Part shown: positions 1 to 64,000 of the stretch, piece after piece
How the letters are laid out: each line of letters starts with the position of its first letter
How positions within the stretch are numbered: the stretch's first letter is position 1
Source: Actinomycetota bacterium
GTDB lineage: Bacteria > Actinomycetota > UBA4738 > HRBIN12
Length of the DNA stretch: 64,000 nt
Direction: 5' to 3'
Assembly (NCBI GenBank): GCA_046716145.1
Contig: JBKJXU010000097.1
Coordinates: 9,676-73,675 of the forward strand
Notes under the pieces: generated by a model
Told to the model about the DNA's origin: nothing
Database searches by the model: none
Seen by the model: the letters and a program-made list of their open reading frames with translations, nothing else
Position numbers and translations under genes: made by a program

Positions 1-812
1 CCACCGACGGGCAGCCCGCGGATCCACGGTGCCACCGAGACGAACCGGTCGCGCAGCAGGAACTGGTGCCCGCCTGTCGGTACCTCGAGCCGCTCGGCGT
101 GGGGGATCAGCGCCGTCCACCGTTCCCCGTTATCCGGACCCACGCTCCGATCATCCTCGGCGTAGGCGAGCAGGACCCTCGCGTCGCTGGCCACCAAGGT
201 GGTCGCGGCGGCCGCGGTCTCCGGAACGAGCCCGGGGTCTCCCCAGAGCGACCACAACGTCCAGACGCGGCTGCGGATCGACTGGCGGCCGTAATCGCGC
301 ACCACGGCCCTGGGATAGGGCCCGAGCACCTGCACCGGGACGCTGAGGACCGGCCATGCGGCGCGGGCCGCTGCAACCAACGCGCGCGGTCCGAGCCCAC
401 GAGCCCCCCGCCACCGGGCCGGATCCCAGTCCGCCCGGGGTGAGGGGAACGGTGACGCGGCCATGACGAGACCGGCGATCGCGTCGGGGCGTCGTGCAGC
501 CCAGAGCATGCCGAGGACCCCGCCGAGCGAGTGCCCGATCACGACGGCCGGCTCCGCGAGGCTCTCCGCAACCCGGTCGAGCGTGGCGAGGTGGAATGCC
601 CTATCGGCCGGGTCGCGCTGCTTCGACGATCCGCCGAACCCACCCAGATCGGGAGCCACCACGCGGAACCCGTCGCCCAGCGCCTCGGCCAAGCCGTCCC
701 AATACCGGCCGGACCCGCCCAGACCGTGCACGGCCAGGACCGTCGTCGGACCCTCGCCGGCCTCCCAGATCTTGAGCCGGCCCCAGGGCATCTCCAGCCG
801 GCGGGCGCGCAT
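1..812 (-). CDS. alpha/beta hydrolase fold protein (partial; 3' end runs off the window start)
   Basis: Manual minus-strand translation from ATG at 812 is open to position 1: MRARRLEMPWGRLKIWEAGEGPTTVLAVHGLGGSGRYW...VVIGHSLGGVLG... with G-H-S-L-G-G nucleophile elbow and C-terminal GGHQ. Not in the ORF track because no in-window stop. Confidence 0.7.
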   Translation of the reverse strand, partial: MRARRLEMPWGRLKIWEAGEGPTTVLAVHGLGGSGRYWDGLAEALGDGFRVVAPDLGGFGGSSKQRDPADRAFHLATLDRVAESLAEPAVVIGHSLGGVLGMLWAARRPDAIAGLVMAASPFPSPRADWDPARWRGARGLGPRALVAAARAAWPVLSVPVQVLGPYPRAVVRDYGRQSIRSRVWTLWSLWGDPGLVPETAAAATTLVASDARVLLAYAEDDRSVGPDNGERWTALIPHAERLEVPTGGHQFLLRDRFVSVAPWIRGLPVG

Positions 813-887
813 CCGCGGGAGTCTAGGGCCGCTGACCAGGGCCTTCCGGTCGATGACCTGTGCATCACCCCGCGGTACGGTGGTTAG

Positions 888-1562
888 ATGGACGCGAAGG
901 TGAAGGCGCCTCCGGTCGGACCCACCGTCCCATCGGAGCCGCATACCGGCGGCTGGCGACGGGCGCTGCGCGGGTTCGGGATGGCCTGCCTCATGGGTTC
1001 GGCCTTCTTCGCCGGGTACGTGGCTTGGTTGCTGTGGGGAACCGGGCTGGAGACCGCGCGCGCGCAGGAGACGTTCCGCGGTGCGGTCGTCGAAGAGTGG
1101 GAGCAGCACCCGCGGCCAGTCTCGCAGGCGCCTGAGCCCGGCGAGCGCCAGGTCCCCGGAGACGCCTACGGGGTGATCCAGATCCCGTCCGTCGGCATCG
1201 ACTACGTGGTCGTCGAGGGCACCGGCTACGACGACCTCAAGTCGGGGCCCGGGCACTACGCCGACACGGCGGACCCGTGGGATGGCAGCGGCCGCGTCGG
1301 CATCGCCGGGCACCGCACCACCTACCTCGCGCCGTTCTTCGATCTGGACAAGGTGGCGGTCGGCGACACGATCGAGATCCTCACGGCGTTCGGCACCTAC
1401 ACGTACGAGGTCACGGCCAACTTCGTGCTGCCGGAGGAGACGGCCGGCAAGGTGCTGACCCAGACCAGCGACCCGACCTTGGTCCTCACGACGTGCAACC
1501 CGAAGTACGCCAGCAGCCAGCGTCTGATCGTGGAAGCCGAGCTGGTCAGCGCGCCCGGCTAG
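888..1562 (+). CDS. class E sortase (transpeptidase)
   Basis: 224 aa; N-terminal TM segment; conserved His region; TLVLTTCNP (TLxTC) active-site Cys motif typical of actinobacterial class E sortases. Confidence 0.85.
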   Translation: MDAKVKAPPVGPTVPSEPHTGGWRRALRGFGMACLMGSAFFAGYVAWLLWGTGLETARAQETFRGAVVEEWEQHPRPVSQAPEPGERQVPGDAYGVIQIPSVGIDYVVVEGTGYDDLKSGPGHYADTADPWDGSGRVGIAGHRTTYLAPFFDLDKVAVGDTIEILTAFGTYTYEVTANFVLPEETAGKVLTQTSDPTLVLTTCNPKYASSQRLIVEAELVSAPG

Positions 1563-1571
1563 TGGCGGCTA

Positions 1572-2006
1572 TCACGTGAACACCTGAAGCTCGGTGCACG
1601 AGGCGAGACGATCGAGGTCTGCGTCGCGGTGCAGGATGGCGACGCCGTCGCGCACGCACGGAGCGGCGATGAGGCAATCGAGCGTCTTGCGGATCGTGAC
1701 TCCCTTCCGCCTCGCTTGGCGATACAGGTTCGCCGCGAGCGCGAAGTCATCGATCGAGTCGAGCCGGAGCATCGGGAACGCGCGGAGCCGCCGCTCCACA
1801 CGATCGGCATCGGCCTCGAGCGCGAACCCCTGGAGGATCTCCGTGAAGATGACGTCGGTCAGCGCGAGTGGCGCACCTCCCTCGAGGAGTTCTATGCACC
1901 TGCGAGCTTCGCGCGAGTCACGCTCGTTCAGAACGTCGATCCAGACGCTCGTGTCGACGACGATCACGAACGGGCCCGTCGCGATCGAGCCAGGTCTCCC
2001 TCCCAC
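1572..2006 (-). CDS. vapC: VapC toxin (PIN-domain ribonuclease)
   Basis: PIN-domain signature VIVVDTSVWID...; overlaps upstream RHH antitoxin gene. True start may be an internal GTG. Confidence 0.8.
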   Translation of the reverse strand: MGGRPGSIATGPFVIVVDTSVWIDVLNERDSREARRCIELLEGGAPLALTDVIFTEILQGFALEADADRVERRLRAFPMLRLDSIDDFALAANLYRQARRKGVTIRKTLDCLIAAPCVRDGVAILHRDADLDRLASCTELQVFT

Positions 2007-2161
2007 CGCACGGTCCCTCGGAGCTGGAGGATGCCGGCCCGTTCGTACCGTGCGACGAGTTCGCGGAGCGCCAGGTCGACAGCCTCACGCTTCGTCCGAG
2101 CCCCGGTGAGCCGCTGGACCTCCCTGATCACGTCCTCGTCGATGTCGATGTTCGTTCGCAT
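1964..2161 (-). CDS. vapB: VapB antitoxin (ribbon-helix-helix)
   Basis: MRTNIDIDEDVIREVQRL... typical VapB/RHH N-terminus; overlaps vapC start. Confidence 0.75.
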   Translation of the reverse strand: MRTNIDIDEDVIREVQRLTGARTKREAVDLALRELVARYERAGILQLRGTVRWEGDLARSRRARS

Positions 2162-2229
2162 ACACATGACGATACACCATATTGCTGGAGTTCATACACA
2201 CAACATCCAGCCTCGCGCCGATCCGGACA

Positions 2230-2757
2230 CTAGCCGGCGGCTGCGAGCTTCCTCAGGTTGTCTCGGTCTCGTCGACTCAGCTCAGCGACACCGCGCAACT
2301 CGAGCGCAGCGTTGACGAGAGCGACGAACCTCGCGCGATCCCGCTCCTGATCGCTCACGACCCCGGCCCAGACGGCCACGTCGGACCACCGCCAGAGTCG
2401 GAACCGAGACCGCAGGTGCGACACGGGTGGTGGGAAGTCGCCGGCCCCCCGCTCGCCGGCGGCCAGCAGCCGAACGCTCTCGCGCGTACGCCCCATCCGC
2501 TCCGCGATCTCGGAGAGCGTGACCAGGTCGTCGGGTTCGACCCGGCGGACCCGGACACCATCCACGGACTCAACGTCGGTGATGGCCGAAAGGACGGCCT
2601 CGGCGAAGCCGTCTGCCTCGCGCTCGAACTCCCCGAACCCGACGGCATCGACGGATCCGAACGTCGCGTCATCGCAGCCGGCCTCGAAGAGCGCATCGAC
2701 CGTCGCCTCGTCATCGACGTCACCGTCGACCACCAGCACGAACTCGAACTCAGCCAT
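2230..2757 (-). CDS. putative antitoxin with C-terminal HTH (HicB-like?)
   Basis: 175 aa from ATG 2757 (MAEFEFVLVVDG...). Acidic N-terminal domain, C-terminal helix-turn-helix LVTLSEIAERMGRTRESVRLL. Start lies 2 nt after the stop of the upstream HicA-like gene. Confidence 0.35.
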   Translation of the reverse strand: MAEFEFVLVVDGDVDDEATVDALFEAGCDDATFGSVDAVGFGEFEREADGFAEAVLSAITDVESVDGVRVRRVEPDDLVTLSEIAERMGRTRESVRLLAAGERGAGDFPPPVSHLRSRFRLWRWSDVAVWAGVVSDQERDRARFVALVNAALELRGVAELSRRDRDNLRKLAAAG

Positions 2758-2974
2758 CGTGACCTCCGTGCGGACAACGCATCCCGCTGCGACGGACGGC
2801 CTTCGCATGGTTCATCGGGTTCTTCGGTGTGGACCACACCGATATCACGCAGCCGGCGCCGCAGCGTGCGACGCCCCATCGGTGACCTGCGGCCGTCTGC
2901 TCCACGATCCAGCCGTCCTTCTCGATGTCCTTGAGCGCAGCTTCGACGTCCTTCTTCGGATGGCGAGGCCGCAT
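2750..2974 (-). CDS. HicA-family-like toxin (YcfA-like mRNA interferase)
   Basis: 74 aa; LKDIEKDGWIVEQTAAGHRWGV...VISVWSTPKNP resembles HicA consensus (LEKNGW...GSHHQF...VTVPHPKKD). Confidence 0.45.
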   Translation of the reverse strand: MRPRHPKKDVEAALKDIEKDGWIVEQTAAGHRWGVARCGAGCVISVWSTPKNPMNHAKAVRRSGMRCPHGGHDG

Positions 2975-3039
2975 GCGTTGACATCATGCAACACGGTGTT
3001 GGACGATGTCAACGGTCCCGCCGCTCGGGAGCACGATGT

Positions 3040-3167
3040 GTATCGGCGGTGGGGAGGTGCTGATCCAAACCACCGAGCTGACCTTGGTCCTCACGACGTG
3101 CAACCCGAGGTACGCGAGCAGCTAGCGCCTGATCGTTGGAGCTGAACTGGTGAGCAGACCCGGCTGA
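3040..3167 (+). repeat. degenerate duplicate of the sortase gene 3' end (imperfect direct repeat of 1435-1562)
   Basis: About 85% nt identity to 1461-1562. In-frame it reads GGEVLIQTTELTLVLTTCNPRYASS* versus sortase AGKVLTQTSDPTLVLTTCNPKYASSQ. Confidence 0.7.
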
Positions 3168-3170
3168 GAC

Positions 3171-4325
3171 CTACACGGCGAGCGACGCCGCGATCTCGTC
3201 GTAGGTCGCACCCGCGATCCCTTCCGGCAGTTCCACGGACGCCTGGCCTTTCACGAGGTCATCGTCGGGGATGATGACCAGTGTCGTTCGTTGCTGCCAG
3301 GAGGCGGAGCCATCCACTTCGCGGGTCAGTTGAACGGTGATCGGCCCACCTGCGGGGTCACGCCAGGCCTGAAACTCGACCACGTCTGAGTCCGGGTTCG
3401 GCCTCATGACCGTGCATCCCAACCCCCCATAGTCGGAGCGCAGGCATATCAATGCGTCCTCGGCCTTCGCGATGCTGTCGGGGATGTGCACAGCGATCGA
3501 GACTCCGTCGAGGGTCTCCAAGATCTTCGTGGGCGCATCGAGCAGGCTCCTACAGAGCGGAGGTGCGGCATCCCAATAGGCCATCGTGCCAGGCGCGGGC
3601 AAGTCCGGAGGGGGCGGGAAGATCTCGTCCACGAGATCTTGGAAGCCCGTCATCACGGCGCCCGGCGATCCGCTCGCGTGTTCGATGTTCCAGTCGACGA
3701 TGAGCTGTGCCCTGCTGGCTTCATCCGGAACGCGAGAGGCTATGAACTCCTCGACCACGCTCTCACCGGACCGCGAACCCAGGACCTCGTTGGCGCGTTG
3801 GTCGTAGCCGAACGCAACGAAGAAGGACCCGGATGCGTTGCGTCCGTCGGAACCGATGGTCACCGGACCGGAACCCGAGGCTGCGATCAGATCGAGGAGG
3901 AGCGCCTGATCTCCCGAAAGGCGTACTTCAGAACCGGCTGCCACCGGCGCGTCGGAGCCGTCACCGAACCCGCGGTCCAAGAGCACCTCACTGATACTCG
4001 CCGCGAGGGTTCGATGGTCTGGGTGGTTGACCGGATCTTCGCTCGGCGTGAGACCCTCGGTACCCGGCGCCACGAGCAGCACGACGTCGGCGAAAGGCTC
4101 GGCCCTGATGAGGGGTGCGTCCTCCAGCGGCACGATGTCGTCCGGGTACGGATGCGGGGGTGAGGGTGAGGGTGAGGCATCCGGCCCACACCAGGGCCAC
4201 GGCAGCTCTTCATCCCGAGTGAAGGGTGTCGCCGCGTCCCCGCCGGAGCGCACTAGGAACGCGATCGGAGCCAACCCCACTACCACCAGGGCCAGCGCAA
4301 GGAGAGCCTGCCTGATGCCCTTCAC
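3171..4325 (-). CDS. secreted/membrane-anchored hypothetical protein
   Basis: 384 aa with N-terminal signal/TM (LLALALVVVGLAPIAFL), Pro/Ser-rich linker; no recognisable catalytic motif. Confidence 0.55.
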   Translation of the reverse strand: MKGIRQALLALALVVVGLAPIAFLVRSGGDAATPFTRDEELPWPWCGPDASPSPSPPHPYPDDIVPLEDAPLIRAEPFADVVLLVAPGTEGLTPSEDPVNHPDHRTLAASISEVLLDRGFGDGSDAPVAAGSEVRLSGDQALLLDLIAASGSGPVTIGSDGRNASGSFFVAFGYDQRANEVLGSRSGESVVEEFIASRVPDEASRAQLIVDWNIEHASGSPGAVMTGFQDLVDEIFPPPPDLPAPGTMAYWDAAPPLCRSLLDAPTKILETLDGVSIAVHIPDSIAKAEDALICLRSDYGGLGCTVMRPNPDSDVVEFQAWRDPAGGPITVQLTREVDGSASWQQRTTLVIIPDDDLVKGQASVELPEGIAGATYDEIAASLAV

Positions 4326-4583
4326 TGCGATCGCACCTTTACGTCATCCAGTCGAGCTTCCGCCCTGCACTGGTTCGGGATCTGCGCGCACGTGAACCAG
4401 AGCTTGTTCACCACGGACACGCGTACGGCGACGACAAGTCCAGGTGGTGAGTAACTCGTCGTCGAGTACTGGCTCCAAGTGAGGGTCGGAGTCACAGGAT
4501 TCTCCCGTCGAATCACCCAGTCACCCGAAGCCGAATACTCCCAATTGCAGTGAGCTGTGCTGTTGGGAGCCGGAATCCCAAAG

Positions 4584-5471
4584 TTATTGCCAAGATCCCG
4601 AAACAGCGCGCGTGAGCAGTCTCAGATCCAAACTGCCGTTGTGCGAATCAAGATCCTTGCGGATGTAGGCAGCAGCATCGATCGCTTGAGGGAAGGAAAC
4701 CATTTCCTGTTGGTACACATAAGGATCGCCACCGCCCTGAACCGGCTCCGTCCCTGTGTACCTGTAAGTCCAGCTGCCAACGGGCGAGGATGAACTGCTC
4801 ACTCGGGTCGGGGTCCCGGCGTTCATTGCTACAAATTGGTTGAGCGAGGCTGCGGCCTCGAAACTCGGATCAGCCTGGAATGGAGCATTCGCGCCTGAAG
4901 CCTGCTGATTCGTCAGGGCTGCCCGGTCATCCAGGGAAAGGGACGCCAATTCAGCCTGTGTCGCCTCGGCTGCGCTGTTGGATTGATAACAGGCGCTCGT
5001 GCGCATAGACGCGAGGGCCCCGCCGTTCGGAAGGTTCTCATCGATGGATACATGCGGCAGTCCAAGGACATGGCCGAATTCGTGCACAGCCACGCCGTCC
5101 ATGCGCGCCTGATGGCCTACCAAGGTCCTATCGAGCTCGACGACGCCGTCATCGCAGTGTCCTCTCCCGTACATGCCAAGGCCGGCCACTATCTTCACGT
5201 CGATGTCTGCATTACTCGATACGCGTCGAAGGTCAACGATGTCCGAGCCGTCACGATCGATGACGCTCTCCCATACTGACAAGGCGGCCTCGACGCTGTC
5301 CTTCTCGGCGACGGACCAATCATGATCAACGTTGACGAAGCGATACTTGACGGTGGGTCCGCACACGCCTGTACTGAAGGCGCCTCCCACGTCCTCTCGG
5401 GTTCTCCCATCTCGACTCAGTCCGATCGCGGGCGCAGGAAACTTCGCTGTCAGGGCGATCGCGATAATCAA
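4584..5471 (-). CDS. secreted zinc metalloprotease (metzincin, matrixin/M10-like)
   Basis: HEFGHVLGLPH = HExxHxxGxxH zinc-binding motif; hydrophobic N-terminus; gene region has visibly lower GC (about 50-58%) than surroundings. Confidence 0.75.
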   Translation of the reverse strand: MIIAIALTAKFPAPAIGLSRDGRTREDVGGAFSTGVCGPTVKYRFVNVDHDWSVAEKDSVEAALSVWESVIDRDGSDIVDLRRVSSNADIDVKIVAGLGMYGRGHCDDGVVELDRTLVGHQARMDGVAVHEFGHVLGLPHVSIDENLPNGGALASMRTSACYQSNSAAEATQAELASLSLDDRAALTNQQASGANAPFQADPSFEAAASLNQFVAMNAGTPTRVSSSSSPVGSWTYRYTGTEPVQGGGDPYVYQQEMVSFPQAIDAAAYIRKDLDSHNGSLDLRLLTRAVSGSWQ

Positions 5472-5604
5472 CGCAGCCAGGCAGAGGAGCTACCCTTACC
5501 TGGCTCGGCGCTCCTACCTTCACCCCTCCACCGTAGGGGGGTGGGCCGTTTCCGTCAAGGGAAACGAGATGGTCTGCCTCGCGGAGGAAGCCGAGGCGTG
5601 CCGC

Positions 5605-7143
5605 CTACTCCCACTCGATGGTGCCGGGGGGCTTGCTCGTTATGTCGTAGGCGACCCGGTTCACCCCGGGGACCTCGCGGACGATGCGGCTCGCGATCCG
5701 ATCGAGGACGTCGTGGGGCAGGCGCGCCCAGTCCGCGGTCATCGCGTCCTCGGAGGTGACCGCGCGGATCACGACCGGCGCTTCATAGGTCCGGCCGTCG
5801 CCCATCACTCCGACGCTCGACACATCGGCGAGCAGGACGCAGAACGCCTGCCAGGTCTCGCGTTCCAGGCCGGCGCGGCGGATCTCCTCGCGCACGATGT
5901 GGTCGGCGCCACGCACCTTCGCCAGGTTCTCAACGTTCACCTCGCCGACGATCCGGACGGCGAGACCCGGACCCGGGAACGGCTGACGGTGCACGATCTC
6001 CTCGGGCAGACCCAGCTGCAACCCGACCTGACGGACCTCGTCCTTGAACAGGTCGCGCAGTGGCTCGATCAGCTCGAGATCCATGTCATCGGGCAGGCCG
6101 CCCACGTTGTGGTGGCTCTTGATGTTGGCGGCGGTCTTCGAGCCCGACTCGATCACGTCGGGGTAGAGCGTGCCCTGGACCAGGAACCTCGCGCCCTCGT
6201 GCTCGCGGGCGACCTCCTCGAAGACGCGGATGAACTCCTCGCCGATGGCTTTGCGTTTGCGCTCCGGATCGGTGACACCGGCGAGCTTGACCAGGAACCG
6301 GTCCTGCGCCTTCACATGCACGAGCGGCACGTGGAAGTGGCGCGCGAACGTCTCCTCCACCTGGTCGGGCTCGCCCTCGCGGTTCAGTCCGTGGTCGACG
6401 AACACGCAGGTGAGCTGCTCCCCCACCGCGCGATGCACGAGCAGCGCTGCGACGGCCGAGTCCACCCCTCCGGAGAGCGCACACAGGACCTGCGCCTCGC
6501 CGACCTGCTCGCGGATCCGTGCGACCTGCTCGTCGATGATGTTCGCGGGCGTCCAATCGGGTAGCAGGCCGCAGCCGTCGTAGAGGAACCGTTTCATCAC
6601 GTCCTGGCCGTGCGGCGTGTGCGTGACCTCCGGGTGGAACTGCACCGCGAACAGGCCGCGTTCGGGATCCTCCATCGCCGCGACCGGGATCGTGTCCGTG
6701 GTGGCCGTGACGCGGAACCCCTCGGGGGCGCGCGTCACGGCGTCGCCGTGGCTCATCCACACCGTGTCCTCGGCCGGGAGATCCTGCAGGAGCAGGCCGG
6801 GTTGGGTGACGCGCACCGCGGTGCCGCCGTACTCACGGTCGCCGGTGGCGGCTACCTCGCCACCGAGCGCCTGCGCCATCAACTGGTGGCCGTAGCAGAT
6901 CCCGAGCACCGGGACCCCGAGGTCGAACACCCCCGGGTCGACCTGGGGACCGTCGGGTTCGTAGACGCTCGCGGGGCCGCCGGACAGGATGAGGCCTGCG
7001 GGGCGCTTCGCAGCGAGCTCCGCCTTGGTCAGATCATGCGGGACGATCTCGGAGTAGACGTGGGCCTCGCGGACCCGCCGGGCGATCAGCTGTGCGTACT
7101 GCGCCCCCAGATCGACGACGAGTACGGGCCGCGGATCACTCAT
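5605..7143 (-). CDS. guaA: GMP synthase (glutamine-hydrolysing)
   Basis: 512 aa; class I amidotransferase [11 protein letters not shown]-PPase SGGVDS motif, C-terminal ...KPPGTIEWE. Confidence 0.95.
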
Positions 7144-7161
7144 GCGCCCACCGTAACAGCC

Positions 7162-7593
7162 TCATCCCAGCCCCTTGACCGTGATGCCGATGAACTGCCG
7201 GAAGTCCGTGTCGTTCGTCAGGATCGTCGTGGCACCGTGCTCCAGGCACAACGCGGCGATCTGCGCATCGAACACCTCGTCCCCCCGGGGCGTGACGTCG
7301 GCGATCAAGCCGCGTAGCAGGGGGAGGTAGCGACGTCCAGGCATGAGTACCCGAGCGCTCGGGCTAGCGACCAGGTTGTCGACGACCTCCAACGCGCGAC
7401 CGGGGGCCGTCGGTCGTTGCATCGGACCCCTCGGATGCGTAACCACGCGTAGGAACTCACCGATCACGAACACCGGGATCGCCCACGCACCGTGGCCTTC
7501 CGCCAACGCCCTCAGCGCCTCCCGCGCCTGCGCATGCTGCGGCGCCTGGGCGTGGTGCGCGTACACGAGGACGTTGGTGTCGACCGCGATCAC
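7162..7593 (-). CDS. vapC: VapC toxin (PIN domain)
   Basis: MIAVDTNVLVYA... PIN fold; 4-nt overlap with upstream vapB. Confidence 0.8.
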   Translation of the reverse strand: MIAVDTNVLVYAHHAQAPQHAQAREALRALAEGHGAWAIPVFVIGEFLRVVTHPRGPMQRPTAPGRALEVVDNLVASPSARVLMPGRRYLPLLRGLIADVTPRGDEVFDAQIAALCLEHGATTILTNDTDFRQFIGITVKGLG

Positions 7594-7826
7594 CCGCGGC
7601 CTTCCATCCGATCGTAGAGGGCTTCACGGTCGGCGGCATCGACGATCGGGGGACCTCCGCCATCCGCCACGGGGATATCGAAGACATACGGCTCGGCTGG
7701 CGGTTCCTCGGAGAGCGACTTCCTCAGAGCGTCCTCGACCACTCTGGTGAGCGTCGTCCCGAACTCGGCCGCGCGCTTCTTGGCCTCGCGCATGAGGTCG
7801 TCATCGAGGTTCAGGGTCGTCTTCAT
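7590..7826 (-). CDS. vapB: VapB antitoxin (RHH)
   Basis: MKTTLNLDDDLMREAKKRAAEFGTTLTRVVEDAL typical RHH antitoxin. Confidence 0.75.
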   Translation of the reverse strand: MKTTLNLDDDLMREAKKRAAEFGTTLTRVVEDALRKSLSEEPPAEPYVFDIPVADGGGPPIVDAADREALYDRMEGRG

Positions 7827-7877
7827 GCCAGATAACCATATCGGTCACACAGCGATATGGCTATGCCGTCGGGGGAC

Positions 7878-9038
7878 CTAGCGCCCCATCCCGACGTGCT
7901 GCTGGGTCTGGTACGCCTTGCCCTCGGTCTTGATCGTCGGCGCGATGACCAACTCGGCCTTCTGGAACTCCTTGATGCTCTGGTAGCCCGTGGTGGCCAT
8001 GCTCGTGGCGAGCGCCCCGAACAGGTTGAACGTCCCGTCGTTCTCGTGGGCCGGTCCGATGAGGATCTCCTCCATCGAGGCGACCTGCTGGGTCTTCACG
8101 CGCGCGCCGCGCGGAAGCGTGGGGTGGAACGTGGCCATCCCCCAGTGGTAGCCGCGGCCCGGAGCTTCATATGCCCGTGTCATCGGCGAGCCGATCATCA
8201 CCGCGTCGGCGCCGCAGGCGATCGCCTTCGCGATATCGCCGCCGGTGCGCATCCCGCCGTCCGCGATCACGTGGCAATAGCGGCCGGTCTCGTGCAGGTG
8301 CTCGCGCCGGGCGGCGGCCGCATCGGCGATCGCGGTGGCCTGCGGGACGCCGATCCCCAGCACGCCGCGGCTGGTGCACGCGTTGCCGGGGCCGACACCG
8401 ACCAGCACGCCCACCGCTCCGGTCCGCATCAGGTGCAGCGCCGTGGAATACGAGGCGCACCCGCCCACGATCACGGGGATGTCGAACGCTGGGATGAACG
8501 TCTTCAGGTTGAGTGGCTCCACCTTCGTGGAGACGTGCTCGCCCGAGACGACCGTGCCTTGGATGACCAAGATGTCCAGGCCGGCCTCCAGCACGAGCGG
8601 CGCGTAGCGCTCGACGCGCTGCGGCGTGAGCGAGGCGCATGACAGCACCCCACCAGCCTTGATCTCTTCGATGCGCCTGCCGATCAGCTCTTCCTTGATG
8701 GGCTCGGCGTACAACTCCTGCATCCGGCGGGTGGCCTTCTCGTCGGGGAGCCCGGCGATCTCGTCGTAGATCGGGGTCGGGTCCTCGTACCGGGTCCAGA
8801 GCCCTTCCAGGTTCAGGCACGCGAGCCCACCGAGCCGGCCGATCTCGATCGCGGTCGTCGGTGTAACCGCCGCGTCCATCGCGCTCGCCATCATGGGGAG
8901 CGCGAAACGGTACGCGTCGATCTCCCAGGAGATGTCCACGTCCACCGGGTCACGGGTGCGCCGTGACGGAACGATGGCGACCTCGTCGAACCCATAGGCC
9001 CTGCGGGCCGTCTTGCCGATGCCGATCTCGAACTCCAT
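7878..9038 (-). CDS. guaB3: IMP dehydrogenase family protein lacking CBS pair (GuaB3-like)
   Basis: 386 aa TIM-barrel IMPDH/GMPR family; N-terminus MEFEIGIGKTARRAYGFDEVAIVPSRRTR matches the GuaB3 type. Confidence 0.8.
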   Translation of the reverse strand: MEFEIGIGKTARRAYGFDEVAIVPSRRTRDPVDVDISWEIDAYRFALPMMASAMDAAVTPTTAIEIGRLGGLACLNLEGLWTRYEDPTPIYDEIAGLPDEKATRRMQELYAEPIKEELIGRRIEEIKAGGVLSCASLTPQRVERYAPLVLEAGLDILVIQGTVVSGEHVSTKVEPLNLKTFIPAFDIPVIVGGCASYSTALHLMRTGAVGVLVGVGPGNACTSRGVLGIGVPQATAIADAAAARREHLHETGRYCHVIADGGMRTGGDIAKAIACGADAVMIGSPMTRAYEAPGRGYHWGMATFHPTLPRGARVKTQQVASMEEILIGPAHENDGTFNLFGALATSMATTGYQSIKEFQKAELVIAPTIKTEGKAYQTQQHVGMGR

Positions 9039-9126
9039 GCGGGGGTCCCTCCCTAGGTGGCCGGCGATCCATGGAACGCAGAACGCCCACCCGTCCCCGG
9101 ATGGGCGTCAGTGAGAAGCATGCACG

Positions 9127-9695
9127 TCAGGGTAGCAGCCAGCCGGGCGCCGCCCGCTCAGCCCCCCGGACGGCGTCGAGGGCACGGCGCGCCTGCGCCA
9201 GGTGGAACCGATCGTGCCCCGCGATCATGCGGTGGGAGAGGTCGTAGCTCTCTGGTCCGCGCTCGCTGTGCATGCCGACGCGGCCACGTTCGTCGGCGGT
9301 CGATCGCTGCCACAGCGCCACGCTGGCCCGCTTCAACACCACGAGCGTGGCGATGAGTTCGTCGGGTTCCTCCCGGCTCCGATGCAGGTGGTCGACCCAC
9401 AGGTCCTGGTCGTAACCGATCAGGGGCGGCTCGTCATGGGCGATGATCCACCGATAGCGAGCCTCATGACGATCTCGGCGTCGACCTCGTGCGCGCGGCA
9501 CTCGAGGACGGACCACTCGGTCGGCGTGGGGCGGGTCGAGCGGTCCTCGCCGGCCTCCTCGAGGAGCCGCTCCCACGATGCCACCGTCTCCGACTGGACC
9601 TGGGCGGGGTCGTCCTCGCCGAGAAGGTCCAGCAGGTGCTGCTGGTAGGCCTCGGGTTCGCCGATCGGGTCGGGACTGGGCACAGCTCGGTCCAT
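9127..9695 (-). pseudogene. DinB/DUF664-family protein, apparent frameshift
   Basis: N-terminal part in ORF 9420-9695 (TPTEWSVLECRAHEVDAEIV) and C-terminal part in a different frame 9127-9576 (GYDQDLW...HSERGPESYDLSHRMIAGHDRFHLAQARRAL). Together a DinB_2-like protein split by a frame change near 9450-9570. Confidence 0.4.
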
Positions 9696-9704
9696 CGGTC
9701 GAGC

Positions 9705-11159
9705 CTACCGCGCGTCCTCACAGAGGAAGGCCGCGATGCGCTCGCCGATGACCACCGTGGGTAGGTTCGTGGTGGCACGGACGGTCCGCGGCATCAGCGA
9801 TGCATCCGCGACGATCAGCCCGTCCACTCCACGGACCCTCCCCCGATCGTCCGTGACGTCGCCCATCGCGCAGGTCCCGACCGGGTGCCAGCAATGGGCG
9901 ACGTTCGCCCTGATCACGACGGGCAGGTCCGCGTCGGGGCCCGGGACGAGCTCGCGGGCGAACAACTTCGCCATCGGCGCGGCCGCCAGGAACCGCCGGG
10001 CGCGCTCGACCCCCTCGATCAGGACCGCCAGATCGTGGCCAGCTTCATCGGTCAGGAAGCCGTGGTCCAGGATCGGCGAGGTCTCCGGATTTGCGTCCCG
10101 CAGCCGGAGCCGGCCCCGCGAGCGCGGGGTGAGGCACACCACGAAGAGACCGGGCTGCTCTCCACTCATCCGGACCTCGCTGAACAGATGCAGGTCGACG
10201 ACACCATCGGTGGCGAGCGAGCTCGCGAGGCTCGCGAACCCGAGCTCGTCGGGAAGAGCGCTGCCCGTCGCCGCGAACGCCGCGGTCCGGCGCTCGTACT
10301 CCTCGTTCGGCCGAAGGATCAGCTCGTAGGAGGGGTGGTCGTGCAGGTTGCCCCCGACGCCGGGGAGGTCGGCGACGATGTCGAGCCCGAGCGCACGGAG
10401 GTCGGTCGCCGGGCCGACGCCGCTGCGCAGCAGCATCGCGGGCGAGCCGTACGTGCCGCCGGCGAGCACGATGCGGCCGGCCCTCGCTTCGAACGCCCCG
10501 TCGGGTCCGATCGCCCGCACGCCGAGCGCACGGCCGTCTTCGATGAGGACGCGATCGACGAGCGTGTCGCCCTGGATCGTGAGGTGAGGGTCACCCCGGA
10601 CCGGATCGAGGTAGGCGAGCGCGGCGTTCCAACGGATCCCGCCGGGTGAGTTCGAGGGCTCCGCGCACACGCTCGGCCGCACATCGAGCGTCTGGAGTCG
10701 ATCCTCCAGAGGCAGGCCCAACGCCACCCCCGCCTCGATGAACGCGCGGTGCAGCGGCGACCAGTCCCCCTCCTCGAAGAGCCGTACCCGCATCCGCCGC
10801 GACGCCTCCTCGAACAGTGGCTGCAGCATGTCGGCCTCCCAGCCAGCGAGGCCCCAGCCGTCGTAGTCGGCCCGGTGACCCCACGACGCGGTGCATCCGT
10901 TGTGGGCCGAGCAGCCGCCGATCACTCGAGCCCGCTCGAACGGCAGACCGCCGTCCTCCGAGACGTAGCCCCAGTCGTGCGAGGTCGGGATCCGCGTCGC
11001 GTCGAGGAGATCAGCGGGCCAACGGCCCTCTGGCAACGCACCGTGGTCCGGCCCAGCTTCGAGGAGCAGCACGGACGCGCCGCCTTGGACCAACCGCGCC
11101 GCGACGACGGGACCCGCGGTCCCTCCACCGCAGACGATGACGTCGGCGCCCGCTGGCAT
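9705..11159 (-). CDS. GMC-family FAD-dependent oxidoreductase (ChoD/choline dehydrogenase-like)
   Basis: 484 aa; N-terminal VIVCGGGTAGPVVAARL FAD-binding fold, GMC signature regions. Confidence 0.85.
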   Translation of the reverse strand: MPAGADVIVCGGGTAGPVVAARLVQGGASVLLLEAGPDHGALPEGRWPADLLDATRIPTSHDWGYVSEDGGLPFERARVIGGCSAHNGCTASWGHRADYDGWGLAGWEADMLQPLFEEASRRMRVRLFEEGDWSPLHRAFIEAGVALGLPLEDRLQTLDVRPSVCAEPSNSPGGIRWNAALAYLDPVRGDPHLTIQGDTLVDRVLIEDGRALGVRAIGPDGAFEARAGRIVLAGGTYGSPAMLLRSGVGPATDLRALGLDIVADLPGVGGNLHDHPSYELILRPNEEYERRTAAFAATGSALPDELGFASLASSLATDGVVDLHLFSEVRMSGEQPGLFVVCLTPRSRGRLRLRDANPETSPILDHGFLTDEAGHDLAVLIEGVERARRFLAAAPMAKLFARELVPGPDADLPVVIRANVAHCWHPVGTCAMGDVTDDRGRVRGVDGLIVADASLMPRTVRATTNLPTVVIGERIAAFLCEDAR

Positions 11160-11186
11160 GACCAGCAGCGTAGTCGGTCGCGACGG

Positions 11187-11819
11187 TCAGCTCTCCTTGA
11201 CCACGTGCCCCGACTCGGCCACCCGCAGGTCCGTCATGCCGGAGTGCACGCGGTCGCCTTCCATCAGGACCTCGTCGGCATCGAGACGGCCCAACTCCTT
11301 GAGGCGCGTGAGCACGAACCGCAGCGACTCCTCGGGGCTCTGCGACAGCGTGTCCACCACGATCTCGGGGTCCTCCGGCACCTCGTAGGGTGCGTCAGGA
11401 CTCACGCCCGTGAACTCCTTGATCTCCCCCGCCAAGGCCTTCTTGTAGAGGCCCTTGGGGTCACGGTTCGCAGCGATCTCATCGACGGTGGCGTGCACGT
11501 ACACCTCGACGAACTCTCCGATCAGCGCACGGTTGGCGTCGCGGGTCTCCTTGTAGGGACTGATCGGGCAGCAGATCGTGGCCACGCCGTTGCGCGTGAG
11601 CAGGTTCGCGACGAACCCGATCCGCATGATGTTGAGGTCGCGGTCCTCTTTCGAGAACCCGAGGCCCTTGGACAGGTTCTGGCGGACCACGTCGCCGTCG
11701 AGGATCTCGGTCTTCATGCCGCGCGCCTGGAACTCGTGGAAGAGCATCTCGGCGATGGTGGACTTGCCCGAGCCCGAAAGGCCGGTGAACCACACGGTGA
11801 ACCCGTTCTGGTCGCTCAC
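11187..11819 (-). CDS. cysC: adenylylsulfate (APS) kinase
   Basis: 210 aa; P-loop GLSGSGKST, typical APS-kinase core; no ATP sulfurylase domain or adjacent cysDN/sat. Confidence 0.9.
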   Translation of the reverse strand: MSDQNGFTVWFTGLSGSGKSTIAEMLFHEFQARGMKTEILDGDVVRQNLSKGLGFSKEDRDLNIMRIGFVANLLTRNGVATICCPISPYKETRDANRALIGEFVEVYVHATVDEIAANRDPKGLYKKALAGEIKEFTGVSPDAPYEVPEDPEIVVDTLSQSPEESLRFVLTRLKELGRLDADEVLMEGDRVHSGMTDLRVAESGHVVKES

Positions 11820-13228
11820 TACAGGAAGCTCCTTCCGACGACGCCCGGCAGTGCCGTGGTCGAGTCGATGCCGTAGATGGACAGGATGGAGGGGCCCACG
11901 TCGACGAGGCTGAGCCCGTCGACCTTGCCCGTCTGCTGGCCGGTGAGCCCGGTCATGATGAAGATGCCGTCGCGGTCGTGGTTGGCGCCATCAGGACCGG
12001 TGTCGTTCTCGTAGGTGTAGAGGCTGGGGTTGCCCACCGAACCGACCGAGCGCCACTCCAGGTCGCCGAAGTAGACGATCAGGTCCGGCGCCACACCGCG
12101 AACCTCGGGGTAGGCGTCCTGCGGCTTGTGGACCTTGGTTCCCAGTGGAGTACCGTCGGGGCCGACCTGCGCCTCCAGCTTCGCGACCAGCTCGTTCCGT
12201 GTCGCCTCGTAGTTCGCGGGCTCGACGATCCCCCGCGGTTCGCGTCCCTTCACGTTCAGGAACAACCGCCCGTAGTAGCCGCCGTCGCCCCAGGCGGCCG
12301 TGCGGTCCCAGTCGATCTTCGCGTCCTTGATGGGGATCGGGCCGTCGGTGACGGGCTCCGACAGGACGAGGTGCCCTTCCTGGATGAGCCAGTCGTTGAA
12401 ACACAGGCCTCCCATCATCGGACGTGCGCCATGGTCGCTCATCACCATCGTGACGGCGTCACTCGGCACCAGCTCGAGGAAGTCGGCGAGCTGCCGGTCC
12501 AAGAACCGGTAGTAATCCTGGAACACCCCTTCGTACCTGTTCCCCGGCTCGTAGAGCGGGTGGCGGGGGTCGAAGTACTGCCAGAACACGTGATGCAGGC
12601 GGTCCGGCGCGATGTCGCACAGCATGAAGAAGTCCCACGGCTTGTTCTGGATCAACCGGCGCCCTACCTGGAACCGGCGCTCGGTCATCTTGAACACCTG
12701 ATCCAGCGTCACGTCGAACCCGGCCTGACGGAAATTGGGGATGTCGAAGATGTAGTTGCCCTTGCCCTCGAGCTCTTCCTCGATCTCGACCTCGAGCTCC
12801 TGGGGGAACGCCCACTTCTCGGCGCTCGGAGGGGTCAGGAAGCAGCCCACGCGCCAGCCGGGGAAGCTGGTGGGCGGCGGGAACGAGGGCGGGACGCCGA
12901 TCAGGACCGAGCGCTTCCCCTGGGCGCCGAGCGCATCCCAGACGGCGGGATGCTTGATCGCCCCCGAGTGCGCGATCGCGAGCCCGTCGTAGGTGGTGTC
13001 CTTGCGGTTGCGGAACCCGTAGATGCCCAACTGTCCGGGGACCGCGCCGGTCATGGCGCAGGCCCACGCGGGAACCGTGATCGGCGGCGTGATGGAGGCG
13101 AGGTCCCCGTACATGCCCTCACCCATCAGTTTCGCGATGGTGGGCACTTCGGCATGCAGATCCTCGAAGAGGAGCTTCGGGGTGCCGCAGTCAAGGCCGA
13201 CCACGACGACCCGGGGACCCTGCTGCAT
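11819..13228 (-). CDS. alkaline-phosphatase superfamily protein, type I phosphodiesterase/nucleotide pyrophosphatase family (paralog 1)
   Basis: 469 aa; VVVGLDCGTP...ITPPITVPAWACAMTGAVPGQLGIYGF (catalytic Thr region of PF01663-like enzymes), SDHG metal site; stop overlaps cysC start codon. Confidence 0.75.
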   Translation of the reverse strand: MQQGPRVVVVGLDCGTPKLLFEDLHAEVPTIAKLMGEGMYGDLASITPPITVPAWACAMTGAVPGQLGIYGFRNRKDTTYDGLAIAHSGAIKHPAVWDALGAQGKRSVLIGVPPSFPPPTSFPGWRVGCFLTPPSAEKWAFPQELEVEIEEELEGKGNYIFDIPNFRQAGFDVTLDQVFKMTERRFQVGRRLIQNKPWDFFMLCDIAPDRLHHVFWQYFDPRHPLYEPGNRYEGVFQDYYRFLDRQLADFLELVPSDAVTMVMSDHGARPMMGGLCFNDWLIQEGHLVLSEPVTDGPIPIKDAKIDWDRTAAWGDGGYYGRLFLNVKGREPRGIVEPANYEATRNELVAKLEAQVGPDGTPLGTKVHKPQDAYPEVRGVAPDLIVYFGDLEWRSVGSVGNPSLYTYENDTGPDGANHDRDGIFIMTGLTGQQTGKVDGLSLVDVGPSILSIYGIDSTTALPGVVGRSFL

Positions 13229-13359
13229 GACTGACTCCTTGGGCGTTCGGAGGTGTCCGGGGCGGGGCGGGCGCGCTGCCGCGCAAGGCTGCCTCCGCGG
13301 TTGGCGTATCCTACCAGCCGTCCTGCGCCCGACCGCGGGCGCGCGGAGGGCCTGCGGAC

Positions 13360-13755
13360 ATGTTCCTCCTACGACGCGTGCTGAAGATCCAGTCCGCCCT
13401 ATGGGCGCTCACGGGACTGGCGCTGGGACTGGTTCCACTTACGGTCCTCGAGGCGTTGGGGCAGTCCTCCGTCGAGGAAACCGCGTGGCTCCGCATGCTC
13501 GGCGTCACGGCCGTCGTCCTCGCACTGCTGATGTGGCTCGTCGCCGGGGCGCTCGATCAGGTGTGGTGGTGGGCGTGGGCCTTCGCCGTCCTGGAAGCAG
13601 GGGTGGCGACCCTCGCGCTCGTGAACGCGACCTTCAGCGTGGACCCGGGCGCGCCGGCGTGGGCGTGGTGGGTCATCGGCGGGGTCTCCGTCGCCCTCGC
13701 AGCCCTGGATCTCGTGGGGCTCGGGCGGACCAGTCAGGAGAAGCCGCAGGTCTAG
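13360..13755 (+). CDS. small integral membrane protein (hypothetical)
   Basis: 131 aa, 4 predicted TM helices, Trp-rich; only plausible coding frame in this gap. Confidence 0.4.
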   Translation: MFLLRRVLKIQSALWALTGLALGLVPLTVLEALGQSSVEETAWLRMLGVTAVVLALLMWLVAGALDQVWWWAWAFAVLEAGVATLALVNATFSVDPGAPAWAWWVIGGVSVALAALDLVGLGRTSQEKPQV

Positions 13756-14828
13756 GCAGCGGCGATGCGCTCCGAAGCGATGTGGTCGGCGGCCGCCGCA
13801 GGCGTGATCGCCTCGGTCTCCGCGGTAGCGAATATCCCTCGAAGCGTCTCGCCGATGCCCATGAGCCGATCCTGCACCTGTTCCCGGCTCCAACCCAGAC
13901 GCTCGTAGCCGGCCAGGTGGATCACCCCGCCGGCGTTCACGACGTAGTCGGGGGCATACAGGATCCCGGCCGCGGCGAGGCGCTCTGCGTCGTCGGGACG
14001 GGAAAGCTGGTTGTTCGCCGCACCTGCGACGATCCGACAGTGGAGGCGGTCGATCGTGGCCTCCTTCAGGACGCCACCGGTCGCACACGGCGAGAAGACG
14101 TCGCACGCCACGTCGAACTCCTCGCCCGCATCCACCATCTGCGCGCCGATCCGGTCAGACACGGCCGCGGCTCGCTCCGGATCCACGTCGGCCACCACGA
14201 GGTGCGCTCCATCGCTCGCCAGCAACTCCGCGAGCGGCGCGCCGACGGCGCCGGCGCCCTGGATCACCACGGTCCGACCGGACGGGTCGTCGGACCCGTA
14301 GACATGACCGAGCGCTGCCCGGATCCCGTGATACACGCCAAGTGCCGTGTCCGGGGCGCTCGAACCGGAGCCGCCGCGTTCCTCGGACATCCCCATCACG
14401 TTCGGGCACCTCGACGCCAGCATGTCCATGTCATGCTCGTTCGTGTTCATGTCGCACGCCGTCACGTAGCTCCCGCCGAGCGAGCCGATGAGGTCGGCGT
14501 ACCGATCCATGAGGCGGCGGCGGTCCTCCCCCTGCGGCACGGCCGGTACCGCGAGCACGGCTTTGCCCCCACCGAACGGGACGCCGGCGATCGCGTTCTT
14601 GAGGGTCATCGCCTGCGAGAGCCGCAGCACGTCGCGCACGGCGTCGGCGACCACGGCGTACGGCTTCATCCGGGTGCCGCCGAACCCGGGACCGAGTCTG
14701 GTCGAGTGCACCCCCACGAGCATCCATGTCTGGGTGGGCGCATCGAAACGGCTGGCGAGGAACTCACCGTCCCAGTCTCGAAGCAGCTCCTCGAACGCCA
14801 CAGGGGGAGTCTCTGCGGCCACGCGCAT
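13752..14828 (-). CDS. Leu/Val/Phe dehydrogenase family (valine dehydrogenase-like)
   Basis: 358 aa; Glu/Leu/Phe/Val dehydrogenase catalytic region GGGKAV and Rossmann GAGAVG. Confidence 0.85.
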   Translation of the reverse strand: MRVAAETPPVAFEELLRDWDGEFLASRFDAPTQTWMLVGVHSTRLGPGFGGTRMKPYAVVADAVRDVLRLSQAMTLKNAIAGVPFGGGKAVLAVPAVPQGEDRRRLMDRYADLIGSLGGSYVTACDMNTNEHDMDMLASRCPNVMGMSEERGGSGSSAPDTALGVYHGIRAALGHVYGSDDPSGRTVVIQGAGAVGAPLAELLASDGAHLVVADVDPERAAAVSDRIGAQMVDAGEEFDVACDVFSPCATGGVLKEATIDRLHCRIVAGAANNQLSRPDDAERLAAAGILYAPDYVVNAGGVIHLAGYERLGWSREQVQDRLMGIGETLRGIFATAETEAITPAAAADHIASERIAAA

Positions 14829-14831
14829 CTC

Positions 14832-15359
14832 CTACGCCGAGGCGCGCTCGACCGTGAAGTGGTGAGCGTAGATGCCGAAGTAGATACTCGGGTCGGTCAC
14901 GCGATGCTGCACGACGACCGTCCACCGACCGGCGGGAAGGAGCCTGCTCTTCTCCATCGTCAGCGAGTAGTCCTCCTCACCGATGCCTCCGGATACCTCG
15001 AGGGCGAAGGTCATCGAGGACGGTCGCATCGGGCGGTGGTCGCTCTCACGCAGCGCCTTGAACCGGAGCTGGCACACGCCGTCGCCGACCCCATCCACGA
15101 CGGGCTCGCAGGAGGCGCTGGCGTCCAGCCGAGCGACCACGAGCCCGTGCTCGTCTGCAGGAACGGTCATCTGCACACTGGTAACCGTGCTCCAGTTCGT
15201 GCCGGAGGTGCCCACCAGGTTCTCGCCGTAGGTGGTCTTCACGGCGGTGATCGCCCCGCCGGCCGACAGGTTCAGATCCGCGGCGCGGCGCCCGATCGCC
15301 GTCCCCACGAGTCCTCCGACGAGTGCCCCTGCGAGTACGAGCCCTATCCACCTGCGCAT
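14832..15359 (-). CDS. secreted hypothetical protein
   Basis: 175 aa with signal peptide/TM (IGLVLAGALVGGLVGTAIG). Confidence 0.5.
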   Translation of the reverse strand: MRRWIGLVLAGALVGGLVGTAIGRRAADLNLSAGGAITAVKTTYGENLVGTSGTNWSTVTSVQMTVPADEHGLVVARLDASASCEPVVDGVGDGVCQLRFKALRESDHRPMRPSSMTFALEVSGGIGEEDYSLTMEKSRLLPAGRWTVVVQHRVTDPSIYFGIYAHHFTVERASA

Positions 15360-15418
15360 GACCTTTTCCTCCCCAGCTCCGAGCGACAGGAGGGACCTTA
15401 CCCCCGGGGATAGCGAGA

Positions 15419-15446
15419 GGGGGCGGCCCTTCGGGCCACCCCCTGC
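15419..15446 (-). terminator. GC-rich hairpin downstream of groEL1
   Basis: GGGGGCGGCCC-TTCG-GGGCCACCCCC inverted repeat about 25 nt after the groEL stop. Confidence 0.4.
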
Positions 15447-15468
15447 ACGCGTGACGCGTCAGCCGGTA

Positions 15469-17097
<1,629 letters not shown>

Positions 17098-17400
17098 TTA
17101 CTTGTTGAGGACGGCGAGCACGTCACGAGCCGACAGGATGAGGTACTCCTCACCGTCGACCTTGACCTCGGTGCCGCCGTACTTCGAATAGATGACGACG
17201 TCGCCGACCTTCACGTCGAGCGCGACGCGGCCCGTGCCGTCTTCGTTCCACCGGCCGGGGCCGGCGGCCACGACGCTGCCCTCTTGGGGCTTCTCCTTCG
17301 CCGTGTCCGGGATCACGAGACCCGACGCGGTGGTCTGGTCCCCCTCGCTCGCCTGCACGACGATGCGGTCCTCGAGCGGCCGGAGCTTGAAGTCAGCCAT
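17098..17400 (-). CDS. groES: co-chaperonin GroES
   Basis: 100 aa typical GroES. Confidence 0.95.
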
Positions 17401-17454
17401 CCCTCGACACCCTCCTTCTTTCGTTCAACGACTACCTGTGCGGTGCCCCGCGGG

Positions 17455-17481
17455 TTAGCACTCCCGGGGCGTGAGTGCTAA
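17455..17481 (-). promoter_or_regulatory. CIRCE element (HrcA operator) upstream of groES
   Basis: Perfect TTAGCACTC-N9-GAGTGCTAA inverted repeat about 55 nt upstream of the groES start. Confidence 0.85.
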
Positions 17482-17540
17482 CAGGATAGCCATGAGAGTG
17501 CCAGAGGGTCAACGAGGGGGCGGAGAACCGTGGACGACCC

Positions 17541-18764
17541 CTACGCCACGTTGTACCAATACCGGTGGGGCGTGCCCGGGGTGGACGTCATGGCGATCAG
17601 CCCCGTCGAAGCGCTCACCGTCTGTTTGGTCGACGTGGGGTTCGACAGCGTGTACACGTCGTCGGTGGTCCAGGGAATCGGGGCCTCGAACACCGGTGCG
17701 GACGCCGTGGCATGCCAGACGTAGGTGTCTCCTCCTAAGACGTTGGCGAACACGTGCACCTCATCCGCCAGGGGATCCACCACCACGATGGGGCGTGTGA
17801 AGTTGGATGTGACATCGCTCACCTGCACGGGCGACCAACCGGTCGACGTGCGTCGCAGGAGCATGACCAAAGGATCTGCCGGACTGGGCACCAGCGCGTC
17901 GTTCAGACTCGTCTTGACCGTGGCGTAGAGGGTGTCGCCGACCGCCTTGATGTTCAGGTGATCATCGGCGCAGGCGGTCGACGCCGTGACCGGGCATCCG
18001 GTGGCAGCTCCGAACGCCTCCTCGATCGTGAAGCTGGTACGGGACCTAGGAGCGGTGTCGTCCCGCGAGGCGAACAGGAAGCGTTGCGAAGCCTGATCCG
18101 ACCACAGGACACCGATCCGCCCGGGGCCGTAGGCGACGACGGCGGCGATGTCGTCGCTCGTAACCCCCGTGTCGGACACCCGGCGGAACGTGAACGCCGA
18201 CCCCCCGACCGACAGGTAGCCCGCCTTGATGGCCGCGGACTGCTCGAAGGCGACCCAGATCCGCCCCGTCGAGTCCTTGGCCACGGTGATCGTTTCGACG
18301 TTGGCGGTCGTGATCGCGGTCGGCGTCCCTTGCGCCGTCCAACCACCGGAACCGTCGTACGAGAGCCGGTGAAGGAGGCTCACGCGCGGGTTGGTCTCGG
18401 TCCCGGGCTTGTTGTCACGCAGGGACACCAGCAACTCGCTCGCGTCGGCATCGTAGGAAGCGTCGGCCTTGGCCCAGGGGTCGCTCTCGGGGAGCAGCAG
18501 CACCGGGGTCCATCCGGTCGGGTCGAGCCGGAAGAGGTAGACACCCGGGGTCACGTCCTTGGCCAAACCCAAGGCGGCCCACCAGATGCCGTCGGGGGTG
18601 TAGAAGAGCTTGCTCTCGGGCTTCTGGCCGGTCGCTTCAGCCCCTCGGCTGCTGACGGCGGAGCCTCGGAAGGGGCCCGGGATCCCCACCGTGTCCGCCG
18701 CGCTCGCCGGAAGCGCGATCGCGATGACCGCGAACGTGGTGAGGGCGATGAGGGTTCTGCGCAT
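17541..18764 (-). CDS. secreted BNR/Asp-box repeat protein (possible glycoside hydrolase/sialidase-like beta-propeller)
   Basis: Signal peptide MRRTLIALTTFAVIAIALPASA; several S-x-D-x-G-x-x-W-like repeats (SYDGSGGWT, KDSTGRIWVA, STGWSPV). Confidence 0.5.
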   Translation of the reverse strand: MRRTLIALTTFAVIAIALPASAADTVGIPGPFRGSAVSSRGAEATGQKPESKLFYTPDGIWWAALGLAKDVTPGVYLFRLDPTGWTPVLLLPESDPWAKADASYDADASELLVSLRDNKPGTETNPRVSLLHRLSYDGSGGWTAQGTPTAITTANVETITVAKDSTGRIWVAFEQSAAIKAGYLSVGGSAFTFRRVSDTGVTSDDIAAVVAYGPGRIGVLWSDQASQRFLFASRDDTAPRSRTSFTIEEAFGAATGCPVTASTACADDHLNIKAVGDTLYATVKTSLNDALVPSPADPLVMLLRRTSTGWSPVQVSDVTSNFTRPIVVVDPLADEVHVFANVLGGDTYVWHATASAPVFEAPIPWTTDDVYTLSNPTSTKQTVSASTGLIAMTSTPGTPHRYWYNVA

Positions 18765-18897
18765 GGCTTGAGGTCGGCGTCGGCCGCTACTTGAGAGTGC
18801 CTGAGGGCGCGCGGGAACGTCAATGGGACGAAGGTCTCGCCACCGGGGGAGCCGAAGGGCCGCCACGGCGATGGTGTCCCGTTGTTAGTTTGCCCGC

Positions 18898-19956
18898 ATG
18901 CTGAGGGACCGGGCGATGCTGGTGGAGGGTGGCATCGGGCACCAGTCCGCACGCGTGACGGTGGCAACGGCTCGGTTGTTGCACGCCGCCGGGGTCCACG
19001 TCGAGGTCCTGAGCTGGAACCCGTTTACGCTCGCCGGATCCACGCGCGCCGTCTCGCGGGTCGTGCGCGTGCCCGACGCGGAGCGCGCCGCCGAGAGCTT
19101 CGCGGATGTGAGCGGGGACCGCCTGGTCCTGCCGACGAGCGATGCGGCCGCGCTCGGGCTCTCGCTCCCTGGGTCGGGCCTGGTGGACAAGCGGGCGTTG
19201 TACGCGTACGCCCGCGAGCGAGGGGTGCCCGTCCCGGCGACGGATGTCTTCCCCGACGCGGAGAGCCTTCGAGACGCCGCCGCGTCTCTCGCGTACCCGG
19301 TGATCCTCAAGCCTGCGATCGGCAAACCGGTGATCCGAGCACGGTCGGCTACCGACGTGGAACCGTTCCTGCGGCGCGTGCAGCCGTCGACCGCGATCCT
19401 GGTGCAGACCGTCTTGCAGGGTCGCGTGCGCGCGGTCGCCGGGGTGGCCCGCGCGGGTGCCCTGGTCGGCGTCGTGCACCAGGTCGCGATCCGGGGCTGG
19501 CCCTCGACGAGCGGCACGACGACAGCCGCCGTGACCTCGGCTCCCGACCTCGCCCTCGAGGCGCACACGGTTGCGCTCGTCTCCGATCACGACGGGATCT
19601 TCCACGCCCAGTTCCTGGGCGGGAACGTGCTCGACCTCAACCTTCGGCCCTACGGCAGTATCGCGTTGGCTGCGGCCGCGGGCGTCAACCTGCCCGCGCT
19701 CTGCGCGGCCCTGGAGGCACCCGGGGCCGACGAGCCGATCAGAGCCCGCTCCGGGGTTCGCTACCGATGGATCGAGGCGGACATCCGGTTGGCGGTGGCG
19801 CGGATCCGCCGATCCCCCGGACGGACACTCTCGATCGCCTGGGAGCATCGGCCTCGATCGGGCACCGCGCACGGGGACGCCTCCACGGTCCGCGACCTCG
19901 GCCCCGCGTTCGGCCGGCTCCGCCTGGGGCGCGCCGTATCCCGAGGGCAGCTGTGA
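18898..19956 (+). CDS. ATP-grasp domain ligase (paralog 1)
   Basis: 352 aa; ATP-grasp core (YPVILKPAIG...), preceding pre-ATP-grasp domain; 4-nt GTGA overlap with downstream glycosyltransferase. Confidence 0.7.
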   Translation: MLRDRAMLVEGGIGHQSARVTVATARLLHAAGVHVEVLSWNPFTLAGSTRAVSRVVRVPDAERAAESFADVSGDRLVLPTSDAAALGLSLPGSGLVDKRALYAYARERGVPVPATDVFPDAESLRDAAASLAYPVILKPAIGKPVIRARSATDVEPFLRRVQPSTAILVQTVLQGRVRAVAGVARAGALVGVVHQVAIRGWPSTSGTTTAAVTSAPDLALEAHTVALVSDHDGIFHAQFLGGNVLDLNLRPYGSIALAAAAGVNLPALCAALEAPGADEPIRARSGVRYRWIEADIRLAVARIRRSPGRTLSIAWEHRPRSGTAHGDASTVRDLGPAFGRLRLGRAVSRGQL

Positions 19957-21071
19957 CCCCGCGCGCCACGCACGGGCGCGACGGCGTGTTGGTGGTCGGC
20001 CAGGGGCCGCCGGCTCGCGGGGGGATCCCTTCCTTCATCACCATGCTCCTCGATGACCCCGTGCTCGCCCACCGCGCCCGGCTCACCGCGCTCAACACCT
20101 CCCGGGCGCCGGCCCGACCGGGAGCAGCGACGCCCGCGAACGCCTGGTCGACCCTCCGCGACCTCGTACGCGTGTTCACCGCTGGGCGACGGGTGCGCAT
20201 CGTCCACCTGCACGTGGCGCCTGCGCCCCTGCTACCGCTGATGCGAGCGTCAGCGCTGGCCATCGCCGGGCGGATCTCGGGCGCGAAGGTGATCGTGCAC
20301 GCGCACAGCGGTCGGATGCACATCGCCGCCGCCTCGAGCCGCACCTACCGGGCCGGTCTCCGCTGGCTCGTTCGCATCGCGCATCGGATCGTGGTCGTGT
20401 CGAGCGACGGCGCCGACGTGTTGCGACGAGCGGGCGGCGAGCCGATCATGCTCCCGAACGCCGTCGACATCGGGCCGTCGGACCCCCCGTCGCGACCCGG
20501 GTCGCGGATCGTGGTCTTCGTGGGCACGGTGTGCGAGCGCAAAGGCCTGGATGACCTGCGGCTGGCCCTCGTCTCGCTCCGCGACGCAGGCGAGGAGGCG
20601 GCCGTGCCCGCGGGGGTCATCATCGTGGGTGACGGCCAGCAAGAGGGTCCGGGAGCATTCGATCGGGTCCGTGCCGCCTACGCGGCGAGCGGGCTGCTCG
20701 ACCTGGTCCGCTTCACCGGGGCGCTTCCTCCCGCAGGCGTCCGCTCCGAGCTGACGCGAGCGAGCGTGTTCTGCCTGCCCTCGCACTGGGAAGGTTCGCC
20801 CATCTCGATGCTCGAGGCGATGGCGGCCGGATGCGCGATCATCGCGACGCGTGTGGGTGAGATCTCATCCGTGCTGGAGGAGGCGGGGATCGTCATCGAA
20901 CCTCGTGACCCGGCCGCGCTCGCGGGAGCGATCGGCGGTCTCATGGCCGAACCCGCACGGAGAGCGGCACTCGGAGCGCATGCCCGGGAGCGCGTGGTGA
21001 GGAACTTCTCGCTCGACACGATGCGGGAGCGGCTGCTCGCGATCTACGCGGGCCTCGGTTACTCCAGGTAG
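19953..21071 (+). CDS. glycosyltransferase family 1 (GT4-like)
   Basis: GTG start overlapping ATP-grasp stop; C-terminal EGSPISMLEAMAAGCAIIAT (EX7E region). The 5' part of track ORF 18882-21071 is an Arg-rich alternate frame of the ATP-grasp gene. Confidence 0.8.
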   Translation: MTPRATHGRDGVLVVGQGPPARGGIPSFITMLLDDPVLAHRARLTALNTSRAPARPGAATPANAWSTLRDLVRVFTAGRRVRIVHLHVAPAPLLPLMRASALAIAGRISGAKVIVHAHSGRMHIAAASSRTYRAGLRWLVRIAHRIVVVSSDGADVLRRAGGEPIMLPNAVDIGPSDPPSRPGSRIVVFVGTVCERKGLDDLRLALVSLRDAGEEAAVPAGVIIVGDGQQEGPGAFDRVRAAYAASGLLDLVRFTGALPPAGVRSELTRASVFCLPSHWEGSPISMLEAMAAGCAIIATRVGEISSVLEEAGIVIEPRDPAALAGAIGGLMAEPARRAALGAHARERVVRNFSLDTMRERLLAIYAGLGYSR

Positions 21072-22696
21072 CCCAGACCTCGCAACGACTCTTCGATCTG
21101 CCGCTCGTCCTCTTCGGTGAAGGGGTAGACCGCGGGGTCGTCGCCCCCGTCGCCGCGCGCTTCGGCACCCGGCGCGACGTTCCGTTCGGCGCCCGTGGCC
21201 GCACGCGACACGATCTCTTCGGCCACGCGGCCGTCGAGCCCGTCGGGGACGCCGAGCCCCGCAACGCGGAACGCCGTCGGCAGGACGTCCACCACCCGCA
21301 GCGATCGCGGGATCGGCCCCGGCACGAAGGACGGACCGGCGCCGATGAACACCCCGTCCTGATGGTGATAACCCCACGGCCGATCGCGATGGTCGGTGAG
21401 CGGGGACGTCGCGGCGAGCGTGTCGGACAGTTCGTATCGCTGATCACGACAGATCGGGAACAGGTGCGGAGCCCGGGACGCGAACGGTCCGACGGCCGCT
21501 TTGTGGCGTGGGATCACGCGATCGACCACGGGGTCGCCGTCGGCCGGGTCGACGAGACCGAGGAGCCGTTCGGTGATCTCCGCGGTGACCTCCTCGGTGC
21601 GCCCGGCGTCGAGCACCCCGTGCGGCAACGCAGGACCGCGCTCGTTCACATGGATCCCCTGTTCGGCCACCTGCGATGCGAACGCCTCGGTGCTGTCCCA
21701 GTCCAGTCCTCGGTTGATGCGGTTCTTCGCCTTCAGCAACAGACCCCGAGGCAACAGGCGGCGTGCCGCCGCTTGGATCGGGCCGGCGACCACCCCGGCG
21801 CGCGTGATCCTGCTCACGGCCGGGAGCCGCAGGTACCCCCACTCGTGCAGCAAGAGGTTGACATTGAGCGTCTTCTCCCACGGCCCCGCCCCGTGATCGG
21901 AGACGATGAGGACATCGCCTTCGGGACCGGCCCACGCGACGAGATCCGCGATCGCGAGGTCGAGCTCGGCGAAGTATGCCCACGCGCGCTCGCGCATCCG
22001 CGGCGCCTCCGGCCGTGCGTACCAGTCCGAGCACTCCACCAGGTACTGGTAGTGCAGGTGCTGCAGGCGGTCGGTCCCTTCGAACACCGCGAAGACCATG
22101 TCGACGTCACGCCGTTCGAGCAGCGCCCCCAGAACCGCCCTGCGCTTGATCTGGATCGCGGTGACCTCGTCGATCGCGGAGGGACGCGTCCAGTCGTTCT
22201 CATACGACACGACCGTGTCGATCGGGTAGGACCCGCCGGTCACCTCGCGGATCACGTCGGCCACCTCCGGGTCGGAGGCGAACCCATCGACATCCGGAGA
22301 GGTCCAACCGGCCGCCAGGCCGCCGGACACGAGGAACCCCCGCACACCGGGAGCGGGTGGGTAGGTCATCGGCACGTTGTAGACGCCGATCGAGACGTCG
22401 CGTGCTTCGGTGAACCGCCAGATCGGGGTCGACGCGATCGTCCCCGCATGCGCGATCTTCGCCGGCTCCTGCGGAGTGGTGGCGAGGAAGCCGTAGACGT
22501 TGTGCCGGCCGGGGTTGACCCCGGTGATCATCGAGACCCAGGCGGGCGGCGTGTACGCAGGGGTCGTCGAGGTCAGCGTGCCGTGTGCGCCGCGGTCTCG
22601 GAGCGCGGCCAGGGCCGGCATCACGCCCGCAGCGAACAACGGGTCGAGCAGCCGGGAAGTCGCGCCGTCGAGCCCGATGATCGCCGTTTTGCCCAC
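21059..22696 (-). CDS. AlkP-superfamily type I phosphodiesterase/nucleotide pyrophosphatase family protein (paralog 2)
   Basis: GTG start at 22696 preceded by GGGAGG SD; VGKTAIIGLDGATS...TPPAWVSMITGVNPGRHNVYGF, SDHG; acidic C-terminal tail ...EEDERQIEESLRGLGYLE. Confidence 0.75.
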   Translation of the reverse strand: MGKTAIIGLDGATSRLLDPLFAAGVMPALAALRDRGAHGTLTSTTPAYTPPAWVSMITGVNPGRHNVYGFLATTPQEPAKIAHAGTIASTPIWRFTEARDVSIGVYNVPMTYPPAPGVRGFLVSGGLAAGWTSPDVDGFASDPEVADVIREVTGGSYPIDTVVSYENDWTRPSAIDEVTAIQIKRRAVLGALLERRDVDMVFAVFEGTDRLQHLHYQYLVECSDWYARPEAPRMRERAWAYFAELDLAIADLVAWAGPEGDVLIVSDHGAGPWEKTLNVNLLLHEWGYLRLPAVSRITRAGVVAGPIQAAARRLLPRGLLLKAKNRINRGLDWDSTEAFASQVAEQGIHVNERGPALPHGVLDAGRTEEVTAEITERLLGLVDPADGDPVVDRVIPRHKAAVGPFASRAPHLFPICRDQRYELSDTLAATSPLTDHRDRPWGYHHQDGVFIGAGPSFVPGPIPRSLRVVDVLPTAFRVAGLGVPDGLDGRVAEEIVSRAATGAERNVAPGAEARGDGGDDPAVYPFTEEDERQIEESLRGLGYLE

Positions 22697-22903
22697 CGTC
22701 GCCTCCCGACGTACGCTCGCGTGCGTCACAGCAGGATACGGGCAGGCAGGCGTGCGCCCACCCGGCCGATGGAGGGGACGAGGAGGGACCGGTCGGCCGA
22801 TGCGTCCGGACCTTTCGACCGGGTACCGTGTCGTCCCCCGAACGGGGGATCGGTCTCGGATCGATGAGTCGCGCGCTCGTGGCACGGTCGGAGGGACCAG
22901 CGC

Positions 22904-23884
22904 ATGATGGACAAGATCCTCGAGATCATCGAACGGCGATGGACGCTCGCGGTGTTGACCGGCGCCCTCATCGGCTCGTCGATCGGCTTGCTCGGAACCA
23001 TCACGGCGCCCGATGTCTACGTCGCTCGCTCGCTCGTCGTCCTCACCAACGCGAGCATCCCGCCCGAAGAGTTCGCCGGGGTAGCTGGGGCGATGTTCCC
23101 GACCGATGCGGTCCTGCGTCCCGTCATCCGCCAGCTCGGGTTGGATCGAACGCCCAGCCAGTTGATCGCGGACGGGTCCGTGTCGTTGGAACCCCAGCCC
23201 GGCGGCCTGGCCGTGAACGTCGTCGCCCGGACGAACGGACCGGACCTCGCCGTCGCTATCGCGAACGCGACGGCAGCCCAACTCGCCGACGTGAGCCAGA
23301 TCAATGGGATCGGTGAGCTCGCCGAGTTCCCCGCGGAGGGCCCAGCCGGGGTCCAGGCCGACTCGCCGCTGCGCGGGATCGCCCTGGGTGCTCTCATCGG
23401 CGCGGTGATCGCGGCGCTCGATGTGGCGATCGTCTTCCTGTTCCGGCGCAGGAGCCTCGGCTCCGACGGGAGGTTCCGGTTCGACGCGATGGTGCGCGCG
23501 AGCGTGACGGCCGCCACCGAGGAGACAACGTCTCCGACGGTGAGCGCCGCGTATCCGCTGGGGGCCCTGCTCGGCATGCTCGGTGAAGAGGCGGGCGGGC
23601 ATGAGGTGGTCGCCGTGGTCCTGGACGGTGGGCGCGACCTGTGGGCCTCGCTCGCGGCAGCCGACGAGCTCAGGCGTCTCGCGGAAGGTCGCCGCTCGGG
23701 CGGCTTCCGCGTGCTCTCCCCCGGCGAGGAGCCATCCGACGAAGACACCGCGGGCCCTGTGCTCGTGATCGCGGCCGACCACACGCCGGCCTCGCGGCTA
23801 CGTGACCTCCGCCGCCGGCTCCGCGACAGCAACGGTGACGCGACCACGGCCCTGCTCTTGGTCCGCGCATTCGACGGAGGCTGA
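22904..23884 (+). CDS. Wzz-like polysaccharide chain-length determinant / co-polymerase family protein
   Basis: N-terminal TM (LAVLTGALIGSSIGLLGTI), periplasmic region, second TM (LGALIGAVIAALDVAIVFLF), cytoplasmic C-terminal domain. Confidence 0.5.
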   Translation: MMDKILEIIERRWTLAVLTGALIGSSIGLLGTITAPDVYVARSLVVLTNASIPPEEFAGVAGAMFPTDAVLRPVIRQLGLDRTPSQLIADGSVSLEPQPGGLAVNVVARTNGPDLAVAIANATAAQLADVSQINGIGELAEFPAEGPAGVQADSPLRGIALGALIGAVIAALDVAIVFLFRRRSLGSDGRFRFDAMVRASVTAATEETTSPTVSAAYPLGALLGMLGEEAGGHEVVAVVLDGGRDLWASLAAADELRRLAEGRRSGGFRVLSPGEEPSDEDTAGPVLVIAADHTPASRLRDLRRRLRDSNGDATTALLLVRAFDGG

Positions 23885-23888
23885 AGCC

Positions 23889-24785
23889 GTGCGGGATGCG
23901 AGCGCCGATGACGGCCTGCTCGTCGACTGGCTCGCCCACTACGCGGCACTCATGCTCGTCATCATCGTCGTGATCACGGCGGGGGCTACGGCCTGGGCGG
24001 CGTTCGTCCTGCCGAGCCGCGAGATGTGGACCATCGTCGTGGACTCGACCCAAGACGTGCCGGCACGCGAGCTCGGCGTGGTCGGCGAGGCCCTCTTCCA
24101 GGCGGAGGACACCTCGACCGAGGCGATGGCGGCGCTCGGCTTGACCGGTGAGCCCGAGCAGCTCTATCGCTTCGTCCAGCTCCGAGCCGTCCCCGAGTCA
24201 CGTCTCCTGATCGTCGTCGCACGGACCGATGACCTCTACACCGCGTCGAGCGCCACCGACGCGATGGCACAGGCGCTCGTGCACGCGTTCGAGCGGGCCG
24301 GCTATACGGGGATGCGGGTCTTGGGGGCGCCGCAGCCGGCTCCCGTCGCCTCGGGCCTCTCGGTCGGTGTCGTGGCGCTCGCGGCCGTGGTGATGGGGAT
24401 CGTCCTGGCGCTCGGGGTCGCGATCGTCGCCTACCGATCGCGCCGGCCGGTCCTCACGATGCAACGTGCCGCCGCGCTCGTCGATCCGCTCACCGTCGCG
24501 TCGATCCCGGGAAGCGCCCGAGCGCTGGGCTCGCTCCGGCGGCGCCCGCCGAGGATCTCGAGGGGGTCGCTCCGGCTCGCAGCGCCGTTCGGTGACGACA
24601 CGAGGCTGCAGGCCCCCGGTTTCTCCGAGCGGGATCGGCGAAAGCTCGCGCGCTCGCTCGGGGTACCTGCGCGCAGCGAGGGTCCCCGCGCCGTCATCGC
24701 GTGCGACGCTGCCACGCGCGAGCGCGATCTCCGCGCCGTGACCAGCACGAACGCGTCCCCGCTCGAGCTGCTATGGATCGCGTGA
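23889..24785 (+). CDS. second Wzz-like two-TM membrane protein
   Basis: GTG 5 nt after previous stop; TM (LMLVIIVVITAGATAWAAFVL), periplasmic segment, TM (VALAAVVMGIVLALGVAIVAY), Arg-rich C-terminus. Confidence 0.45.
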   Translation: MRDASADDGLLVDWLAHYAALMLVIIVVITAGATAWAAFVLPSREMWTIVVDSTQDVPARELGVVGEALFQAEDTSTEAMAALGLTGEPEQLYRFVQLRAVPESRLLIVVARTDDLYTASSATDAMAQALVHAFERAGYTGMRVLGAPQPAPVASGLSVGVVALAAVVMGIVLALGVAIVAYRSRRPVLTMQRAAALVDPLTVASIPGSARALGSLRRRPPRISRGSLRLAAPFGDDTRLQAPGFSERDRRKLARSLGVPARSEGPRAVIACDAATRERDLRAVTSTNASPLELLWIA

Positions 24786-24938
24786 GCGGCACGCCCCTTC
24801 ACCGGCCTGGTCACCGCGGACCAGATCCTGGCAGGATGCGCGGGATCCCCCCTCACGTTTCGCCCCTTCCCCGCCGATGTTCTTCCATGAGTGGGGACCG
24901 TTCCTGGCCACGCTCAGCCGGAGGGACGGAAGGGGTTC

Positions 24939-25916
24939 GTGCGTGTGATCGAGGCTCGCCGATCGAGGCGATGGATGGGACTGGGAGTGAGCGCCGCGGT
25001 GCTCGCGGTCTCGATGGCGCCCGCTGCGCACGCGGTCTACAGACCGTTCGTGGATCGGAGCTACTGGAACCGATCGCTGCCGAACGACGCCCCACGCCAC
25101 CCCGACTCCGCACGAATCATCGACTTCCTGCGAGTCGACAACGACACGAACTACATCCGGCTGGCGGGAGCGACGCCGACGGGCGAGTGGGGCATGCCGA
25201 TCTACTGGCCCAGGCGCGAAGCACCCGTGTACGACGTCGGCCGCAACTGCAGCGTCGAGCAACCGCGCGAGTTCAACAACGTCCGCATCCCTCGGGGAGC
25301 GCGCCCAGATCCGACGAACGACGCCGCCATGACGATCATCGACAGGAACCGCGGGGTGGCCTACGGCCTCCATCACGCCCGCTACGACCGGAAGAACGAC
25401 CGCTGGACATCCTGCGGCGGGACCGTCTACTACCTCGCATCGAACGGCTTGCACGGCGACCTTCGCGCATCGGACGAGAAGCGCAATCGCGGTCACCGGG
25501 GCGTCCCGCCGACCATCTCGGCCGTGCGCTTCGACGAGGTGCGCGCGGGCTCGATCGACCACATCCTCAAGATCGCGGTGAACAGGACCGCGTGCCGGCA
25601 CGTCTTCCCGATGATCGACAGCGAGTGCGGTACGACGAACCGCTACGCGCCGCCGGAGGGCATACGGATCAGGATCAGGCCGGGGGTCAACCTCGAGAGA
25701 CTGCATCTGTCGCCGGCCGCGCTCGTCATCGCCCGGGCCCTGAAGCGGTACGGCGCGATCATCGGGGATCAATCCGGGGGTCCGATCGTCCTCAAGCTGG
25801 AGAACACGGTCGCGGAGGGTCGCGGGTTCCTGTGGAAGGGCATCCTCACACCGACATCGCTGGAGCGGATCCCGCTCCGCTATCTCGAGGTCTTGGCGCC
25901 GGGCTACCGGCCGTAG
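24939..25916 (+). CDS. secreted hypothetical protein (unknown function, in glycan cluster)
   Basis: Signal peptide RRSRRWMGLGVSAAVLAVSMAPAAHA; no recognised motif; start (GTG 24939 or Met 24975) uncertain. Confidence 0.5.
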   Translation: MRVIEARRSRRWMGLGVSAAVLAVSMAPAAHAVYRPFVDRSYWNRSLPNDAPRHPDSARIIDFLRVDNDTNYIRLAGATPTGEWGMPIYWPRREAPVYDVGRNCSVEQPREFNNVRIPRGARPDPTNDAAMTIIDRNRGVAYGLHHARYDRKNDRWTSCGGTVYYLASNGLHGDLRASDEKRNRGHRGVPPTISAVRFDEVRAGSIDHILKIAVNRTACRHVFPMIDSECGTTNRYAPPEGIRIRIRPGVNLERLHLSPAALVIARALKRYGAIIGDQSGGPIVLKLENTVAEGRGFLWKGILTPTSLERIPLRYLEVLAPGYRP

Positions 25917-25938
25917 CACCGCACCGAGGGAGGTCCGC

Positions 25939-27300
25939 GTGGACCTCCTGACGCTGGCGATCGGCGGCCTCGCGGCGATCTGCGCGTGGCTCTGGGCGGT
26001 GCGCGACCCGATGCGGACGATCGTGCCGGCCTACGCCGCACTCATCCCCTTGGGTGGGGTGCTCGCGCTGCGGATCCCGCTGCCGGCGCCGTTCAACACA
26101 CTCTCCTCGGCCGCGGGTGCACTCGCGATCGTCGCGCTGGCCGTGCACCTCGTGCGTTCCGGGCGTGGCCGTGTGCCCTCCCTCCCTGTGGGTGGCTGGC
26201 TCCTGTTCGTGGCGTGGGGCGCCATGACGGTGCTGTGGTCCGTCGACCCGACGGACGTCGTTCGGGAGATGACCCTCGCCGTGCCGCTGCTGGCCATCGT
26301 GGTGCTCGTCGCGATGGAGCCGGCGGATGATGGCGACCTCCGACGGATCGCATGGGCCACGCTGGCGTCGGGCGCAGCGATCGGCGCGTACGGGATGGCG
26401 CTCATCGTGGTCGGCGGCTCGCTCCCGGAGCACGGGCTGTCGGCGCGGTTCTCGCTCAGCGCCGACACGAACCCGAACCAACTGGCAACCAGTCTGTTGT
26501 TGCCCTTCTTCCTGGGCTTGGGCCTGACCCTGGATCGTCGCGACCCCGGTGCGCAGCGTTGGCGGGCCTACGCGGCGCCGGGCGGCACCATCCTGACGGG
26601 TGCGGCCATCGCGCTGTCCGGCTCGCGTGGCGGCGCGCTCGCTACGGCATTGGGCTCCGCCGTGTTCGTGGCGCTCGCCTGGCGCTGGTCGCCGTGGCGG
26701 CGCGACGCGGTCCGCCGCCTCGTCGCGGCAGGCATGGCCGGTGCCGCCGCGCTCGTTCTCACGGGCGTGCTCGCTACTTCGCTAGCGCCCGACAGCCGCA
26801 TCGCCTCGCTCCTTGCTGGGGACGCGGTCGGCCGGCTGGGAGCTGTGGAGTCGTCTTCGGGCCGGGCAGAGATCTGGACGGCCGGGGCCTTGGCGTGCAC
26901 GGCATACTGCGGCGTCGGATCCGGTCTCGGCACGTTCCCCGACGTGTACAACGACGTGTTCGCGTTCTCCAACGTCACCCGCAACGTCGGTGCCAGCCGC
27001 CCCGGACACAACCTCTACCTGGAGATCGCGGTCGAGACCGGACTACTCGGCATCGTGCTGTTCTGGATGGCGATCGGGAGCGAGTTCCGCGCGATCGCCA
27101 GACGCCGTGCCTCATGGCTCGCCCCGGCGCTGGCCGCAGCCATCGTTGCGATCCTGGTGGCTGACATCTTCGAGGGATTCCTGTGGTTCAAGCATGCGTG
27201 GCTGCCCTTCACCGTGATCCGCGTCTTCGAGTCCGCGGCGGATCGGAGCGCATCGGCCGAGGCCCGCCGGGAAGCGGCGTTCCCGCGGGTCATCTCGTGA
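25939..27300 (+). CDS. O-antigen ligase/polymerase family membrane protein (Wzy/WaaL-like)
   Basis: 453 aa, about 10-12 TM helices, LSGSRGG motif in a periplasmic loop typical of the O-antigen ligase/Wzy_C family. Confidence 0.7.
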   Translation: MDLLTLAIGGLAAICAWLWAVRDPMRTIVPAYAALIPLGGVLALRIPLPAPFNTLSSAAGALAIVALAVHLVRSGRGRVPSLPVGGWLLFVAWGAMTVLWSVDPTDVVREMTLAVPLLAIVVLVAMEPADDGDLRRIAWATLASGAAIGAYGMALIVVGGSLPEHGLSARFSLSADTNPNQLATSLLLPFFLGLGLTLDRRDPGAQRWRAYAAPGGTILTGAAIALSGSRGGALATALGSAVFVALAWRWSPWRRDAVRRLVAAGMAGAAALVLTGVLATSLAPDSRIASLLAGDAVGRLGAVESSSGRAEIWTAGALACTAYCGVGSGLGTFPDVYNDVFAFSNVTRNVGASRPGHNLYLEIAVETGLLGIVLFWMAIGSEFRAIARRRASWLAPALAAAIVAILVADIFEGFLWFKHAWLPFTVIRVFESAADRSASAEARREAAFPRVIS

Positions 27301-28223
27301 ACCTGCCGAACCTCCTGATCGCCGGGGTCCCGAAGGCAGCGACCGGGTCGCTGTTCGCCTACCTGGGACAACACCCGGCCGTGTGTGCGTCGAGCCGCAA
27401 GGAGATCAAGTACTTCTCCCCCGACGCCGCTGATGGCCGGTCGCGTCCGCTCGAGTGGTACGAGCGCTTCTTCGCCCATCGCGCCGGTGAACCGTTCGCG
27501 CTCGAGGCGACGCCGTCCTACTGCTACATGGGACCACGTGTGATCGACGCCATCGGGTCGAGCCTGGAGCGTCCCCGGGTGATCTGGATCCTTCGTGATC
27601 CGGTGGATCGCCTCTGGTCGGCCTACACGTTCCAACGGAGCCTCGGGCACCTGCCCGCGGGTATCGACACGTTCGAGGTGTACATCGATGCATGCATCGC
27701 CGAACGGACGGCCCATCCCCGCGTGCTGGACCAAGGATCGTTCAAAGGACTGTCGATAGGGATGTACGGCGAGCACCTACCGGCCTGGGACGAGGCCTTC
27801 GGCGAGGATCTGCGCGTGCTCTTCTTCGATGATCTCGCGAGGGACCCCGTCGAGGTGGTTCGGGGCGTGTGTGGGTGGCTGGGCATCGACGGCTCCGTGG
27901 TCGACGGGTTCGTGTGGGAAGCACACAACCCGACGGTGCACCCCCGCAGCGTGACACTCGCGCGAGGTGCAGCGACCGCCCGCGGTTGGAGCAAGCGCGT
28001 GCTTCGGCGGGCGCCGGGCCTGCGCAAACGGCTTCGCGATACCTACGTCCGGGCGAACGCGGGCATCCTGCGGGAAAGGCCGCGACCCGAGACGACCGAG
28101 CGGCTCCGGACGCTGTACGCCGGGTCCAACGCTGTCGTGATGAACGTGGCGCGGCGGCGCGGCATGACGCCGCTCCCGGACTGGCTCGAGCCCCCTCAGC
28201 CCTCCGGCACGAACCCCGCCTGA
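27297..28223 (+). CDS. PAPS-dependent sulfotransferase (Stf0-like, paralog 1)
   Basis: GTG overlapping previous stop (GTGA); 5'-PSB LIAGVPKAATGSL and 3'-PB ILRDPVDRLWSAY motifs. Confidence 0.75.
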   Translation: MNLPNLLIAGVPKAATGSLFAYLGQHPAVCASSRKEIKYFSPDAADGRSRPLEWYERFFAHRAGEPFALEATPSYCYMGPRVIDAIGSSLERPRVIWILRDPVDRLWSAYTFQRSLGHLPAGIDTFEVYIDACIAERTAHPRVLDQGSFKGLSIGMYGEHLPAWDEAFGEDLRVLFFDDLARDPVEVVRGVCGWLGIDGSVVDGFVWEAHNPTVHPRSVTLARGAATARGWSKRVLRRAPGLRKRLRDTYVRANAGILRERPRPETTERLRTLYAGSNAVVMNVARRRGMTPLPDWLEPPQPSGTNPA

Positions 28224-29740
28224 TCGGGGTCCCGGCCGCTCGCGGAGTCCTCACCACGCACGCGCAGCGCCCGCAGCGCCGATCTGTCCTCCTCGGACAG
28301 ACCCAGTCCCCAGAGGGCGACGACGTACGCCACAGCGACGACCGCCGCCGCGACGATGGCAGCGCTCGCGCCGTCGACCGGGACGATCGCCACGACGAGC
28401 AGCGAGCCAGCCGCGGCGACGCTCGCGGCGAGTGCAGGTTTCCAGACGTCGCGCGAGAACGGGAGTATCCGCTCGCGTGCCCAGATCTGCAGCAGGGGGA
28501 CCACGTTGTTCGAGGCGGTTCCCGCCGCCTTCGCGATGGCAGCGCCCGCGACGCCGTGCCGTGGGATGAGGACGAACGCGAGCCCGATCTCGAGCGCGAT
28601 CACGACGAGGTAATCGGCGAGCGCCGTCGCCGAGCGCCCCATCATGATCAGCGTGACGGTCACCGGGCCCGTCCCGAAGTTGAACAGCATCCCGAGGGCG
28701 AGGATCCGAAGCGCCGTCGTCCCTTCGGTGAACCCCGGCCCGAATACGGACAACAGCTCATGCGGGAAGGCGAGCATCAGGACCAGCAGGGGAGCACCGA
28801 GGGTGAACGTCCACCTGGTCGCGCTGCGATAGAGCGCGGCGAACTCCGTGCGCTTGCCCTGCAGGAAAAGGTCGGAGCCGATCGATGTGTAGACCTGGTT
28901 CAGCGAGTTCACGACCGATGTGAGGGCCCCGGCGATGCGGTTCGCGGCGGCGTACACGGCGGTCGCGATGACCGCCGCGATGGAACCCAAGAGCACCGGC
29001 ATGATCTGGCCTCGGCTCTGGCCGGCCAAGCGGGAGCCCCAGGCGGGCAATGCGAACCGTATGAGCGACCACGGTTCGACCGGTGCCACATCGCCCGTGA
29101 GCGGGACGCGACGCCACAAGACCGCGAGGGACACGGCGAGCAGAACGCACTCCGCCAGCAGGAGTCCGGCGTAGGCGGCCACCAACGACGCCGAGGCCAT
29201 CGCAAGCGCGCCGACCACGAGGAGCCGCACGGTCGGCTGCAGGACGTTGCGGATCAACGCCGCGTCGCGCATCTCCTTGAACGCCTGGGTGGCATACACG
29301 AGCACTTGACGCATACCGACGACCGGCGCCATCACGGCGGTCAGGCGCAACAGGGGCTCCAGATCCGCGTCGTGGAACACGGAGCGCGCGACGGGCCCCG
29401 CTGCCAGGAACAAGCCGGCACCGAGCAACGCGAGTCCGACCCCGGCGAGCGCCAGCGCCACGTGGATCGTTGCCCGTAGACGTGGGATATCGCCGATGCC
29501 GTGCTGGTAGGAGCCCTGACGCATCACGATCCAGTCGGCGCCGAGTTGCCCCACGATCGACAGGAGTTGCCCCAAGGAGAAGGCGATCGCCCACAGGCCG
29601 AAGGCGAGCTTGCCGTAGGTGCGCGCGATCACCACGGCCAGGACGAACGACCCGGCGAAGCTCACGACACCGCTGGACACGAGCAACGCCGAACCGCGCG
29701 CCATGCGGCCCGTGTGCGCGTGCACGACGGGGTCGTTCAT
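28196..29740 (-). CDS. wzx: Wzx-type polysaccharide flippase (MOP/PST family)
   Basis: 514 aa, 12-14 TM helices, polysaccharide biosynthesis protein family pattern; ATGA overlap with upstream sulfotransferase. Confidence 0.8.
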   Translation of the reverse strand: MNDPVVHAHTGRMARGSALLVSSGVVSFAGSFVLAVVIARTYGKLAFGLWAIAFSLGQLLSIVGQLGADWIVMRQGSYQHGIGDIPRLRATIHVALALAGVGLALLGAGLFLAAGPVARSVFHDADLEPLLRLTAVMAPVVGMRQVLVYATQAFKEMRDAALIRNVLQPTVRLLVVGALAMASASLVAAYAGLLLAECVLLAVSLAVLWRRVPLTGDVAPVEPWSLIRFALPAWGSRLAGQSRGQIMPVLLGSIAAVIATAVYAAANRIAGALTSVVNSLNQVYTSIGSDLFLQGKRTEFAALYRSATRWTFTLGAPLLVLMLAFPHELLSVFGPGFTEGTTALRILALGMLFNFGTGPVTVTLIMMGRSATALADYLVVIALEIGLAFVLIPRHGVAGAAIAKAAGTASNNVVPLLQIWARERILPFSRDVWKPALAASVAAAGSLLVVAIVPVDGASAAIVAAAVVAVAYVVALWGLGLSEEDRSALRALRVRGEDSASGRDPDQAGFVPEG

Positions 29741-30660
29741 GCGTACCCGAGCCGCGCCAACAGCGGCGCGCAGACCTCACCGACGGCACCCTGCACGTCC
29801 CCGGCCCAGGCGCGGTGCCGGCCGGTGTTCGGCTCGATCGAGGACCGCCGGGCGACACCGGGGTCTTCGAGGCCGGCGTGGTGAGGCGCGTCCGCGTACG
29901 CCATCACCGACGGATCCCACGCCTCGCCCAGGAACACGAAGAGGGGCGCGAGCGTGGCCGCCGGATCGGCCGTGAGGTCCTCGTAGCGGATCCGATAGCA
30001 CGCCTCGGGATGAGCGGCCTCGAAAGCCAGGATCTTCTCGGTCTGGGCGACCCAGAACCGTGCAGCACCGAGGGGCACGTCACCACCCGCCTCCCGCACC
30101 GACGCTCGTATGGCGGGGTAGAACCGCTCCGAGAGCGAATACGCGACATCGCGACCGTCGCGGACGATCGTTACGAAGCGTGCGCCGGGCCCGAACAGCG
30201 TCCAGAGGTCCTCGAGGAGGTCGACGTGATGCGGTGTCTTATCCGCCCACCGCGGCTTCCCCTGCGCGTCGGCGTAGGACTCGTAGAAGGACGCGATGAA
30301 CCGTGCGAGGGCCTGCGTGACGGCTTCGGCGCCGTACCCCATCCCGTCGAACCCCTTCCGCGCGCGAGGGTCGTGCAGCAGGTGCACGAGAGGACCGACG
30401 AACGCCGTCTCGGGGGGGCACGCGATCTTCGGATGCGAGTCGACGATACGGCGGAGCAGCGACGTGCCGCTCCTTTGGCAGCCAACCAGGAAGATGGCGT
30501 CCGCTCGGTCGGCATCACCGACCGAAGGCGCAGCCAGGGCTGGCGCACGGGGGTCGCGGGGCGCGGTGAGGCGGCCGACGGATCGACGCAGGCGACGTCG
30601 AAGGGTCACGGGCGGCTCACTCGATGTACCCGAGGCCGCGCAGGTGCTGCGCGATCTCAT
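29737..30660 (-). CDS. PAPS-dependent sulfotransferase (Stf0-like, paralog 2)
   Basis: 5'-PSB IFLVGCQRSGTSLL, 3'-PB IVRDGRDVAYS; start is either ATG 30660 or GTG 30609 (8 nt after the upstream AlkP stop). Confidence 0.75.
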   Translation of the reverse strand: MRSRSTCAASGTSSEPPVTLRRRLRRSVGRLTAPRDPRAPALAAPSVGDADRADAIFLVGCQRSGTSLLRRIVDSHPKIACPPETAFVGPLVHLLHDPRARKGFDGMGYGAEAVTQALARFIASFYESYADAQGKPRWADKTPHHVDLLEDLWTLFGPGARFVTIVRDGRDVAYSLSERFYPAIRASVREAGGDVPLGAARFWVAQTEKILAFEAAHPEACYRIRYEDLTADPAATLAPLFVFLGEAWDPSVMAYADAPHHAGLEDPGVARRSSIEPNTGRHRAWAGDVQGAVGEVCAPLLARLGYA

Positions 30661-32161
30661 CCTCTTCGGAGCGACCGAGGCCATCCCCCGGCATGGGCGC
30701 AGCGGCATCGGCCAGGTCTCCCCCGGTCCCTGCGATCGCCGGGATGGGCCGCCCGTCGATGTCGTCGGCGCGGAGCCCCTGGAGGCTGAGCAGCGTGGGC
30801 GCCAGATCCACGATCGACGGGGTGCCGAGATCCGCGGCGGCGGCCTCCGAACACACGATGATCCCCTCGCGACGATGGTCGCCCGACGGCCAGGTCGACG
30901 GCTGGGTGACGTGGTCGATGTTCCCCAGCCCCCAGCCGGGAGCCGGGCGAGCGAGGAGGTCGGGGGCGAGGTCGAGGTGGGGACCCGCCGGGAGCTCCTC
31001 GCGGAAGGTCACCTGGGCGACCGGTGCCTCACCGCTCTGCGGATCGCGGAACGCCAGCAGCGCTCCCGCCACCTCCCGCCGCACCCGGTCGTAGTCACCC
31101 GGGGCGACCGTTCCGTGGATCTCGCGCCCCTTGAGGTTGATCGCGATCGCCCCTCCGGACCCCGCCGAGTACGCAGCCGTGCGGCCCCAGTCGAGCGCAG
31201 CGGGAGCGCGGACCCGCTGCTTCAGCCGGTAGCCGGCTCGCGTCTTGCCGAGGGCGCGTGTGGGCGCCCATCGCCTCAGGGACCGCCCGAGCCGCGCGCG
31301 CGAGTCCGACGAGGCGAGCCCGAGCGCCTCCAACAACTTGCCGGTGCCGGCCAGGTGCGCGATGGGCCGGAAGCCGTGATCGGACATCACGATGGTGAGA
31401 GCGTCGGGCCCCGCCGCACGGCGCAGACGCGCGAGCGACTCATCGAGCAGTGCATACATCGACCGGAGCGACTCCCCCACCTGCGTCTGTCGAAGTCCCG
31501 CGTGCGCAGGGTGCGTCGGTAGGAGATAGGCGCCCATGGCGTGCTGCACACGATCGGGGGCCACGAACACGCAGACGGCGACATCCCATCGCCCCTCCAA
31601 CAAGATCTCGAAGGAGGCGCTTCGCTGCTCGACGAGGCGAAGGGCGTCACCGACCAAGCTCTCGGGCTCGTCGCGGTGGTGCATCCACTCGAGCCCGTTG
31701 ATCGGGAACGGGGCGCGCGCATCGAGTTCCTCGGCGAACGCCGAAGGGGTCACGAAGGGCGCACCCCGAGGGATCGCCACACCACCGATCATCCGTCCGT
31801 TGACCTCCCAAGGAGGGAACGTGACCGGGATGTTGGCGGCCCGCACCTCGAGGCCCGCCGCAGAGAGGCGATCGAGGAAGGTGGCTTTCCTGATGGACGT
31901 GGATGACACCGGGATACGCCGATCGGCGTCGGTCGGGTCGCGCTGCACGAAGTCCCACACACCGTGGCCGGCTGGGTGCGAACCGGTCAGGAACGATGAC
32001 CACGCGGCCCACGAGTGAGACGGAACGGTGGACAGCAGCGTCCCGCGGCCCCCTTCGCGGATGAGTGCTTCGAGGTTGGGCAGGAGACCGCGGGAAAGGA
32101 GATCGTCCACGATCTCCCAGTCGGCTCCATCCCACCCGACCACCAAGACCCGTCGTCTCAC
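30617..32161 (-). CDS. AlkP-superfamily type I phosphodiesterase/nucleotide pyrophosphatase family protein (paralog 3)
   Basis: GTG 32161 overlapping ATP-grasp stop (GTGA); VLVVGWDGADW...TVPSHSWAAWSSFLTGSHPAGHGVWDF, SDHG; C-terminal ...SEEDEIAQHLRGLGYIE as in paralog 2. Confidence 0.75.
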   Translation of the reverse strand: MRRRVLVVGWDGADWEIVDDLLSRGLLPNLEALIREGGRGTLLSTVPSHSWAAWSSFLTGSHPAGHGVWDFVQRDPTDADRRIPVSSTSIRKATFLDRLSAAGLEVRAANIPVTFPPWEVNGRMIGGVAIPRGAPFVTPSAFAEELDARAPFPINGLEWMHHRDEPESLVGDALRLVEQRSASFEILLEGRWDVAVCVFVAPDRVQHAMGAYLLPTHPAHAGLRQTQVGESLRSMYALLDESLARLRRAAGPDALTIVMSDHGFRPIAHLAGTGKLLEALGLASSDSRARLGRSLRRWAPTRALGKTRAGYRLKQRVRAPAALDWGRTAAYSAGSGGAIAINLKGREIHGTVAPGDYDRVRREVAGALLAFRDPQSGEAPVAQVTFREELPAGPHLDLAPDLLARPAPGWGLGNIDHVTQPSTWPSGDHRREGIIVCSEAAAADLGTPSIVDLAPTLLSLQGLRADDIDGRPIPAIAGTGGDLADAAAPMPGDGLGRSEEDEIAQHLRGLGYIE

Positions 32162-33348
32162 GTGACCCCCTCGGACCCTCGCCCGGTGCCCGAGCGTCCC
32201 CGGAGCGACGCCACGCCACGCGCGGCGACGTGGCCGGCCGCCCGCAACGCGGGCCGGAGATCGTCCATCGCCAACAGTGCACCTTCCTCGACGCCTCGGA
32301 ACGACGCGAGCCACGATCTGGCTGTCAGCCAGCCAGCCGTACGGTACGGCAGCATGCTGCTCGCAACATGGCTTTCCAGGATCCAGCCGCGTCCGTCCGG
32401 CACCACCTCATCCGGGATCGCGCCTCCGGTCAGATCCAGATACGCGCACCGCGCCACGTCGAGACCGCCAACGGCGACGAAGGCGCGGAACGTCCCACCG
32501 ATCCTCGGGTTCACGTCGAGCAGGACGTACCGGCCGGTCCGTTCGTCGAACCGGACGTCGACATCCACGGGCCCCACGTAGCCGAGGTCGCCGAGGAAAC
32601 CGGTGACGAGGCGCGCGATGTCGTCGTTGCGTTCGGTCACGGCGTGCGTCGCCGTCCCCGCATAGGCGGGATGCTGCGCGATCTTGCGTCCCGTCGCCCA
32701 GAACCGGCACGTGCTCGACGCATCGAAGTACGCATCGAAGATCCAGTTCACGCGCCGGGGTGATCCCGGCAGATGCTCCTGCAGGAGGACGCCGTCCTCA
32801 CCGAGCATCCGCACGGCTTCCTCACGTGTCGCCGCGATGACCACGCTCCGACGCCCACGAGCCCGCGGACCGGCAGGAGCCTTCACCACCAGCGGCAGCC
32901 CCACGAGATCGCAGAAGGCGTCGAGTTCTTCGGGCGTACGCACCCGACGGATCCGTAGGGTCGCGACGCCTGCGTCTTCCGCCATGGCAGCCAGGGTCTC
33001 CTTGTCTATCGATCGCTCGACAAGACCTACGGGCAACTCGGGGAAGACGAACCCTTCGCGGAGCGCATCGGCGTGGGTCTGGACGAACATCGCCGCCTCA
33101 TCATCGGTCGGCAGCAGCACCGAGCGGCCGTGGCGTGCCGCCAGGGCGGTGAGCGCCCCGACCCCGCCCGGCCCGGGGGTGAAACGCTCGAAGGCGTGGA
33201 CGTAACGAGAGCGCCCCGCGATCCCGCTGCGGGGATCGGGGCTGGCGAGGATGACCGGGACGCCCCAGCGCCCGAGGGAACGGATCGCACCGAGGACCCC
33301 GTGTTGTGGGAACGGTTCGCTCGCTGTGCGCAGGACCGTGACCGGCAT
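32158..33348 (-). CDS. ATP-grasp domain ligase (paralog 2)
   Basis: About 396 aa; ATP-grasp core (LVVKAPAG..., LLQEHLPG...), C-terminal extension. Confidence 0.7.
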   Translation of the reverse strand: MPVTVLRTASEPFPQHGVLGAIRSLGRWGVPVILASPDPRSGIAGRSRYVHAFERFTPGPGGVGALTALAARHGRSVLLPTDDEAAMFVQTHADALREGFVFPELPVGLVERSIDKETLAAMAEDAGVATLRIRRVRTPEELDAFCDLVGLPLVVKAPAGPRARGRRSVVIAATREEAVRMLGEDGVLLQEHLPGSPRRVNWIFDAYFDASSTCRFWATGRKIAQHPAYAGTATHAVTERNDDIARLVTGFLGDLGYVGPVDVDVRFDERTGRYVLLDVNPRIGGTFRAFVAVGGLDVARCAYLDLTGGAIPDEVVPDGRGWILESHVASSMLPYRTAGWLTARSWLASFRGVEEGALLAMDDLRPALRAAGHVAARGVASLRGRSGTGRGSEGVT

Positions 33349-33446
33349 GCCGGTGCGCGAACTCAGACGGGGTGCCATGGGGGTCGTATCATCGCAGCAC
33401 GCCGTTGCGCCACCGCCGGCACCCGTGAAAGGACCTGCGATCGACC

Positions 33447-34235
33447 ATGGCTGTGCTGACGTATCACGCCGTCGACCCGGAGTGGTCTGCGCCGTTGTCC
33501 GTTGGTCCGGATCAGTTCAGGAGACATCTCGATTGGATCGGCAACAACCGTCGTGTCGTTGCCCTGGAAGAGACCTTGGCCCGGAACGGCCATCTGGCAC
33601 ATGACGAGGTGGCGATCACGTTCGACGACGGCTTCACGTCCGTCGCCCAGCACGCACTCCCGGCGCTTCGCGACCGCGGGATGCGCGCCACGATCTTCCT
33701 CGTCGGCAAGATGCTCGACGGGAGCGGCGGAACCATCGACTGGGTTGACCGGCCGCCGGGGCACCCTCTCGCGGTGCTGGACCCCGCCCTGATCCGCGAG
33801 TTGCGCGATGAGGGCGTGGAGTTCGGGAGCCATTCCTACGCGCACCGCGATCTCACGACGCTCGGCTTCGCGGCGTGCGTCGAGGACCTTCACAGGGGCC
33901 GCGATGTCCTGCAGGACACCCTCGGGAAGGAGGTCACCACGCTCGCCTACCCCTTCGGGCGCCACGACGCCGACGTTCGACGGGCCGCCGCCGAGGCGGG
34001 ATTCACGTGGGCGTTCGCGATGGCCATGCCACCTCGTGCCCACGTCTCGATGGCCATACCGCGGGTGGGCATCTACGCGAACGACGACCTTGCGAGGCTC
34101 CGGATGAAGACCCACTCCTGGTACGGCCGGGTGCGGTCAAGCGCCATCTACCCGGCGTTGCATCGCATCAGGGCGCGCATCCGCGGTGATGCCGCCGTGG
34201 ATGGACACGATGGGACGTCCGGGAGTCCACCCTAA
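33447..34235 (+). CDS. polysaccharide deacetylase (CE4/NodB homology domain)
   Basis: ITFDDGF (TFDDG motif), HSYAH; 262 aa. Confidence 0.8.
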   Translation: MAVLTYHAVDPEWSAPLSVGPDQFRRHLDWIGNNRRVVALEETLARNGHLAHDEVAITFDDGFTSVAQHALPALRDRGMRATIFLVGKMLDGSGGTIDWVDRPPGHPLAVLDPALIRELRDEGVEFGSHSYAHRDLTTLGFAACVEDLHRGRDVLQDTLGKEVTTLAYPFGRHDADVRRAAAEAGFTWAFAMAMPPRAHVSMAIPRVGIYANDDLARLRMKTHSWYGRVRSSAIYPALHRIRARIRGDAAVDGHDGTSGSPP

Positions 34236-34304
34236 GCCGAAAGGCGGGGTTTTCAGTCGACGGGGGTCAATGTATGCTCCCTACGCACACGAGGAGCAGC
34301 CCCT

Positions 34305-35690
34305 TTGGCCTACGTACAGCCCCCCGAACGCATCACCCGGACAGTGGGCACCCGGGTCGGTACCACACCCACCGAGGTCCGCGACCGTCGCGCCGAGCGG
34401 GTCTCCACGCGCAGACTCGTCCTCGCGCTCGATATCGTCGTGCTCGGGGTCTTCGTTGCGTCGTTGCCAGGTGCGGCCGTCGCGCTCTATGCGGCACTCG
34501 CACTCCTGGGATTGAAGAGCGTCGGCGTCTACGGGGCCAGGCTGATGCCACGCGTCGGCGATGACGTCCCGCGATTGCTCGCCGCGGTCGCCGTCCCCGC
34601 CGTCGTGCTGCCGTGGGTCGCTGCGCCGGAACTGGCCGTGCAGCTCACGACACGGATCCCCGCGCTGCTCCTGGCGCTCGTCGCCGGGCGCTCGGTCACC
34701 TATTGGATCCTGCACCGCGCTCGCGCGACGGGGCGGCGACACGAACGGGTCCTGATCGTCGGAGCCGGCGATCGCGGGCGCGACCTCGCCCGCATCCTCG
34801 TCGAGCGCCCGCGGTTCGGCCTCGAGCCGGTCGGCTTCGTGGACGAGGCCGCGATCGCACCCCTCCCCCATCCGTTGCTCGGGGGCGTCGACGACCTCCC
34901 CAAACTCGTTGCCGTGCACGGGATCGACCGCGTGATCGTCGCGGAATGGGAGGGCGAAGACGAGGATCTGATGCACGTGCTGCGGGCCTGCACCGAACAC
35001 CGGGTCCACGTGCACGTCGCGCCACGCTTGTTCCAACTCGGGACCGCCCCATCGGGGCCGTCCACGGACTGGTTGTGGACGACGCCCTTGGTGCGACTGT
35101 CCGAAACCCCGCAACGAACGCGCGCCTGGCGAGCCAAGCGCCTGATGGACATCTCGGTCGCGGCGATCCTCCTGGTGGTCTCGGCACCGCTCTGGCTCGC
35201 CGCCGCCGTCGCGATCAAGTTTTCGGGGCCGGGCCCGGTCCTGTTCCGCCAGGTCCGCTTGACGGAGGGCGGACGCCTCTTCGAAGTCCTCAAGCTCCGG
35301 ACGATGCCTGTGAACGACACATCGGATACTCGATGGGGCGATGCCGGGCAACAGCCGACGCGGGTGGGTCTCCTCCTTCGGCGATCGGGCTTGGACGAGC
35401 TCCCGCAGTTGCTCAACATCATCAAGGGCGAGATGTCGCTCGTGGGACCGCGCCCCGAACGGCCGTACTTCGTCGAGCGCTTCTCCACATCGATCGAGGG
35501 CTACCGCGACCGCCTGCGCGTCCCGGCGGGGCTCACGGGGTGGGCCCAGGTCCACGGCCTGCGCGGGGAAACCTCGATCGAGGAACGGGTGATGTTCGAC
35601 AACGAGTACATCGAGTACTGGTCGTTGTGGCGCGACATCGTGATCCTCGTCCGCACGATCAAGGCCTTCGTCGTGGGCGAGGGCTCGTAG
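34305..35690 (+). CDS. undecaprenyl-phosphate glycosyl-1-phosphate transferase (WbaP/EPS priming sugar transferase family)
   Basis: 461 aa; N-terminal TM block, C-terminal bacterial sugar transferase domain (KRLMDISVAAILL...PGPVLFRQVRLTEGGRLFEVLKLRTM...DELPQLLNIIKGEMSLVGPRPE). Confidence 0.85.
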   Translation: MAYVQPPERITRTVGTRVGTTPTEVRDRRAERVSTRRLVLALDIVVLGVFVASLPGAAVALYAALALLGLKSVGVYGARLMPRVGDDVPRLLAAVAVPAVVLPWVAAPELAVQLTTRIPALLLALVAGRSVTYWILHRARATGRRHERVLIVGAGDRGRDLARILVERPRFGLEPVGFVDEAAIAPLPHPLLGGVDDLPKLVAVHGIDRVIVAEWEGEDEDLMHVLRACTEHRVHVHVAPRLFQLGTAPSGPSTDWLWTTPLVRLSETPQRTRAWRAKRLMDISVAAILLVVSAPLWLAAAVAIKFSGPGPVLFRQVRLTEGGRLFEVLKLRTMPVNDTSDTRWGDAGQQPTRVGLLLRRSGLDELPQLLNIIKGEMSLVGPRPERPYFVERFSTSIEGYRDRLRVPAGLTGWAQVHGLRGETSIEERVMFDNEYIEYWSLWRDIVILVRTIKAFVVGEGS

Positions 35691-35709
35691 CCGGCGCCCC
35701 CTCCCCCCC

Positions 35710-36723
35710 GTGGACACGACGGTCATCATCCCCGCCCGGAACGAGGAAGCCTCCATCGAGCGCTGCCTCACCTCGGTCTTGGCGCAGGACGCGCCCGACC
35801 TGGAGGTCATCGTCATCGACGGTGCGTCGACGGATGGCACCCTCGCCGTCATCGAGGCGATCGCCGGGTCCGACCACCGCGTCCGCATCCTGCACAACCC
35901 CGACGGCGCCATCCCTGTGTCCCTGAACATGGGGCTGATGGCGGCGCACGGACGGTGGCTCGTCCGCGTCGACGCGCATTCGACGGTGCCGCCGGGATAC
36001 GTTCGCACGCTCACCGGACACCTGGCAACGGGTCGCTGGGGCGGCGTCGGAGGCCGCAAGGACGCGGATGCAAGCACACCCATGGGCGAGGCGATCGCGC
36101 TCGCTCTGGGATCCCCGGCCGGCGTGGGTGATTCCGCCTACCACTGGGCGCAGGAACCACGCCGCACGGATCACGTTCCGTTCGGCGCCTACCCGGTCGC
36201 GCTCCTGCGCACGCTGGGGGGCTGGGACGAGCGCCTGGACGCGAACGAGGACTACGAGATGGACCTGCGTATCCGCCAGGCCGGGCACGACCTCCTGCTC
36301 GACCCCGCCGTACGTATCCGCTGGCGATCCAAGGATTCGCTCGGTGCGCTGTGGCGCCAGTACCTGCGCTACGGACGCGGCAAGGCTGACGTCGCGCGAC
36401 TGCACCCGGGGACCCTCGCCCCCCGCCACCTGGCCGCCCCCGCGATGGTGGCAGGCGTCTCGATGGCAGTGCTCATCGCCCCGCTCGCACCCGCGGCCGC
36501 GGCACTGCTCGCCGCCCCGTACCCGATGTTCGTGCTCGGCGCTGGCGTGTGGATCGCAGTACGAGCCGGCCGCGCATCATCGGCGCCGAGGATCGCCGCG
36601 GCCCTCGCCACGATGCACGTGGCCTGGGGGCTCGGGTATTGGCAGGGACGCGTGCGTCCTCGGATCCGATCGCGCGCCGGGGGCGTCGCGGCGGTTCAGT
36701 CGCCCGCGGGCCCCGTCCGGTAG
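35710..36723 (+). CDS. glycosyltransferase family 2
   Basis: VIIPARNEE...VIVIDGASTDGT GT2 N-terminal signature, DxD region (DANEDYE), C-terminal TM segments. Confidence 0.8.
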   Translation: MDTTVIIPARNEEASIERCLTSVLAQDAPDLEVIVIDGASTDGTLAVIEAIAGSDHRVRILHNPDGAIPVSLNMGLMAAHGRWLVRVDAHSTVPPGYVRTLTGHLATGRWGGVGGRKDADASTPMGEAIALALGSPAGVGDSAYHWAQEPRRTDHVPFGAYPVALLRTLGGWDERLDANEDYEMDLRIRQAGHDLLLDPAVRIRWRSKDSLGALWRQYLRYGRGKADVARLHPGTLAPRHLAAPAMVAGVSMAVLIAPLAPAAAALLAAPYPMFVLGAGVWIAVRAGRASSAPRIAAALATMHVAWGLGYWQGRVRPRIRSRAGGVAAVQSPAGPVR

Positions 36724-37682
36724 CCACGCGCCTCCAGGTGCCCGCCGATCGCTTCCTCGAGCTGCTCCACCTGGCGAACCGTGAGATCGCCCCGGAACGC
36801 CTCGCGCCGCCCGGTGGCCACGGGGTAGGCCTCGAACGCGGCCTCGAACCGCTCATCCCATGCAAGCCCCGCGGTCTCCAGGATGGCCGGCCAGTGCGTT
36901 CGGGGCTCAGCGACCAGATCCTCGTAGCGCAGCTCGAGCCACCGATCATCGCCGACCTCCTCGCGCGCGGCGTCGAAGGCGTCCATCAGGATCCGCCACT
37001 CGAGGCCCGCCAGCGTGATGAGAGACCGGTCGTGCTTCGCCCAGATCTCCGCGAGCTCCGGTGAGAGATCGCCGAAGCCCCAGCCGGGTACACCCAGGCG
37101 TCCCTTCCACCATGGCCGCTGTACGATCGACGATGCCACGGCCCGGCCGTCACGGACCACGTGGAGGAACCGCGCTTCCGGCATGACCGCGTGGATGAAC
37201 CGAGCACGAGGCCACCCCGTGAACTTGTGCATGAAGACCGGCGTGCCCTGCGCCTGCGCACGCTCGGTGAAGAACGTGCGGAAACGCGCGGCGAGCCAGG
37301 GCGTGACATCGTCCGCGTTCAGATCGCGGAACGGCTCCGACACGATCGGCGACAGGTGCCTGTCGATCAGCCGGTAGGCCTCCGACGGACCGAAGTGAAC
37401 GTGCTCGGCGAGCGTGTACCGGCGGTGCTTGAGGTAGGCGCTGTCGCGACGCGCGAGCGACCCGGACACGACGCGAGCCAACGCTCGGTTCGCCCTCCCC
37501 TTCGGGTTGAACGCCGAGAGCGCCATGTCGACGTTCGAGATGTACCCGACGTCCGGATGGTGGGCGATGAGTTCCTGCACGAGCGTCGAACCGCACCGGC
37601 CGGTCACGATGATGAACAGGAAGCGTGGATCGCTCACGACCCCCCCTCCCCCGAACGGCTCGCTGCCCGGGACTTCAACCAT
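36696..37682 (-). CDS. PAPS-dependent sulfotransferase (Stf0-like, paralog 3)
   Basis: 5'-PSB FIIVTGRCGSTLV, 3'-PB VVRDGRAVASS; 328 aa. Confidence 0.75.
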   Translation of the reverse strand: MVEVPGSEPFGGGGVVSDPRFLFIIVTGRCGSTLVQELIAHHPDVGYISNVDMALSAFNPKGRANRALARVVSGSLARRDSAYLKHRRYTLAEHVHFGPSEAYRLIDRHLSPIVSEPFRDLNADDVTPWLAARFRTFFTERAQAQGTPVFMHKFTGWPRARFIHAVMPEARFLHVVRDGRAVASSIVQRPWWKGRLGVPGWGFGDLSPELAEIWAKHDRSLITLAGLEWRILMDAFDAAREEVGDDRWLELRYEDLVAEPRTHWPAILETAGLAWDERFEAAFEAYPVATGRREAFRGDLTVRQVEQLEEAIGGHLEARGYRTGPAGD

Positions 37683-38782
37683 GCCTTCGCGGAGGCCGGA
37701 ACCCTGTTCCGCACGCCATCAGCCACGAACGAGGGGGCGACACCGACCCACGTCCGAGGTGAAGCCGCAGCGCGCGAAGGCACCAGGCGGACCCAATCGA
37801 GGTCCTCCGCGTGGTCGGTGAACCGGGCCTTGTACCCCTGCCGGCCCGCTCCGAGGCCCACGGACGTGTCACCGGACGCCCACGCATGCTCGATCGCGGC
37901 CAGGAGCGTCACCATCGCCGGAGAGTACCGCGCGAACCGATCGTCGAAGCCACCGAGCCAGTAGCCCGCCCGGCCGCCGGCGCAGATGAACAGATGCGAG
38001 GAGATCGTCTCGCCGCCGAGGTCCACGGACCACAGGCGGAAGCGCCCGGACGGCAGGAGTTCCTCGGCCAGGTCCGCCAGGAAGGCGCCCGTCGCGGGCC
38101 TGAGCCGGCCGGAGCCGCCCCTCCACTCCCAGCGGCTCTCGTGCAGCCGCTCGAACGCAGCCAGATCCGCGTGAGCCTGCCCCACGCTCGCCGACAGACG
38201 CACCACGGCACCCTCGGCCTCCAGTTGACGGCGACGGCGCCGGAGCGTCTGCCGGAAGTTCGTGCTCTTGGCCGCCATCCAGTCGTCGAAGGACGTGCCC
38301 GCCATCACGATCGTCGGCAGGGGCCGGCGCGCCTCGCGCTGCAGGACCGCCCCGCCCGGCCACCCACGACGCAGCGCCTGCGGCCAGGGCGAGCTCGCGG
38401 GCACGCCGTCGAGGTGGACCGCGTGCAGACGCGGCCGGGCCTCCGCGAGCCCCCCCGCGATCGCAGCGGCGACCTCGCGCTCACGCCCAGCCGCGGCGAG
38501 CGGGCCGAGAGGGGTTCCCCCGTAGCGGGCTGCCAGGAGCCGGCCATGCCAGGTACCGGCCGTCTCGCGAACGAGGTGGAACGCCCCGAGCCCGACCAGT
38601 TCATCGCCATCGCGGACCGCGAACACCCGCAGATGGGCGCCGGGTGGGGCGAGATGACGCCACCACGCGAGCATCCACGCCGGTCCCGCGTAGGGCAGAC
38701 CGAGGCCCACGGCGAGTCCGTCCCACTCGTGGAGGAGCCCCGGAAGGTCTTCCTCGCGCTCGAACGTCGTCGTGTGCAGCAC
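37634..38782 (-). CDS. GNAT-fold acyltransferase (Acetyltransf_6 / CelD-BioF2-like)
   Basis: 382 aa; architecture and motifs of the FemAB-like GNAT family common in polysaccharide loci. Confidence 0.6.
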   Translation of the reverse strand: MLHTTTFEREEDLPGLLHEWDGLAVGLGLPYAGPAWMLAWWRHLAPPGAHLRVFAVRDGDELVGLGAFHLVRETAGTWHGRLLAARYGGTPLGPLAAAGREREVAAAIAGGLAEARPRLHAVHLDGVPASSPWPQALRRGWPGGAVLQREARRPLPTIVMAGTSFDDWMAAKSTNFRQTLRRRRRQLEAEGAVVRLSASVGQAHADLAAFERLHESRWEWRGGSGRLRPATGAFLADLAEELLPSGRFRLWSVDLGGETISSHLFICAGGRAGYWLGGFDDRFARYSPAMVTLLAAIEHAWASGDTSVGLGAGRQGYKARFTDHAEDLDWVRLVPSRAAASPRTWVGVAPSFVADGVRNRVPASAKAWLKSRAASRSGEGGS

Positions 38783-38854
38783 CGTTCTCCCATCGACAAG
38801 GCGTCCGAGCGAGGTTAGCGGGCCGGGCGGGCCGGCACGCCCGCCCCCTGGCGT

Positions 38855-40264
38855 TCAGGAATCGAATCCGAGCCCGACCGCGTCGAGCAGGCGAAGCCAT
38901 GGACCCCGGCGCCCCTGCCGGCGGTCGGCCCGAGCCAGCGCCCGGCGCGTGAGCCACACACCCGCCGATCGCAACGGCTCCGGCGGGAACGGCAGTGGCT
39001 TCGTCCGTACCATCCGCAGGCGCGTGCGCTCCGTGTCACGTCCGTCCACCAGGTCGAGCGCCACGCGGGCGCCCCAGCGCGTCGCCCCGACACCGAGACC
39101 CGTGTAGCCGGCCGCATAGGCCACACGCCCGTCCAACTCGGTGCCGAAGAAGACACAGAACCGGCTGCACGTGTCGATCGCCCCGGCCCAGGCGTGGGTG
39201 AACCTCACGCCTTGCAGTTGCGGGAATGTCTGGAAGAACTGGCTCGCCAACAGACGGTAGGTCTGGGGACGCCGCTCGAGTTTGGGTCTGACGCCGTTGC
39301 GCCAGTGATAGATGGCGTCGTACCCACCCCAGAGGATCCGGTCGTCGCGGGTGAGCCGGTAGTAGTGGAACTGGTTGCCCATATCTGCCAGGCCCTGCCG
39401 GTTGCGCCACCCGATGGCGTCCATCTGTGCCTTCGACAGCGGCTCGGTCATCAAGACGTAGTCGTAGACTGGCACGACGTAGCTGCGTATGCGGCGAACG
39501 AGCGGTGGGAACGCGTTCGTCCCGAGCACCACCCTGCGCGCGTGGACCCGGCCTCGCCCCGTGGCGAGCGATACGCCGTCACCCTCCGGCGACATCGCGT
39601 GCACGGGGGTGAACTCGTGGATCCGCACCCCGAGCCCCGCCGCGGCCTCGGCGAGCCCCCATGCGAGCCGTGCAGGGTCCACCTGCGCGCCGAGGCCCTT
39701 GATCCACATCCCCCCGAGATAGGTGGGGGAGCCGACCTCCGCTCGCACCGCCTCCTCATCGAAGAGGACCGATCCATGACCGTGCGCCACCGCTCGCTCG
39801 ACGGCGTGCGCGCACCACTGCACCTCGTGCGGCTCGCGCGCGACCATGAGGGTCCCTGTCGGCTCCCAGTCACAGTCGATGTCGTAGCGCTCGAGCGTGT
39901 CGCGCAACCCGTCGAATGCCGCCCGGCCTTGCCGATCGATCTCGTCGATCTCGTCGGGGAAACGCCGGATCCCGTTGGGAAGCCCGTGGGTCAGCGAGGC
40001 TTCGCAGAAGCCACCGTTCCGGCCGCTCCCCCCGAAGGCGATCCGCTCGCCTTCCACGAGGATCACGTCGCGTCCGGGGTCTTCCTCCTTCGCGTGGATC
40101 GCTGTCCAGAGCCCGGTGAACCCGCCTCCGACGACGGCCAGGTCCGCGGAGGTATCGCCCGCGAGCGGCGGCCGAGGCTCCGGGCGGTCGGTTCGATCGA
40201 GCCAGAACGGCACGGGGGAAGCGTCGGCGAGCGCCGCGTCGATCCACGGCTCGGACGACGTCAC
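38855..40264 (-). CDS. FAD-dependent oxidoreductase (DAO family)
   Basis: GTG 40264 overlaps cupin stop (GTGA); dinucleotide-binding LAVVGGGFTGLWTA; the first about 70 residues of the listed ORF are an Arg-rich alternate frame. Confidence 0.75.
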   Translation of the reverse strand: MTSSEPWIDAALADASPVPFWLDRTDRPEPRPPLAGDTSADLAVVGGGFTGLWTAIHAKEEDPGRDVILVEGERIAFGGSGRNGGFCEASLTHGLPNGIRRFPDEIDEIDRQGRAAFDGLRDTLERYDIDCDWEPTGTLMVAREPHEVQWCAHAVERAVAHGHGSVLFDEEAVRAEVGSPTYLGGMWIKGLGAQVDPARLAWGLAEAAAGLGVRIHEFTPVHAMSPEGDGVSLATGRGRVHARRVVLGTNAFPPLVRRIRSYVVPVYDYVLMTEPLSKAQMDAIGWRNRQGLADMGNQFHYYRLTRDDRILWGGYDAIYHWRNGVRPKLERRPQTYRLLASQFFQTFPQLQGVRFTHAWAGAIDTCSRFCVFFGTELDGRVAYAAGYTGLGVGATRWGARVALDLVDGRDTERTRLRMVRTKPLPFPPEPLRSAGVWLTRRALARADRRQGRRGPWLRLLDAVGLGFDS

Positions 40265-40638
40265 CCGCTCACGTCCGCCAGGGTGATCTGATAGACCTTG
40301 CGGAGCGTTTCGTGCACCGTCCAGCGGGTCCGCGCCCCGCGCGCGAGCACCGCCATGTCGCCCGGTTCGACCTCCAAGGTCTCCCCGCCCTCGACCTCGA
40401 TGGTCGCCCTCCCGTGGACGACGATGAAGACCTCGTCTTGCTCCACGTCGATCACGGTGCCTTCCGTGATCTCCCACACGCCTCGGAGCACGCGGCCGTC
40501 GGCGGAGGACCAGAGCAGCGCTTCGGTCACCCTGGGCGAGCCTTCCAGCACGGTGGCGGGATCGAGGACGCCCTCATCCAGGACGAGGTCGGCGACGTGG
40601 ATCGCGAACGTGCTTCCGGGTCCGGCGGGCTCAGGCAC
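40261..40638 (-). CDS. cupin domain protein
   Basis: 125 aa; two-motif cupin pattern (DEVFIVVHGRATIEVEG...PGDMAVLARG). Confidence 0.65.
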   Translation of the reverse strand: MPEPAGPGSTFAIHVADLVLDEGVLDPATVLEGSPRVTEALLWSSADGRVLRGVWEITEGTVIDVEQDEVFIVVHGRATIEVEGGETLEVEPGDMAVLARGARTRWTVHETLRKVYQITLADVSG

Positions 40639-40695
40639 GCGCGAGAGGCTACCCCGAGATCTTGAGCTCCGACCGATCCGCTCGGTCGAGCTCCG

Positions 40696-41640
40696 TCAAA
40701 CCCCCTTGAGGTACGCGACCGTCTCCGCGAGCCCATCCTCGAGGTGGGTCCAAGGTTTCCATGCGATCGCGCTCGAGGCGCTCGCGATGTCCAGAGCGCT
40801 CCGGCGGAGCTCCCCGGACGGCAGCGCGCCGTGCTCGGGGTCGCCCGCGAACCCCGTGATGTCCGCGAGGAGGCGGTACAGACCGTTCACGCTGGTCTCG
40901 AGTCCCGTCCCGATGTTCACGGTCTTGCCCGAGCCACGATCCATCGCCTGGGCGAACGCGTGCACGACATCGTCCACGAACACGTAGTCCCGCGTCTGGT
41001 TGCCATCGCCGAAGATGACGGGGGTCTTCCCGGCGAGCATCGCCGAGGCGAACAGCGCGATCACGCCGGCCTCGCCGAACGGATCCTGGCGGGGTCCGTA
41101 GACGTTGGCCAACGCCAGGGCCGTGAAGTCCAGGCCCCGGTACCGCTGGAAGAAGGCGAGGTAGTCGAGGACCACCTTCTTCGAGACACCGTACGGGCTG
41201 AGGGGATGTGAGCTCTGGGCGGCCGATTCCTTCGCCGGGATCCGCTTGGGCTCGCCGTAGAGGGTTCCACCGCTCGCGGCGAAGACCACCTTGCGCACGC
41301 CCACCGCGTGTGCGCACGTCAGCAGGTTGAGCGTGCCCATGATGTTGACGCTGGCGTCGTGCGATGGATCCTCCAGCGAAGGCCGCACCCCCGCCTGGGC
41401 GGCGAGGTGGAAGACGACCTCGGGGCGATGACGCTCGAAGAGGGGAAGCAGGCCCTCGGCTCGCACGTCCATGTTGAAGAAGGTGTAGGCCTTGCCGTAG
41501 CCGCGAGCCTCCGCGAGGTTGGCGATCCGTCCCGTGGACAGGTCGTCCACCGCGATCACGCGATGGTCTTCAGCCAGGAGCCGGTCGGCCAGGTTGGAGC
41601 CGATGAACCCGGCCCCCCCGGTCACCAGGACGGTCGTCAC
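40696..41640 (-). CDS. NAD-dependent sugar epimerase/dehydratase (UDP-glucose 4-epimerase-like SDR)
   Basis: GTG 41640 overlapping tsaD stop; VLVTGGAGFIGS Rossmann motif, YxxxK (SPYGVSKK). Confidence 0.85.
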   Translation of the reverse strand: MTTVLVTGGAGFIGSNLADRLLAEDHRVIAVDDLSTGRIANLAEARGYGKAYTFFNMDVRAEGLLPLFERHRPEVVFHLAAQAGVRPSLEDPSHDASVNIMGTLNLLTCAHAVGVRKVVFAASGGTLYGEPKRIPAKESAAQSSHPLSPYGVSKKVVLDYLAFFQRYRGLDFTALALANVYGPRQDPFGEAGVIALFASAMLAGKTPVIFGDGNQTRDYVFVDDVVHAFAQAMDRGSGKTVNIGTGLETSVNGLYRLLADITGFAGDPEHGALPSGELRRSALDIASASSAIAWKPWTHLEDGLAETVAYLKGV

Positions 41641-42644
41641 GGCGCCAACCTTAGGTTGGGATCCGCGGCGATGTCCAACGAGGTTCGTTCCCCGCGAGCC
41701 AACCTCGCCGCCCCCACGCACGCGATCATCGCAGCGTTGTCCGTGCAGAGGTCGAGCGGCGGGACGAAGATCTGCAGGCCCGCGGCCGCTCCGTCGGCCA
41801 GGAGCCGCTCCCGCAGACGGCTGTTCGCGACGACTCCACCTCCGAGCAGGACCGTCCCGACGCCGCAGGTATGGGCCGCTTCGATGGTCTTGCTCACCTG
41901 TACGTCGACGATCGCCTCTTGGAACGACGCCGCGATGTCGGGCAGGTGAAGGTCTCTCCCCGCCGCCTGCTCGGCCTGCACGTACCGGAGCACGGCCGTC
42001 TTGAGGCCACTCAACGAGAAATCCAGGTCCGAGGAGCCTGCCATCGCGCGCGGGAACGCGATCGCCGCGGGGTCACCGTCGCGCGCCATCGCGTCGATGG
42101 CGGGACCACCGGGGAATCCGAGACCGAGGAGGCGGGCCACCTTGTCGAACGCCTCCCCGGCGGCGTCGTCGAGCGTCTGTCCCAGGAGCTCGTGATGGTG
42201 CACCTGCGCGACGTGGACGAGCATCGTGTGGCCGCCGCTCACGATGAGGGCGACGTAGGGGGGCTCGAGCATGCCGTGCACCAGGAAGTTGGCCCAGTAG
42301 TGCCCCTCCAGGTGGTTCACCCCGATCAACGGGACCCCGGTCGCGAGTGCGATCGACTTCGCCGCGGCCATCCCGACCAGCAACGCCCCCACCAAGCCCG
42401 GCCCGACGGTCACAGCCACCCCGTCCAGATCGCCGAAATCCACCTCAGCCGCGCCGAGGGCTTCTTCGAGCAGCGGGTTGAGCGCCTCGACGTGTGCCCT
42501 CGCGGCCACCTCCGGGACGACGCCCCCGAACCGTTCGTGCAGGTGCACCTGGGCCGCGATGAGGTTGGACCGGACGGTGGAGCCATCCTCCAGGACGGCG
42601 ACGGCGGTTTCGTCGCACGAGGTCTCGATGCCGAGGGTGATCAC
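41637..42644 (-). CDS. tsaD: tRNA N6-adenosine threonylcarbamoyltransferase TsaD
   Basis: ITLGIETSCDETAVAV..., HxxGH metal site (VNHLEGH); GTG start overlaps rimI stop; N-terminal Arg-rich extension of track ORF rejected. Confidence 0.9.
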   Translation of the reverse strand: MITLGIETSCDETAVAVLEDGSTVRSNLIAAQVHLHERFGGVVPEVAARAHVEALNPLLEEALGAAEVDFGDLDGVAVTVGPGLVGALLVGMAAAKSIALATGVPLIGVNHLEGHYWANFLVHGMLEPPYVALIVSGGHTMLVHVAQVHHHELLGQTLDDAAGEAFDKVARLLGLGFPGGPAIDAMARDGDPAAIAFPRAMAGSSDLDFSLSGLKTAVLRYVQAEQAAGRDLHLPDIAASFQEAIVDVQVSKTIEAAHTCGVGTVLLGGGVVANSRLRERLLADGAAAGLQIFVPPLDLCTDNAAMIACVGAARLARGERTSLDIAADPNLRLAP

Positions 42645-43135
42645 GCCGGGCGGACACCCACGGGCAGGGCACTCGCGATCCGTTGCATGCGCTCGCGGTA
42701 GGCCGGGGTGCGGATGTCGTCGGTCCACATGATCAGCGCGTCTTCGTGCAGCTCCGCGTAGTAGTTGCGCCGGATCCCCGCCGGGCGGAACCCGAAGCGG
42801 CCGTAGAGGCGTTGGGCGCGCCAGTTCGTGATGCGGACCTCGAGGGAGATCGCGTGACCGCCCAGACCGGTCGCCGCGTCGACCTGCTCCAGCAGGAGGC
42901 GGTGCGCCACGCCGTGTCCTTGCAGCATGGGGTCGACCGCGACGTTGGTGATGTGGGCCTCCTCGCCGTAGCAGATCAGACCGGCGTACCCCGCCACCTC
43001 GCGGTCGATCTTGGCCACCAGGTAGTTGCGGTTGCTGGGCTCGGTCATCTCGGCCACGAACAGGTTGGGGCTCCATGGGCGCGCGTACGCCTGGCGCTCG
43101 ATCGCCATCACGCCGCGCAGGTGACGGCGGCGCAT
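42641..43135 (-). CDS. rimI: ribosomal-protein-alanine N-acetyltransferase RimI (GNAT)
   Basis: GNAT motifs (ITNVAVDPMLQGHGVAHRLL), conserved position between tsaB and tsaD. Confidence 0.8.
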   Translation of the reverse strand: MRRRHLRGVMAIERQAYARPWSPNLFVAEMTEPSNRNYLVAKIDREVAGYAGLICYGEEAHITNVAVDPMLQGHGVAHRLLLEQVDAATGLGGHAISLEVRITNWRAQRLYGRFGFRPAGIRRNYYAELHEDALIMWTDDIRTPAYRERMQRIASALPVGVRPA

Positions 43136-43157
43136 CTTGGCGATCTCGAGCCGGGTG

Positions 43158-43853
43158 CTACCCGCTTCGGCGATCCCACGTGATCTCAGCATCGGACTTC
43201 CTCAGGTACATCGGCACGACCTCGTGAACCTTGTCGTGTTCTTCCCGGAGCAGGCGAGGCGCTGCGAGTTCGACCAGGGAGGCTGCGTCGGGGTGCGCAG
43301 ACGCCGCCGAGCCGAACTCGACGTGCCCCCCCACCTCGCGGAGCACGTCTCGGTACAGGATGGCACCGTCGCCGACCGCGAGCACATCGCCCGGGATCGC
43401 CTGGAGTGCAGCGGCCAGATGCTCGGGCCGGGCCACCTCGGGCTCGGTCTGTCGCATGAGTCCCCCCGGCACCGCCCGGTAGAAAGCGAAGAAGACCTCG
43501 CCGCGCCGGCCGTCGATCACGGCGGCCACGGTCCTGTGGGTGAACCGATGCGGGTAGGCGAGCGCGTCGATGCTCGGGATCGCCACGATCGGTGTCTTCG
43601 TCACCTGTGCCAACGTCTTCGCCGTCTGCACCCCGACGCGCAGCCCCGTGAACAAGCCGGGGCCGATACCGACCGCGAACCCGGCGATCTGCGACATCTC
43701 GAGCCCGGTCCATGCGAGGAGCTGCTGCAGCACCGGGGTGACAGACTCCTGCCGCGCTTTGCCCGCCACCTGGATGCGTCCGAGCATCCTCTGCTCATCA
43801 CCGATGGCGACCGACACCTGCGGCGTCGAGGTATCGATCCCGACGACGTTCAC
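43158..43853 (-). CDS. tsaB: tRNA threonylcarbamoyladenosine biosynthesis protein TsaB
   Basis: YeaZ-like (VNVVGIDTSTPQVSVAIG...); GTG 43853 overlaps tsaE stop. Confidence 0.8.
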   Translation of the reverse strand: MNVVGIDTSTPQVSVAIGDEQRMLGRIQVAGKARQESVTPVLQQLLAWTGLEMSQIAGFAVGIGPGLFTGLRVGVQTAKTLAQVTKTPIVAIPSIDALAYPHRFTHRTVAAVIDGRRGEVFFAFYRAVPGGLMRQTEPEVARPEHLAAALQAIPGDVLAVGDGAILYRDVLREVGGHVEFGSAASAHPDAASLVELAAPRLLREEHDKVHEVVPMYLRKSDAEITWDRRSG

Positions 43854-44347
43854 GCCGGGACCTCCCACGCGCGCAAGGATGACCGGAGTCGGTCCCACCG
43901 CTTCACCCAGGAGGGTCCCTCCGCGCACAGTTCGATCCGCCGGTCCTCGCTCAGGGGGTCGGGCGCGGTGAGCTCGACGCGCAGATGCTCCCCCGGCAGC
44001 AGGTCCTCGATCGCGTCACCCCACTCGACGATGATCACGCCGGTCATGCCCCCGTCGAGCTCCTCCAGCGCCAGGTCGACGACATCCTGCATCTGCCGCA
44101 GGCGGTACACGTCGACGTGGGCAACGGGCAGACGGCCACTCAGGTACTCGCGCACGAGCGTGAACGTCGGGGACTGGACGTGCTCCGACGCGCCGAGTCC
44201 TTCGGCGATGCCTCGCGTCAGCGTCGTCTTTCCAGCACCGAGGTCACCGGTCAACACCAGGACGTCACGGGGCTCGAGCAGGTCTGCCAAGGCCGCCCCG
44301 GCCTCGCGGGTGGCAGCGGCGCTCACCGTCGATGCGACCATCTCCAT
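43850..44347 (-). CDS. tsaE: tRNA threonylcarbamoyladenosine biosynthesis ATPase TsaE
   Basis: Walker A GDLGAGKTTL; 165 aa from Met 44347. Confidence 0.8.
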   Translation of the reverse strand: MEMVASTVSAAATREAGAALADLLEPRDVLVLTGDLGAGKTTLTRGIAEGLGASEHVQSPTFTLVREYLSGRLPVAHVDVYRLRQMQDVVDLALEELDGGMTGVIIVEWGDAIEDLLPGEHLRVELTAPDPLSEDRRIELCAEGPSWVKRWDRLRSSLRAWEVPA

Positions 44348-44991
44348 CAGAACAACTCCAGTTGCTCGTCGGGGGGCACGTCGTCGTTCGGAGCCTGGGC
44401 CGCGACCGGATCGGCCGCGAGTGCTGCCGCGCGATCCAGGGTTCGCCGGATCAGGTCGAAGTCCTCGCGAAGGTCCTGGAACTGTCGGCTCTTCTCGCCG
44501 CCGCCCCGCAAGATGGCAGCGGGATGGAACGTGGGGATCACCTGCCGTCCCTGCCACGGATACACCGACCCGCGCATCGACGTGATCCCTCGCTGGGTCT
44601 GCAGCACGAACTTCGTGGCGAAATTCCCGAGCGTGACGAGGACGTTCGGCTGGATCAACGAGATCTGCTCCACGAGCCATGGGGTGCAGGCTTCGATCTC
44701 GCCGGGCAGCGGGTCCCGGTTGCCGGGTGGCCGGCACTTGATGACGTTGGCGATGTAGGCGTCGGCTCTACGCAGGCCGATCTCGCCGAGCATCCGCGTG
44801 AGCAGCTGGCCGGCCGCACCCACGAACGGCTCCCCCTGCCGGTCCTCGTGCATGCCGGGTGCTTCTCCGATGAACATCAGATCCGCCTGAGGATCCCCGG
44901 CACCGAAGACCACCTGCGTGCGCGTGCCCGCCAGCGCGCATCGCGTACAGCCCGCGGCCTCGGCGGCTGCTGCAGCCAGTGGGCGCGTCAT
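44347..44991 (-). CDS. uracil-DNA glycosylase, family 4 (Fe-S type)
   Basis: Cys cluster CTRCAL..., GEAPG motif (FIGEAPGMHEDRQGEPFVGAAGQLL), HPAAILR region. Confidence 0.8.
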   Translation of the reverse strand: MTRPLAAAAAEAAGCTRCALAGTRTQVVFGAGDPQADLMFIGEAPGMHEDRQGEPFVGAAGQLLTRMLGEIGLRRADAYIANVIKCRPPGNRDPLPGEIEACTPWLVEQISLIQPNVLVTLGNFATKFVLQTQRGITSMRGSVYPWQGRQVIPTFHPAAILRGGGEKSRQFQDLREDFDLIRRTLDRAAALAADPVAAQAPNDDVPPDEQLELF

Positions 44992-46088
44992 CCGACGTAC
45001 TCCCGCGGCACCCGGGCGCCCACGCCCGTGAGGACCTCGTAGCCGATGGTGCCGGCCCACCCAGCCACGTCCCAGGCATCGATCCGCTCATCACCCTGCC
45101 GGCCGAGCAAGACCACCTCATCACCGGGCGCGGCGCGGCGCTCGCCCAGGTCGACCATCATCTGATCCATCGTCACGGTGCCGGCCACGGTCCGGCGTTC
45201 ACCACCGACCAGCACGCTCGCGCTCCCCGATGCAGGTCTGGGGTAGCCGTCCGCGTACCCGACCGGGAGCGTGGCGACCCAGCCGTCGGCGGGCATGGCG
45301 TAGCGCAGGTTGTACGAGAGTCGCTCCCCGGCGCGGAGCCGCTTGACAGAGGCGACCCCCGTGCGCCAGGAGAGCGCGGGCTCGAGCCCCAGGTCCGCTC
45401 CGACGCCCGGCGCGGGAGGCACCCCGTACAGCGCGATGCCCGAGCGGACCATGTCGAAGTGGGTCTCGGGATGCAGGATCGTCGCGGCGCTGTTCGCAGC
45501 GTGCACGATGCTGGGTCCCACACCCGCAGCGCGGGCGGCATCGACCACCGAGGTGAACAGTGCCAACTGCGCGGCCGTGGTTCCCGGATCGTCCTCGCTG
45601 GAGGCGAAGTGTGTCCAGAGGCCCTCCACGTCCAGCCCCTGCTCGCGAACCCGTAGCAGGAACGCGACGGCGTCCTCCGCCGGCCACACACCCACCCGAT
45701 GCATCCCCGTGTCGACCTTGACATGCACGGCGATCGGAGCGCCGCGAGCGGCCGCAGCGAGTCGTGCGAGCGCGGTCTCGGTGTAGATGGTCGGTGTGAG
45801 GCGCGCCGCGACCGCGAGCGCCTCGGCGCCGGGCGGCGCCTCCGAGAGCAGCAGGATAGGCGCCTCGAGTCCTGCTTCACGCAGGGCGAGGCCCTCTTCC
45901 ACGAGAGCGACAGCGAGCCAGGTCGCGCCGCCCTGTAGCGCCGCGCGCGCCACCTGCGCCGCGCCGTGGCCATAGCCGTCGGCCTTCACGACGGCCATCA
46001 GTCCTGCGCCTGCCGGCTTGAGCACGCCCGCGTTGTGCCGGATCGCTCCGAGGTCCACCACCGCGACGGTAGCGCGCAGCCTCGTCAT
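44988..46088 (-). CDS. alr: alanine racemase
   Basis: PLP-Lys region AVVKADGYGHG, C-terminal alr domain; ATGA overlap with nnr stop. Confidence 0.9.
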   Translation of the reverse strand: MTRLRATVAVVDLGAIRHNAGVLKPAGAGLMAVVKADGYGHGAAQVARAALQGGATWLAVALVEEGLALREAGLEAPILLLSEAPPGAEALAVAARLTPTIYTETALARLAAAARGAPIAVHVKVDTGMHRVGVWPAEDAVAFLLRVREQGLDVEGLWTHFASSEDDPGTTAAQLALFTSVVDAARAAGVGPSIVHAANSAATILHPETHFDMVRSGIALYGVPPAPGVGADLGLEPALSWRTGVASVKRLRAGERLSYNLRYAMPADGWVATLPVGYADGYPRPASGSASVLVGGERRTVAGTVTMDQMMVDLGERRAAPGDEVVLLGRQGDERIDAWDVAGWAGTIGYEVLTGVGARVPREYVG

Positions 46089-47533
46089 GCCTGTCGCCTC
46101 ACCGCGGCGATCGCCTCGGGCAGACGGTCTGCGACATCGCCCGCCACGGCGCCTTCGCCTTCGTCCCTGCCCGCGTAGGTCCCCGCGAGCCCATGGACAT
46201 AGGCCCCGGCCCACGCCGCGTCGAACGGCGTCAGCCCGCGCGCCAGGAGCCCAGCGATCGCACCCGTCAGCACGTCCCCCGTCCCCGCGGTCGCGAGCGC
46301 CGGTGTTCCCGTGACGTTGATCCGCGCTCGTCCTGCGGGCTCGGCGATGACGGAGCGGGCGCCCTTGACGAGCGCGACGGCGTTCGTCACCTGGGCGAGC
46401 GATCGTGCGGCACGCAGCGAGTCCTCGTCGCCCACGCCGAGGCGAGCGGCCTCGCCACGGTGAGGCGTCACCACGGCATCCGCCTTCCTGTCGGCCAGTG
46501 CGGATGCCTCCCCTGCGAACGCGTTCAGGCCGGCGGCGTCGAGCACGACGGGGACCGGCGCCTCACGCAGGAGCGCGCGGATGAACGCCCGGGTCGAGGG
46601 GTGGGCCGACAGACCCGGACCGACGGCGAGCGCGTGCACGCCCGCGGCAGCGCGCTCGAGCACCACATCGAGCGCCCGCTCGTCCACGGTGCCCTCCTCC
46701 GTCTCGGCCAGGGGGAGCGTGACGGCCTCCGGCAACCCGGCGGCGCATCGCTCCAGGGCCGACGCCGGGGCCGCCATGACCACGTACCCCGCTCCCACCC
46801 GCAGGGCGGCCCCGGCGACCAACCGCGCGGCCCCGGGCATCGCGCGGGAACCGGCCACCACCATGACCACCCCGCTCCGCTTCTTGTGCGCGTCCATCTC
46901 GCGTTCGCCGATCGCCATATGCACGTCGTCAGGCTCGGTGAGGCCCACCGCGCGCGGGATGAGGTCGTCGGGGAACCCGATGTCGACGACCCGCAGGTCC
47001 CCCACGAGCGCCGCACCGGGCATGAGCACGGCGCCGAGCTTCGGCGCCCCGAAGGTGACGGTCAGTCGGGCCGCCACGGCCGGACCGGGGACCGCGCCGG
47101 TCGCCCCGTCGACGCCGCTCGGGATGTCGACCGCGATCACGGGGCATGGCGCACCGCCGAGCACCTCGATCGCGTCCGCCCACTCTCCCGCAGGAGCACC
47201 GCGGAACCCGGTTCCGAAGATCGCGTCGACCCCCAGGTCGGCCCGCGCGAGCTCCCGGACGAGGATCCGGACGTCCGCGCCCGGCAGCCGCACCACCGAG
47301 ACCTTCATCCCCCAGCGCGTCAGATGCCTCGCGGCCACGACACCGTCGGCGCCGTTGTTCCCCTTCCCGCTAACGATCACGGCTCGACGACCGTACGTGC
47401 CACCGGCCACGTCTGCCGCGGCCCGGGCCACCGCCCACCCGGCGCGCTCCCGGAGCGTCTCGGCGTCGATACCTCGCCCCTGCGTGGCGATATCCAGCTC
47501 CTCGGCCTCCGCCGGACTCATGACCGGGCGCAT
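46085..47533 (-). CDS. nnr: bifunctional NAD(P)H-hydrate repair enzyme Nnr (epimerase + ADP-dependent dehydratase)
   Basis: YjeF-N (SGKGNNGADG) and YjeF-C carbohydrate kinase domains. Confidence 0.85.
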   Translation of the reverse strand: MRPVMSPAEAEELDIATQGRGIDAETLRERAGWAVARAAADVAGGTYGRRAVIVSGKGNNGADGVVAARHLTRWGMKVSVVRLPGADVRILVRELARADLGVDAIFGTGFRGAPAGEWADAIEVLGGAPCPVIAVDIPSGVDGATGAVPGPAVAARLTVTFGAPKLGAVLMPGAALVGDLRVVDIGFPDDLIPRAVGLTEPDDVHMAIGEREMDAHKKRSGVVMVVAGSRAMPGAARLVAGAALRVGAGYVVMAAPASALERCAAGLPEAVTLPLAETEEGTVDERALDVVLERAAAGVHALAVGPGLSAHPSTRAFIRALLREAPVPVVLDAAGLNAFAGEASALADRKADAVVTPHRGEAARLGVGDEDSLRAARSLAQVTNAVALVKGARSVIAEPAGRARINVTGTPALATAGTGDVLTGAIAGLLARGLTPFDAAWAGAYVHGLAGTYAGRDEGEGAVAGDVADRLPEAIAAVRRQA

Positions 47534-47534
47534 G

Positions 47535-47909
47535 TCAGTCCCGCACCGCCACCGCGAACGCCACCGCGTTCGTCTTCTCGTGGGTGAACGTGATCAAGAT
47601 CCGCGTGACCCCCAGCGCCTCGGCACGCGCTTTCGCATTGCCGGCCAGGGCGATGGAGGGGGCGCCGCTCGGATGCCGGGTCACGCTGATGTCCTGCCAC
47701 AGCTTGCCGCGATAGCCTCCGAGCGCCTTGATCGTGGCCTCCCGGGCAGCGAATCGACCCGCGTAGGACTCCGCCGGACGGGCCTTCGAGTCGCAGTAGG
47801 CGATCTCCTCGGACGTGAACACGCGAGCGCGCATGCTCGGATGACGGCCGAGGGCTTGCTCCATCCGCGCGATCTCACAGATGTCGACGCCGAGTCCCGC
47901 GATGTCCAC
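47535..47909 (-). CDS. acpS: holo-[acyl-carrier-protein] synthase
   Basis: 124 aa; GVDICEIARM..., 4'-phosphopantetheinyl transferase fold. Confidence 0.85.
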   Translation of the reverse strand: MDIAGLGVDICEIARMEQALGRHPSMRARVFTSEEIAYCDSKARPAESYAGRFAAREATIKALGGYRGKLWQDISVTRHPSGAPSIALAGNAKARAEALGVTRILITFTHEKTNAVAFAVAVRD

Positions 47910-47942
47910 GATGCCAAGGCTAGCGGCTCGCGGCCGCCGGTC

Positions 47943-48572
47943 CTATCCCGCCTGCTCCGGCGGCGGAGCCTCCTCGGGCAGGGACGCCGTACCGACCCGC
48001 CGGGCTCGCCGGAGGCCGGCGAGGGTCGACCCTCCGATCAGCGCGGCCGCGGCGAGCGCCCCGAGGCCCACGACCTGCCACCACGCGAGAAGTGCGTCGT
48101 CCTCCGCGTCGGTGCCCACGACCGGGGGGGGCTGCGTGGGCGCGATGGCGTCCGGATCGGGCGGGCGCGGCGTCCCCCCCAGCCGCCGCACGTCATCGAC
48201 GCTCAGCATCGAGCAGAGGCTCTGCGACAATCGGCCCGGCGCATCCTCCTCGAGCACCATGGCCACCTCGTGGCCACCGGAGAACAACACCGAGCACGTA
48301 TCCACGATCCCGGGGCCTATCGCCGCATACACCTCGATCTCGGGCGGGAGCGTTCCGACGAACACCTCATCCACCCGGACACGCTGGATCGTGCCGTCCT
48401 GCACGAGCCGATCGCCGACCACCTCGCCCACGAGGACCGCGTCGGCACCCCGGAGGATCTTCCCCGCCGGCCGGGAGACGCAGGAACACGCGGACGCCGG
48501 TGTGATGACGATCGCGAGTGATGCCACCGAGAACACCAGAGCGATCACCAGCCGCGCGATCCGACGCCGCAT
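47943..48572 (-). CDS. hypothetical exported/membrane-anchored protein
   Basis: N-terminal signal/TM, Cys-containing SACSC region, C-terminal TM and Pro-rich tail. Confidence 0.4.
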   Translation of the reverse strand: MRRRIARLVIALVFSVASLAIVITPASACSCVSRPAGKILRGADAVLVGEVVGDRLVQDGTIQRVRVDEVFVGTLPPEIEVYAAIGPGIVDTCSVLFSGGHEVAMVLEEDAPGRLSQSLCSMLSVDDVRRLGGTPRPPDPDAIAPTQPPPVVGTDAEDDALLAWWQVVGLGALAAAALIGGSTLAGLRRARRVGTASLPEEAPPPEQAG

Positions 48573-48575
48573 GGC

Positions 48576-50411
48576 TCACTCCACGGTGACGCTCTTCGCC
48601 AGGTTCCGCGGTTGATCGACATCGCAGCCGCGCAGCACGGCGAGGTGGTAGGCGAGCAACTGCAGCGGCACGATCACGACCACAGGAGACAGCAGTTCGG
48701 GTGTCTCGGGCACCTCGAGCACGTGATCGGCGAGCGACGCCGTCTCGGCATCGCCCTCGGTGATGACCGCGATCACGCGCGCGCCGCGCGCGCGGACCTC
48801 TTGGATGTTGGAGCGCATCTTCGGCAGGACGTGGCAGGTCGTGGCGACCGCGACCACGGGTACGCCGCCTTCGATCAGCGCGATGGGGCCGTGCTTCAAC
48901 TCACCTGCCGGGAACCCCTCGGCGTGTTGATAGGACAGCTCCTTCAGCTTCAATGCCCCCTCGAGCGCGGCGGGATAGCCGGTGTGACGCCCGATGAACA
49001 GCACGTCCGGGGCATCGCGCAGTCGTTCGGCGATGGCCATGACCTCCGGCTCCAGGGCGATCGCCCGCTCCACCCTCTCCGGGAGCCCGTCCAGGTCGGC
49101 CAGCACCGCGGCGATCTCCTCGGGGAACATCGACCCACGGACCTGTGCGAGATACAGGGCCACCAGATACTGCGAGACCATCTGCGTCGCGAACGTCTTC
49201 GATGCCGCCACGCCGATCTCGGGACCGGCGTGCATGTACAACACGCCGGCCGCCTCGCGCGCGAGCGATGACCCGACCGTGTTGGTCACCGCGATGACGT
49301 GCGAGCCCTGCCTCGCCGCATGACGGGCCGCCTCCAGCGTGTCGATCGTCTCCCCGGACTGGGAGACGGCGAGCGTGAGCGTGTCGGGTCCGAGGACCGG
49401 ATCGCGGTAGCGGAACTCGCTCGCGATCTCGATCTCCACCGGGAGCCGCGTCCAGTGCTCGATCGCGTACTTCGCCACCATCCCCGAGTGGAACGCCGTG
49501 CCACACGCCACCACGAAGACCTTGGACACCTCGCGCAACACGTCGTCGGAGATGTGCAGCTCGTCCATGACGAGACGGCCATCCACCGTGCGCCCCGCCA
49601 GCGTGTCGCGGATCGCCGAGGGCTGCTCGTCGATCTCCTTGCGCATGAAGAACTCGTACCCGCCCTTCTGCGCCGCCGCGACGTCCCAGTCGACCTGGAT
49701 CGGCTCGATCGCGACGGCGTTGCCATCGACGTCCGTCAGGCTGAGGCCGGCAGGGCTGATCGAGGCGATCTGCCCCTCGGCGAGCGGCACGACCGTCCGC
49801 GTTCTCCCCAGGACGGCGGGGATGTCGGAAGCGAGGATGGTCTCGCCCTCGCCCAAGCCCACCACCATCGGCGAGGAGACCTTCACGCCCACCATCTCGT
49901 CGGGGAACGCCGCCGAGAGCACGACGAGGGAGTAGGCGCCCTCCATGACACGGAGCACCACGCGAACGGCCTCCGTGAGTGACGTGGCTCCAGCGGTGAG
50001 CGCGTCCTCGATCAGATGCGCGACCGCCTCGGTGTCCGTCTCGGAGGTGAAGGTATGCCCCGCCTTCTCGAGGCGGGCACGTAAGGCTTGGTGGTTCTCC
50101 ACGATGCCGTTATGGATCACGGCGACGCTGCCCGAACAGTCGGTGTGCGGATGAGCGTTCGCGTCGGTCGGCGCCCCGTGCGTCGCCCACCTCGTGTGAC
50201 CCATCGCGGTGGTACCGGCCGGCGCGGGGTCGGCCGCGAGCGCCACTTCGAGCTCACTCAACTTGCCGGCCCGGCGCCGGATCGCCATACCCTCGGGGAC
50301 GACCACGGCGACACCGGCGGAGTCATACCCGCGGTATTCGAGCCTGCGGAGACCCTCCAGGACGATCGGGAGCGCCTCGTCGGGACCCACGTAGCCGACG
50401 ATGCCGCACAT
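48576..50411 (-). CDS. glmS: glutamine--fructose-6-phosphate aminotransferase
   Basis: MCGIVGYVG N-terminal Ntn-Cys, two SIS domains, C-terminal ...KSVTVE. Confidence 0.95.
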   Translation of the reverse strand: MCGIVGYVGPDEALPIVLEGLRRLEYRGYDSAGVAVVVPEGMAIRRRAGKLSELEVALAADPAPAGTTAMGHTRWATHGAPTDANAHPHTDCSGSVAVIHNGIVENHQALRARLEKAGHTFTSETDTEAVAHLIEDALTAGATSLTEAVRVVLRVMEGAYSLVVLSAAFPDEMVGVKVSSPMVVGLGEGETILASDIPAVLGRTRTVVPLAEGQIASISPAGLSLTDVDGNAVAIEPIQVDWDVAAAQKGGYEFFMRKEIDEQPSAIRDTLAGRTVDGRLVMDELHISDDVLREVSKVFVVACGTAFHSGMVAKYAIEHWTRLPVEIEIASEFRYRDPVLGPDTLTLAVSQSGETIDTLEAARHAARQGSHVIAVTNTVGSSLAREAAGVLYMHAGPEIGVAASKTFATQMVSQYLVALYLAQVRGSMFPEEIAAVLADLDGLPERVERAIALEPEVMAIAERLRDAPDVLFIGRHTGYPAALEGALKLKELSYQHAEGFPAGELKHGPIALIEGGVPVVAVATTCHVLPKMRSNIQEVRARGARVIAVITEGDAETASLADHVLEVPETPELLSPVVVIVPLQLLAYHLAVLRGCDVDQPRNLAKSVTVE

Positions 50412-50453
50412 GTAGCTCCCAGGGTACCCGGTGCCTCCGCGGCGGGTTGGACC

Positions 50454-51782
50454 TCAGCCGAGCTCCGCCCGCACCACGTCTGCGATCGACTCCGCGTGCG
50501 TGCGGGCTTCGTCCTGCGTCTCGGCTTCGACCATGACCCGGACGAGCGGCTCCGTCCCGCTCGCCCGCACGAGCACACGACCACGGTCACCGAGCTCGCC
50601 CTCGGCACCGGAGACCGCCTCCCACACCGGTTCCGCCCCGGACAAGGCCTCCCGGTCGCGCACGGTCACGTTCAGCATCACTTGCGGGAAGCGGCGCATC
50701 ACGGCGGCGAGGTCCCCGACGGTCGTACCCCGCTCAGCCGCGAGCGACAAGAACCGTACCGCGGTCAAGAGACCGTCGCCGGTACTCGCATGGGATCGGA
50801 AGATCACGTGTCCGCTCGGTTCGCCGCCGAGCGAGATGCCGTTGGCCTCCATCGCCTCGAGCACGTAGCGGTCCCCCACGGCCGCCTGGACCACGCGGAT
50901 ACGCTCCCGCTGCATGGCGCGGAGGAAGCCGACGTTCGACATGACGGTACCCACCACCGCATCCCCGCCCAGCGAGCCATCCGCCTTCATCGCGATGGCA
51001 CACGCCGCCAGGACCTGGTCACCGTCGATCACGTTGCCCTCGGCGTCGGCGAACAGAGCTCGATCCGCGTCTCCGTCATGAGACACGCCGGCGGCGGCGC
51101 CGAGGCGCACGACCGCGGCGGCGACGACGTCGGGATGTAGCGCCCCACACCCGTCGTTGATGTTGGATCCGTCGGGCTCGGCGTTGATGGCGGTGACATC
51201 GGCACCCAGGCGCCGAAGGACCTCCGGAGCAAGCACCGACGCAGAACCGTTCGCGCAATCGACGACCACCCGCATCCCATCGAGCCGCGTCAACGCCGAG
51301 TCCAGCAGATGCCCCAGATAGCGCTCCCGGCCCTCCTCGGAAAGCTGGCGCACTTCTCCAGAGGCGTGCTCGCCCCACTGCTCGGTCATGGCGGCCTCGA
51401 TCTTGTCCTCGAGCGCGTCGGAGAGCTTCATCCCGGCGGAGGAGAAGAGCTTGATGCCGTTGTACTCGGGGGGGTTGTGCGACGCGGAGATGACGATCCC
51501 GCTCGATGCCCCCAGATCAATCGTCAGGAACGCGATCGCGGGCGTCGGCTCGACCCCAGCGAGCCACGCATCGCCGCCGGCCGACGTGATGCCCTCGACG
51601 AGCGCCGACTCCAGCCATACGCCCGAGGAGCGGGGATCACGACCCACCACGAAGGCGGGCCGGGGCCCAGCCCTGTGACCGAGGACGCGGACCGCCGCGA
51701 CCCCCAGGTCACGGGCGAGATCCGCGGTCAGTTCGGTACCGGCCAGGCCGCGCACGCCGTCGGTGCCGAAGAGCCGTCCCAT
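50454..51782 (-). CDS. glmM: phosphoglucosamine mutase
   Basis: MGRLFGTDGVRG..., active-site SASHNP. Confidence 0.95.
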   Translation of the reverse strand: MGRLFGTDGVRGLAGTELTADLARDLGVAAVRVLGHRAGPRPAFVVGRDPRSSGVWLESALVEGITSAGGDAWLAGVEPTPAIAFLTIDLGASSGIVISASHNPPEYNGIKLFSSAGMKLSDALEDKIEAAMTEQWGEHASGEVRQLSEEGRERYLGHLLDSALTRLDGMRVVVDCANGSASVLAPEVLRRLGADVTAINAEPDGSNINDGCGALHPDVVAAAVVRLGAAAGVSHDGDADRALFADAEGNVIDGDQVLAACAIAMKADGSLGGDAVVGTVMSNVGFLRAMQRERIRVVQAAVGDRYVLEAMEANGISLGGEPSGHVIFRSHASTGDGLLTAVRFLSLAAERGTTVGDLAAVMRRFPQVMLNVTVRDREALSGAEPVWEAVSGAEGELGDRGRVLVRASGTEPLVRVMVEAETQDEARTHAESIADVVRAELG

Positions 51783-51814
51783 GAGGCGGCACCCTACCGC
51801 AGGCTCGGCGCGGC

Positions 51815-52210
51815 TCAGCCGAGCAGTTCATCGATGAGCTCGCGAACGAGCCCGTCGATCTGGTCACGGATGACACCGACCGCCTCGAGGGGAAGTCCGG
51901 ACGGGTCGTCCAGTTGCCAATCCAGGTATCGCTTCCCGGGGAAGACCGGGCATGCGTCGCCGCAGCCCATCGTGATGACGACATCGGCCACCTCCACGGC
52001 CTCGGTGGTGAGTGCCTTCGGACGCTCCTCGGCAACGTCGACGCCGATCTCGGCCATCGATCGTATGACCGTCGGGTGCAGGGTTTCGGACGGCATGGTT
52101 CCTGCCGAGCGCACATCGATACGTTCACCCGCATGCCGCGCCAGGAGCGCTGCGGCCATCTGCGATCGTCCGGCGTTGTGGACGCAGACGAACAGGACGG
52201 ACGGCACCAC
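51815..52210 (-). CDS. low-molecular-weight phosphatase family protein (ArsC-like arsenate reductase / LMW-PTP)
   Basis: CVHNAGRSQMAAAL P-loop (CX5R) at N-terminus, 131 aa. Confidence 0.6.
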   Translation of the reverse strand: MVPSVLFVCVHNAGRSQMAAALLARHAGERIDVRSAGTMPSETLHPTVIRSMAEIGVDVAEERPKALTTEAVEVADVVITMGCGDACPVFPGKRYLDWQLDDPSGLPLEAVGVIRDQIDGLVRELIDELLG

Positions 52211-52279
52211 GCCGCAAGGCTACCCGGCCTGGATCGACGCCGGTCGGACGTGGGCCGCCACGTGTGCGACGATGTCGGG

Positions 52280-52537
52280 ATGAGCGACCTGGTCCGGGTC
52301 TATGCGAGCGGGGACACGTTCGCCGCCGAGCTGATGCGAGCACGCCTGCAGGCGGAGGACATCGCCGTGCTCGCGAAGGGCGAGGGCGAGGGCCCCTACC
52401 GCGTGGGACCCGTCTACCTCTTCGTCCCGGAACCGGACGCGATCCGCGCGAAGGCGCTGGTGGACGCGGTGGAGTCCGGCGCGTTCGCGATCAACGATGA
52501 CGACGTGTTCGAGCCCGCCGAGAGCGACGCGGACTAG
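52280..52537 (+). CDS. small DUF2007-like protein (putative signalling/ribosome-associated)
   Basis: 85 aa MSDLVRVYASGDTFAAELMRARLQAEDIAVLAKGEG... resembles the DUF2007 family. Confidence 0.4.
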   Translation: MSDLVRVYASGDTFAAELMRARLQAEDIAVLAKGEGEGPYRVGPVYLFVPEPDAIRAKALVDAVESGAFAINDDDVFEPAESDAD

Positions 52538-52926
52538 CGCTTGGAATACTGCGGCGCCTTCCGGGCCTTCTTGAGCCCGTACTTGCGACGCTCCTTCTCT
52601 CGCGCGTCGCGCCTGAGGTAACCCTCGGCCTTCAGCTGGGCCCGGAGTTCGGGATCGACCTCGAGCAAGGAACGGGCCACACCCAAGCGCACCGCGCCCG
52701 CTTGCCCTGCGACCCCGCCGCCCTTCACCGTGGCTACGACATCGAAGTCCTTCTCACGACCGATGGACACGAGCGGAGAACGGGCGACCATGCGAAGGAC
52801 CCGGGTCGGGAAGAACTCGTCGATGTGACGGCCGTTGACGGAGAAGGCTCCGGACCCCGCCACGAGACGGACGCGCGCGACCGCTTCCTTGCGGCGTCCC
52901 GTGATGAGCTTGTCGGTGACAGGCAC
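52534..52926 (-). CDS. rpsI: 30S ribosomal protein S9
   Basis: C-terminal ...ARKAPQYSKR. Confidence 0.95.
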   Translation of the reverse strand: MPVTDKLITGRRKEAVARVRLVAGSGAFSVNGRHIDEFFPTRVLRMVARSPLVSIGREKDFDVVATVKGGGVAGQAGAVRLGVARSLLEVDPELRAQLKAEGYLRRDAREKERRKYGLKKARKAPQYSKR

Positions 52927-52932
52927 GTCTGG

Positions 52933-53562
52933 TTACTCCTCGGGAGTCTCGGGCGCCTTCGTCGGCGCGGCCTTCTTCGCCTTCGGCTTCGCGGTCGTCG
53001 CCTTCGCCTTCGGTTTCGCGGTCGTCGCTTCAGCCTTGGCTTCGGCGGTCGTTGCTTCCGGCTTCGTGACTGGCTTCTCCGCCTTCAACGGTGTGGCGCT
53101 CGGTGCGGGCAAGCCCTCCCACACGGGGCGCTCCCCCACCGCGAGAGAGACCGGCTGCTGTGCGGCGTGGGGATGCTCCGGTCCAGCAACCACGTGCAAC
53201 TTCTTGAGCATCTGGCGGCCGAGCGTGTTCTTCGGCAGCATCCCTCGCACCGCCCTCTCGACGGCCGCGATCGGCCGCAAGGACAGGAGGTCACCGTAGG
53301 AGACCGCTGTGATGCCGCCCGGGTAACCGGAGTGGCGGTAGGCGAACTTGTCCGTGGCCTTGTTGCCCGTCAGTTCTATCTTGTCGGCGTTGATGATGAT
53401 GACGTGGTCGCCCGTGTCCATGTGCGGGGCGAACATCGGCTTGTGCTTGCCCCGCAGCAGGGTCGCTACCTGGGTCGCCAGGCGGCCGAGGACCTGCCCG
53501 CTGGCGTCCAGCACGTACCAGCGGTGCTCGATGTGATCCGGCTTGGGTGAGTAGGTCTTCAT
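52933..53562 (-). CDS. rplM: 50S ribosomal protein L13 with Lys/Ala/Thr-rich C-terminal extension
   Basis: N-terminal 145 aa canonical L13; C-terminal about 60 aa low-complexity tail ([31 protein letters not shown]). Confidence 0.9.
52975..53055. repeat. 3 x 27-bp tandem repeat inside rplM 3' end
   Basis: cttcgccttcggcttcgcggtcgtcgc / cttcgccttcggtttcgcggtcgtcgc / ttcagccttggcttcggcggtcgttgc, encoding the KA-rich tail. Confidence 0.7.
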
Positions 53563-53738
53563 ACGCGAAAAGGGGTTCCTACGTGGAAGTGCCGGCCCAG
53601 GCGGGCCGACCGGATAGGCATGCTACCTGCGAGAACGTGCCCACGTCAAAAGGCGTAGCATCGCGCCGCGAGGCCGCTCCGCCGCCGTGGCCTCGGAGAC
53701 CGGCGCCCCGCCGGTGCCGGCGAGATGGAGGAGGGTTC

Positions 53739-54194
53739 ATGGTACGACCACGCATCGTAGCCGCAGGCGTTCTTGCGGTCGTCGCGCTCGCAGCGTGCGG
53801 GAGCGACTCGTCCGCTCCGAGCGGGGGCGGCGGCGGGACGGTCGCCGTCACACTGCAGGAGTTCGCCATCACAGCGGTCCCGGCGACCGTCGCGGCGGGA
53901 AGCGTCACCTTCGAAGCGACGAACAACGGCCCGGATGACATCCACGAGATGGTGGTGATCAAGACCGACCTCGATCCGACCGCTCTGCCTACCAAGGACG
54001 ACGGCAGCGTCGACGAGGCGGGCGAGGGCATCGAGGCGATCGACGAGATCGCCGGATTCGACCCGGGGAACACCGAGTCCCTGACCCTCGACCTCGAAGC
54101 CGGCGCCTACGTCTTGATCTGCAACATCTACGACGCCGATGAGGTCGAAGCCCATTACGAGAAGGGCATGCGCCTGGCGTTCACGGTGACGTAG
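53739..54194 (+). CDS. lipoprotein (hypothetical; possible cupredoxin-like domain)
   Basis: Lipobox VVALAACGSDS after signal peptide; SD GGAGGAG upstream of ATG 53739. Confidence 0.5.
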   Translation: MVRPRIVAAGVLAVVALAACGSDSSAPSGGGGGTVAVTLQEFAITAVPATVAAGSVTFEATNNGPDDIHEMVVIKTDLDPTALPTKDDGSVDEAGEGIEAIDEIAGFDPGNTESLTLDLEAGAYVLICNIYDADEVEAHYEKGMRLAFTVT

Positions 54195-54209
54195 AAGGAC
54201 CCGCTTCGA

Positions 54210-54971
54210 TCACGCCGGCCTACGGGCACGAACGATGGCGCCGTGCATGCCGTCGGTGAGCTCGTGGGTCGGCGTGATCTCGACCTCTTCGAACCCCGCT
54301 CGCTCCAGCAACGACCGATACTCCGCGAACGAGAGCTCACCGGCGATGCACCCCACGTAAGATCCGCGCCGTTGCCGGTCCTCCGCCGTGAGGTGGTCCT
54401 CGGCCACGACATCGCTGATGCCGACCCTTCCCCCCGCCCGGAGCACGCGCGCGATCTCACGGATGACCGCCGGCTTGTCGGTGGAGAGATCGATCACACA
54501 GTTCGAGATGACCACGTCCACTCTGGCGTCGGGGAGCGGCACGTCTTCTATCAGCCCCGGGGGAACTCGACGATCGTCGCTCCGGCCCGCTCGGCGTTCT
54601 CCCGCGCCAGTCGGAGCATCTCCTCGGTCATGTCGAGGCCGTAGGCCTTCCCCGTGGGTCCCACGCGCTGGGCGGAGAGCGAGACATCGATGCCGCCGCC
54701 CGAGCCGAGATCCAGGACGGTCTCGCCTTCGCGCAGGTCGGCCACCGCGGTGGGGTTGCCGCACCCGAGGCTCGCGAGGACCGCCTCTTCGGGCAGGCTT
54801 CGCGCTCGTGGGCATCGTAGATCTGCAGCCCGAGGCCTTCGGAGGGGTCGCACGAGCCGTCGCCGCACTCATCCTCCGCAGCGCCTGCGCCCTGCAGGAC
54901 CGTCCTGGCCGCTCGAGCGCGTACCGTTCGCGCACGTCCTCCCGGAGATCGCTCATACCGTCCCCTTCCAC
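54210..54971 (-). pseudogene. arsM: arsenite S-adenosylmethionine methyltransferase ArsM, disrupted by multiple frameshifts
   Basis: Successive ArsM segments lie in three different frames: [13 protein letters not shown] (frame of 54971), [26 protein letters not shown] (frame of 54993), [38 protein letters not shown] (frame of 54868), then [24 protein letters not shown]...(first frame again). Confidence 0.55.
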
Positions 54972-55348
54972 GCCGCCGGATCGAGAGCGTCACGCAGCAA
55001 CTCGAGCGGAGCGGGGACCAGCCGGTAGTGGACCCATCGCCCGCGCTTCTCCCGAGCCACGATCCCCGCGTCGTGCAGCACCTTCAGGTGGTGCGAGACG
55101 GTCGGTTGGGACAGCGCCAGCGGATCGGTCAGATCACAGACGCACACCTCGCCTCCGTCCGCGGCCAACAGGCTCAACGATCGAAGGCGGGCCGGGTCGG
55201 CAACCACCTTGAGCGCATCCGCGAGACGTTCGGCTTCGGCATCCCCCAACGGTGCGGCGACGACGGGCACGCAGCAGGCCTCGTCGATCTCCTGGATGAG
55301 CCGCAACGCCATGGGCGACATATCGACACTGTTCGATCTATCCGTCAC
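54953..55348 (-). CDS. arsR: ArsR/SmtB-family metalloregulator
   Basis: [22 protein letters not shown]; Cys pair CVC in the metal-sensing position. Confidence 0.8.
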
Positions 55349-55371
55349 CCCAGAGGGCGCTCTCGAACCCG

Positions 55372-56136
55372 CTACGCGAAGGTACGGCGACCGTAGACCA
55401 CCCGTTCGAGGGTCAACCCACGCGTGGGAGCCGGAGATGACGCTGCAGAGCGATCCCGGGCCGCGAGGATCGCCTCGGCGTCCGCGGCCGCCATCCTGCC
55501 CTCTCCCACCGCGACCATCGTGCCCACCAAGGAGCGGACCATCTGGTGCACGAACGCGTTCGCGCGGATGCGGATCTCCACGCTCGCGCCGGTACCGCCC
55601 ACGGTGAACCGTTGGATCTCCCGCACGGCCGATCGTCCCTCACCGGGGTGCCGGCAGAACGCCGAGAAGTCGTGCTCGCCCACGAACGACCGAGCGGCTT
55701 GGCGCATGGCCGGAACACGGAGCGCACCTGGACGGTGCCAGGCGAACCGAGCATCGAACGGATCGGGAAGGGGCGCGGTATCGATCACGTACCGATACTC
55801 GCGAGCGCTCGCCGAGAAGCGGGCATCGAACCCCGCCGGCGCGACCGACGCGCGCGTGATCACCACCTCGGGCGCCACCGCGGAGTTCAAGGCCGCCTGC
55901 AGACGCTGGGGCGTGACGCGTGTGTCCACCACGAACGACGCGACCTGCCCCCGTGCGTGCACCCCCGCGTCCGTGCGGCCCGCCACGGACAGTCGTGGCC
56001 GCTCGCGGAGGATCCGCTCGAGATGATCCGACAACGTGCCCTCGATCGTCCGGATGGACGGATCACCCTGTGCGGCCCAACCCCGGAACCCGGTCCCGTC
56101 GTAGGCGAGGTCGAGCCTGATCGTCCGCTCCGTCAC
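55372..56136 (-). CDS. truA: tRNA pseudouridine(38-40) synthase
   Basis: LAYDGTGFRGWAAQ... TruA signature. Confidence 0.9.
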   Translation of the reverse strand: MTERTIRLDLAYDGTGFRGWAAQGDPSIRTIEGTLSDHLERILRERPRLSVAGRTDAGVHARGQVASFVVDTRVTPQRLQAALNSAVAPEVVITRASVAPAGFDARFSASAREYRYVIDTAPLPDPFDARFAWHRPGALRVPAMRQAARSFVGEHDFSAFCRHPGEGRSAVREIQRFTVGGTGASVEIRIRANAFVHQMVRSLVGTMVAVGEGRMAAADAEAILAARDRSAASSPAPTRGLTLERVVYGRRTFA

Positions 56137-56199
56137 GGGCCCAGGCTACGACGAAGGCCCGGGCCTGCGGCCCGGGCCTTCGAGGTCGAAGCCTGTGAG

Positions 56200-56562
56200 C
56201 TACTCGCCTTTCACGACGAGTTCGATGCGGGCCATCTCGGCGCCATCGCCCTTGCGCGGGCCTAGCTTGAGGATCCGCGTATAGCCGCCTTGACGTCCCT
56301 CGAAACGCGGCGCGATCTCGTGGAACAGCAGCGCAACGATCTCGCGATCGGGGATGTCCTTGAGCACCTCGCGACGCGAGGCCAGGTCACCCTTGCGCGC
56401 CTTGGTGATGAGCTTCTCCACGTACGGGCGCAGCACCTTGGCCTTGGCGACCGTGGTGTCGATGGCCTCGTGCGTGAACAGCTGCTTCGCCAGCGTCGTC
56501 AGGATCAGCCGCTGGTGGTCAGGACCGCCCCCGAGGCGAGGACCCTTCTTGGGAGTGGGCAC
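56200..56562 (-). CDS. rplQ: 50S ribosomal protein L17
   Basis: [21 protein letters not shown]... Confidence 0.95.
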
Positions 56563-56569
56563 GGGCGGC

Positions 56570-57499
56570 TCACTCCTCCCGAAGGCCCAGGCCCAGCTCT
56601 TCGAGCTTGAGCTTGACCTCGTCGATGGATTTCTGCCCGAAGTTGCGGATGTCCATCAGCTCGCCTTCGGACTTCTGGATCAGATCGCCCACGGCGTTGA
56701 TGCCCTCGCGCTTGAGGCAGTTGTAGGAGCGCACGGACAGGTTCAGCTCCTCGATGGTGATCTGGTAGTCACCGGGAACCTCCTCGTCCTCCGCAGGTCC
56801 CACCGAAACGCTGGCGGCTTCGGCCAGGTCCGAGAACAACTGGACCAGTTCCAGGAGGGTTCCCCCCGCCGAAGCGAGCGCCTCACGTGGAGACATCGAT
56901 CCGTCGGTCTCGACGTCCAGGATCAGTCGGTCGCGGTCGGTCATCTGCTCGACGCGCGTGTTCTCCACGGCGTAGGAGACCTTCCGCACGGGCGAGAAGA
57001 TCGAGTCGACCGGCACCACGCCGATCGGATCGCGGGCCTTCTTGTTCTTGTCGGCCATGCGGTAGCCGACGCCGCGCTCCACGGTCATCTCCATCTCTAG
57101 CGACCCGCCCTTGCCGATGGTGGCGATGTGCAGATCGGGGTTCAAGATCTCGATGCCGGCCGGCGGAGCGACGTCACCGGCGGTGACCTCCGCGGGCCCC
57201 TTCGACTTGAGGTAGATCGTGGTGGGCTCGTCCAGATCGGAGCGCACCACCAGCTCCTTCAGGTTCAAGATGATGTCGGTGACATCCTCGGTGACCTTGG
57301 GGACGGTGGTGAACTCGTGGAGCACCCCGTCGATCCTCACCGCCGAGATGGCGGCCCCGGGGATCGACGAGAGCAGCGTGCGGCGGAGCGAGTTGCCGAC
57401 CGTGTACCCGAAACCGGGTTCGAGCGGCTCGATGGTGAACTTCGACCTGATCGGCGAAAGAACGTCTTCACTGATCTGCGGTCTCGCGACGATGAACAA
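56570..57499 (-). CDS. rpoA: DNA-directed RNA polymerase subunit alpha
   Basis: 309 aa; ...[27 protein letters not shown]..., C-terminal domain ...[13 protein letters not shown]. Confidence 0.9.
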
Positions 57500-57595
57500 C
57501 GTGCATCCCTCCTCGGCGGGGGTTCATCCACTTCGACCCCGCCCTCTTGGGGCGTCCCGGACCGCGGATCAGATGCGGCCGGGGGTGCTGCCGCG

Positions 57596-57988
57596 TTAGA
57601 CGCGGCGGCGCTTGCGTGGCCGGCACCCGTTGTGCGGTACCGGTGTGACATCTTGGATCCCGGCGATCTCCAGACCGGTGGCCGCCAGCGATCGGATCGC
57701 CGTTTCGCGGCCCGACCCCGGACCCTTCACGAACACGTCGACCCTCTGCAGACCATGTTCCTGCGCCGTGCGCGCCGCCTTCTCGGCTGCGAGCTGCGCC
57801 GCGAACGGCGTGGACTTGCGGGAGCCCTTGAAGCCCACGTTGCCGGCGCTCGCCCAGGACAGCGTGTTGCCCTGCAGGTCGGTGATCGTGACGATGGTGT
57901 TGTTGAACGTCGACTTGATATGCGCCTGCCCGTGCGGGACGTTCTTCTTCTCGCGACGTTTCGTCTTCTTGGTCTTCGGCTTCGCCAT
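57596..57988 (-). CDS. rpsK: 30S ribosomal protein S11
   Basis: Canonical S11. Confidence 0.95.
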
Positions 57989-58003
57989 GGAACCGGTGCT
58001 CCC

Positions 58004-58384
58004 CTACTTCTTGGTCGCCTTCTTCTTGCCGGCGATGGTCTTCTTCGGCCCCTTGCGGGTACGCGCGTTCGTGTGCGTACGCTGGCCGCGCACCGGCAGG
58101 GAACGGCGGTGGCGGATGCCCTGGTAGCACCCAATCTCGATCTTCCGTTTGATGTCTTGGGCGACCTCACGGCGGAGGTCACCCTCGACCTTGAGATTCG
58201 CGTCGATGAACGCCCGGATCTTCGAGACCTCGTCTTCGGAGAGATCGCGGACCTTGGTGCCGCCCTCGATGCCGGCACCCGCGACGATCGCGTAGGCGCT
58301 CGTGGGACCGACCCCGTAGATGTAGCGCAGGGCGATGTCCAGACGCTTGTCGCGCGGGAGGTCGACGCCGGCGATACGTGCCAT
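58004..58384 (-). CDS. rpsM: 30S ribosomal protein S13
   Basis: [14 protein letters not shown]... Confidence 0.95.
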
Positions 58385-58402
58385 CTGGTGACTCCTTCTC
58401 CC

Positions 58403-58516
58403 TCAGCCCTGGCGCTGCTTGTGACGTGGGTTCGTGCAGATCACCATGACGCGGCCGCGCCGACGGATCACCCTGCAGCGATCGCAGATCTTCTTCACCG
58501 ACGGACGGACCTTCAT
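58403..58516 (-). CDS. rpmJ: 50S ribosomal protein L36
   Basis: [37 protein letters not shown] (37 aa, internal Met of a longer track ORF). Confidence 0.9.
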
Positions 58517-58523
58517 ATCTGCC

Positions 58524-58742
58524 TCACTTGTACCGGTACACCACGCGACCCCTGGTGAGGTCGTACGGTGACAGCTCCACCCGGACACGATCCCCCGGCA
58601 GGATCCGGATGTAGTGCATCCGCATCTTGCCCGAGATGTGTGCGAGCACCTTATGCCCGTTCTCCAATTCGACCCGGAACATGGCGTTGGGCAAGGGCTC
58701 CACGACGGTGCCCTCCACCTCGATCGCGTCGTCCTTCGTCAC
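58524..58742 (-). CDS. infA: translation initiation factor IF-1
   Basis: GTG start; [72 protein letters not shown]. Confidence 0.9.
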
Positions 58743-58905
58743 TCTTTCGGATGTCCTGTCTTCGAACGGATCCCGAGCCCGGGCGCGCGAACAGCACACC
58801 TCGTGCAGGGGCGAACAGGAAGTATAGGTGCAGGTCGCGCGGTCTGTCCACGCAGGCTGCAAGGGTCCCGCTCGGGTTACGAGCGCCACGGGAGGTGCGG
58901 TTAGC

Positions 58906-59346
58906 CTAAGCCGTCGAGGACGGGCAGAACTCCTGACGCATCGGGTGGTCGCTCCCCAGCTCCAGGCACAGGGCGTGGAGGCGAGCCAGGAGTTCCCGCT
59001 CGACCAACCACTCATCGTCGGCGGGTATGCCGGCGTACCGAGGGTCGGTCAAGCTCGATCCTGGGAGGTCGATCCGCCATAGATGGAGCATCCACTCCGC
59101 GACCTCGTCGTCTCGAAGTTCATACGCCCCCGTTCGAGACATCCAACTATCAACGCGAGAAGCCAGCTCTCGTTCGATCATCGTGCCGTCCGAGCGGATC
59201 CCCGCCGGGATCGGCGCCACTTCGGCCAACTCCTCGAAGCCCGCCGCCAGTGGGTCGCTCGGACCCGTGCCCGCCTTGGCCCCGATCGCGAACACAGCTG
59301 AAGCGACGACCAGCGCGCCTACTCCTGCGATCCGCCTGCCTATCAT
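58906..59346 (-). CDS. hypothetical secreted protein
   Basis: 146 aa with signal peptide ([21 protein letters not shown]); sits between map and infA. Confidence 0.4.
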
Positions 59347-59510
59347 CTCAGTCTGTCCACCGCACTCTAGCCAGGCCCGGATCCGCAGTTCACTGAGTCC
59401 GAGCCGTCACCCGCGACCAAAACCTACACCGGTGAGTTGATCACGGACCGCGAGGCGGCGACAGTCAAGAGGTGCGGGTGTCGCGAGGCCTGCGCATGCA
59501 TCGAGCGGGT

Positions 59511-60269
59511 TCAGCGTGCCGTCAGGACCTCGTGACCGTCCTCGGTGACCGCGATCGTGTGCTCGAAGTGCGCGCTCAGTGATCCGTCGGCTGTGACCAC
59601 CGTCCAGCCGTCGGCCAGGGCCATGGTCTCGTCCCCGCCGAGGGTTAGCATCGGCTCGACGGCGATCACCAGGCCCGGGCGGAGTTCGAGGCCACGCCCC
59701 GGCGGGCCCCAGTTCTGGATGAAGGGGTCCTCGTGCATCTTCCGGCCGATCCCGTGCCCGCCGTACTCCCGCACGATGCCGAGACCCGCTGCATCGGCGA
59801 TGGTCTCGATGGCGTGGCCGATGTCGGAGAGCCGCGCCCCGGGCGCGATCGTCACGATGGCGGCATCCAGCGCCTCCTGTGTGGTCGTGACAAGCCTGGC
59901 GGCATCCTCGCTGGGTGCCGACCCACCGACGAAGACCGTGACCGCGGAGTCGGCGTGGAACCTCTGCCAGATCGCCCCGAAATCGAGCGAGAGGACGTCC
60001 CCCTCGTGGAGCACCCGGTCGCGCGCGGGGATCCCATGGACGATCTCGTGGTTGACGGAGGCGCAGATGCTCGCGGGGTACGTCCCCTTATACCCCTTGA
60101 ACGACGGGATGGCGCCCTCGGCCTGGATATGGGCTTCGGCGATGCGATCGAGGTCGAGCGTCGTCCGCCCCGGCGCCACGGACTCCACGACCCGGTCGAT
60201 GGTTCCCGCGACGATCCTGCCCGCTCGCCGCATCTTCGCGAGGTCATCGGCGTTCTTGCGCACGATCAT
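59511..60269 (-). CDS. map: type I methionine aminopeptidase
   Basis: Canonical MetAP-I metal ligands, 252 aa. Confidence 0.9.
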   Translation of the reverse strand: MIVRKNADDLAKMRRAGRIVAGTIDRVVESVAPGRTTLDLDRIAEAHIQAEGAIPSFKGYKGTYPASICASVNHEIVHGIPARDRVLHEGDVLSLDFGAIWQRFHADSAVTVFVGGSAPSEDAARLVTTTQEALDAAIVTIAPGARLSDIGHAIETIADAAGLGIVREYGGHGIGRKMHEDPFIQNWGPPGRGLELRPGLVIAVEPMLTLGGDETMALADGWTVVTADGSLSAHFEHTIAVTEDGHEVLTAR

Positions 60270-60279
60270 GGACGCGGCC

Positions 60280-60930
60280 TCATAGGAGATCGACGAGCGC
60301 CGACAGCATGCGTTCGGAGACCGTCGCCGCCGGCGCCTCCGCGTCCACGTCGCGCAGGAGGTGCCGCTCGCGGTAGAAGGCCACGAGCGGCTCCGTCTCG
60401 ACGCGGTACAGCGCGAGGCGCCGCTTCACCGTCAACTCGTCCTCATCGCTCCGCTTCTCGAGGGCGACGCCGTCGAAGTCGCAGACGCCGGCGGCCAGCG
60501 GCGGGCTCCACAGGGCGTGATACGTGCGCTTGCAGGACGGGCACGTCGACCGGCCCGCGATGCGGCGCACGGCGATGCCGTCGGAGATGGTGAACCGGAC
60601 CGCGGCATCCAGTGGCGATCCCGCCGCCGCGAGGACGCGTTCGAGCACCACCGCCTGTGGCACCGTCCGGGGGAACCCATCGAGGATGAACCCCTTGGAT
60701 GCATCGGGCTCACGCAAGCGGTCCTCGACCATGCGCACGACCAGCCCGTCGGGGACGTACTCACCGCGATCCATGAAGGTTCGCGCCTCGATCCCGAGCG
60801 GCGTGCCTTCTTGCACGTGCTCGCGCAGGATGTCGCCCGTGGAGACCTGCGGGATGCCCAGGCGCTCGGACAATACCCGCGCCTGGGTCCCCTTGCCGGC
60901 GCCTGGAAGGCCGAAGAAGACGAACCGCAT
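60280..60930 (-). CDS. adk: adenylate kinase
   Basis: MRFVFFGLPGAGKGTQA...; Zn-lid CPSCKRTYH; starts at internal Met of the long track ORF. Confidence 0.9.
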   Translation of the reverse strand: MRFVFFGLPGAGKGTQARVLSERLGIPQVSTGDILREHVQEGTPLGIEARTFMDRGEYVPDGLVVRMVEDRLREPDASKGFILDGFPRTVPQAVVLERVLAAAGSPLDAAVRFTISDGIAVRRIAGRSTCPSCKRTYHALWSPPLAAGVCDFDGVALEKRSDEDELTVKRRLALYRVETEPLVAFYRERHLLRDVDAEAPAATVSERMLSALVDLL

Positions 60931-60938
60931 CCGGTGCC

Positions 60939-62219
60939 CTAGCGGAGGAAGCCCTCGTAATGTCGCATCATCAGCTGCGACTCGATCTGCTTCATCGTCT
61001 CGAGCGCGACGCCGACCGCGATCAAGACCGACGTTCCACCGAACGGGAAGTCCTGACTGCCGCCCACGGCCCAGTAGGCGTACACGATCGAGGGCACGAG
61101 CGCGATCGCGGCCAGGAAGAGGGACCCAGGCAGCGTGATGCGTACCAGGATGCTGTTCAGGTAGTCCGCGGTCGGTTCGCCGGGCCGGATCCCGGGGATG
61201 AACCCTCCCTGCTTGCGCAGGTTGCCCGCGGTGCGGACGGGATCGAACTGGATGGCCGTGTAGAAGTAGGCGAAGAACACGATCAGCCCCGCCAGGATGA
61301 TCATGTACACGACGCTCCGCGGGTTCTGCAGCACGTTCGTCACGAAGTCGCGGAACCACTGCGCAGAGATGACGCTCGCAAGCAGCACCGGGAAGTAGAT
61401 GATCGACGTGGCGAAGATGATCGGGATGACGCCCGCCTGGTTCACCTTCAAGGGGAGGTACGTGCTCGTGCCGCCCATCATCTTCCGGCCGACGACGCGT
61501 TTGGCGTACTGGACGGGCACCCGCCGCTGCCCCTGATCCATGAAGACGACGGCGACGATGATGCCGACCCCGAGTAAGACGATCGCGATGAACTTGAACG
61601 TCCCTCCGGTCGAGAGGATCGCGTTCCCCTCCTGCGGAAGTCTGCTGATCACGCTCGTGAAGATGAGCAGCGACATCCCGTTGCCGACACCCCGCTGCGT
61701 GATCAACTCGCCGAGCCACATGATGAGCGCCGTGCCGGCCGTCATCACGAGCACGATCAAGAGCACCTTCGAGGTGGTGAAGGTGTTCGGCGGGAAGATA
61801 TCCGCGCCCATCTGGCCCGAATGGAAGAGGAACACCAGCCCGGTGGACTGCAGCAGCGCCAAGACGACGGCGACGTAGCGCGTCCATTGGTTGATCTTCT
61901 TCGTCCCGGCCTCGCCCTGCTCCTGCCACTGCGTGAGCTTGGGGATCACCACGGTCAGCAGCTGCATGATGATCGACGAGGTGATGTAGGGCATGATCCC
62001 CAGCGAGAACACGGAGAACTGCGACAACGCCCCACCTGAGAAGAGGTTGATGAGGTCGAGGAAACCACCCTGGCCCGCGCTGTTCCGCAGCTGCGTCACA
62101 TCGACCACCGGAACGGGGATGAACGACCCGAACCGGTAGAGGGCGATGATGAACAGCGTGAAGAAGATCTTGTTGCGCAGGTCCGGGACCCGGAACGAGT
62201 TGAGGAAGGCGCGCAGCAC
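60939..62219 (-). CDS. secY: preprotein translocase subunit SecY
   Basis: 426 aa, 10 TM, SecY signature. Confidence 0.95.
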   Translation of the reverse strand: MLRAFLNSFRVPDLRNKIFFTLFIIALYRFGSFIPVPVVDVTQLRNSAGQGGFLDLINLFSGGALSQFSVFSLGIMPYITSSIIMQLLTVVIPKLTQWQEQGEAGTKKINQWTRYVAVVLALLQSTGLVFLFHSGQMGADIFPPNTFTTSKVLLIVLVMTAGTALIMWLGELITQRGVGNGMSLLIFTSVISRLPQEGNAILSTGGTFKFIAIVLLGVGIIVAVVFMDQGQRRVPVQYAKRVVGRKMMGGTSTYLPLKVNQAGVIPIIFATSIIYFPVLLASVISAQWFRDFVTNVLQNPRSVVYMIILAGLIVFFAYFYTAIQFDPVRTAGNLRKQGGFIPGIRPGEPTADYLNSILVRITLPGSLFLAAIALVPSIVYAYWAVGGSQDFPFGGTSVLIAVGVALETMKQIESQLMMRHYEGFLR

Positions 62220-62239
62220 GGTTCGCTAAGCCTACCCGC

Positions 62240-62674
62240 TCATGTGATCAGGTCGGCCGAGCCGCCGGCGGCCTCGATCTTCGCCTTCGCGGCCGCCGAG
62301 AAGGCGTGCGCACGAACGGTCAGCGCCTTGGAGAGGTCGCCACGAGCGAGCACCTTGACCTTCATCCCCTTGTGGGCGAGCCCGTGGTCGTACAGGGCCC
62401 CGGGCGTGACCTCACCGTCGAAGTACTGATCGAGGACCCCGACGTTCACGGGGGCGTATTCGACGCGGTTCGGGTTGGTGAAACCCTTGAGTTTGGGGGT
62501 CCGCCGCTGCAGCGGCATCTGCCCACCTTCGAAGCCGGCCCGGACGTTCTTGCGGGCTCCCGTGCCCTTCGTACCCCTCCCGGCCGTCTTCCCACGCGCT
62601 CCCGCACGGCCGCGACCGACACGTACCTTGTCCTTCGTGGCTCCCTCGGCGGGGCGCAGGTGATGCAGCTTCAC
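62240..62674 (-). CDS. rplO: 50S ribosomal protein L15
   Basis: [12 protein letters not shown]... Confidence 0.95.
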
Positions 62675-62675
62675 G

Positions 62676-62858
62676 TCAGTCCACCTCTTCCACGCGCACC
62701 AGGTGACGCACCTTGGAGATCATGCCGCGGATCTCGGGGCGGTCGGCCTTGATCACGCTGTCGTTGATCCGGTGCAGACCGAGTCGGCGGACCGTGTCCT
62801 TCTGGTCCTTCGGCCGGTCGATCACCGACCGCGTCTGCGTGACCTTGAGCTGGGTCAC
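62676..62858 (-). CDS. rpmD: 50S ribosomal protein L30
   Basis: GTG 62858 overlapping rpsE stop; [35 protein letters not shown]... Confidence 0.85.
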
Positions 62859-63493
62859 CGGCGGCCTCCGCGGGCGGGGGCGGGAGCACCGTCGGGCTCG
62901 GCGAGTCCGTACTGCTCCTGGAGCGCCTGCGCTCGGGCGGCCGTCAACCGGGCATCGGCCGCGGCGATGGCCTCGATCATCGGCCTGGGGGCGACCTGGT
63001 GCTCTTCGAGGCCGCGGAGCCGGGCGATATCCGCCGGACGGCGGAGCCCCTGGAGCCCCGCGACGGCGGCCTTCAAGATGTTGATCTTGTTCGATGAGCC
63101 CATCGACTTGGACAGGATGTCCTTGATGCCGGCGCACTCCACGAGCGCGCGGACGGGCCCACCGGCGATGACGCCCGTCCCGGGCGCGGCAGGCTTGAGT
63201 AACACGACCCCCGCCCCCGCTTCACCGGTGATCTCGTGCGGGATCGTGGTGCCCATCATCGGGACATCGAACATCTTGCGCCTGGCTTCCTCGACGCCCT
63301 TCGCGATCGCGGCAGGCACTTCCTTCGCCTTGCCGTAGCCGAAGCCGACACGGCCGGCGCCGTCGCCGACGACGACGAGCGCGGCGAACGAGAACCGCCG
63401 TCCGCCCTTGACCACCTTGGCCACACGGTTGATCGAGATCACCCGTTCCTCGAACGGGCTCTTGTCTTCGTTCCTGGCGTCGTAGCGTCGCAT
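62855..63493 (-). CDS. rpsE: 30S ribosomal protein S5
   Basis: dsRBD + S5 C-terminal domain; short C-terminal extension. Confidence 0.95.
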
Positions 63494-63837
63494 CAGATCT
63501 GCAGTCCTCCCTCACGCGCACCGTCGGCGACCGCGGCGACGCGTCCGTGGTACTGACGCCCCCCGCGGTCGAACACGACGCGCTCGATGCCGGCGTCCTT
63601 CGCTCGGCTCGCGATCAACCCGCCCACTGCTTTGGCTCTTTCGATCGGCGAGGAACCCTGCACCTCGGTATCGGAGGCTGCGGCGAGCGTCACGGCCGCG
63701 ACATCGTCGATCAGCTGCGCGTACACGTGGCGGCTCGACCGGAACACGGCCAGCCGGGGACGACCCGGAGAGCCGCTGACCTTCTTGCGCACGCGGGCGT
63801 GCCTGCGGATACGACCTGCGGTCTTCGCGTCCATCAC
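63493..63837 (-). CDS. rplR: 50S ribosomal protein L18
   Basis: 114 aa canonical L18. Confidence 0.9.
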
Positions 63838-64000
63838 GCAGCACCCTTCGCGGCCTTGCCGGCCTTCTTCCGCACGACCTCGTTCTCGTACCGGATCCCC
63901 TTGCCCTTGTACGGCTCCGGCTTGCGGATCTTCCGGATGTTGGCTGCGATCTCGCCGACCTGCGCCTTATCGTTGCCGCGCACCACGATCGACGTGGGGG
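63837..64000 (-). CDS. rplF: 50S ribosomal protein L6 (3' end only; gene continues past window end)
   Basis: Reverse translation of 63840-64000 gives ...[50 protein letters not shown]. Confidence 0.8.

Follow-up and report, generated by a model that had tools for sequence, protein, structure and literature searches.

Wzx/Wzy-type clusters for sulfated polysaccharides are already known: cyanobacterial examples have been described, and in one actinomycete they are predicted. The synechan (xss) cluster of Synechocystis sp. PCC 6803 encodes two sulfotransferases and its product carries two sulfates per repeat unit; its authors model modification as a cytoplasmic-face event, and loss of xssE, one of the two sulfotransferase genes, had little phenotype (PMC8205485). 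Sulfation by the wps-1 cluster of Actinoplanes missouriensis is predicted, not chemically verified (PMC13390465, 2026). The polysaccharide of Vibrio sp. KMM 8419 has been chemically verified as sulfated, and the joint presence of sulfotransferase and PAPS-synthesis genes was proposed as a hallmark of sulfated-polysaccharide clusters (PMC11641403). These systems—synechan xss, wps-1, and the Vibrio sulfated capsule—are the precedents for the locus analyzed here, which lies on a 64,000-nucleotide stretch of DNA (hereafter, the window) from an uncultured member of the Actinomycetota, whose nearest record is a MAG. We consider it likely that this locus encodes three non-orthologous, soluble cytoplasmic PAPS-dependent sulfotransferases (ST1, ST2, and ST3), which sulfate the lipid-linked repeat unit of a Wzx/Wzy heteropolysaccharide before flipping.

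Three PAPS-type sulfotransferases of different families

The initial annotation had placed three PAPS-type sulfotransferases within one Wzx/Wzy polysaccharide locus, and this held: all three ORFs are present on the expected strands, match Pfam sulfotransferase families above the gathering scores and at levels well beyond chance (4e-13 to 2e-32), and carry the motifs quoted for them, namely PKAATGSL and RDPVDRLWS (ST1), CQRSGTSL and RDGRDVAYS (ST2), and GRCGSTL and RDGRAVASS (ST3). These are real PAPS-type sulfotransferase genes:

27297..28223, + strand: ST1, soluble sulfotransferase resembling heparan-sulfate (HS) 3-OST/NST (308 aa; Pfam Sulfotransfer_1, 4e-13)
29737..30609, − strand: ST2, soluble TPST-like sulfotransferase (290 aa; Pfam Sulfotransfer_3, 2e-32)
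36696..37637, − strand: ST3, soluble sulfotransferase with a TPST/Stf1/Stf9/CurM-ST-type fold (313 aa; Pfam Sulfotransfer_3, 3e-22)

ST2 most likely starts at the GTG at 30609 rather than at 30660, as initially annotated, and the resulting 290-aa protein equals the NCBI-annotated ortholog P0001 in length; this codon lies 7 nt past the stop of the upstream gene. ST3 most probably begins not at 37682 but at the GTG at 37637, which overlaps the upstream stop as GTGA and yields a protein of the same length (313 aa) as homolog P0241. The ST1 start codon is likewise a GTG, overlapping the Wzy stop.

Matches of ST1 in the PDB comprise 3rnl (5e-17), HS 3-OST-3/-1 (1e-10), and the NST domain of NDST (4e-10). 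TPST1/2 align along the full length of ST2 (1e-16), which also shares 30% identity (1e-13) with the pSYSM sulfotransferase WP_011153583.1 of the synechan cluster, presumed from gene order to be XssE. The AF2 model of ST3 (pLDDT 88) has a predicted sulfotransferase fold, with TPST2 (1e-8) as well as Stf9 (2z6v), OLS/CurM ST, and Stf1 (2zq5) among its Foldseek matches. All three proteins are devoid of TM segments and signal peptides. The term 'paralogs' did not stand in a recent sense: BLAST detected no similarity between ST1 and either of the others, and the identity of ST2 to ST3 is 30% across 174 aa, compared with 58–70% between each enzyme and its own, separate ortholog in related loci. Nor did the label 'Stf0-like' survive. 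The Stf0 family PF09037 was absent from all three at E≤10, no Stf0 structure appeared among their sequence or fold matches, and the NoeE equivalog model reached 31 bits, its cutoff being 500.

Residue conservation was judged in 28-sequence family alignments (A1 for ST2, A2 for ST1, and A3 for ST3), in which the motif residues proved invariant or nearly so. Invariant positions are K13, E36, R100, and S108 in ST1; R45, S46, T48, E66, K123, R149, and S157 in ST2; and E86, K138, R162, and S170 in ST3, where conservation of R14, S17, and T18 is 90% or higher. The PAPS-binding and catalytic-base residues align with the catalytic residues of HS 3-OST and TPST, and the equivalents of TPST R78, E99, K158, R183, and S191 are invariant across the ST2 family. 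Relative to a 95%-identical MAG, dN/dS was 0.20 for ST1, 0.15 for ST2, and 0.08 for ST3. Judged from these sequence comparisons, all three genes are under purifying selection and retain intact catalytic residues.

The TPST likeness bears on the acceptor. ST2, and perhaps ST3, could be RaxST/TPST-type tyrosine sulfotransferases acting on a secreted or envelope protein or peptide, leaving only ST1 to act on sugar—a reading in keeping with the full-length TPST alignment and the five invariant TPST-equivalent residues of ST2, the JGI label 'protein-tyrosine sulfotransferase' on many homologs, and the rank of TPSTs as best fold matches of ST3. We nevertheless regard it as improbable: ST2-family homologs lie in a glycan-assembly locus in all contexts examined (with Wzy, Bac_transf, glycosyltransferases, Polysacc_synt, or NeuB-type sugar genes), neither a RaxX-like peptide nor a dedicated exporter gene was seen, ST2 has its homolog in the sulfated-EPS synechan cluster, and the fold group of ST3 also holds Stf1, Stf9, and CurM ST, which have non-protein acceptors. 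Among enzymes of solved structure, those nearest to ST2 and ST3 sulfate tyrosine in proteins and not sugars, so we infer a glycan acceptor from context only.

A compact Wzx/Wzy locus and its orthologs

The polysaccharide locus spans ~24 kb (about 17.5–41.6 kb), is flanked by tsaD and groES, and contains, besides the sulfotransferase genes and two genes listed further below:

18889..19956, + strand: ATP-grasp ligase 1 (Pfam ATPgrasp_Ter 1e-5, below gathering score; orthologs in L004 and L007)
19953..21071, + strand: GT4 glycosyltransferase (Pfam Glyco_trans_1_4, 1.7e-26)
22904..24785, + strand: two tandem 2-TM proteins (22904-23884 and about 23802-24785; two TM segments each), probably Wzz-type polysaccharide co-polymerases (PCPs)
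24891..25916, + strand: conserved protein with an N-terminal signal or anchor segment (60–64% identical in L004, L005, and L026; no match in Pfam and NCBIfam searches)
25939..27300, + strand: polytopic Wzy-type polymerase (Wzy_C/O-antigen-ligase-like; Pfam Wzy_C 1.3e-15; at least 9 TM-like segments)
28196..29740, − strand: Wzx flippase, MOP family (Pfam Polysacc_synt 4e-18, MatE; at least 10 TM-like segments)
32158..33378, − strand: ATP-grasp ligase 2 (Pfam ATP-grasp_3, 4e-7)
33447..34235, + strand: polysaccharide N-deacetylase, CE4 (Pfam Polysacc_deac_1 2.3e-28; no signal peptide or TM segment)
34305..35690, + strand: priming polyprenyl-phosphate glycosylphosphotransferase (Pfam Bac_transf 1e-56; passes NCBIfam TIGR03025 EPS_sugtrans with 346.7 bits against a cutoff of 295.6)
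35710..36723, + strand: GT2 glycosyltransferase (Pfam Glycos_transf_2, 1.4e-27)
37634..38782, − strand: FemAB-like GNAT (Acetyltransf_6), translationally coupled to ST3 (Pfam PF13480, 4.8e-29)
38855-40264, − strand: right arm, FAD amine-oxidase-like DAO (Pfam, NCBIfam)
40261-40638, − strand: right arm, cupin (Pfam, NCBIfam)
40696-41640, − strand: right arm, NAD epimerase/dehydratase (Pfam, NCBIfam), its GTG overlapping the tsaD stop

The GT2 gene converges on ST3 with a 3′ overlap of 28 nt. The tandem 2-TM proteins are mutually homologous (29% identity across 141 aa; where the second gene begins is uncertain), and Pfam Wzz weakly matches their L005 ortholog.

All three sulfotransferases recur in the orthologous loci L001 (91–97% amino acid identity) and L004, L005, and L009 (52–77%), of which L004 likewise adjoins groES. 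The adjacency of the FemAB-like gene to ST3 is shared with L005, L009, and p74K4-F4, and wzx lies next to ST2 in L001 and L009.

ST1 had been described as translationally fused to the Wzy gene, and ST2 to wzx. The GTGA (27297-27300) and ATGA (29737-29740) are indeed present, but they are ordinary 4-nt overlaps—of the Wzy stop with the ST1 start, and of the ST2 stop with the wzx start—in different frames, and gene fusion was rejected in both cases. Neither do they show that sulfation is coupled to polymerization or export, as had been suggested: ten junctions in the window have such an overlap, including the housekeeping pairs rimI/tsaD, alr/UDG, and YjeF/alr, and the ST2-wzx junction is not conserved, wzx being absent from that position in L004–L006. 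It is accordingly highly improbable that the three act on glycolipids or lipo-oligosaccharides in the manner of Stf0 or NodH, coupled physically and co-translationally to Wzy and Wzx by gene fusion. Conservation of the Wzy/ST1 overlap in L004 and L005 and the presence of mycobacterial Stf1 and Stf9 among the fold neighbors of ST3 would fit such a reading; the PF09037 and NoeE results contradict it, as does the locus itself, in which Pfam/profile searches detected no lipid-assembly genes (PKS, acyltransferase, MmpL).

Instead of a polymerase, the gene with the Wzy_C domain could encode a ligase or O-oligosaccharyltransferase, given that Wzy_C (PF04932) spans these enzymes too and that its best NCBIfam match, below cutoff, is a 'putative O-glycosylation ligase' model. 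The acceptors of the sulfotransferases might then be nucleotide-sugar precursors or a non-polymerized glycoconjugate, such as a protein O-glycan or lipoglycan that this ligase transfers, rather than a Wzy-polymerized EPS unit, and the dispensability of the flippase beside ST2 in L004–L006 would agree with this. Two PCP/Wzz-like proteins directly upstream of Wzy, together with an EPS-type priming transferase and Wzx, make this option improbable.

A sulfate-donor gene and alkaline-phosphatase-superfamily paralogs

The window also contains a gene for PAPS supply, 15 kb away and beyond the interval covered by the initial annotation, and three genes of the Pfam Phosphodiest family:

11187..11819, − strand: APS kinase (CysC type), PAPS source (Pfam APS_kinase PF01583, 1.4e-56)
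11819..13228, − strand: PD3, a third Phosphodiest paralog with the APS kinase gene immediately downstream (PF01663, 3.5e-39)
21059..22696, − strand: PD1, cytoplasmic alkaline-phosphatase-superfamily enzyme (PF01663, 5.6e-29)
30617..32161, − strand: PD2, a second Phosphodiest paralog with ST2 immediately downstream (PF01663, 3.9e-37)

The APS kinase adjoins ST2-like genes in four other loci (L029, L037, L038, and L066); ATP sulfurylase and CysQ were not found within the window. The conserved cluster with three different sulfotransferases and this nearby sulfate-donor gene argue that the product of the actinobacterium is probably a sugar polymer with multiple sulfates, and the earlier prediction that its repeat unit is multiply sulfated is reasonable.

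Separately, we observed that the sulfation genes are repeatedly accompanied by the three divergent alkaline-phosphatase-superfamily paralogs. PD1, better conserved than any other protein of the locus (73–77% identical in L004 and L005), has an intact NPP-type metal site and a dN/dS of 0.09, and its gene converges on that of GT4 with a 13-nt overlap of the 3′ ends. The order PD2–ST2 is kept in L001, L004, L005, L009, and L026. PD3 is 26% identical to PD1 and PD2, and its stop overlaps the GTG start of the APS kinase by 1 nt.

Proposed pathway and comparison with known systems

In the favored reading, sulfation of a lipid-linked repeat unit, ST1, ST2, and ST3 would be stable parts of a vertically inherited locus in an uncultured Actinomycetota lineage. 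A WbaP/WcaJ-type phosphotransferase would prime the polyprenyl-phosphate carrier, GT2 and GT4 would extend the repeat unit, and the deacetylase, ATP-grasp ligases, and FemAB-like enzyme would tailor it. At the cytoplasmic face, the three sulfotransferases may then sulfate different positions of this lipid-linked unit, presumably one site per enzyme, with PAPS from the nearby APS kinase, before Wzx flips the unit and Wzy, with the two PCP-like proteins, polymerizes it. Each sulfotransferase need not add a stoichiometric sulfate, as deletion of xssE in synechan had so little effect.

Sulfated mycobacterial glycolipids and Nod factors, initially offered as analogues, are more distant than the sulfated-EPS clusters. 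With Stf0, NodH, and NoeE, the three enzymes share general membership in the PAPS-sulfotransferase superfamily only, and differ in their profile matches and in a gene context devoid of glycolipid or Nod-factor genes. TPST1/2 resemble ST2 in full-length alignment and catalytic residues and are closest to ST3 in fold, but in all contexts examined the ST2 family is found with glycan assembly, and no peptide substrate is evident. HS 3-OST and NDST have the 5′-PSB Lys, catalytic Glu, and 3′-PB Arg/Ser in common with ST1, and the N-deacetylase of the locus parallels the deacetylate-then-sulfate logic of NDST; identity to ST1 is below 30%, a likeness that does not separate O- from N-sulfation, and, in contrast to these Golgi-lumenal enzymes, ST1 is a cytoplasmic protein of a bacterium.

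The polysaccharide region of Vibrio sp. KMM 8419 likewise combines three sulfotransferase genes with PAPS-synthesis genes (PMC11641403), but is a 95 kb composite CPS/O-antigen region of a Gram-negative bacterium, ABC-transporter dependent, Wzy-free, and equipped with a full cysNDC set. By its published description, wps-1 is an actinobacterial Wzx/Wzy/Wzz cluster with sulfotransferases of different families, one of them heparan-sulfate-sulfotransferase-like, as is ST1; it differs in its gene set, where two sulfotransferases are joined by a methyltransferase, a kinase-like protein, and a GH26, and in its sporangium-matrix role (PMC13390465). The cyanobacterial, plasmid-borne, XssQRS-regulated xss cluster has two sulfotransferases instead of three, with no ST1 counterpart, and lacks Phosphodiest paralogs, ATP-grasp and FemAB-like genes, and a linked APS kinase, yet it too is a Wzx/Wzy/PCP-dependent EPS cluster with several sulfotransferases of different subfamilies, the second of which, WP_011153583.1, is the 30%-identical relative of ST2.

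The three sulfotransferase genes and their relatives

Open reading frames in the window (GC content ~70%) were picked by third-position GC. Translation of the window confirmed the three ORFs that the initial annotation had proposed as sulfotransferase genes, together with the 5′-phosphosulfate-binding (PSB) and 3′-phosphate-binding (PB) motifs quoted for them:

27297-28223, plus strand: ST1, predicted PAPS sulfotransferase
29737-30609, minus strand: ST2, predicted PAPS sulfotransferase
36696-37637, minus strand: ST3, predicted PAPS sulfotransferase

For ST2 and ST3, gene and strand stood, and the start codons first assigned are probably too far upstream. The likely start of ST2 is a GTG at 30609, which lies 7 nt past the stop of the upstream gene and yields 290 aa, the length of the database homolog P0001; that of ST3 is a GTG at 37637, which overlaps the upstream stop by 4 nt and yields 313 aa, the length of its homolog P0241.

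All three products scored above the Pfam gathering thresholds, ST1 for Sulfotransfer_1 (PF00685; 4e-13, 49.8 bits vs a cutoff of 22) and ST2 and ST3 for Sulfotransfer_3 (PF13469; 2e-32 and 113.9 bits for ST2, 3e-22 and 80.2 bits for ST3, cutoff 27). As read from one 28-sequence alignment per family, the PSB and PB residues are invariant or nearly so in each: K13, T16, and S18 of the 5′-phosphosulfate loop and R100 and S108 at the 3′-phosphate in ST1; R45, S46, and T48 with R149 and S157 in ST2; and R14, S17, and T18 (at least 90%) with R162 and S170 in ST3. ST1 E36 aligned with the catalytic Glu of the EPHFF motif of heparan-sulfate (HS) 3-O-sulfotransferases and ST2 E66 with E99 of tyrosylprotein sulfotransferase (TPST), while the invariant E86 is a candidate catalytic base in ST3. 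Compared with L001, a MAG contig of Actinomycetota bacterium isolate LejiaA_69_12 that is 94.7% identical, all three genes are under purifying selection (dN/dS of 0.20, 0.15, and 0.08 for ST1, ST2, and ST3, respectively). None of the proteins has a TM segment or signal peptide, and they are soluble and cytoplasmic in character. Judged by sequence, ST1 to ST3 are members of the PAPS-sulfotransferase superfamily with predicted activity.

The three had been described as Stf0-like paralogs, a label that our comparisons do not bear out. By BLAST, ST1 resembles neither ST2 nor ST3, and those two are 30% identical over 174 aa. Since related loci contain a separate ortholog of each (58-70% identity), the three diverged before these lineages split. 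The Stf0 family (PF09037) went undetected in Pfam searches for all three even at E<=10, and the Stf0 structure was neither among the PDB sequence matches of ST1-3 nor among the 50 listed fold matches of ST3. The suggested likeness to NoeE and NodH fared no better: the NoeE model (NF052394, cutoff 500) gave 30.9 bits for ST2, 12.2 bits for ST3, and no match for ST1.

Instead, the closest sequence to ST1 in the structure database was the bacterial sulfotransferase 3rnl (5e-17). Further matches, at ~1e-10, were HS 3-O-sulfotransferases and the N-sulfotransferase domain of NDST, whose PSB Lys and catalytic Glu align with those of ST1. For ST3, an AlphaFold (AF2) model with a pLDDT of 88 matched 39 PDB sulfotransferase chains at E<=1e-3—best among them TPST1/2, Mycobacterium avium Stf9, the OLS/CurM sulfotransferase domains, and M. 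tuberculosis Stf1—and the modeled protein thus has a predicted sulfotransferase fold. ST2 is 30% identical (1e-13) to the second synechan-cluster sulfotransferase on Synechocystis pSYSM (WP_011153583.1), which we take to be XssE from the xss gene order. Each family has hundreds of environmental homologs (45-90% identity); where a source is given, it is mostly an Actinomycetota MAG, and no characterised protein is among them.

ST2 also aligned end to end with TPSTs (1e-16), and its family does not vary at the equivalents of TPST R78, E99, K158, R183, and S191. This full-length likeness, catalytic R/E/K/R/S residues included, speaks for the main rival to glycan sulfation, namely that ST2 or ST3, being TPST-like, acts on a protein; ST3 itself resembles TPST in part only. 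However, all gene neighbourhoods inspected for this family are glycan loci, and we therefore disfavour a protein acceptor relative to a glycan.

A compact glycan-assembly locus in a housekeeping neighbourhood

All three genes form part of a compact glycan-assembly locus of ~24 kb (17.5-41.6 kb in the window), with the following content from left to right:

17541-18884: secreted protein, no Pfam match
18889-19956: ATP-grasp 1, followed by a GT4 gene
21059-22696, minus strand: PD1, Pfam Phosphodiest, alkaline-phosphatase superfamily
22904-23884 and 23802-24785, plus strand: tandem 2-TM PCP-like pair, no Pfam match
24891-25916: second secreted/anchored protein, no Pfam match
then Wzy, leading into ST1
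28196-29740: Wzx, leading into ST2
30617-32161, minus strand: PD2, Phosphodiest
32158-33378: ATP-grasp 2
then CE4 deacetylase, priming phosphotransferase, GT2, and ST3
37634-40638: FemAB-like GNAT, FAD amine-oxidase-like protein (DAO), and cupin
right end: NAD epimerase/dehydratase

The priming polyprenyl-phosphate glycosylphosphotransferase was recognised by Bac_transf (1e-56) and EPS_sugtrans (TIGR03025; 346.7 vs a cutoff of 295.6), and the MOP-family flippase (Polysacc_synt, 4e-18) and the Wzy_C protein (1.3e-15) both exceeded their gathering scores. Wzx and Wzy each have 9-10 or more TM-like segments, and the Wzy_C protein may serve as either polymerase or ligase. The tandem 2-TM proteins are 29% identical to each other over 141 aa, and each has two TM segments around a ~130-aa loop; together with a weak Wzz match, seen for the L005 ortholog only, this makes them probably a duplicated Wzz/PCP pair. 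The two ATP-grasp ligases and the FemAB-like GNAT, DAO, and cupin genes suggest amino-acid or amine tailoring of the polymer in addition to sulfation. We considered the four products without a Pfam match as extra divergent sulfotransferases and rejected them, as they have no sulfotransferase HMM or BLAST similarity. Likewise set aside was a phosphonate link, raised by DAO (234 bits to a 'putative aminophosphonate oxidoreductase' model, under cutoff) and a weak likeness of the Phosphodiest proteins to phosphonoacetate hydrolase: the scores are far under the cutoffs, and there is no PEP mutase in the locus. No RNA family was identified when the window was searched against Rfam.

Within 17098-43076, the locus is bounded by groES-groEL on one side and, on the other, by tsaD, past which come rimI, tsaB, and alr; its GC content is like that of its flanks. 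Since tsaD and groES directly adjoin each other in Mycobacterium tuberculosis, the locus sits inside a conserved housekeeping neighbourhood. The epimerase GTG start overlaps the tsaD stop, so that the right arm looks co-transcribed with tsaB-rimI-tsaD. The locus is unusually compact, and convergent genes overlap by 28 nt at their 3′ ends twice (ST1/Wzx at 28196-28223; GT2/ST3 at 36696-36723). Elsewhere in the window, we noted two PIN-domain (toxin-like) genes (1572-2006 and 7162-7623, both minus strand), a sortase (888-1562, plus strand), and an M10-like metallopeptidase (4584-5471, minus strand); the 2-6 kb stretch has a GC content of 0.63-0.65, below the rest of the window.

Related contigs carry much the same locus. 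L004 (a 501 kb contig), L005/L006, and L009 contain orthologs of nearly all genes (52-77% aa identity), all three sulfotransferases included, and the L004 locus likewise ends at groES. The more distant L007, L020, L089, and p74K4-F4 retain these modules and carry one or two sulfotransferase genes. Between ST1 and ST2, wzx is present in the window, L001, and L009 and missing in L004 (10894-10914), L005 (10843-10866), and L006; no flippase was seen in the 20 kb stretches of L004-L006. An Actinomycetes MAG (L003; CAVYUG010000004.1, 1855-12861) contains three Pfam-confirmed sulfotransferase genes (1855-3045, 2829-3662, and 7901-8938) and, by tblastn, three further ST2-like regions (10001-12441), all within ~11 kb; they are interspersed with GT4, GT2, P450, RTX-repeat protein, and methyltransferase genes. 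As several of these loci carry as many, three sulfotransferases in one glycan locus—initially held to be rare—are not extreme among uncultured actinobacteria.

Each sulfotransferase gene is translationally coupled to, or overlaps, genes of the locus. The GTGA and ATGA junctions to Wzy and wzx had been read as fusions; the overlaps are real, and the fusions are not, since start and stop overlap in different frames. The window holds ten such 4-nt start/stop overlaps (among them rimI/tsaD, alr/UDG, YjeF/alr, cupin/DAO, ATP-grasp/PD2, ATP-grasp/GT4, and FemAB-like/ST3), and they reflect the usual packing of operons in genomes of high GC content. In L004 and L005, the Wzy/ST1 overlap is kept, consistent with stable co-expression, and the ST2/wzx junction is not kept, wzx being missing there in L004-L006. 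With ten ordinary overlaps and one of the two junctions absent in relatives, nothing supports the proposal that sulfation is co-translationally coupled with polymerisation and export.

A probable PAPS source and the Phosphodiest paralogs

A third Phosphodiest gene lies next to a potential source of the sulfate donor, 15 kb away and beyond groESL:

9705-11186: GMC oxidoreductase
11187-11819, minus strand: stand-alone APS kinase (PF01583, 1.4e-56)
11819-13228, minus strand: PD3, Phosphodiest (PF01663)

The APS kinase gene, coupled to PD3 by a 1-nt overlap, gives the locus a probable PAPS source; ATP sulfurylase and CysQ, for which we also checked, are both absent from the window. APS kinase genes also stand beside ST2-like genes in four other loci (L029, L037, L038, and L066).

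PD1, PD2, and PD3 are 26-28% identical to one another, and their NPP-type bimetal site is complete. They lack TM segments and are therefore probably cytoplasmic. PD2 as a single query had no PDB sequence match, and a PD profile found distant PhnA and NPP matches only. No protein of the locus is better conserved than PD1 (73-77% identity), PD2 is kept directly upstream of ST2, and L066, an unrelated locus, has a tandem of APS kinase, ST2-like, and PD-like genes (9237-12117). More broadly, PD-type genes recur beside sulfotransferase or APS kinase genes in L004, L005, L007, L009, L026, L066, and L089. The C-termini of PD1 and PD2 both read ...LRGLGY[LI]E. GT4 and PD1 converge with a 3′ overlap of exactly 13 nt (21059-21071), found by gene calls also in L004 (18422-18434), L005 (18487-18499), L007 (20350-20362), L089 (14277-14289), and p74K4-F4, and persisting down to 58% protein identity. 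Our literature search on Phosphodiest (PF01663) found nothing linking the family to sulfotransferases, sulfation, or polysaccharide clusters, and we flag it as a recurrent companion of sulfotransferases.

These paralogs might act on PAP, PAPS, or APS, or pass phosphoryl or sulfuryl groups on to the repeat unit; separately, the deacetylase and the NST-like ST1 might together bring about heparan-like N-sulfation. That the Phosphodiest proteins are dedicated and so far unrecognised partners of bacterial glycan sulfation, or that such N-sulfation occurs, yielding a new polyanionic envelope polymer, is in our estimate improbable. If true, the polymer specified by the locus would be a core trait that an uncultured Actinomycetota lineage inherits vertically.

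A model for sulfation and its known counterparts

In the best-supported model, the sulfotransferases would modify a polyprenyl-diphosphate-linked repeat unit in the cytoplasm at up to three positions, using PAPS, and flipping by Wzx and polymerisation by Wzy/PCP would come after. The same order has been proposed for synechan (PMC8205485). The data establish which family each enzyme belongs to, its catalytic residues, its soluble cytoplasmic character, the purifying selection on its gene, the place of that gene in the locus, and the presence of a PAPS-synthesis gene nearby; that the acceptor is a glycan, when sulfation takes place, and that each enzyme serves one site are inferred. The observation behind the initial annotation stands, and its interpretation—a multiply sulfated repeat unit, made in step with polymerisation and export—does so in part.

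Several uncultured Actinomycetota lineages keep the whole arrangement, in the same place among housekeeping genes, which suggests that these bacteria of soil and saline lakes stably maintain sulfated polymers in their envelope or matrix. The locus also supplies three uncharacterised candidate families of carbohydrate sulfotransferases that could serve the enzymatic production of sulfated glycans. Our literature search for sulfated EPS in Actinomycetota found nothing, and a 2026 paper still described sulfated polysaccharides as confined, among bacteria, to cyanobacteria (PMC13390465).

Among characterised systems, the synechan xss cluster comes closest; it combines Wzx, Wzy, and PCP with two sulfotransferases of distinct subfamilies (PMC8205485). 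In Vibrio sp. KMM 8419, the polysaccharide region of a strain with a chemically verified sulfated capsule has three sulfotransferase genes and cysNDC, and sulfotransferase plus PAPS-synthesis genes have been proposed as a hallmark of sulfated-polysaccharide clusters (PMC11641403); in the window, the three sulfotransferases are embedded in the locus and the APS kinase lies 15 kb off, beyond groESL. PF13469 genes have already been reported from MAGs of several phyla by metagenomic surveys (PMC9723792). Given these precedents and wps-1 of Actinoplanes missouriensis, our locus belongs to a known kind of system rather than a new one. wps-1 is its closest taxonomic analogue and the one candidate from an actinomycete, with Wzx, Wzy, Wzz, and two sulfotransferases, one of them HS-sulfotransferase-like; its sulfation is predicted and chemically unverified (PMC13390465). 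The genomic case made here is stronger than that for wps-1: the three sulfotransferases are distinct from one another and maintained by selection, and an APS kinase gene lies nearby.
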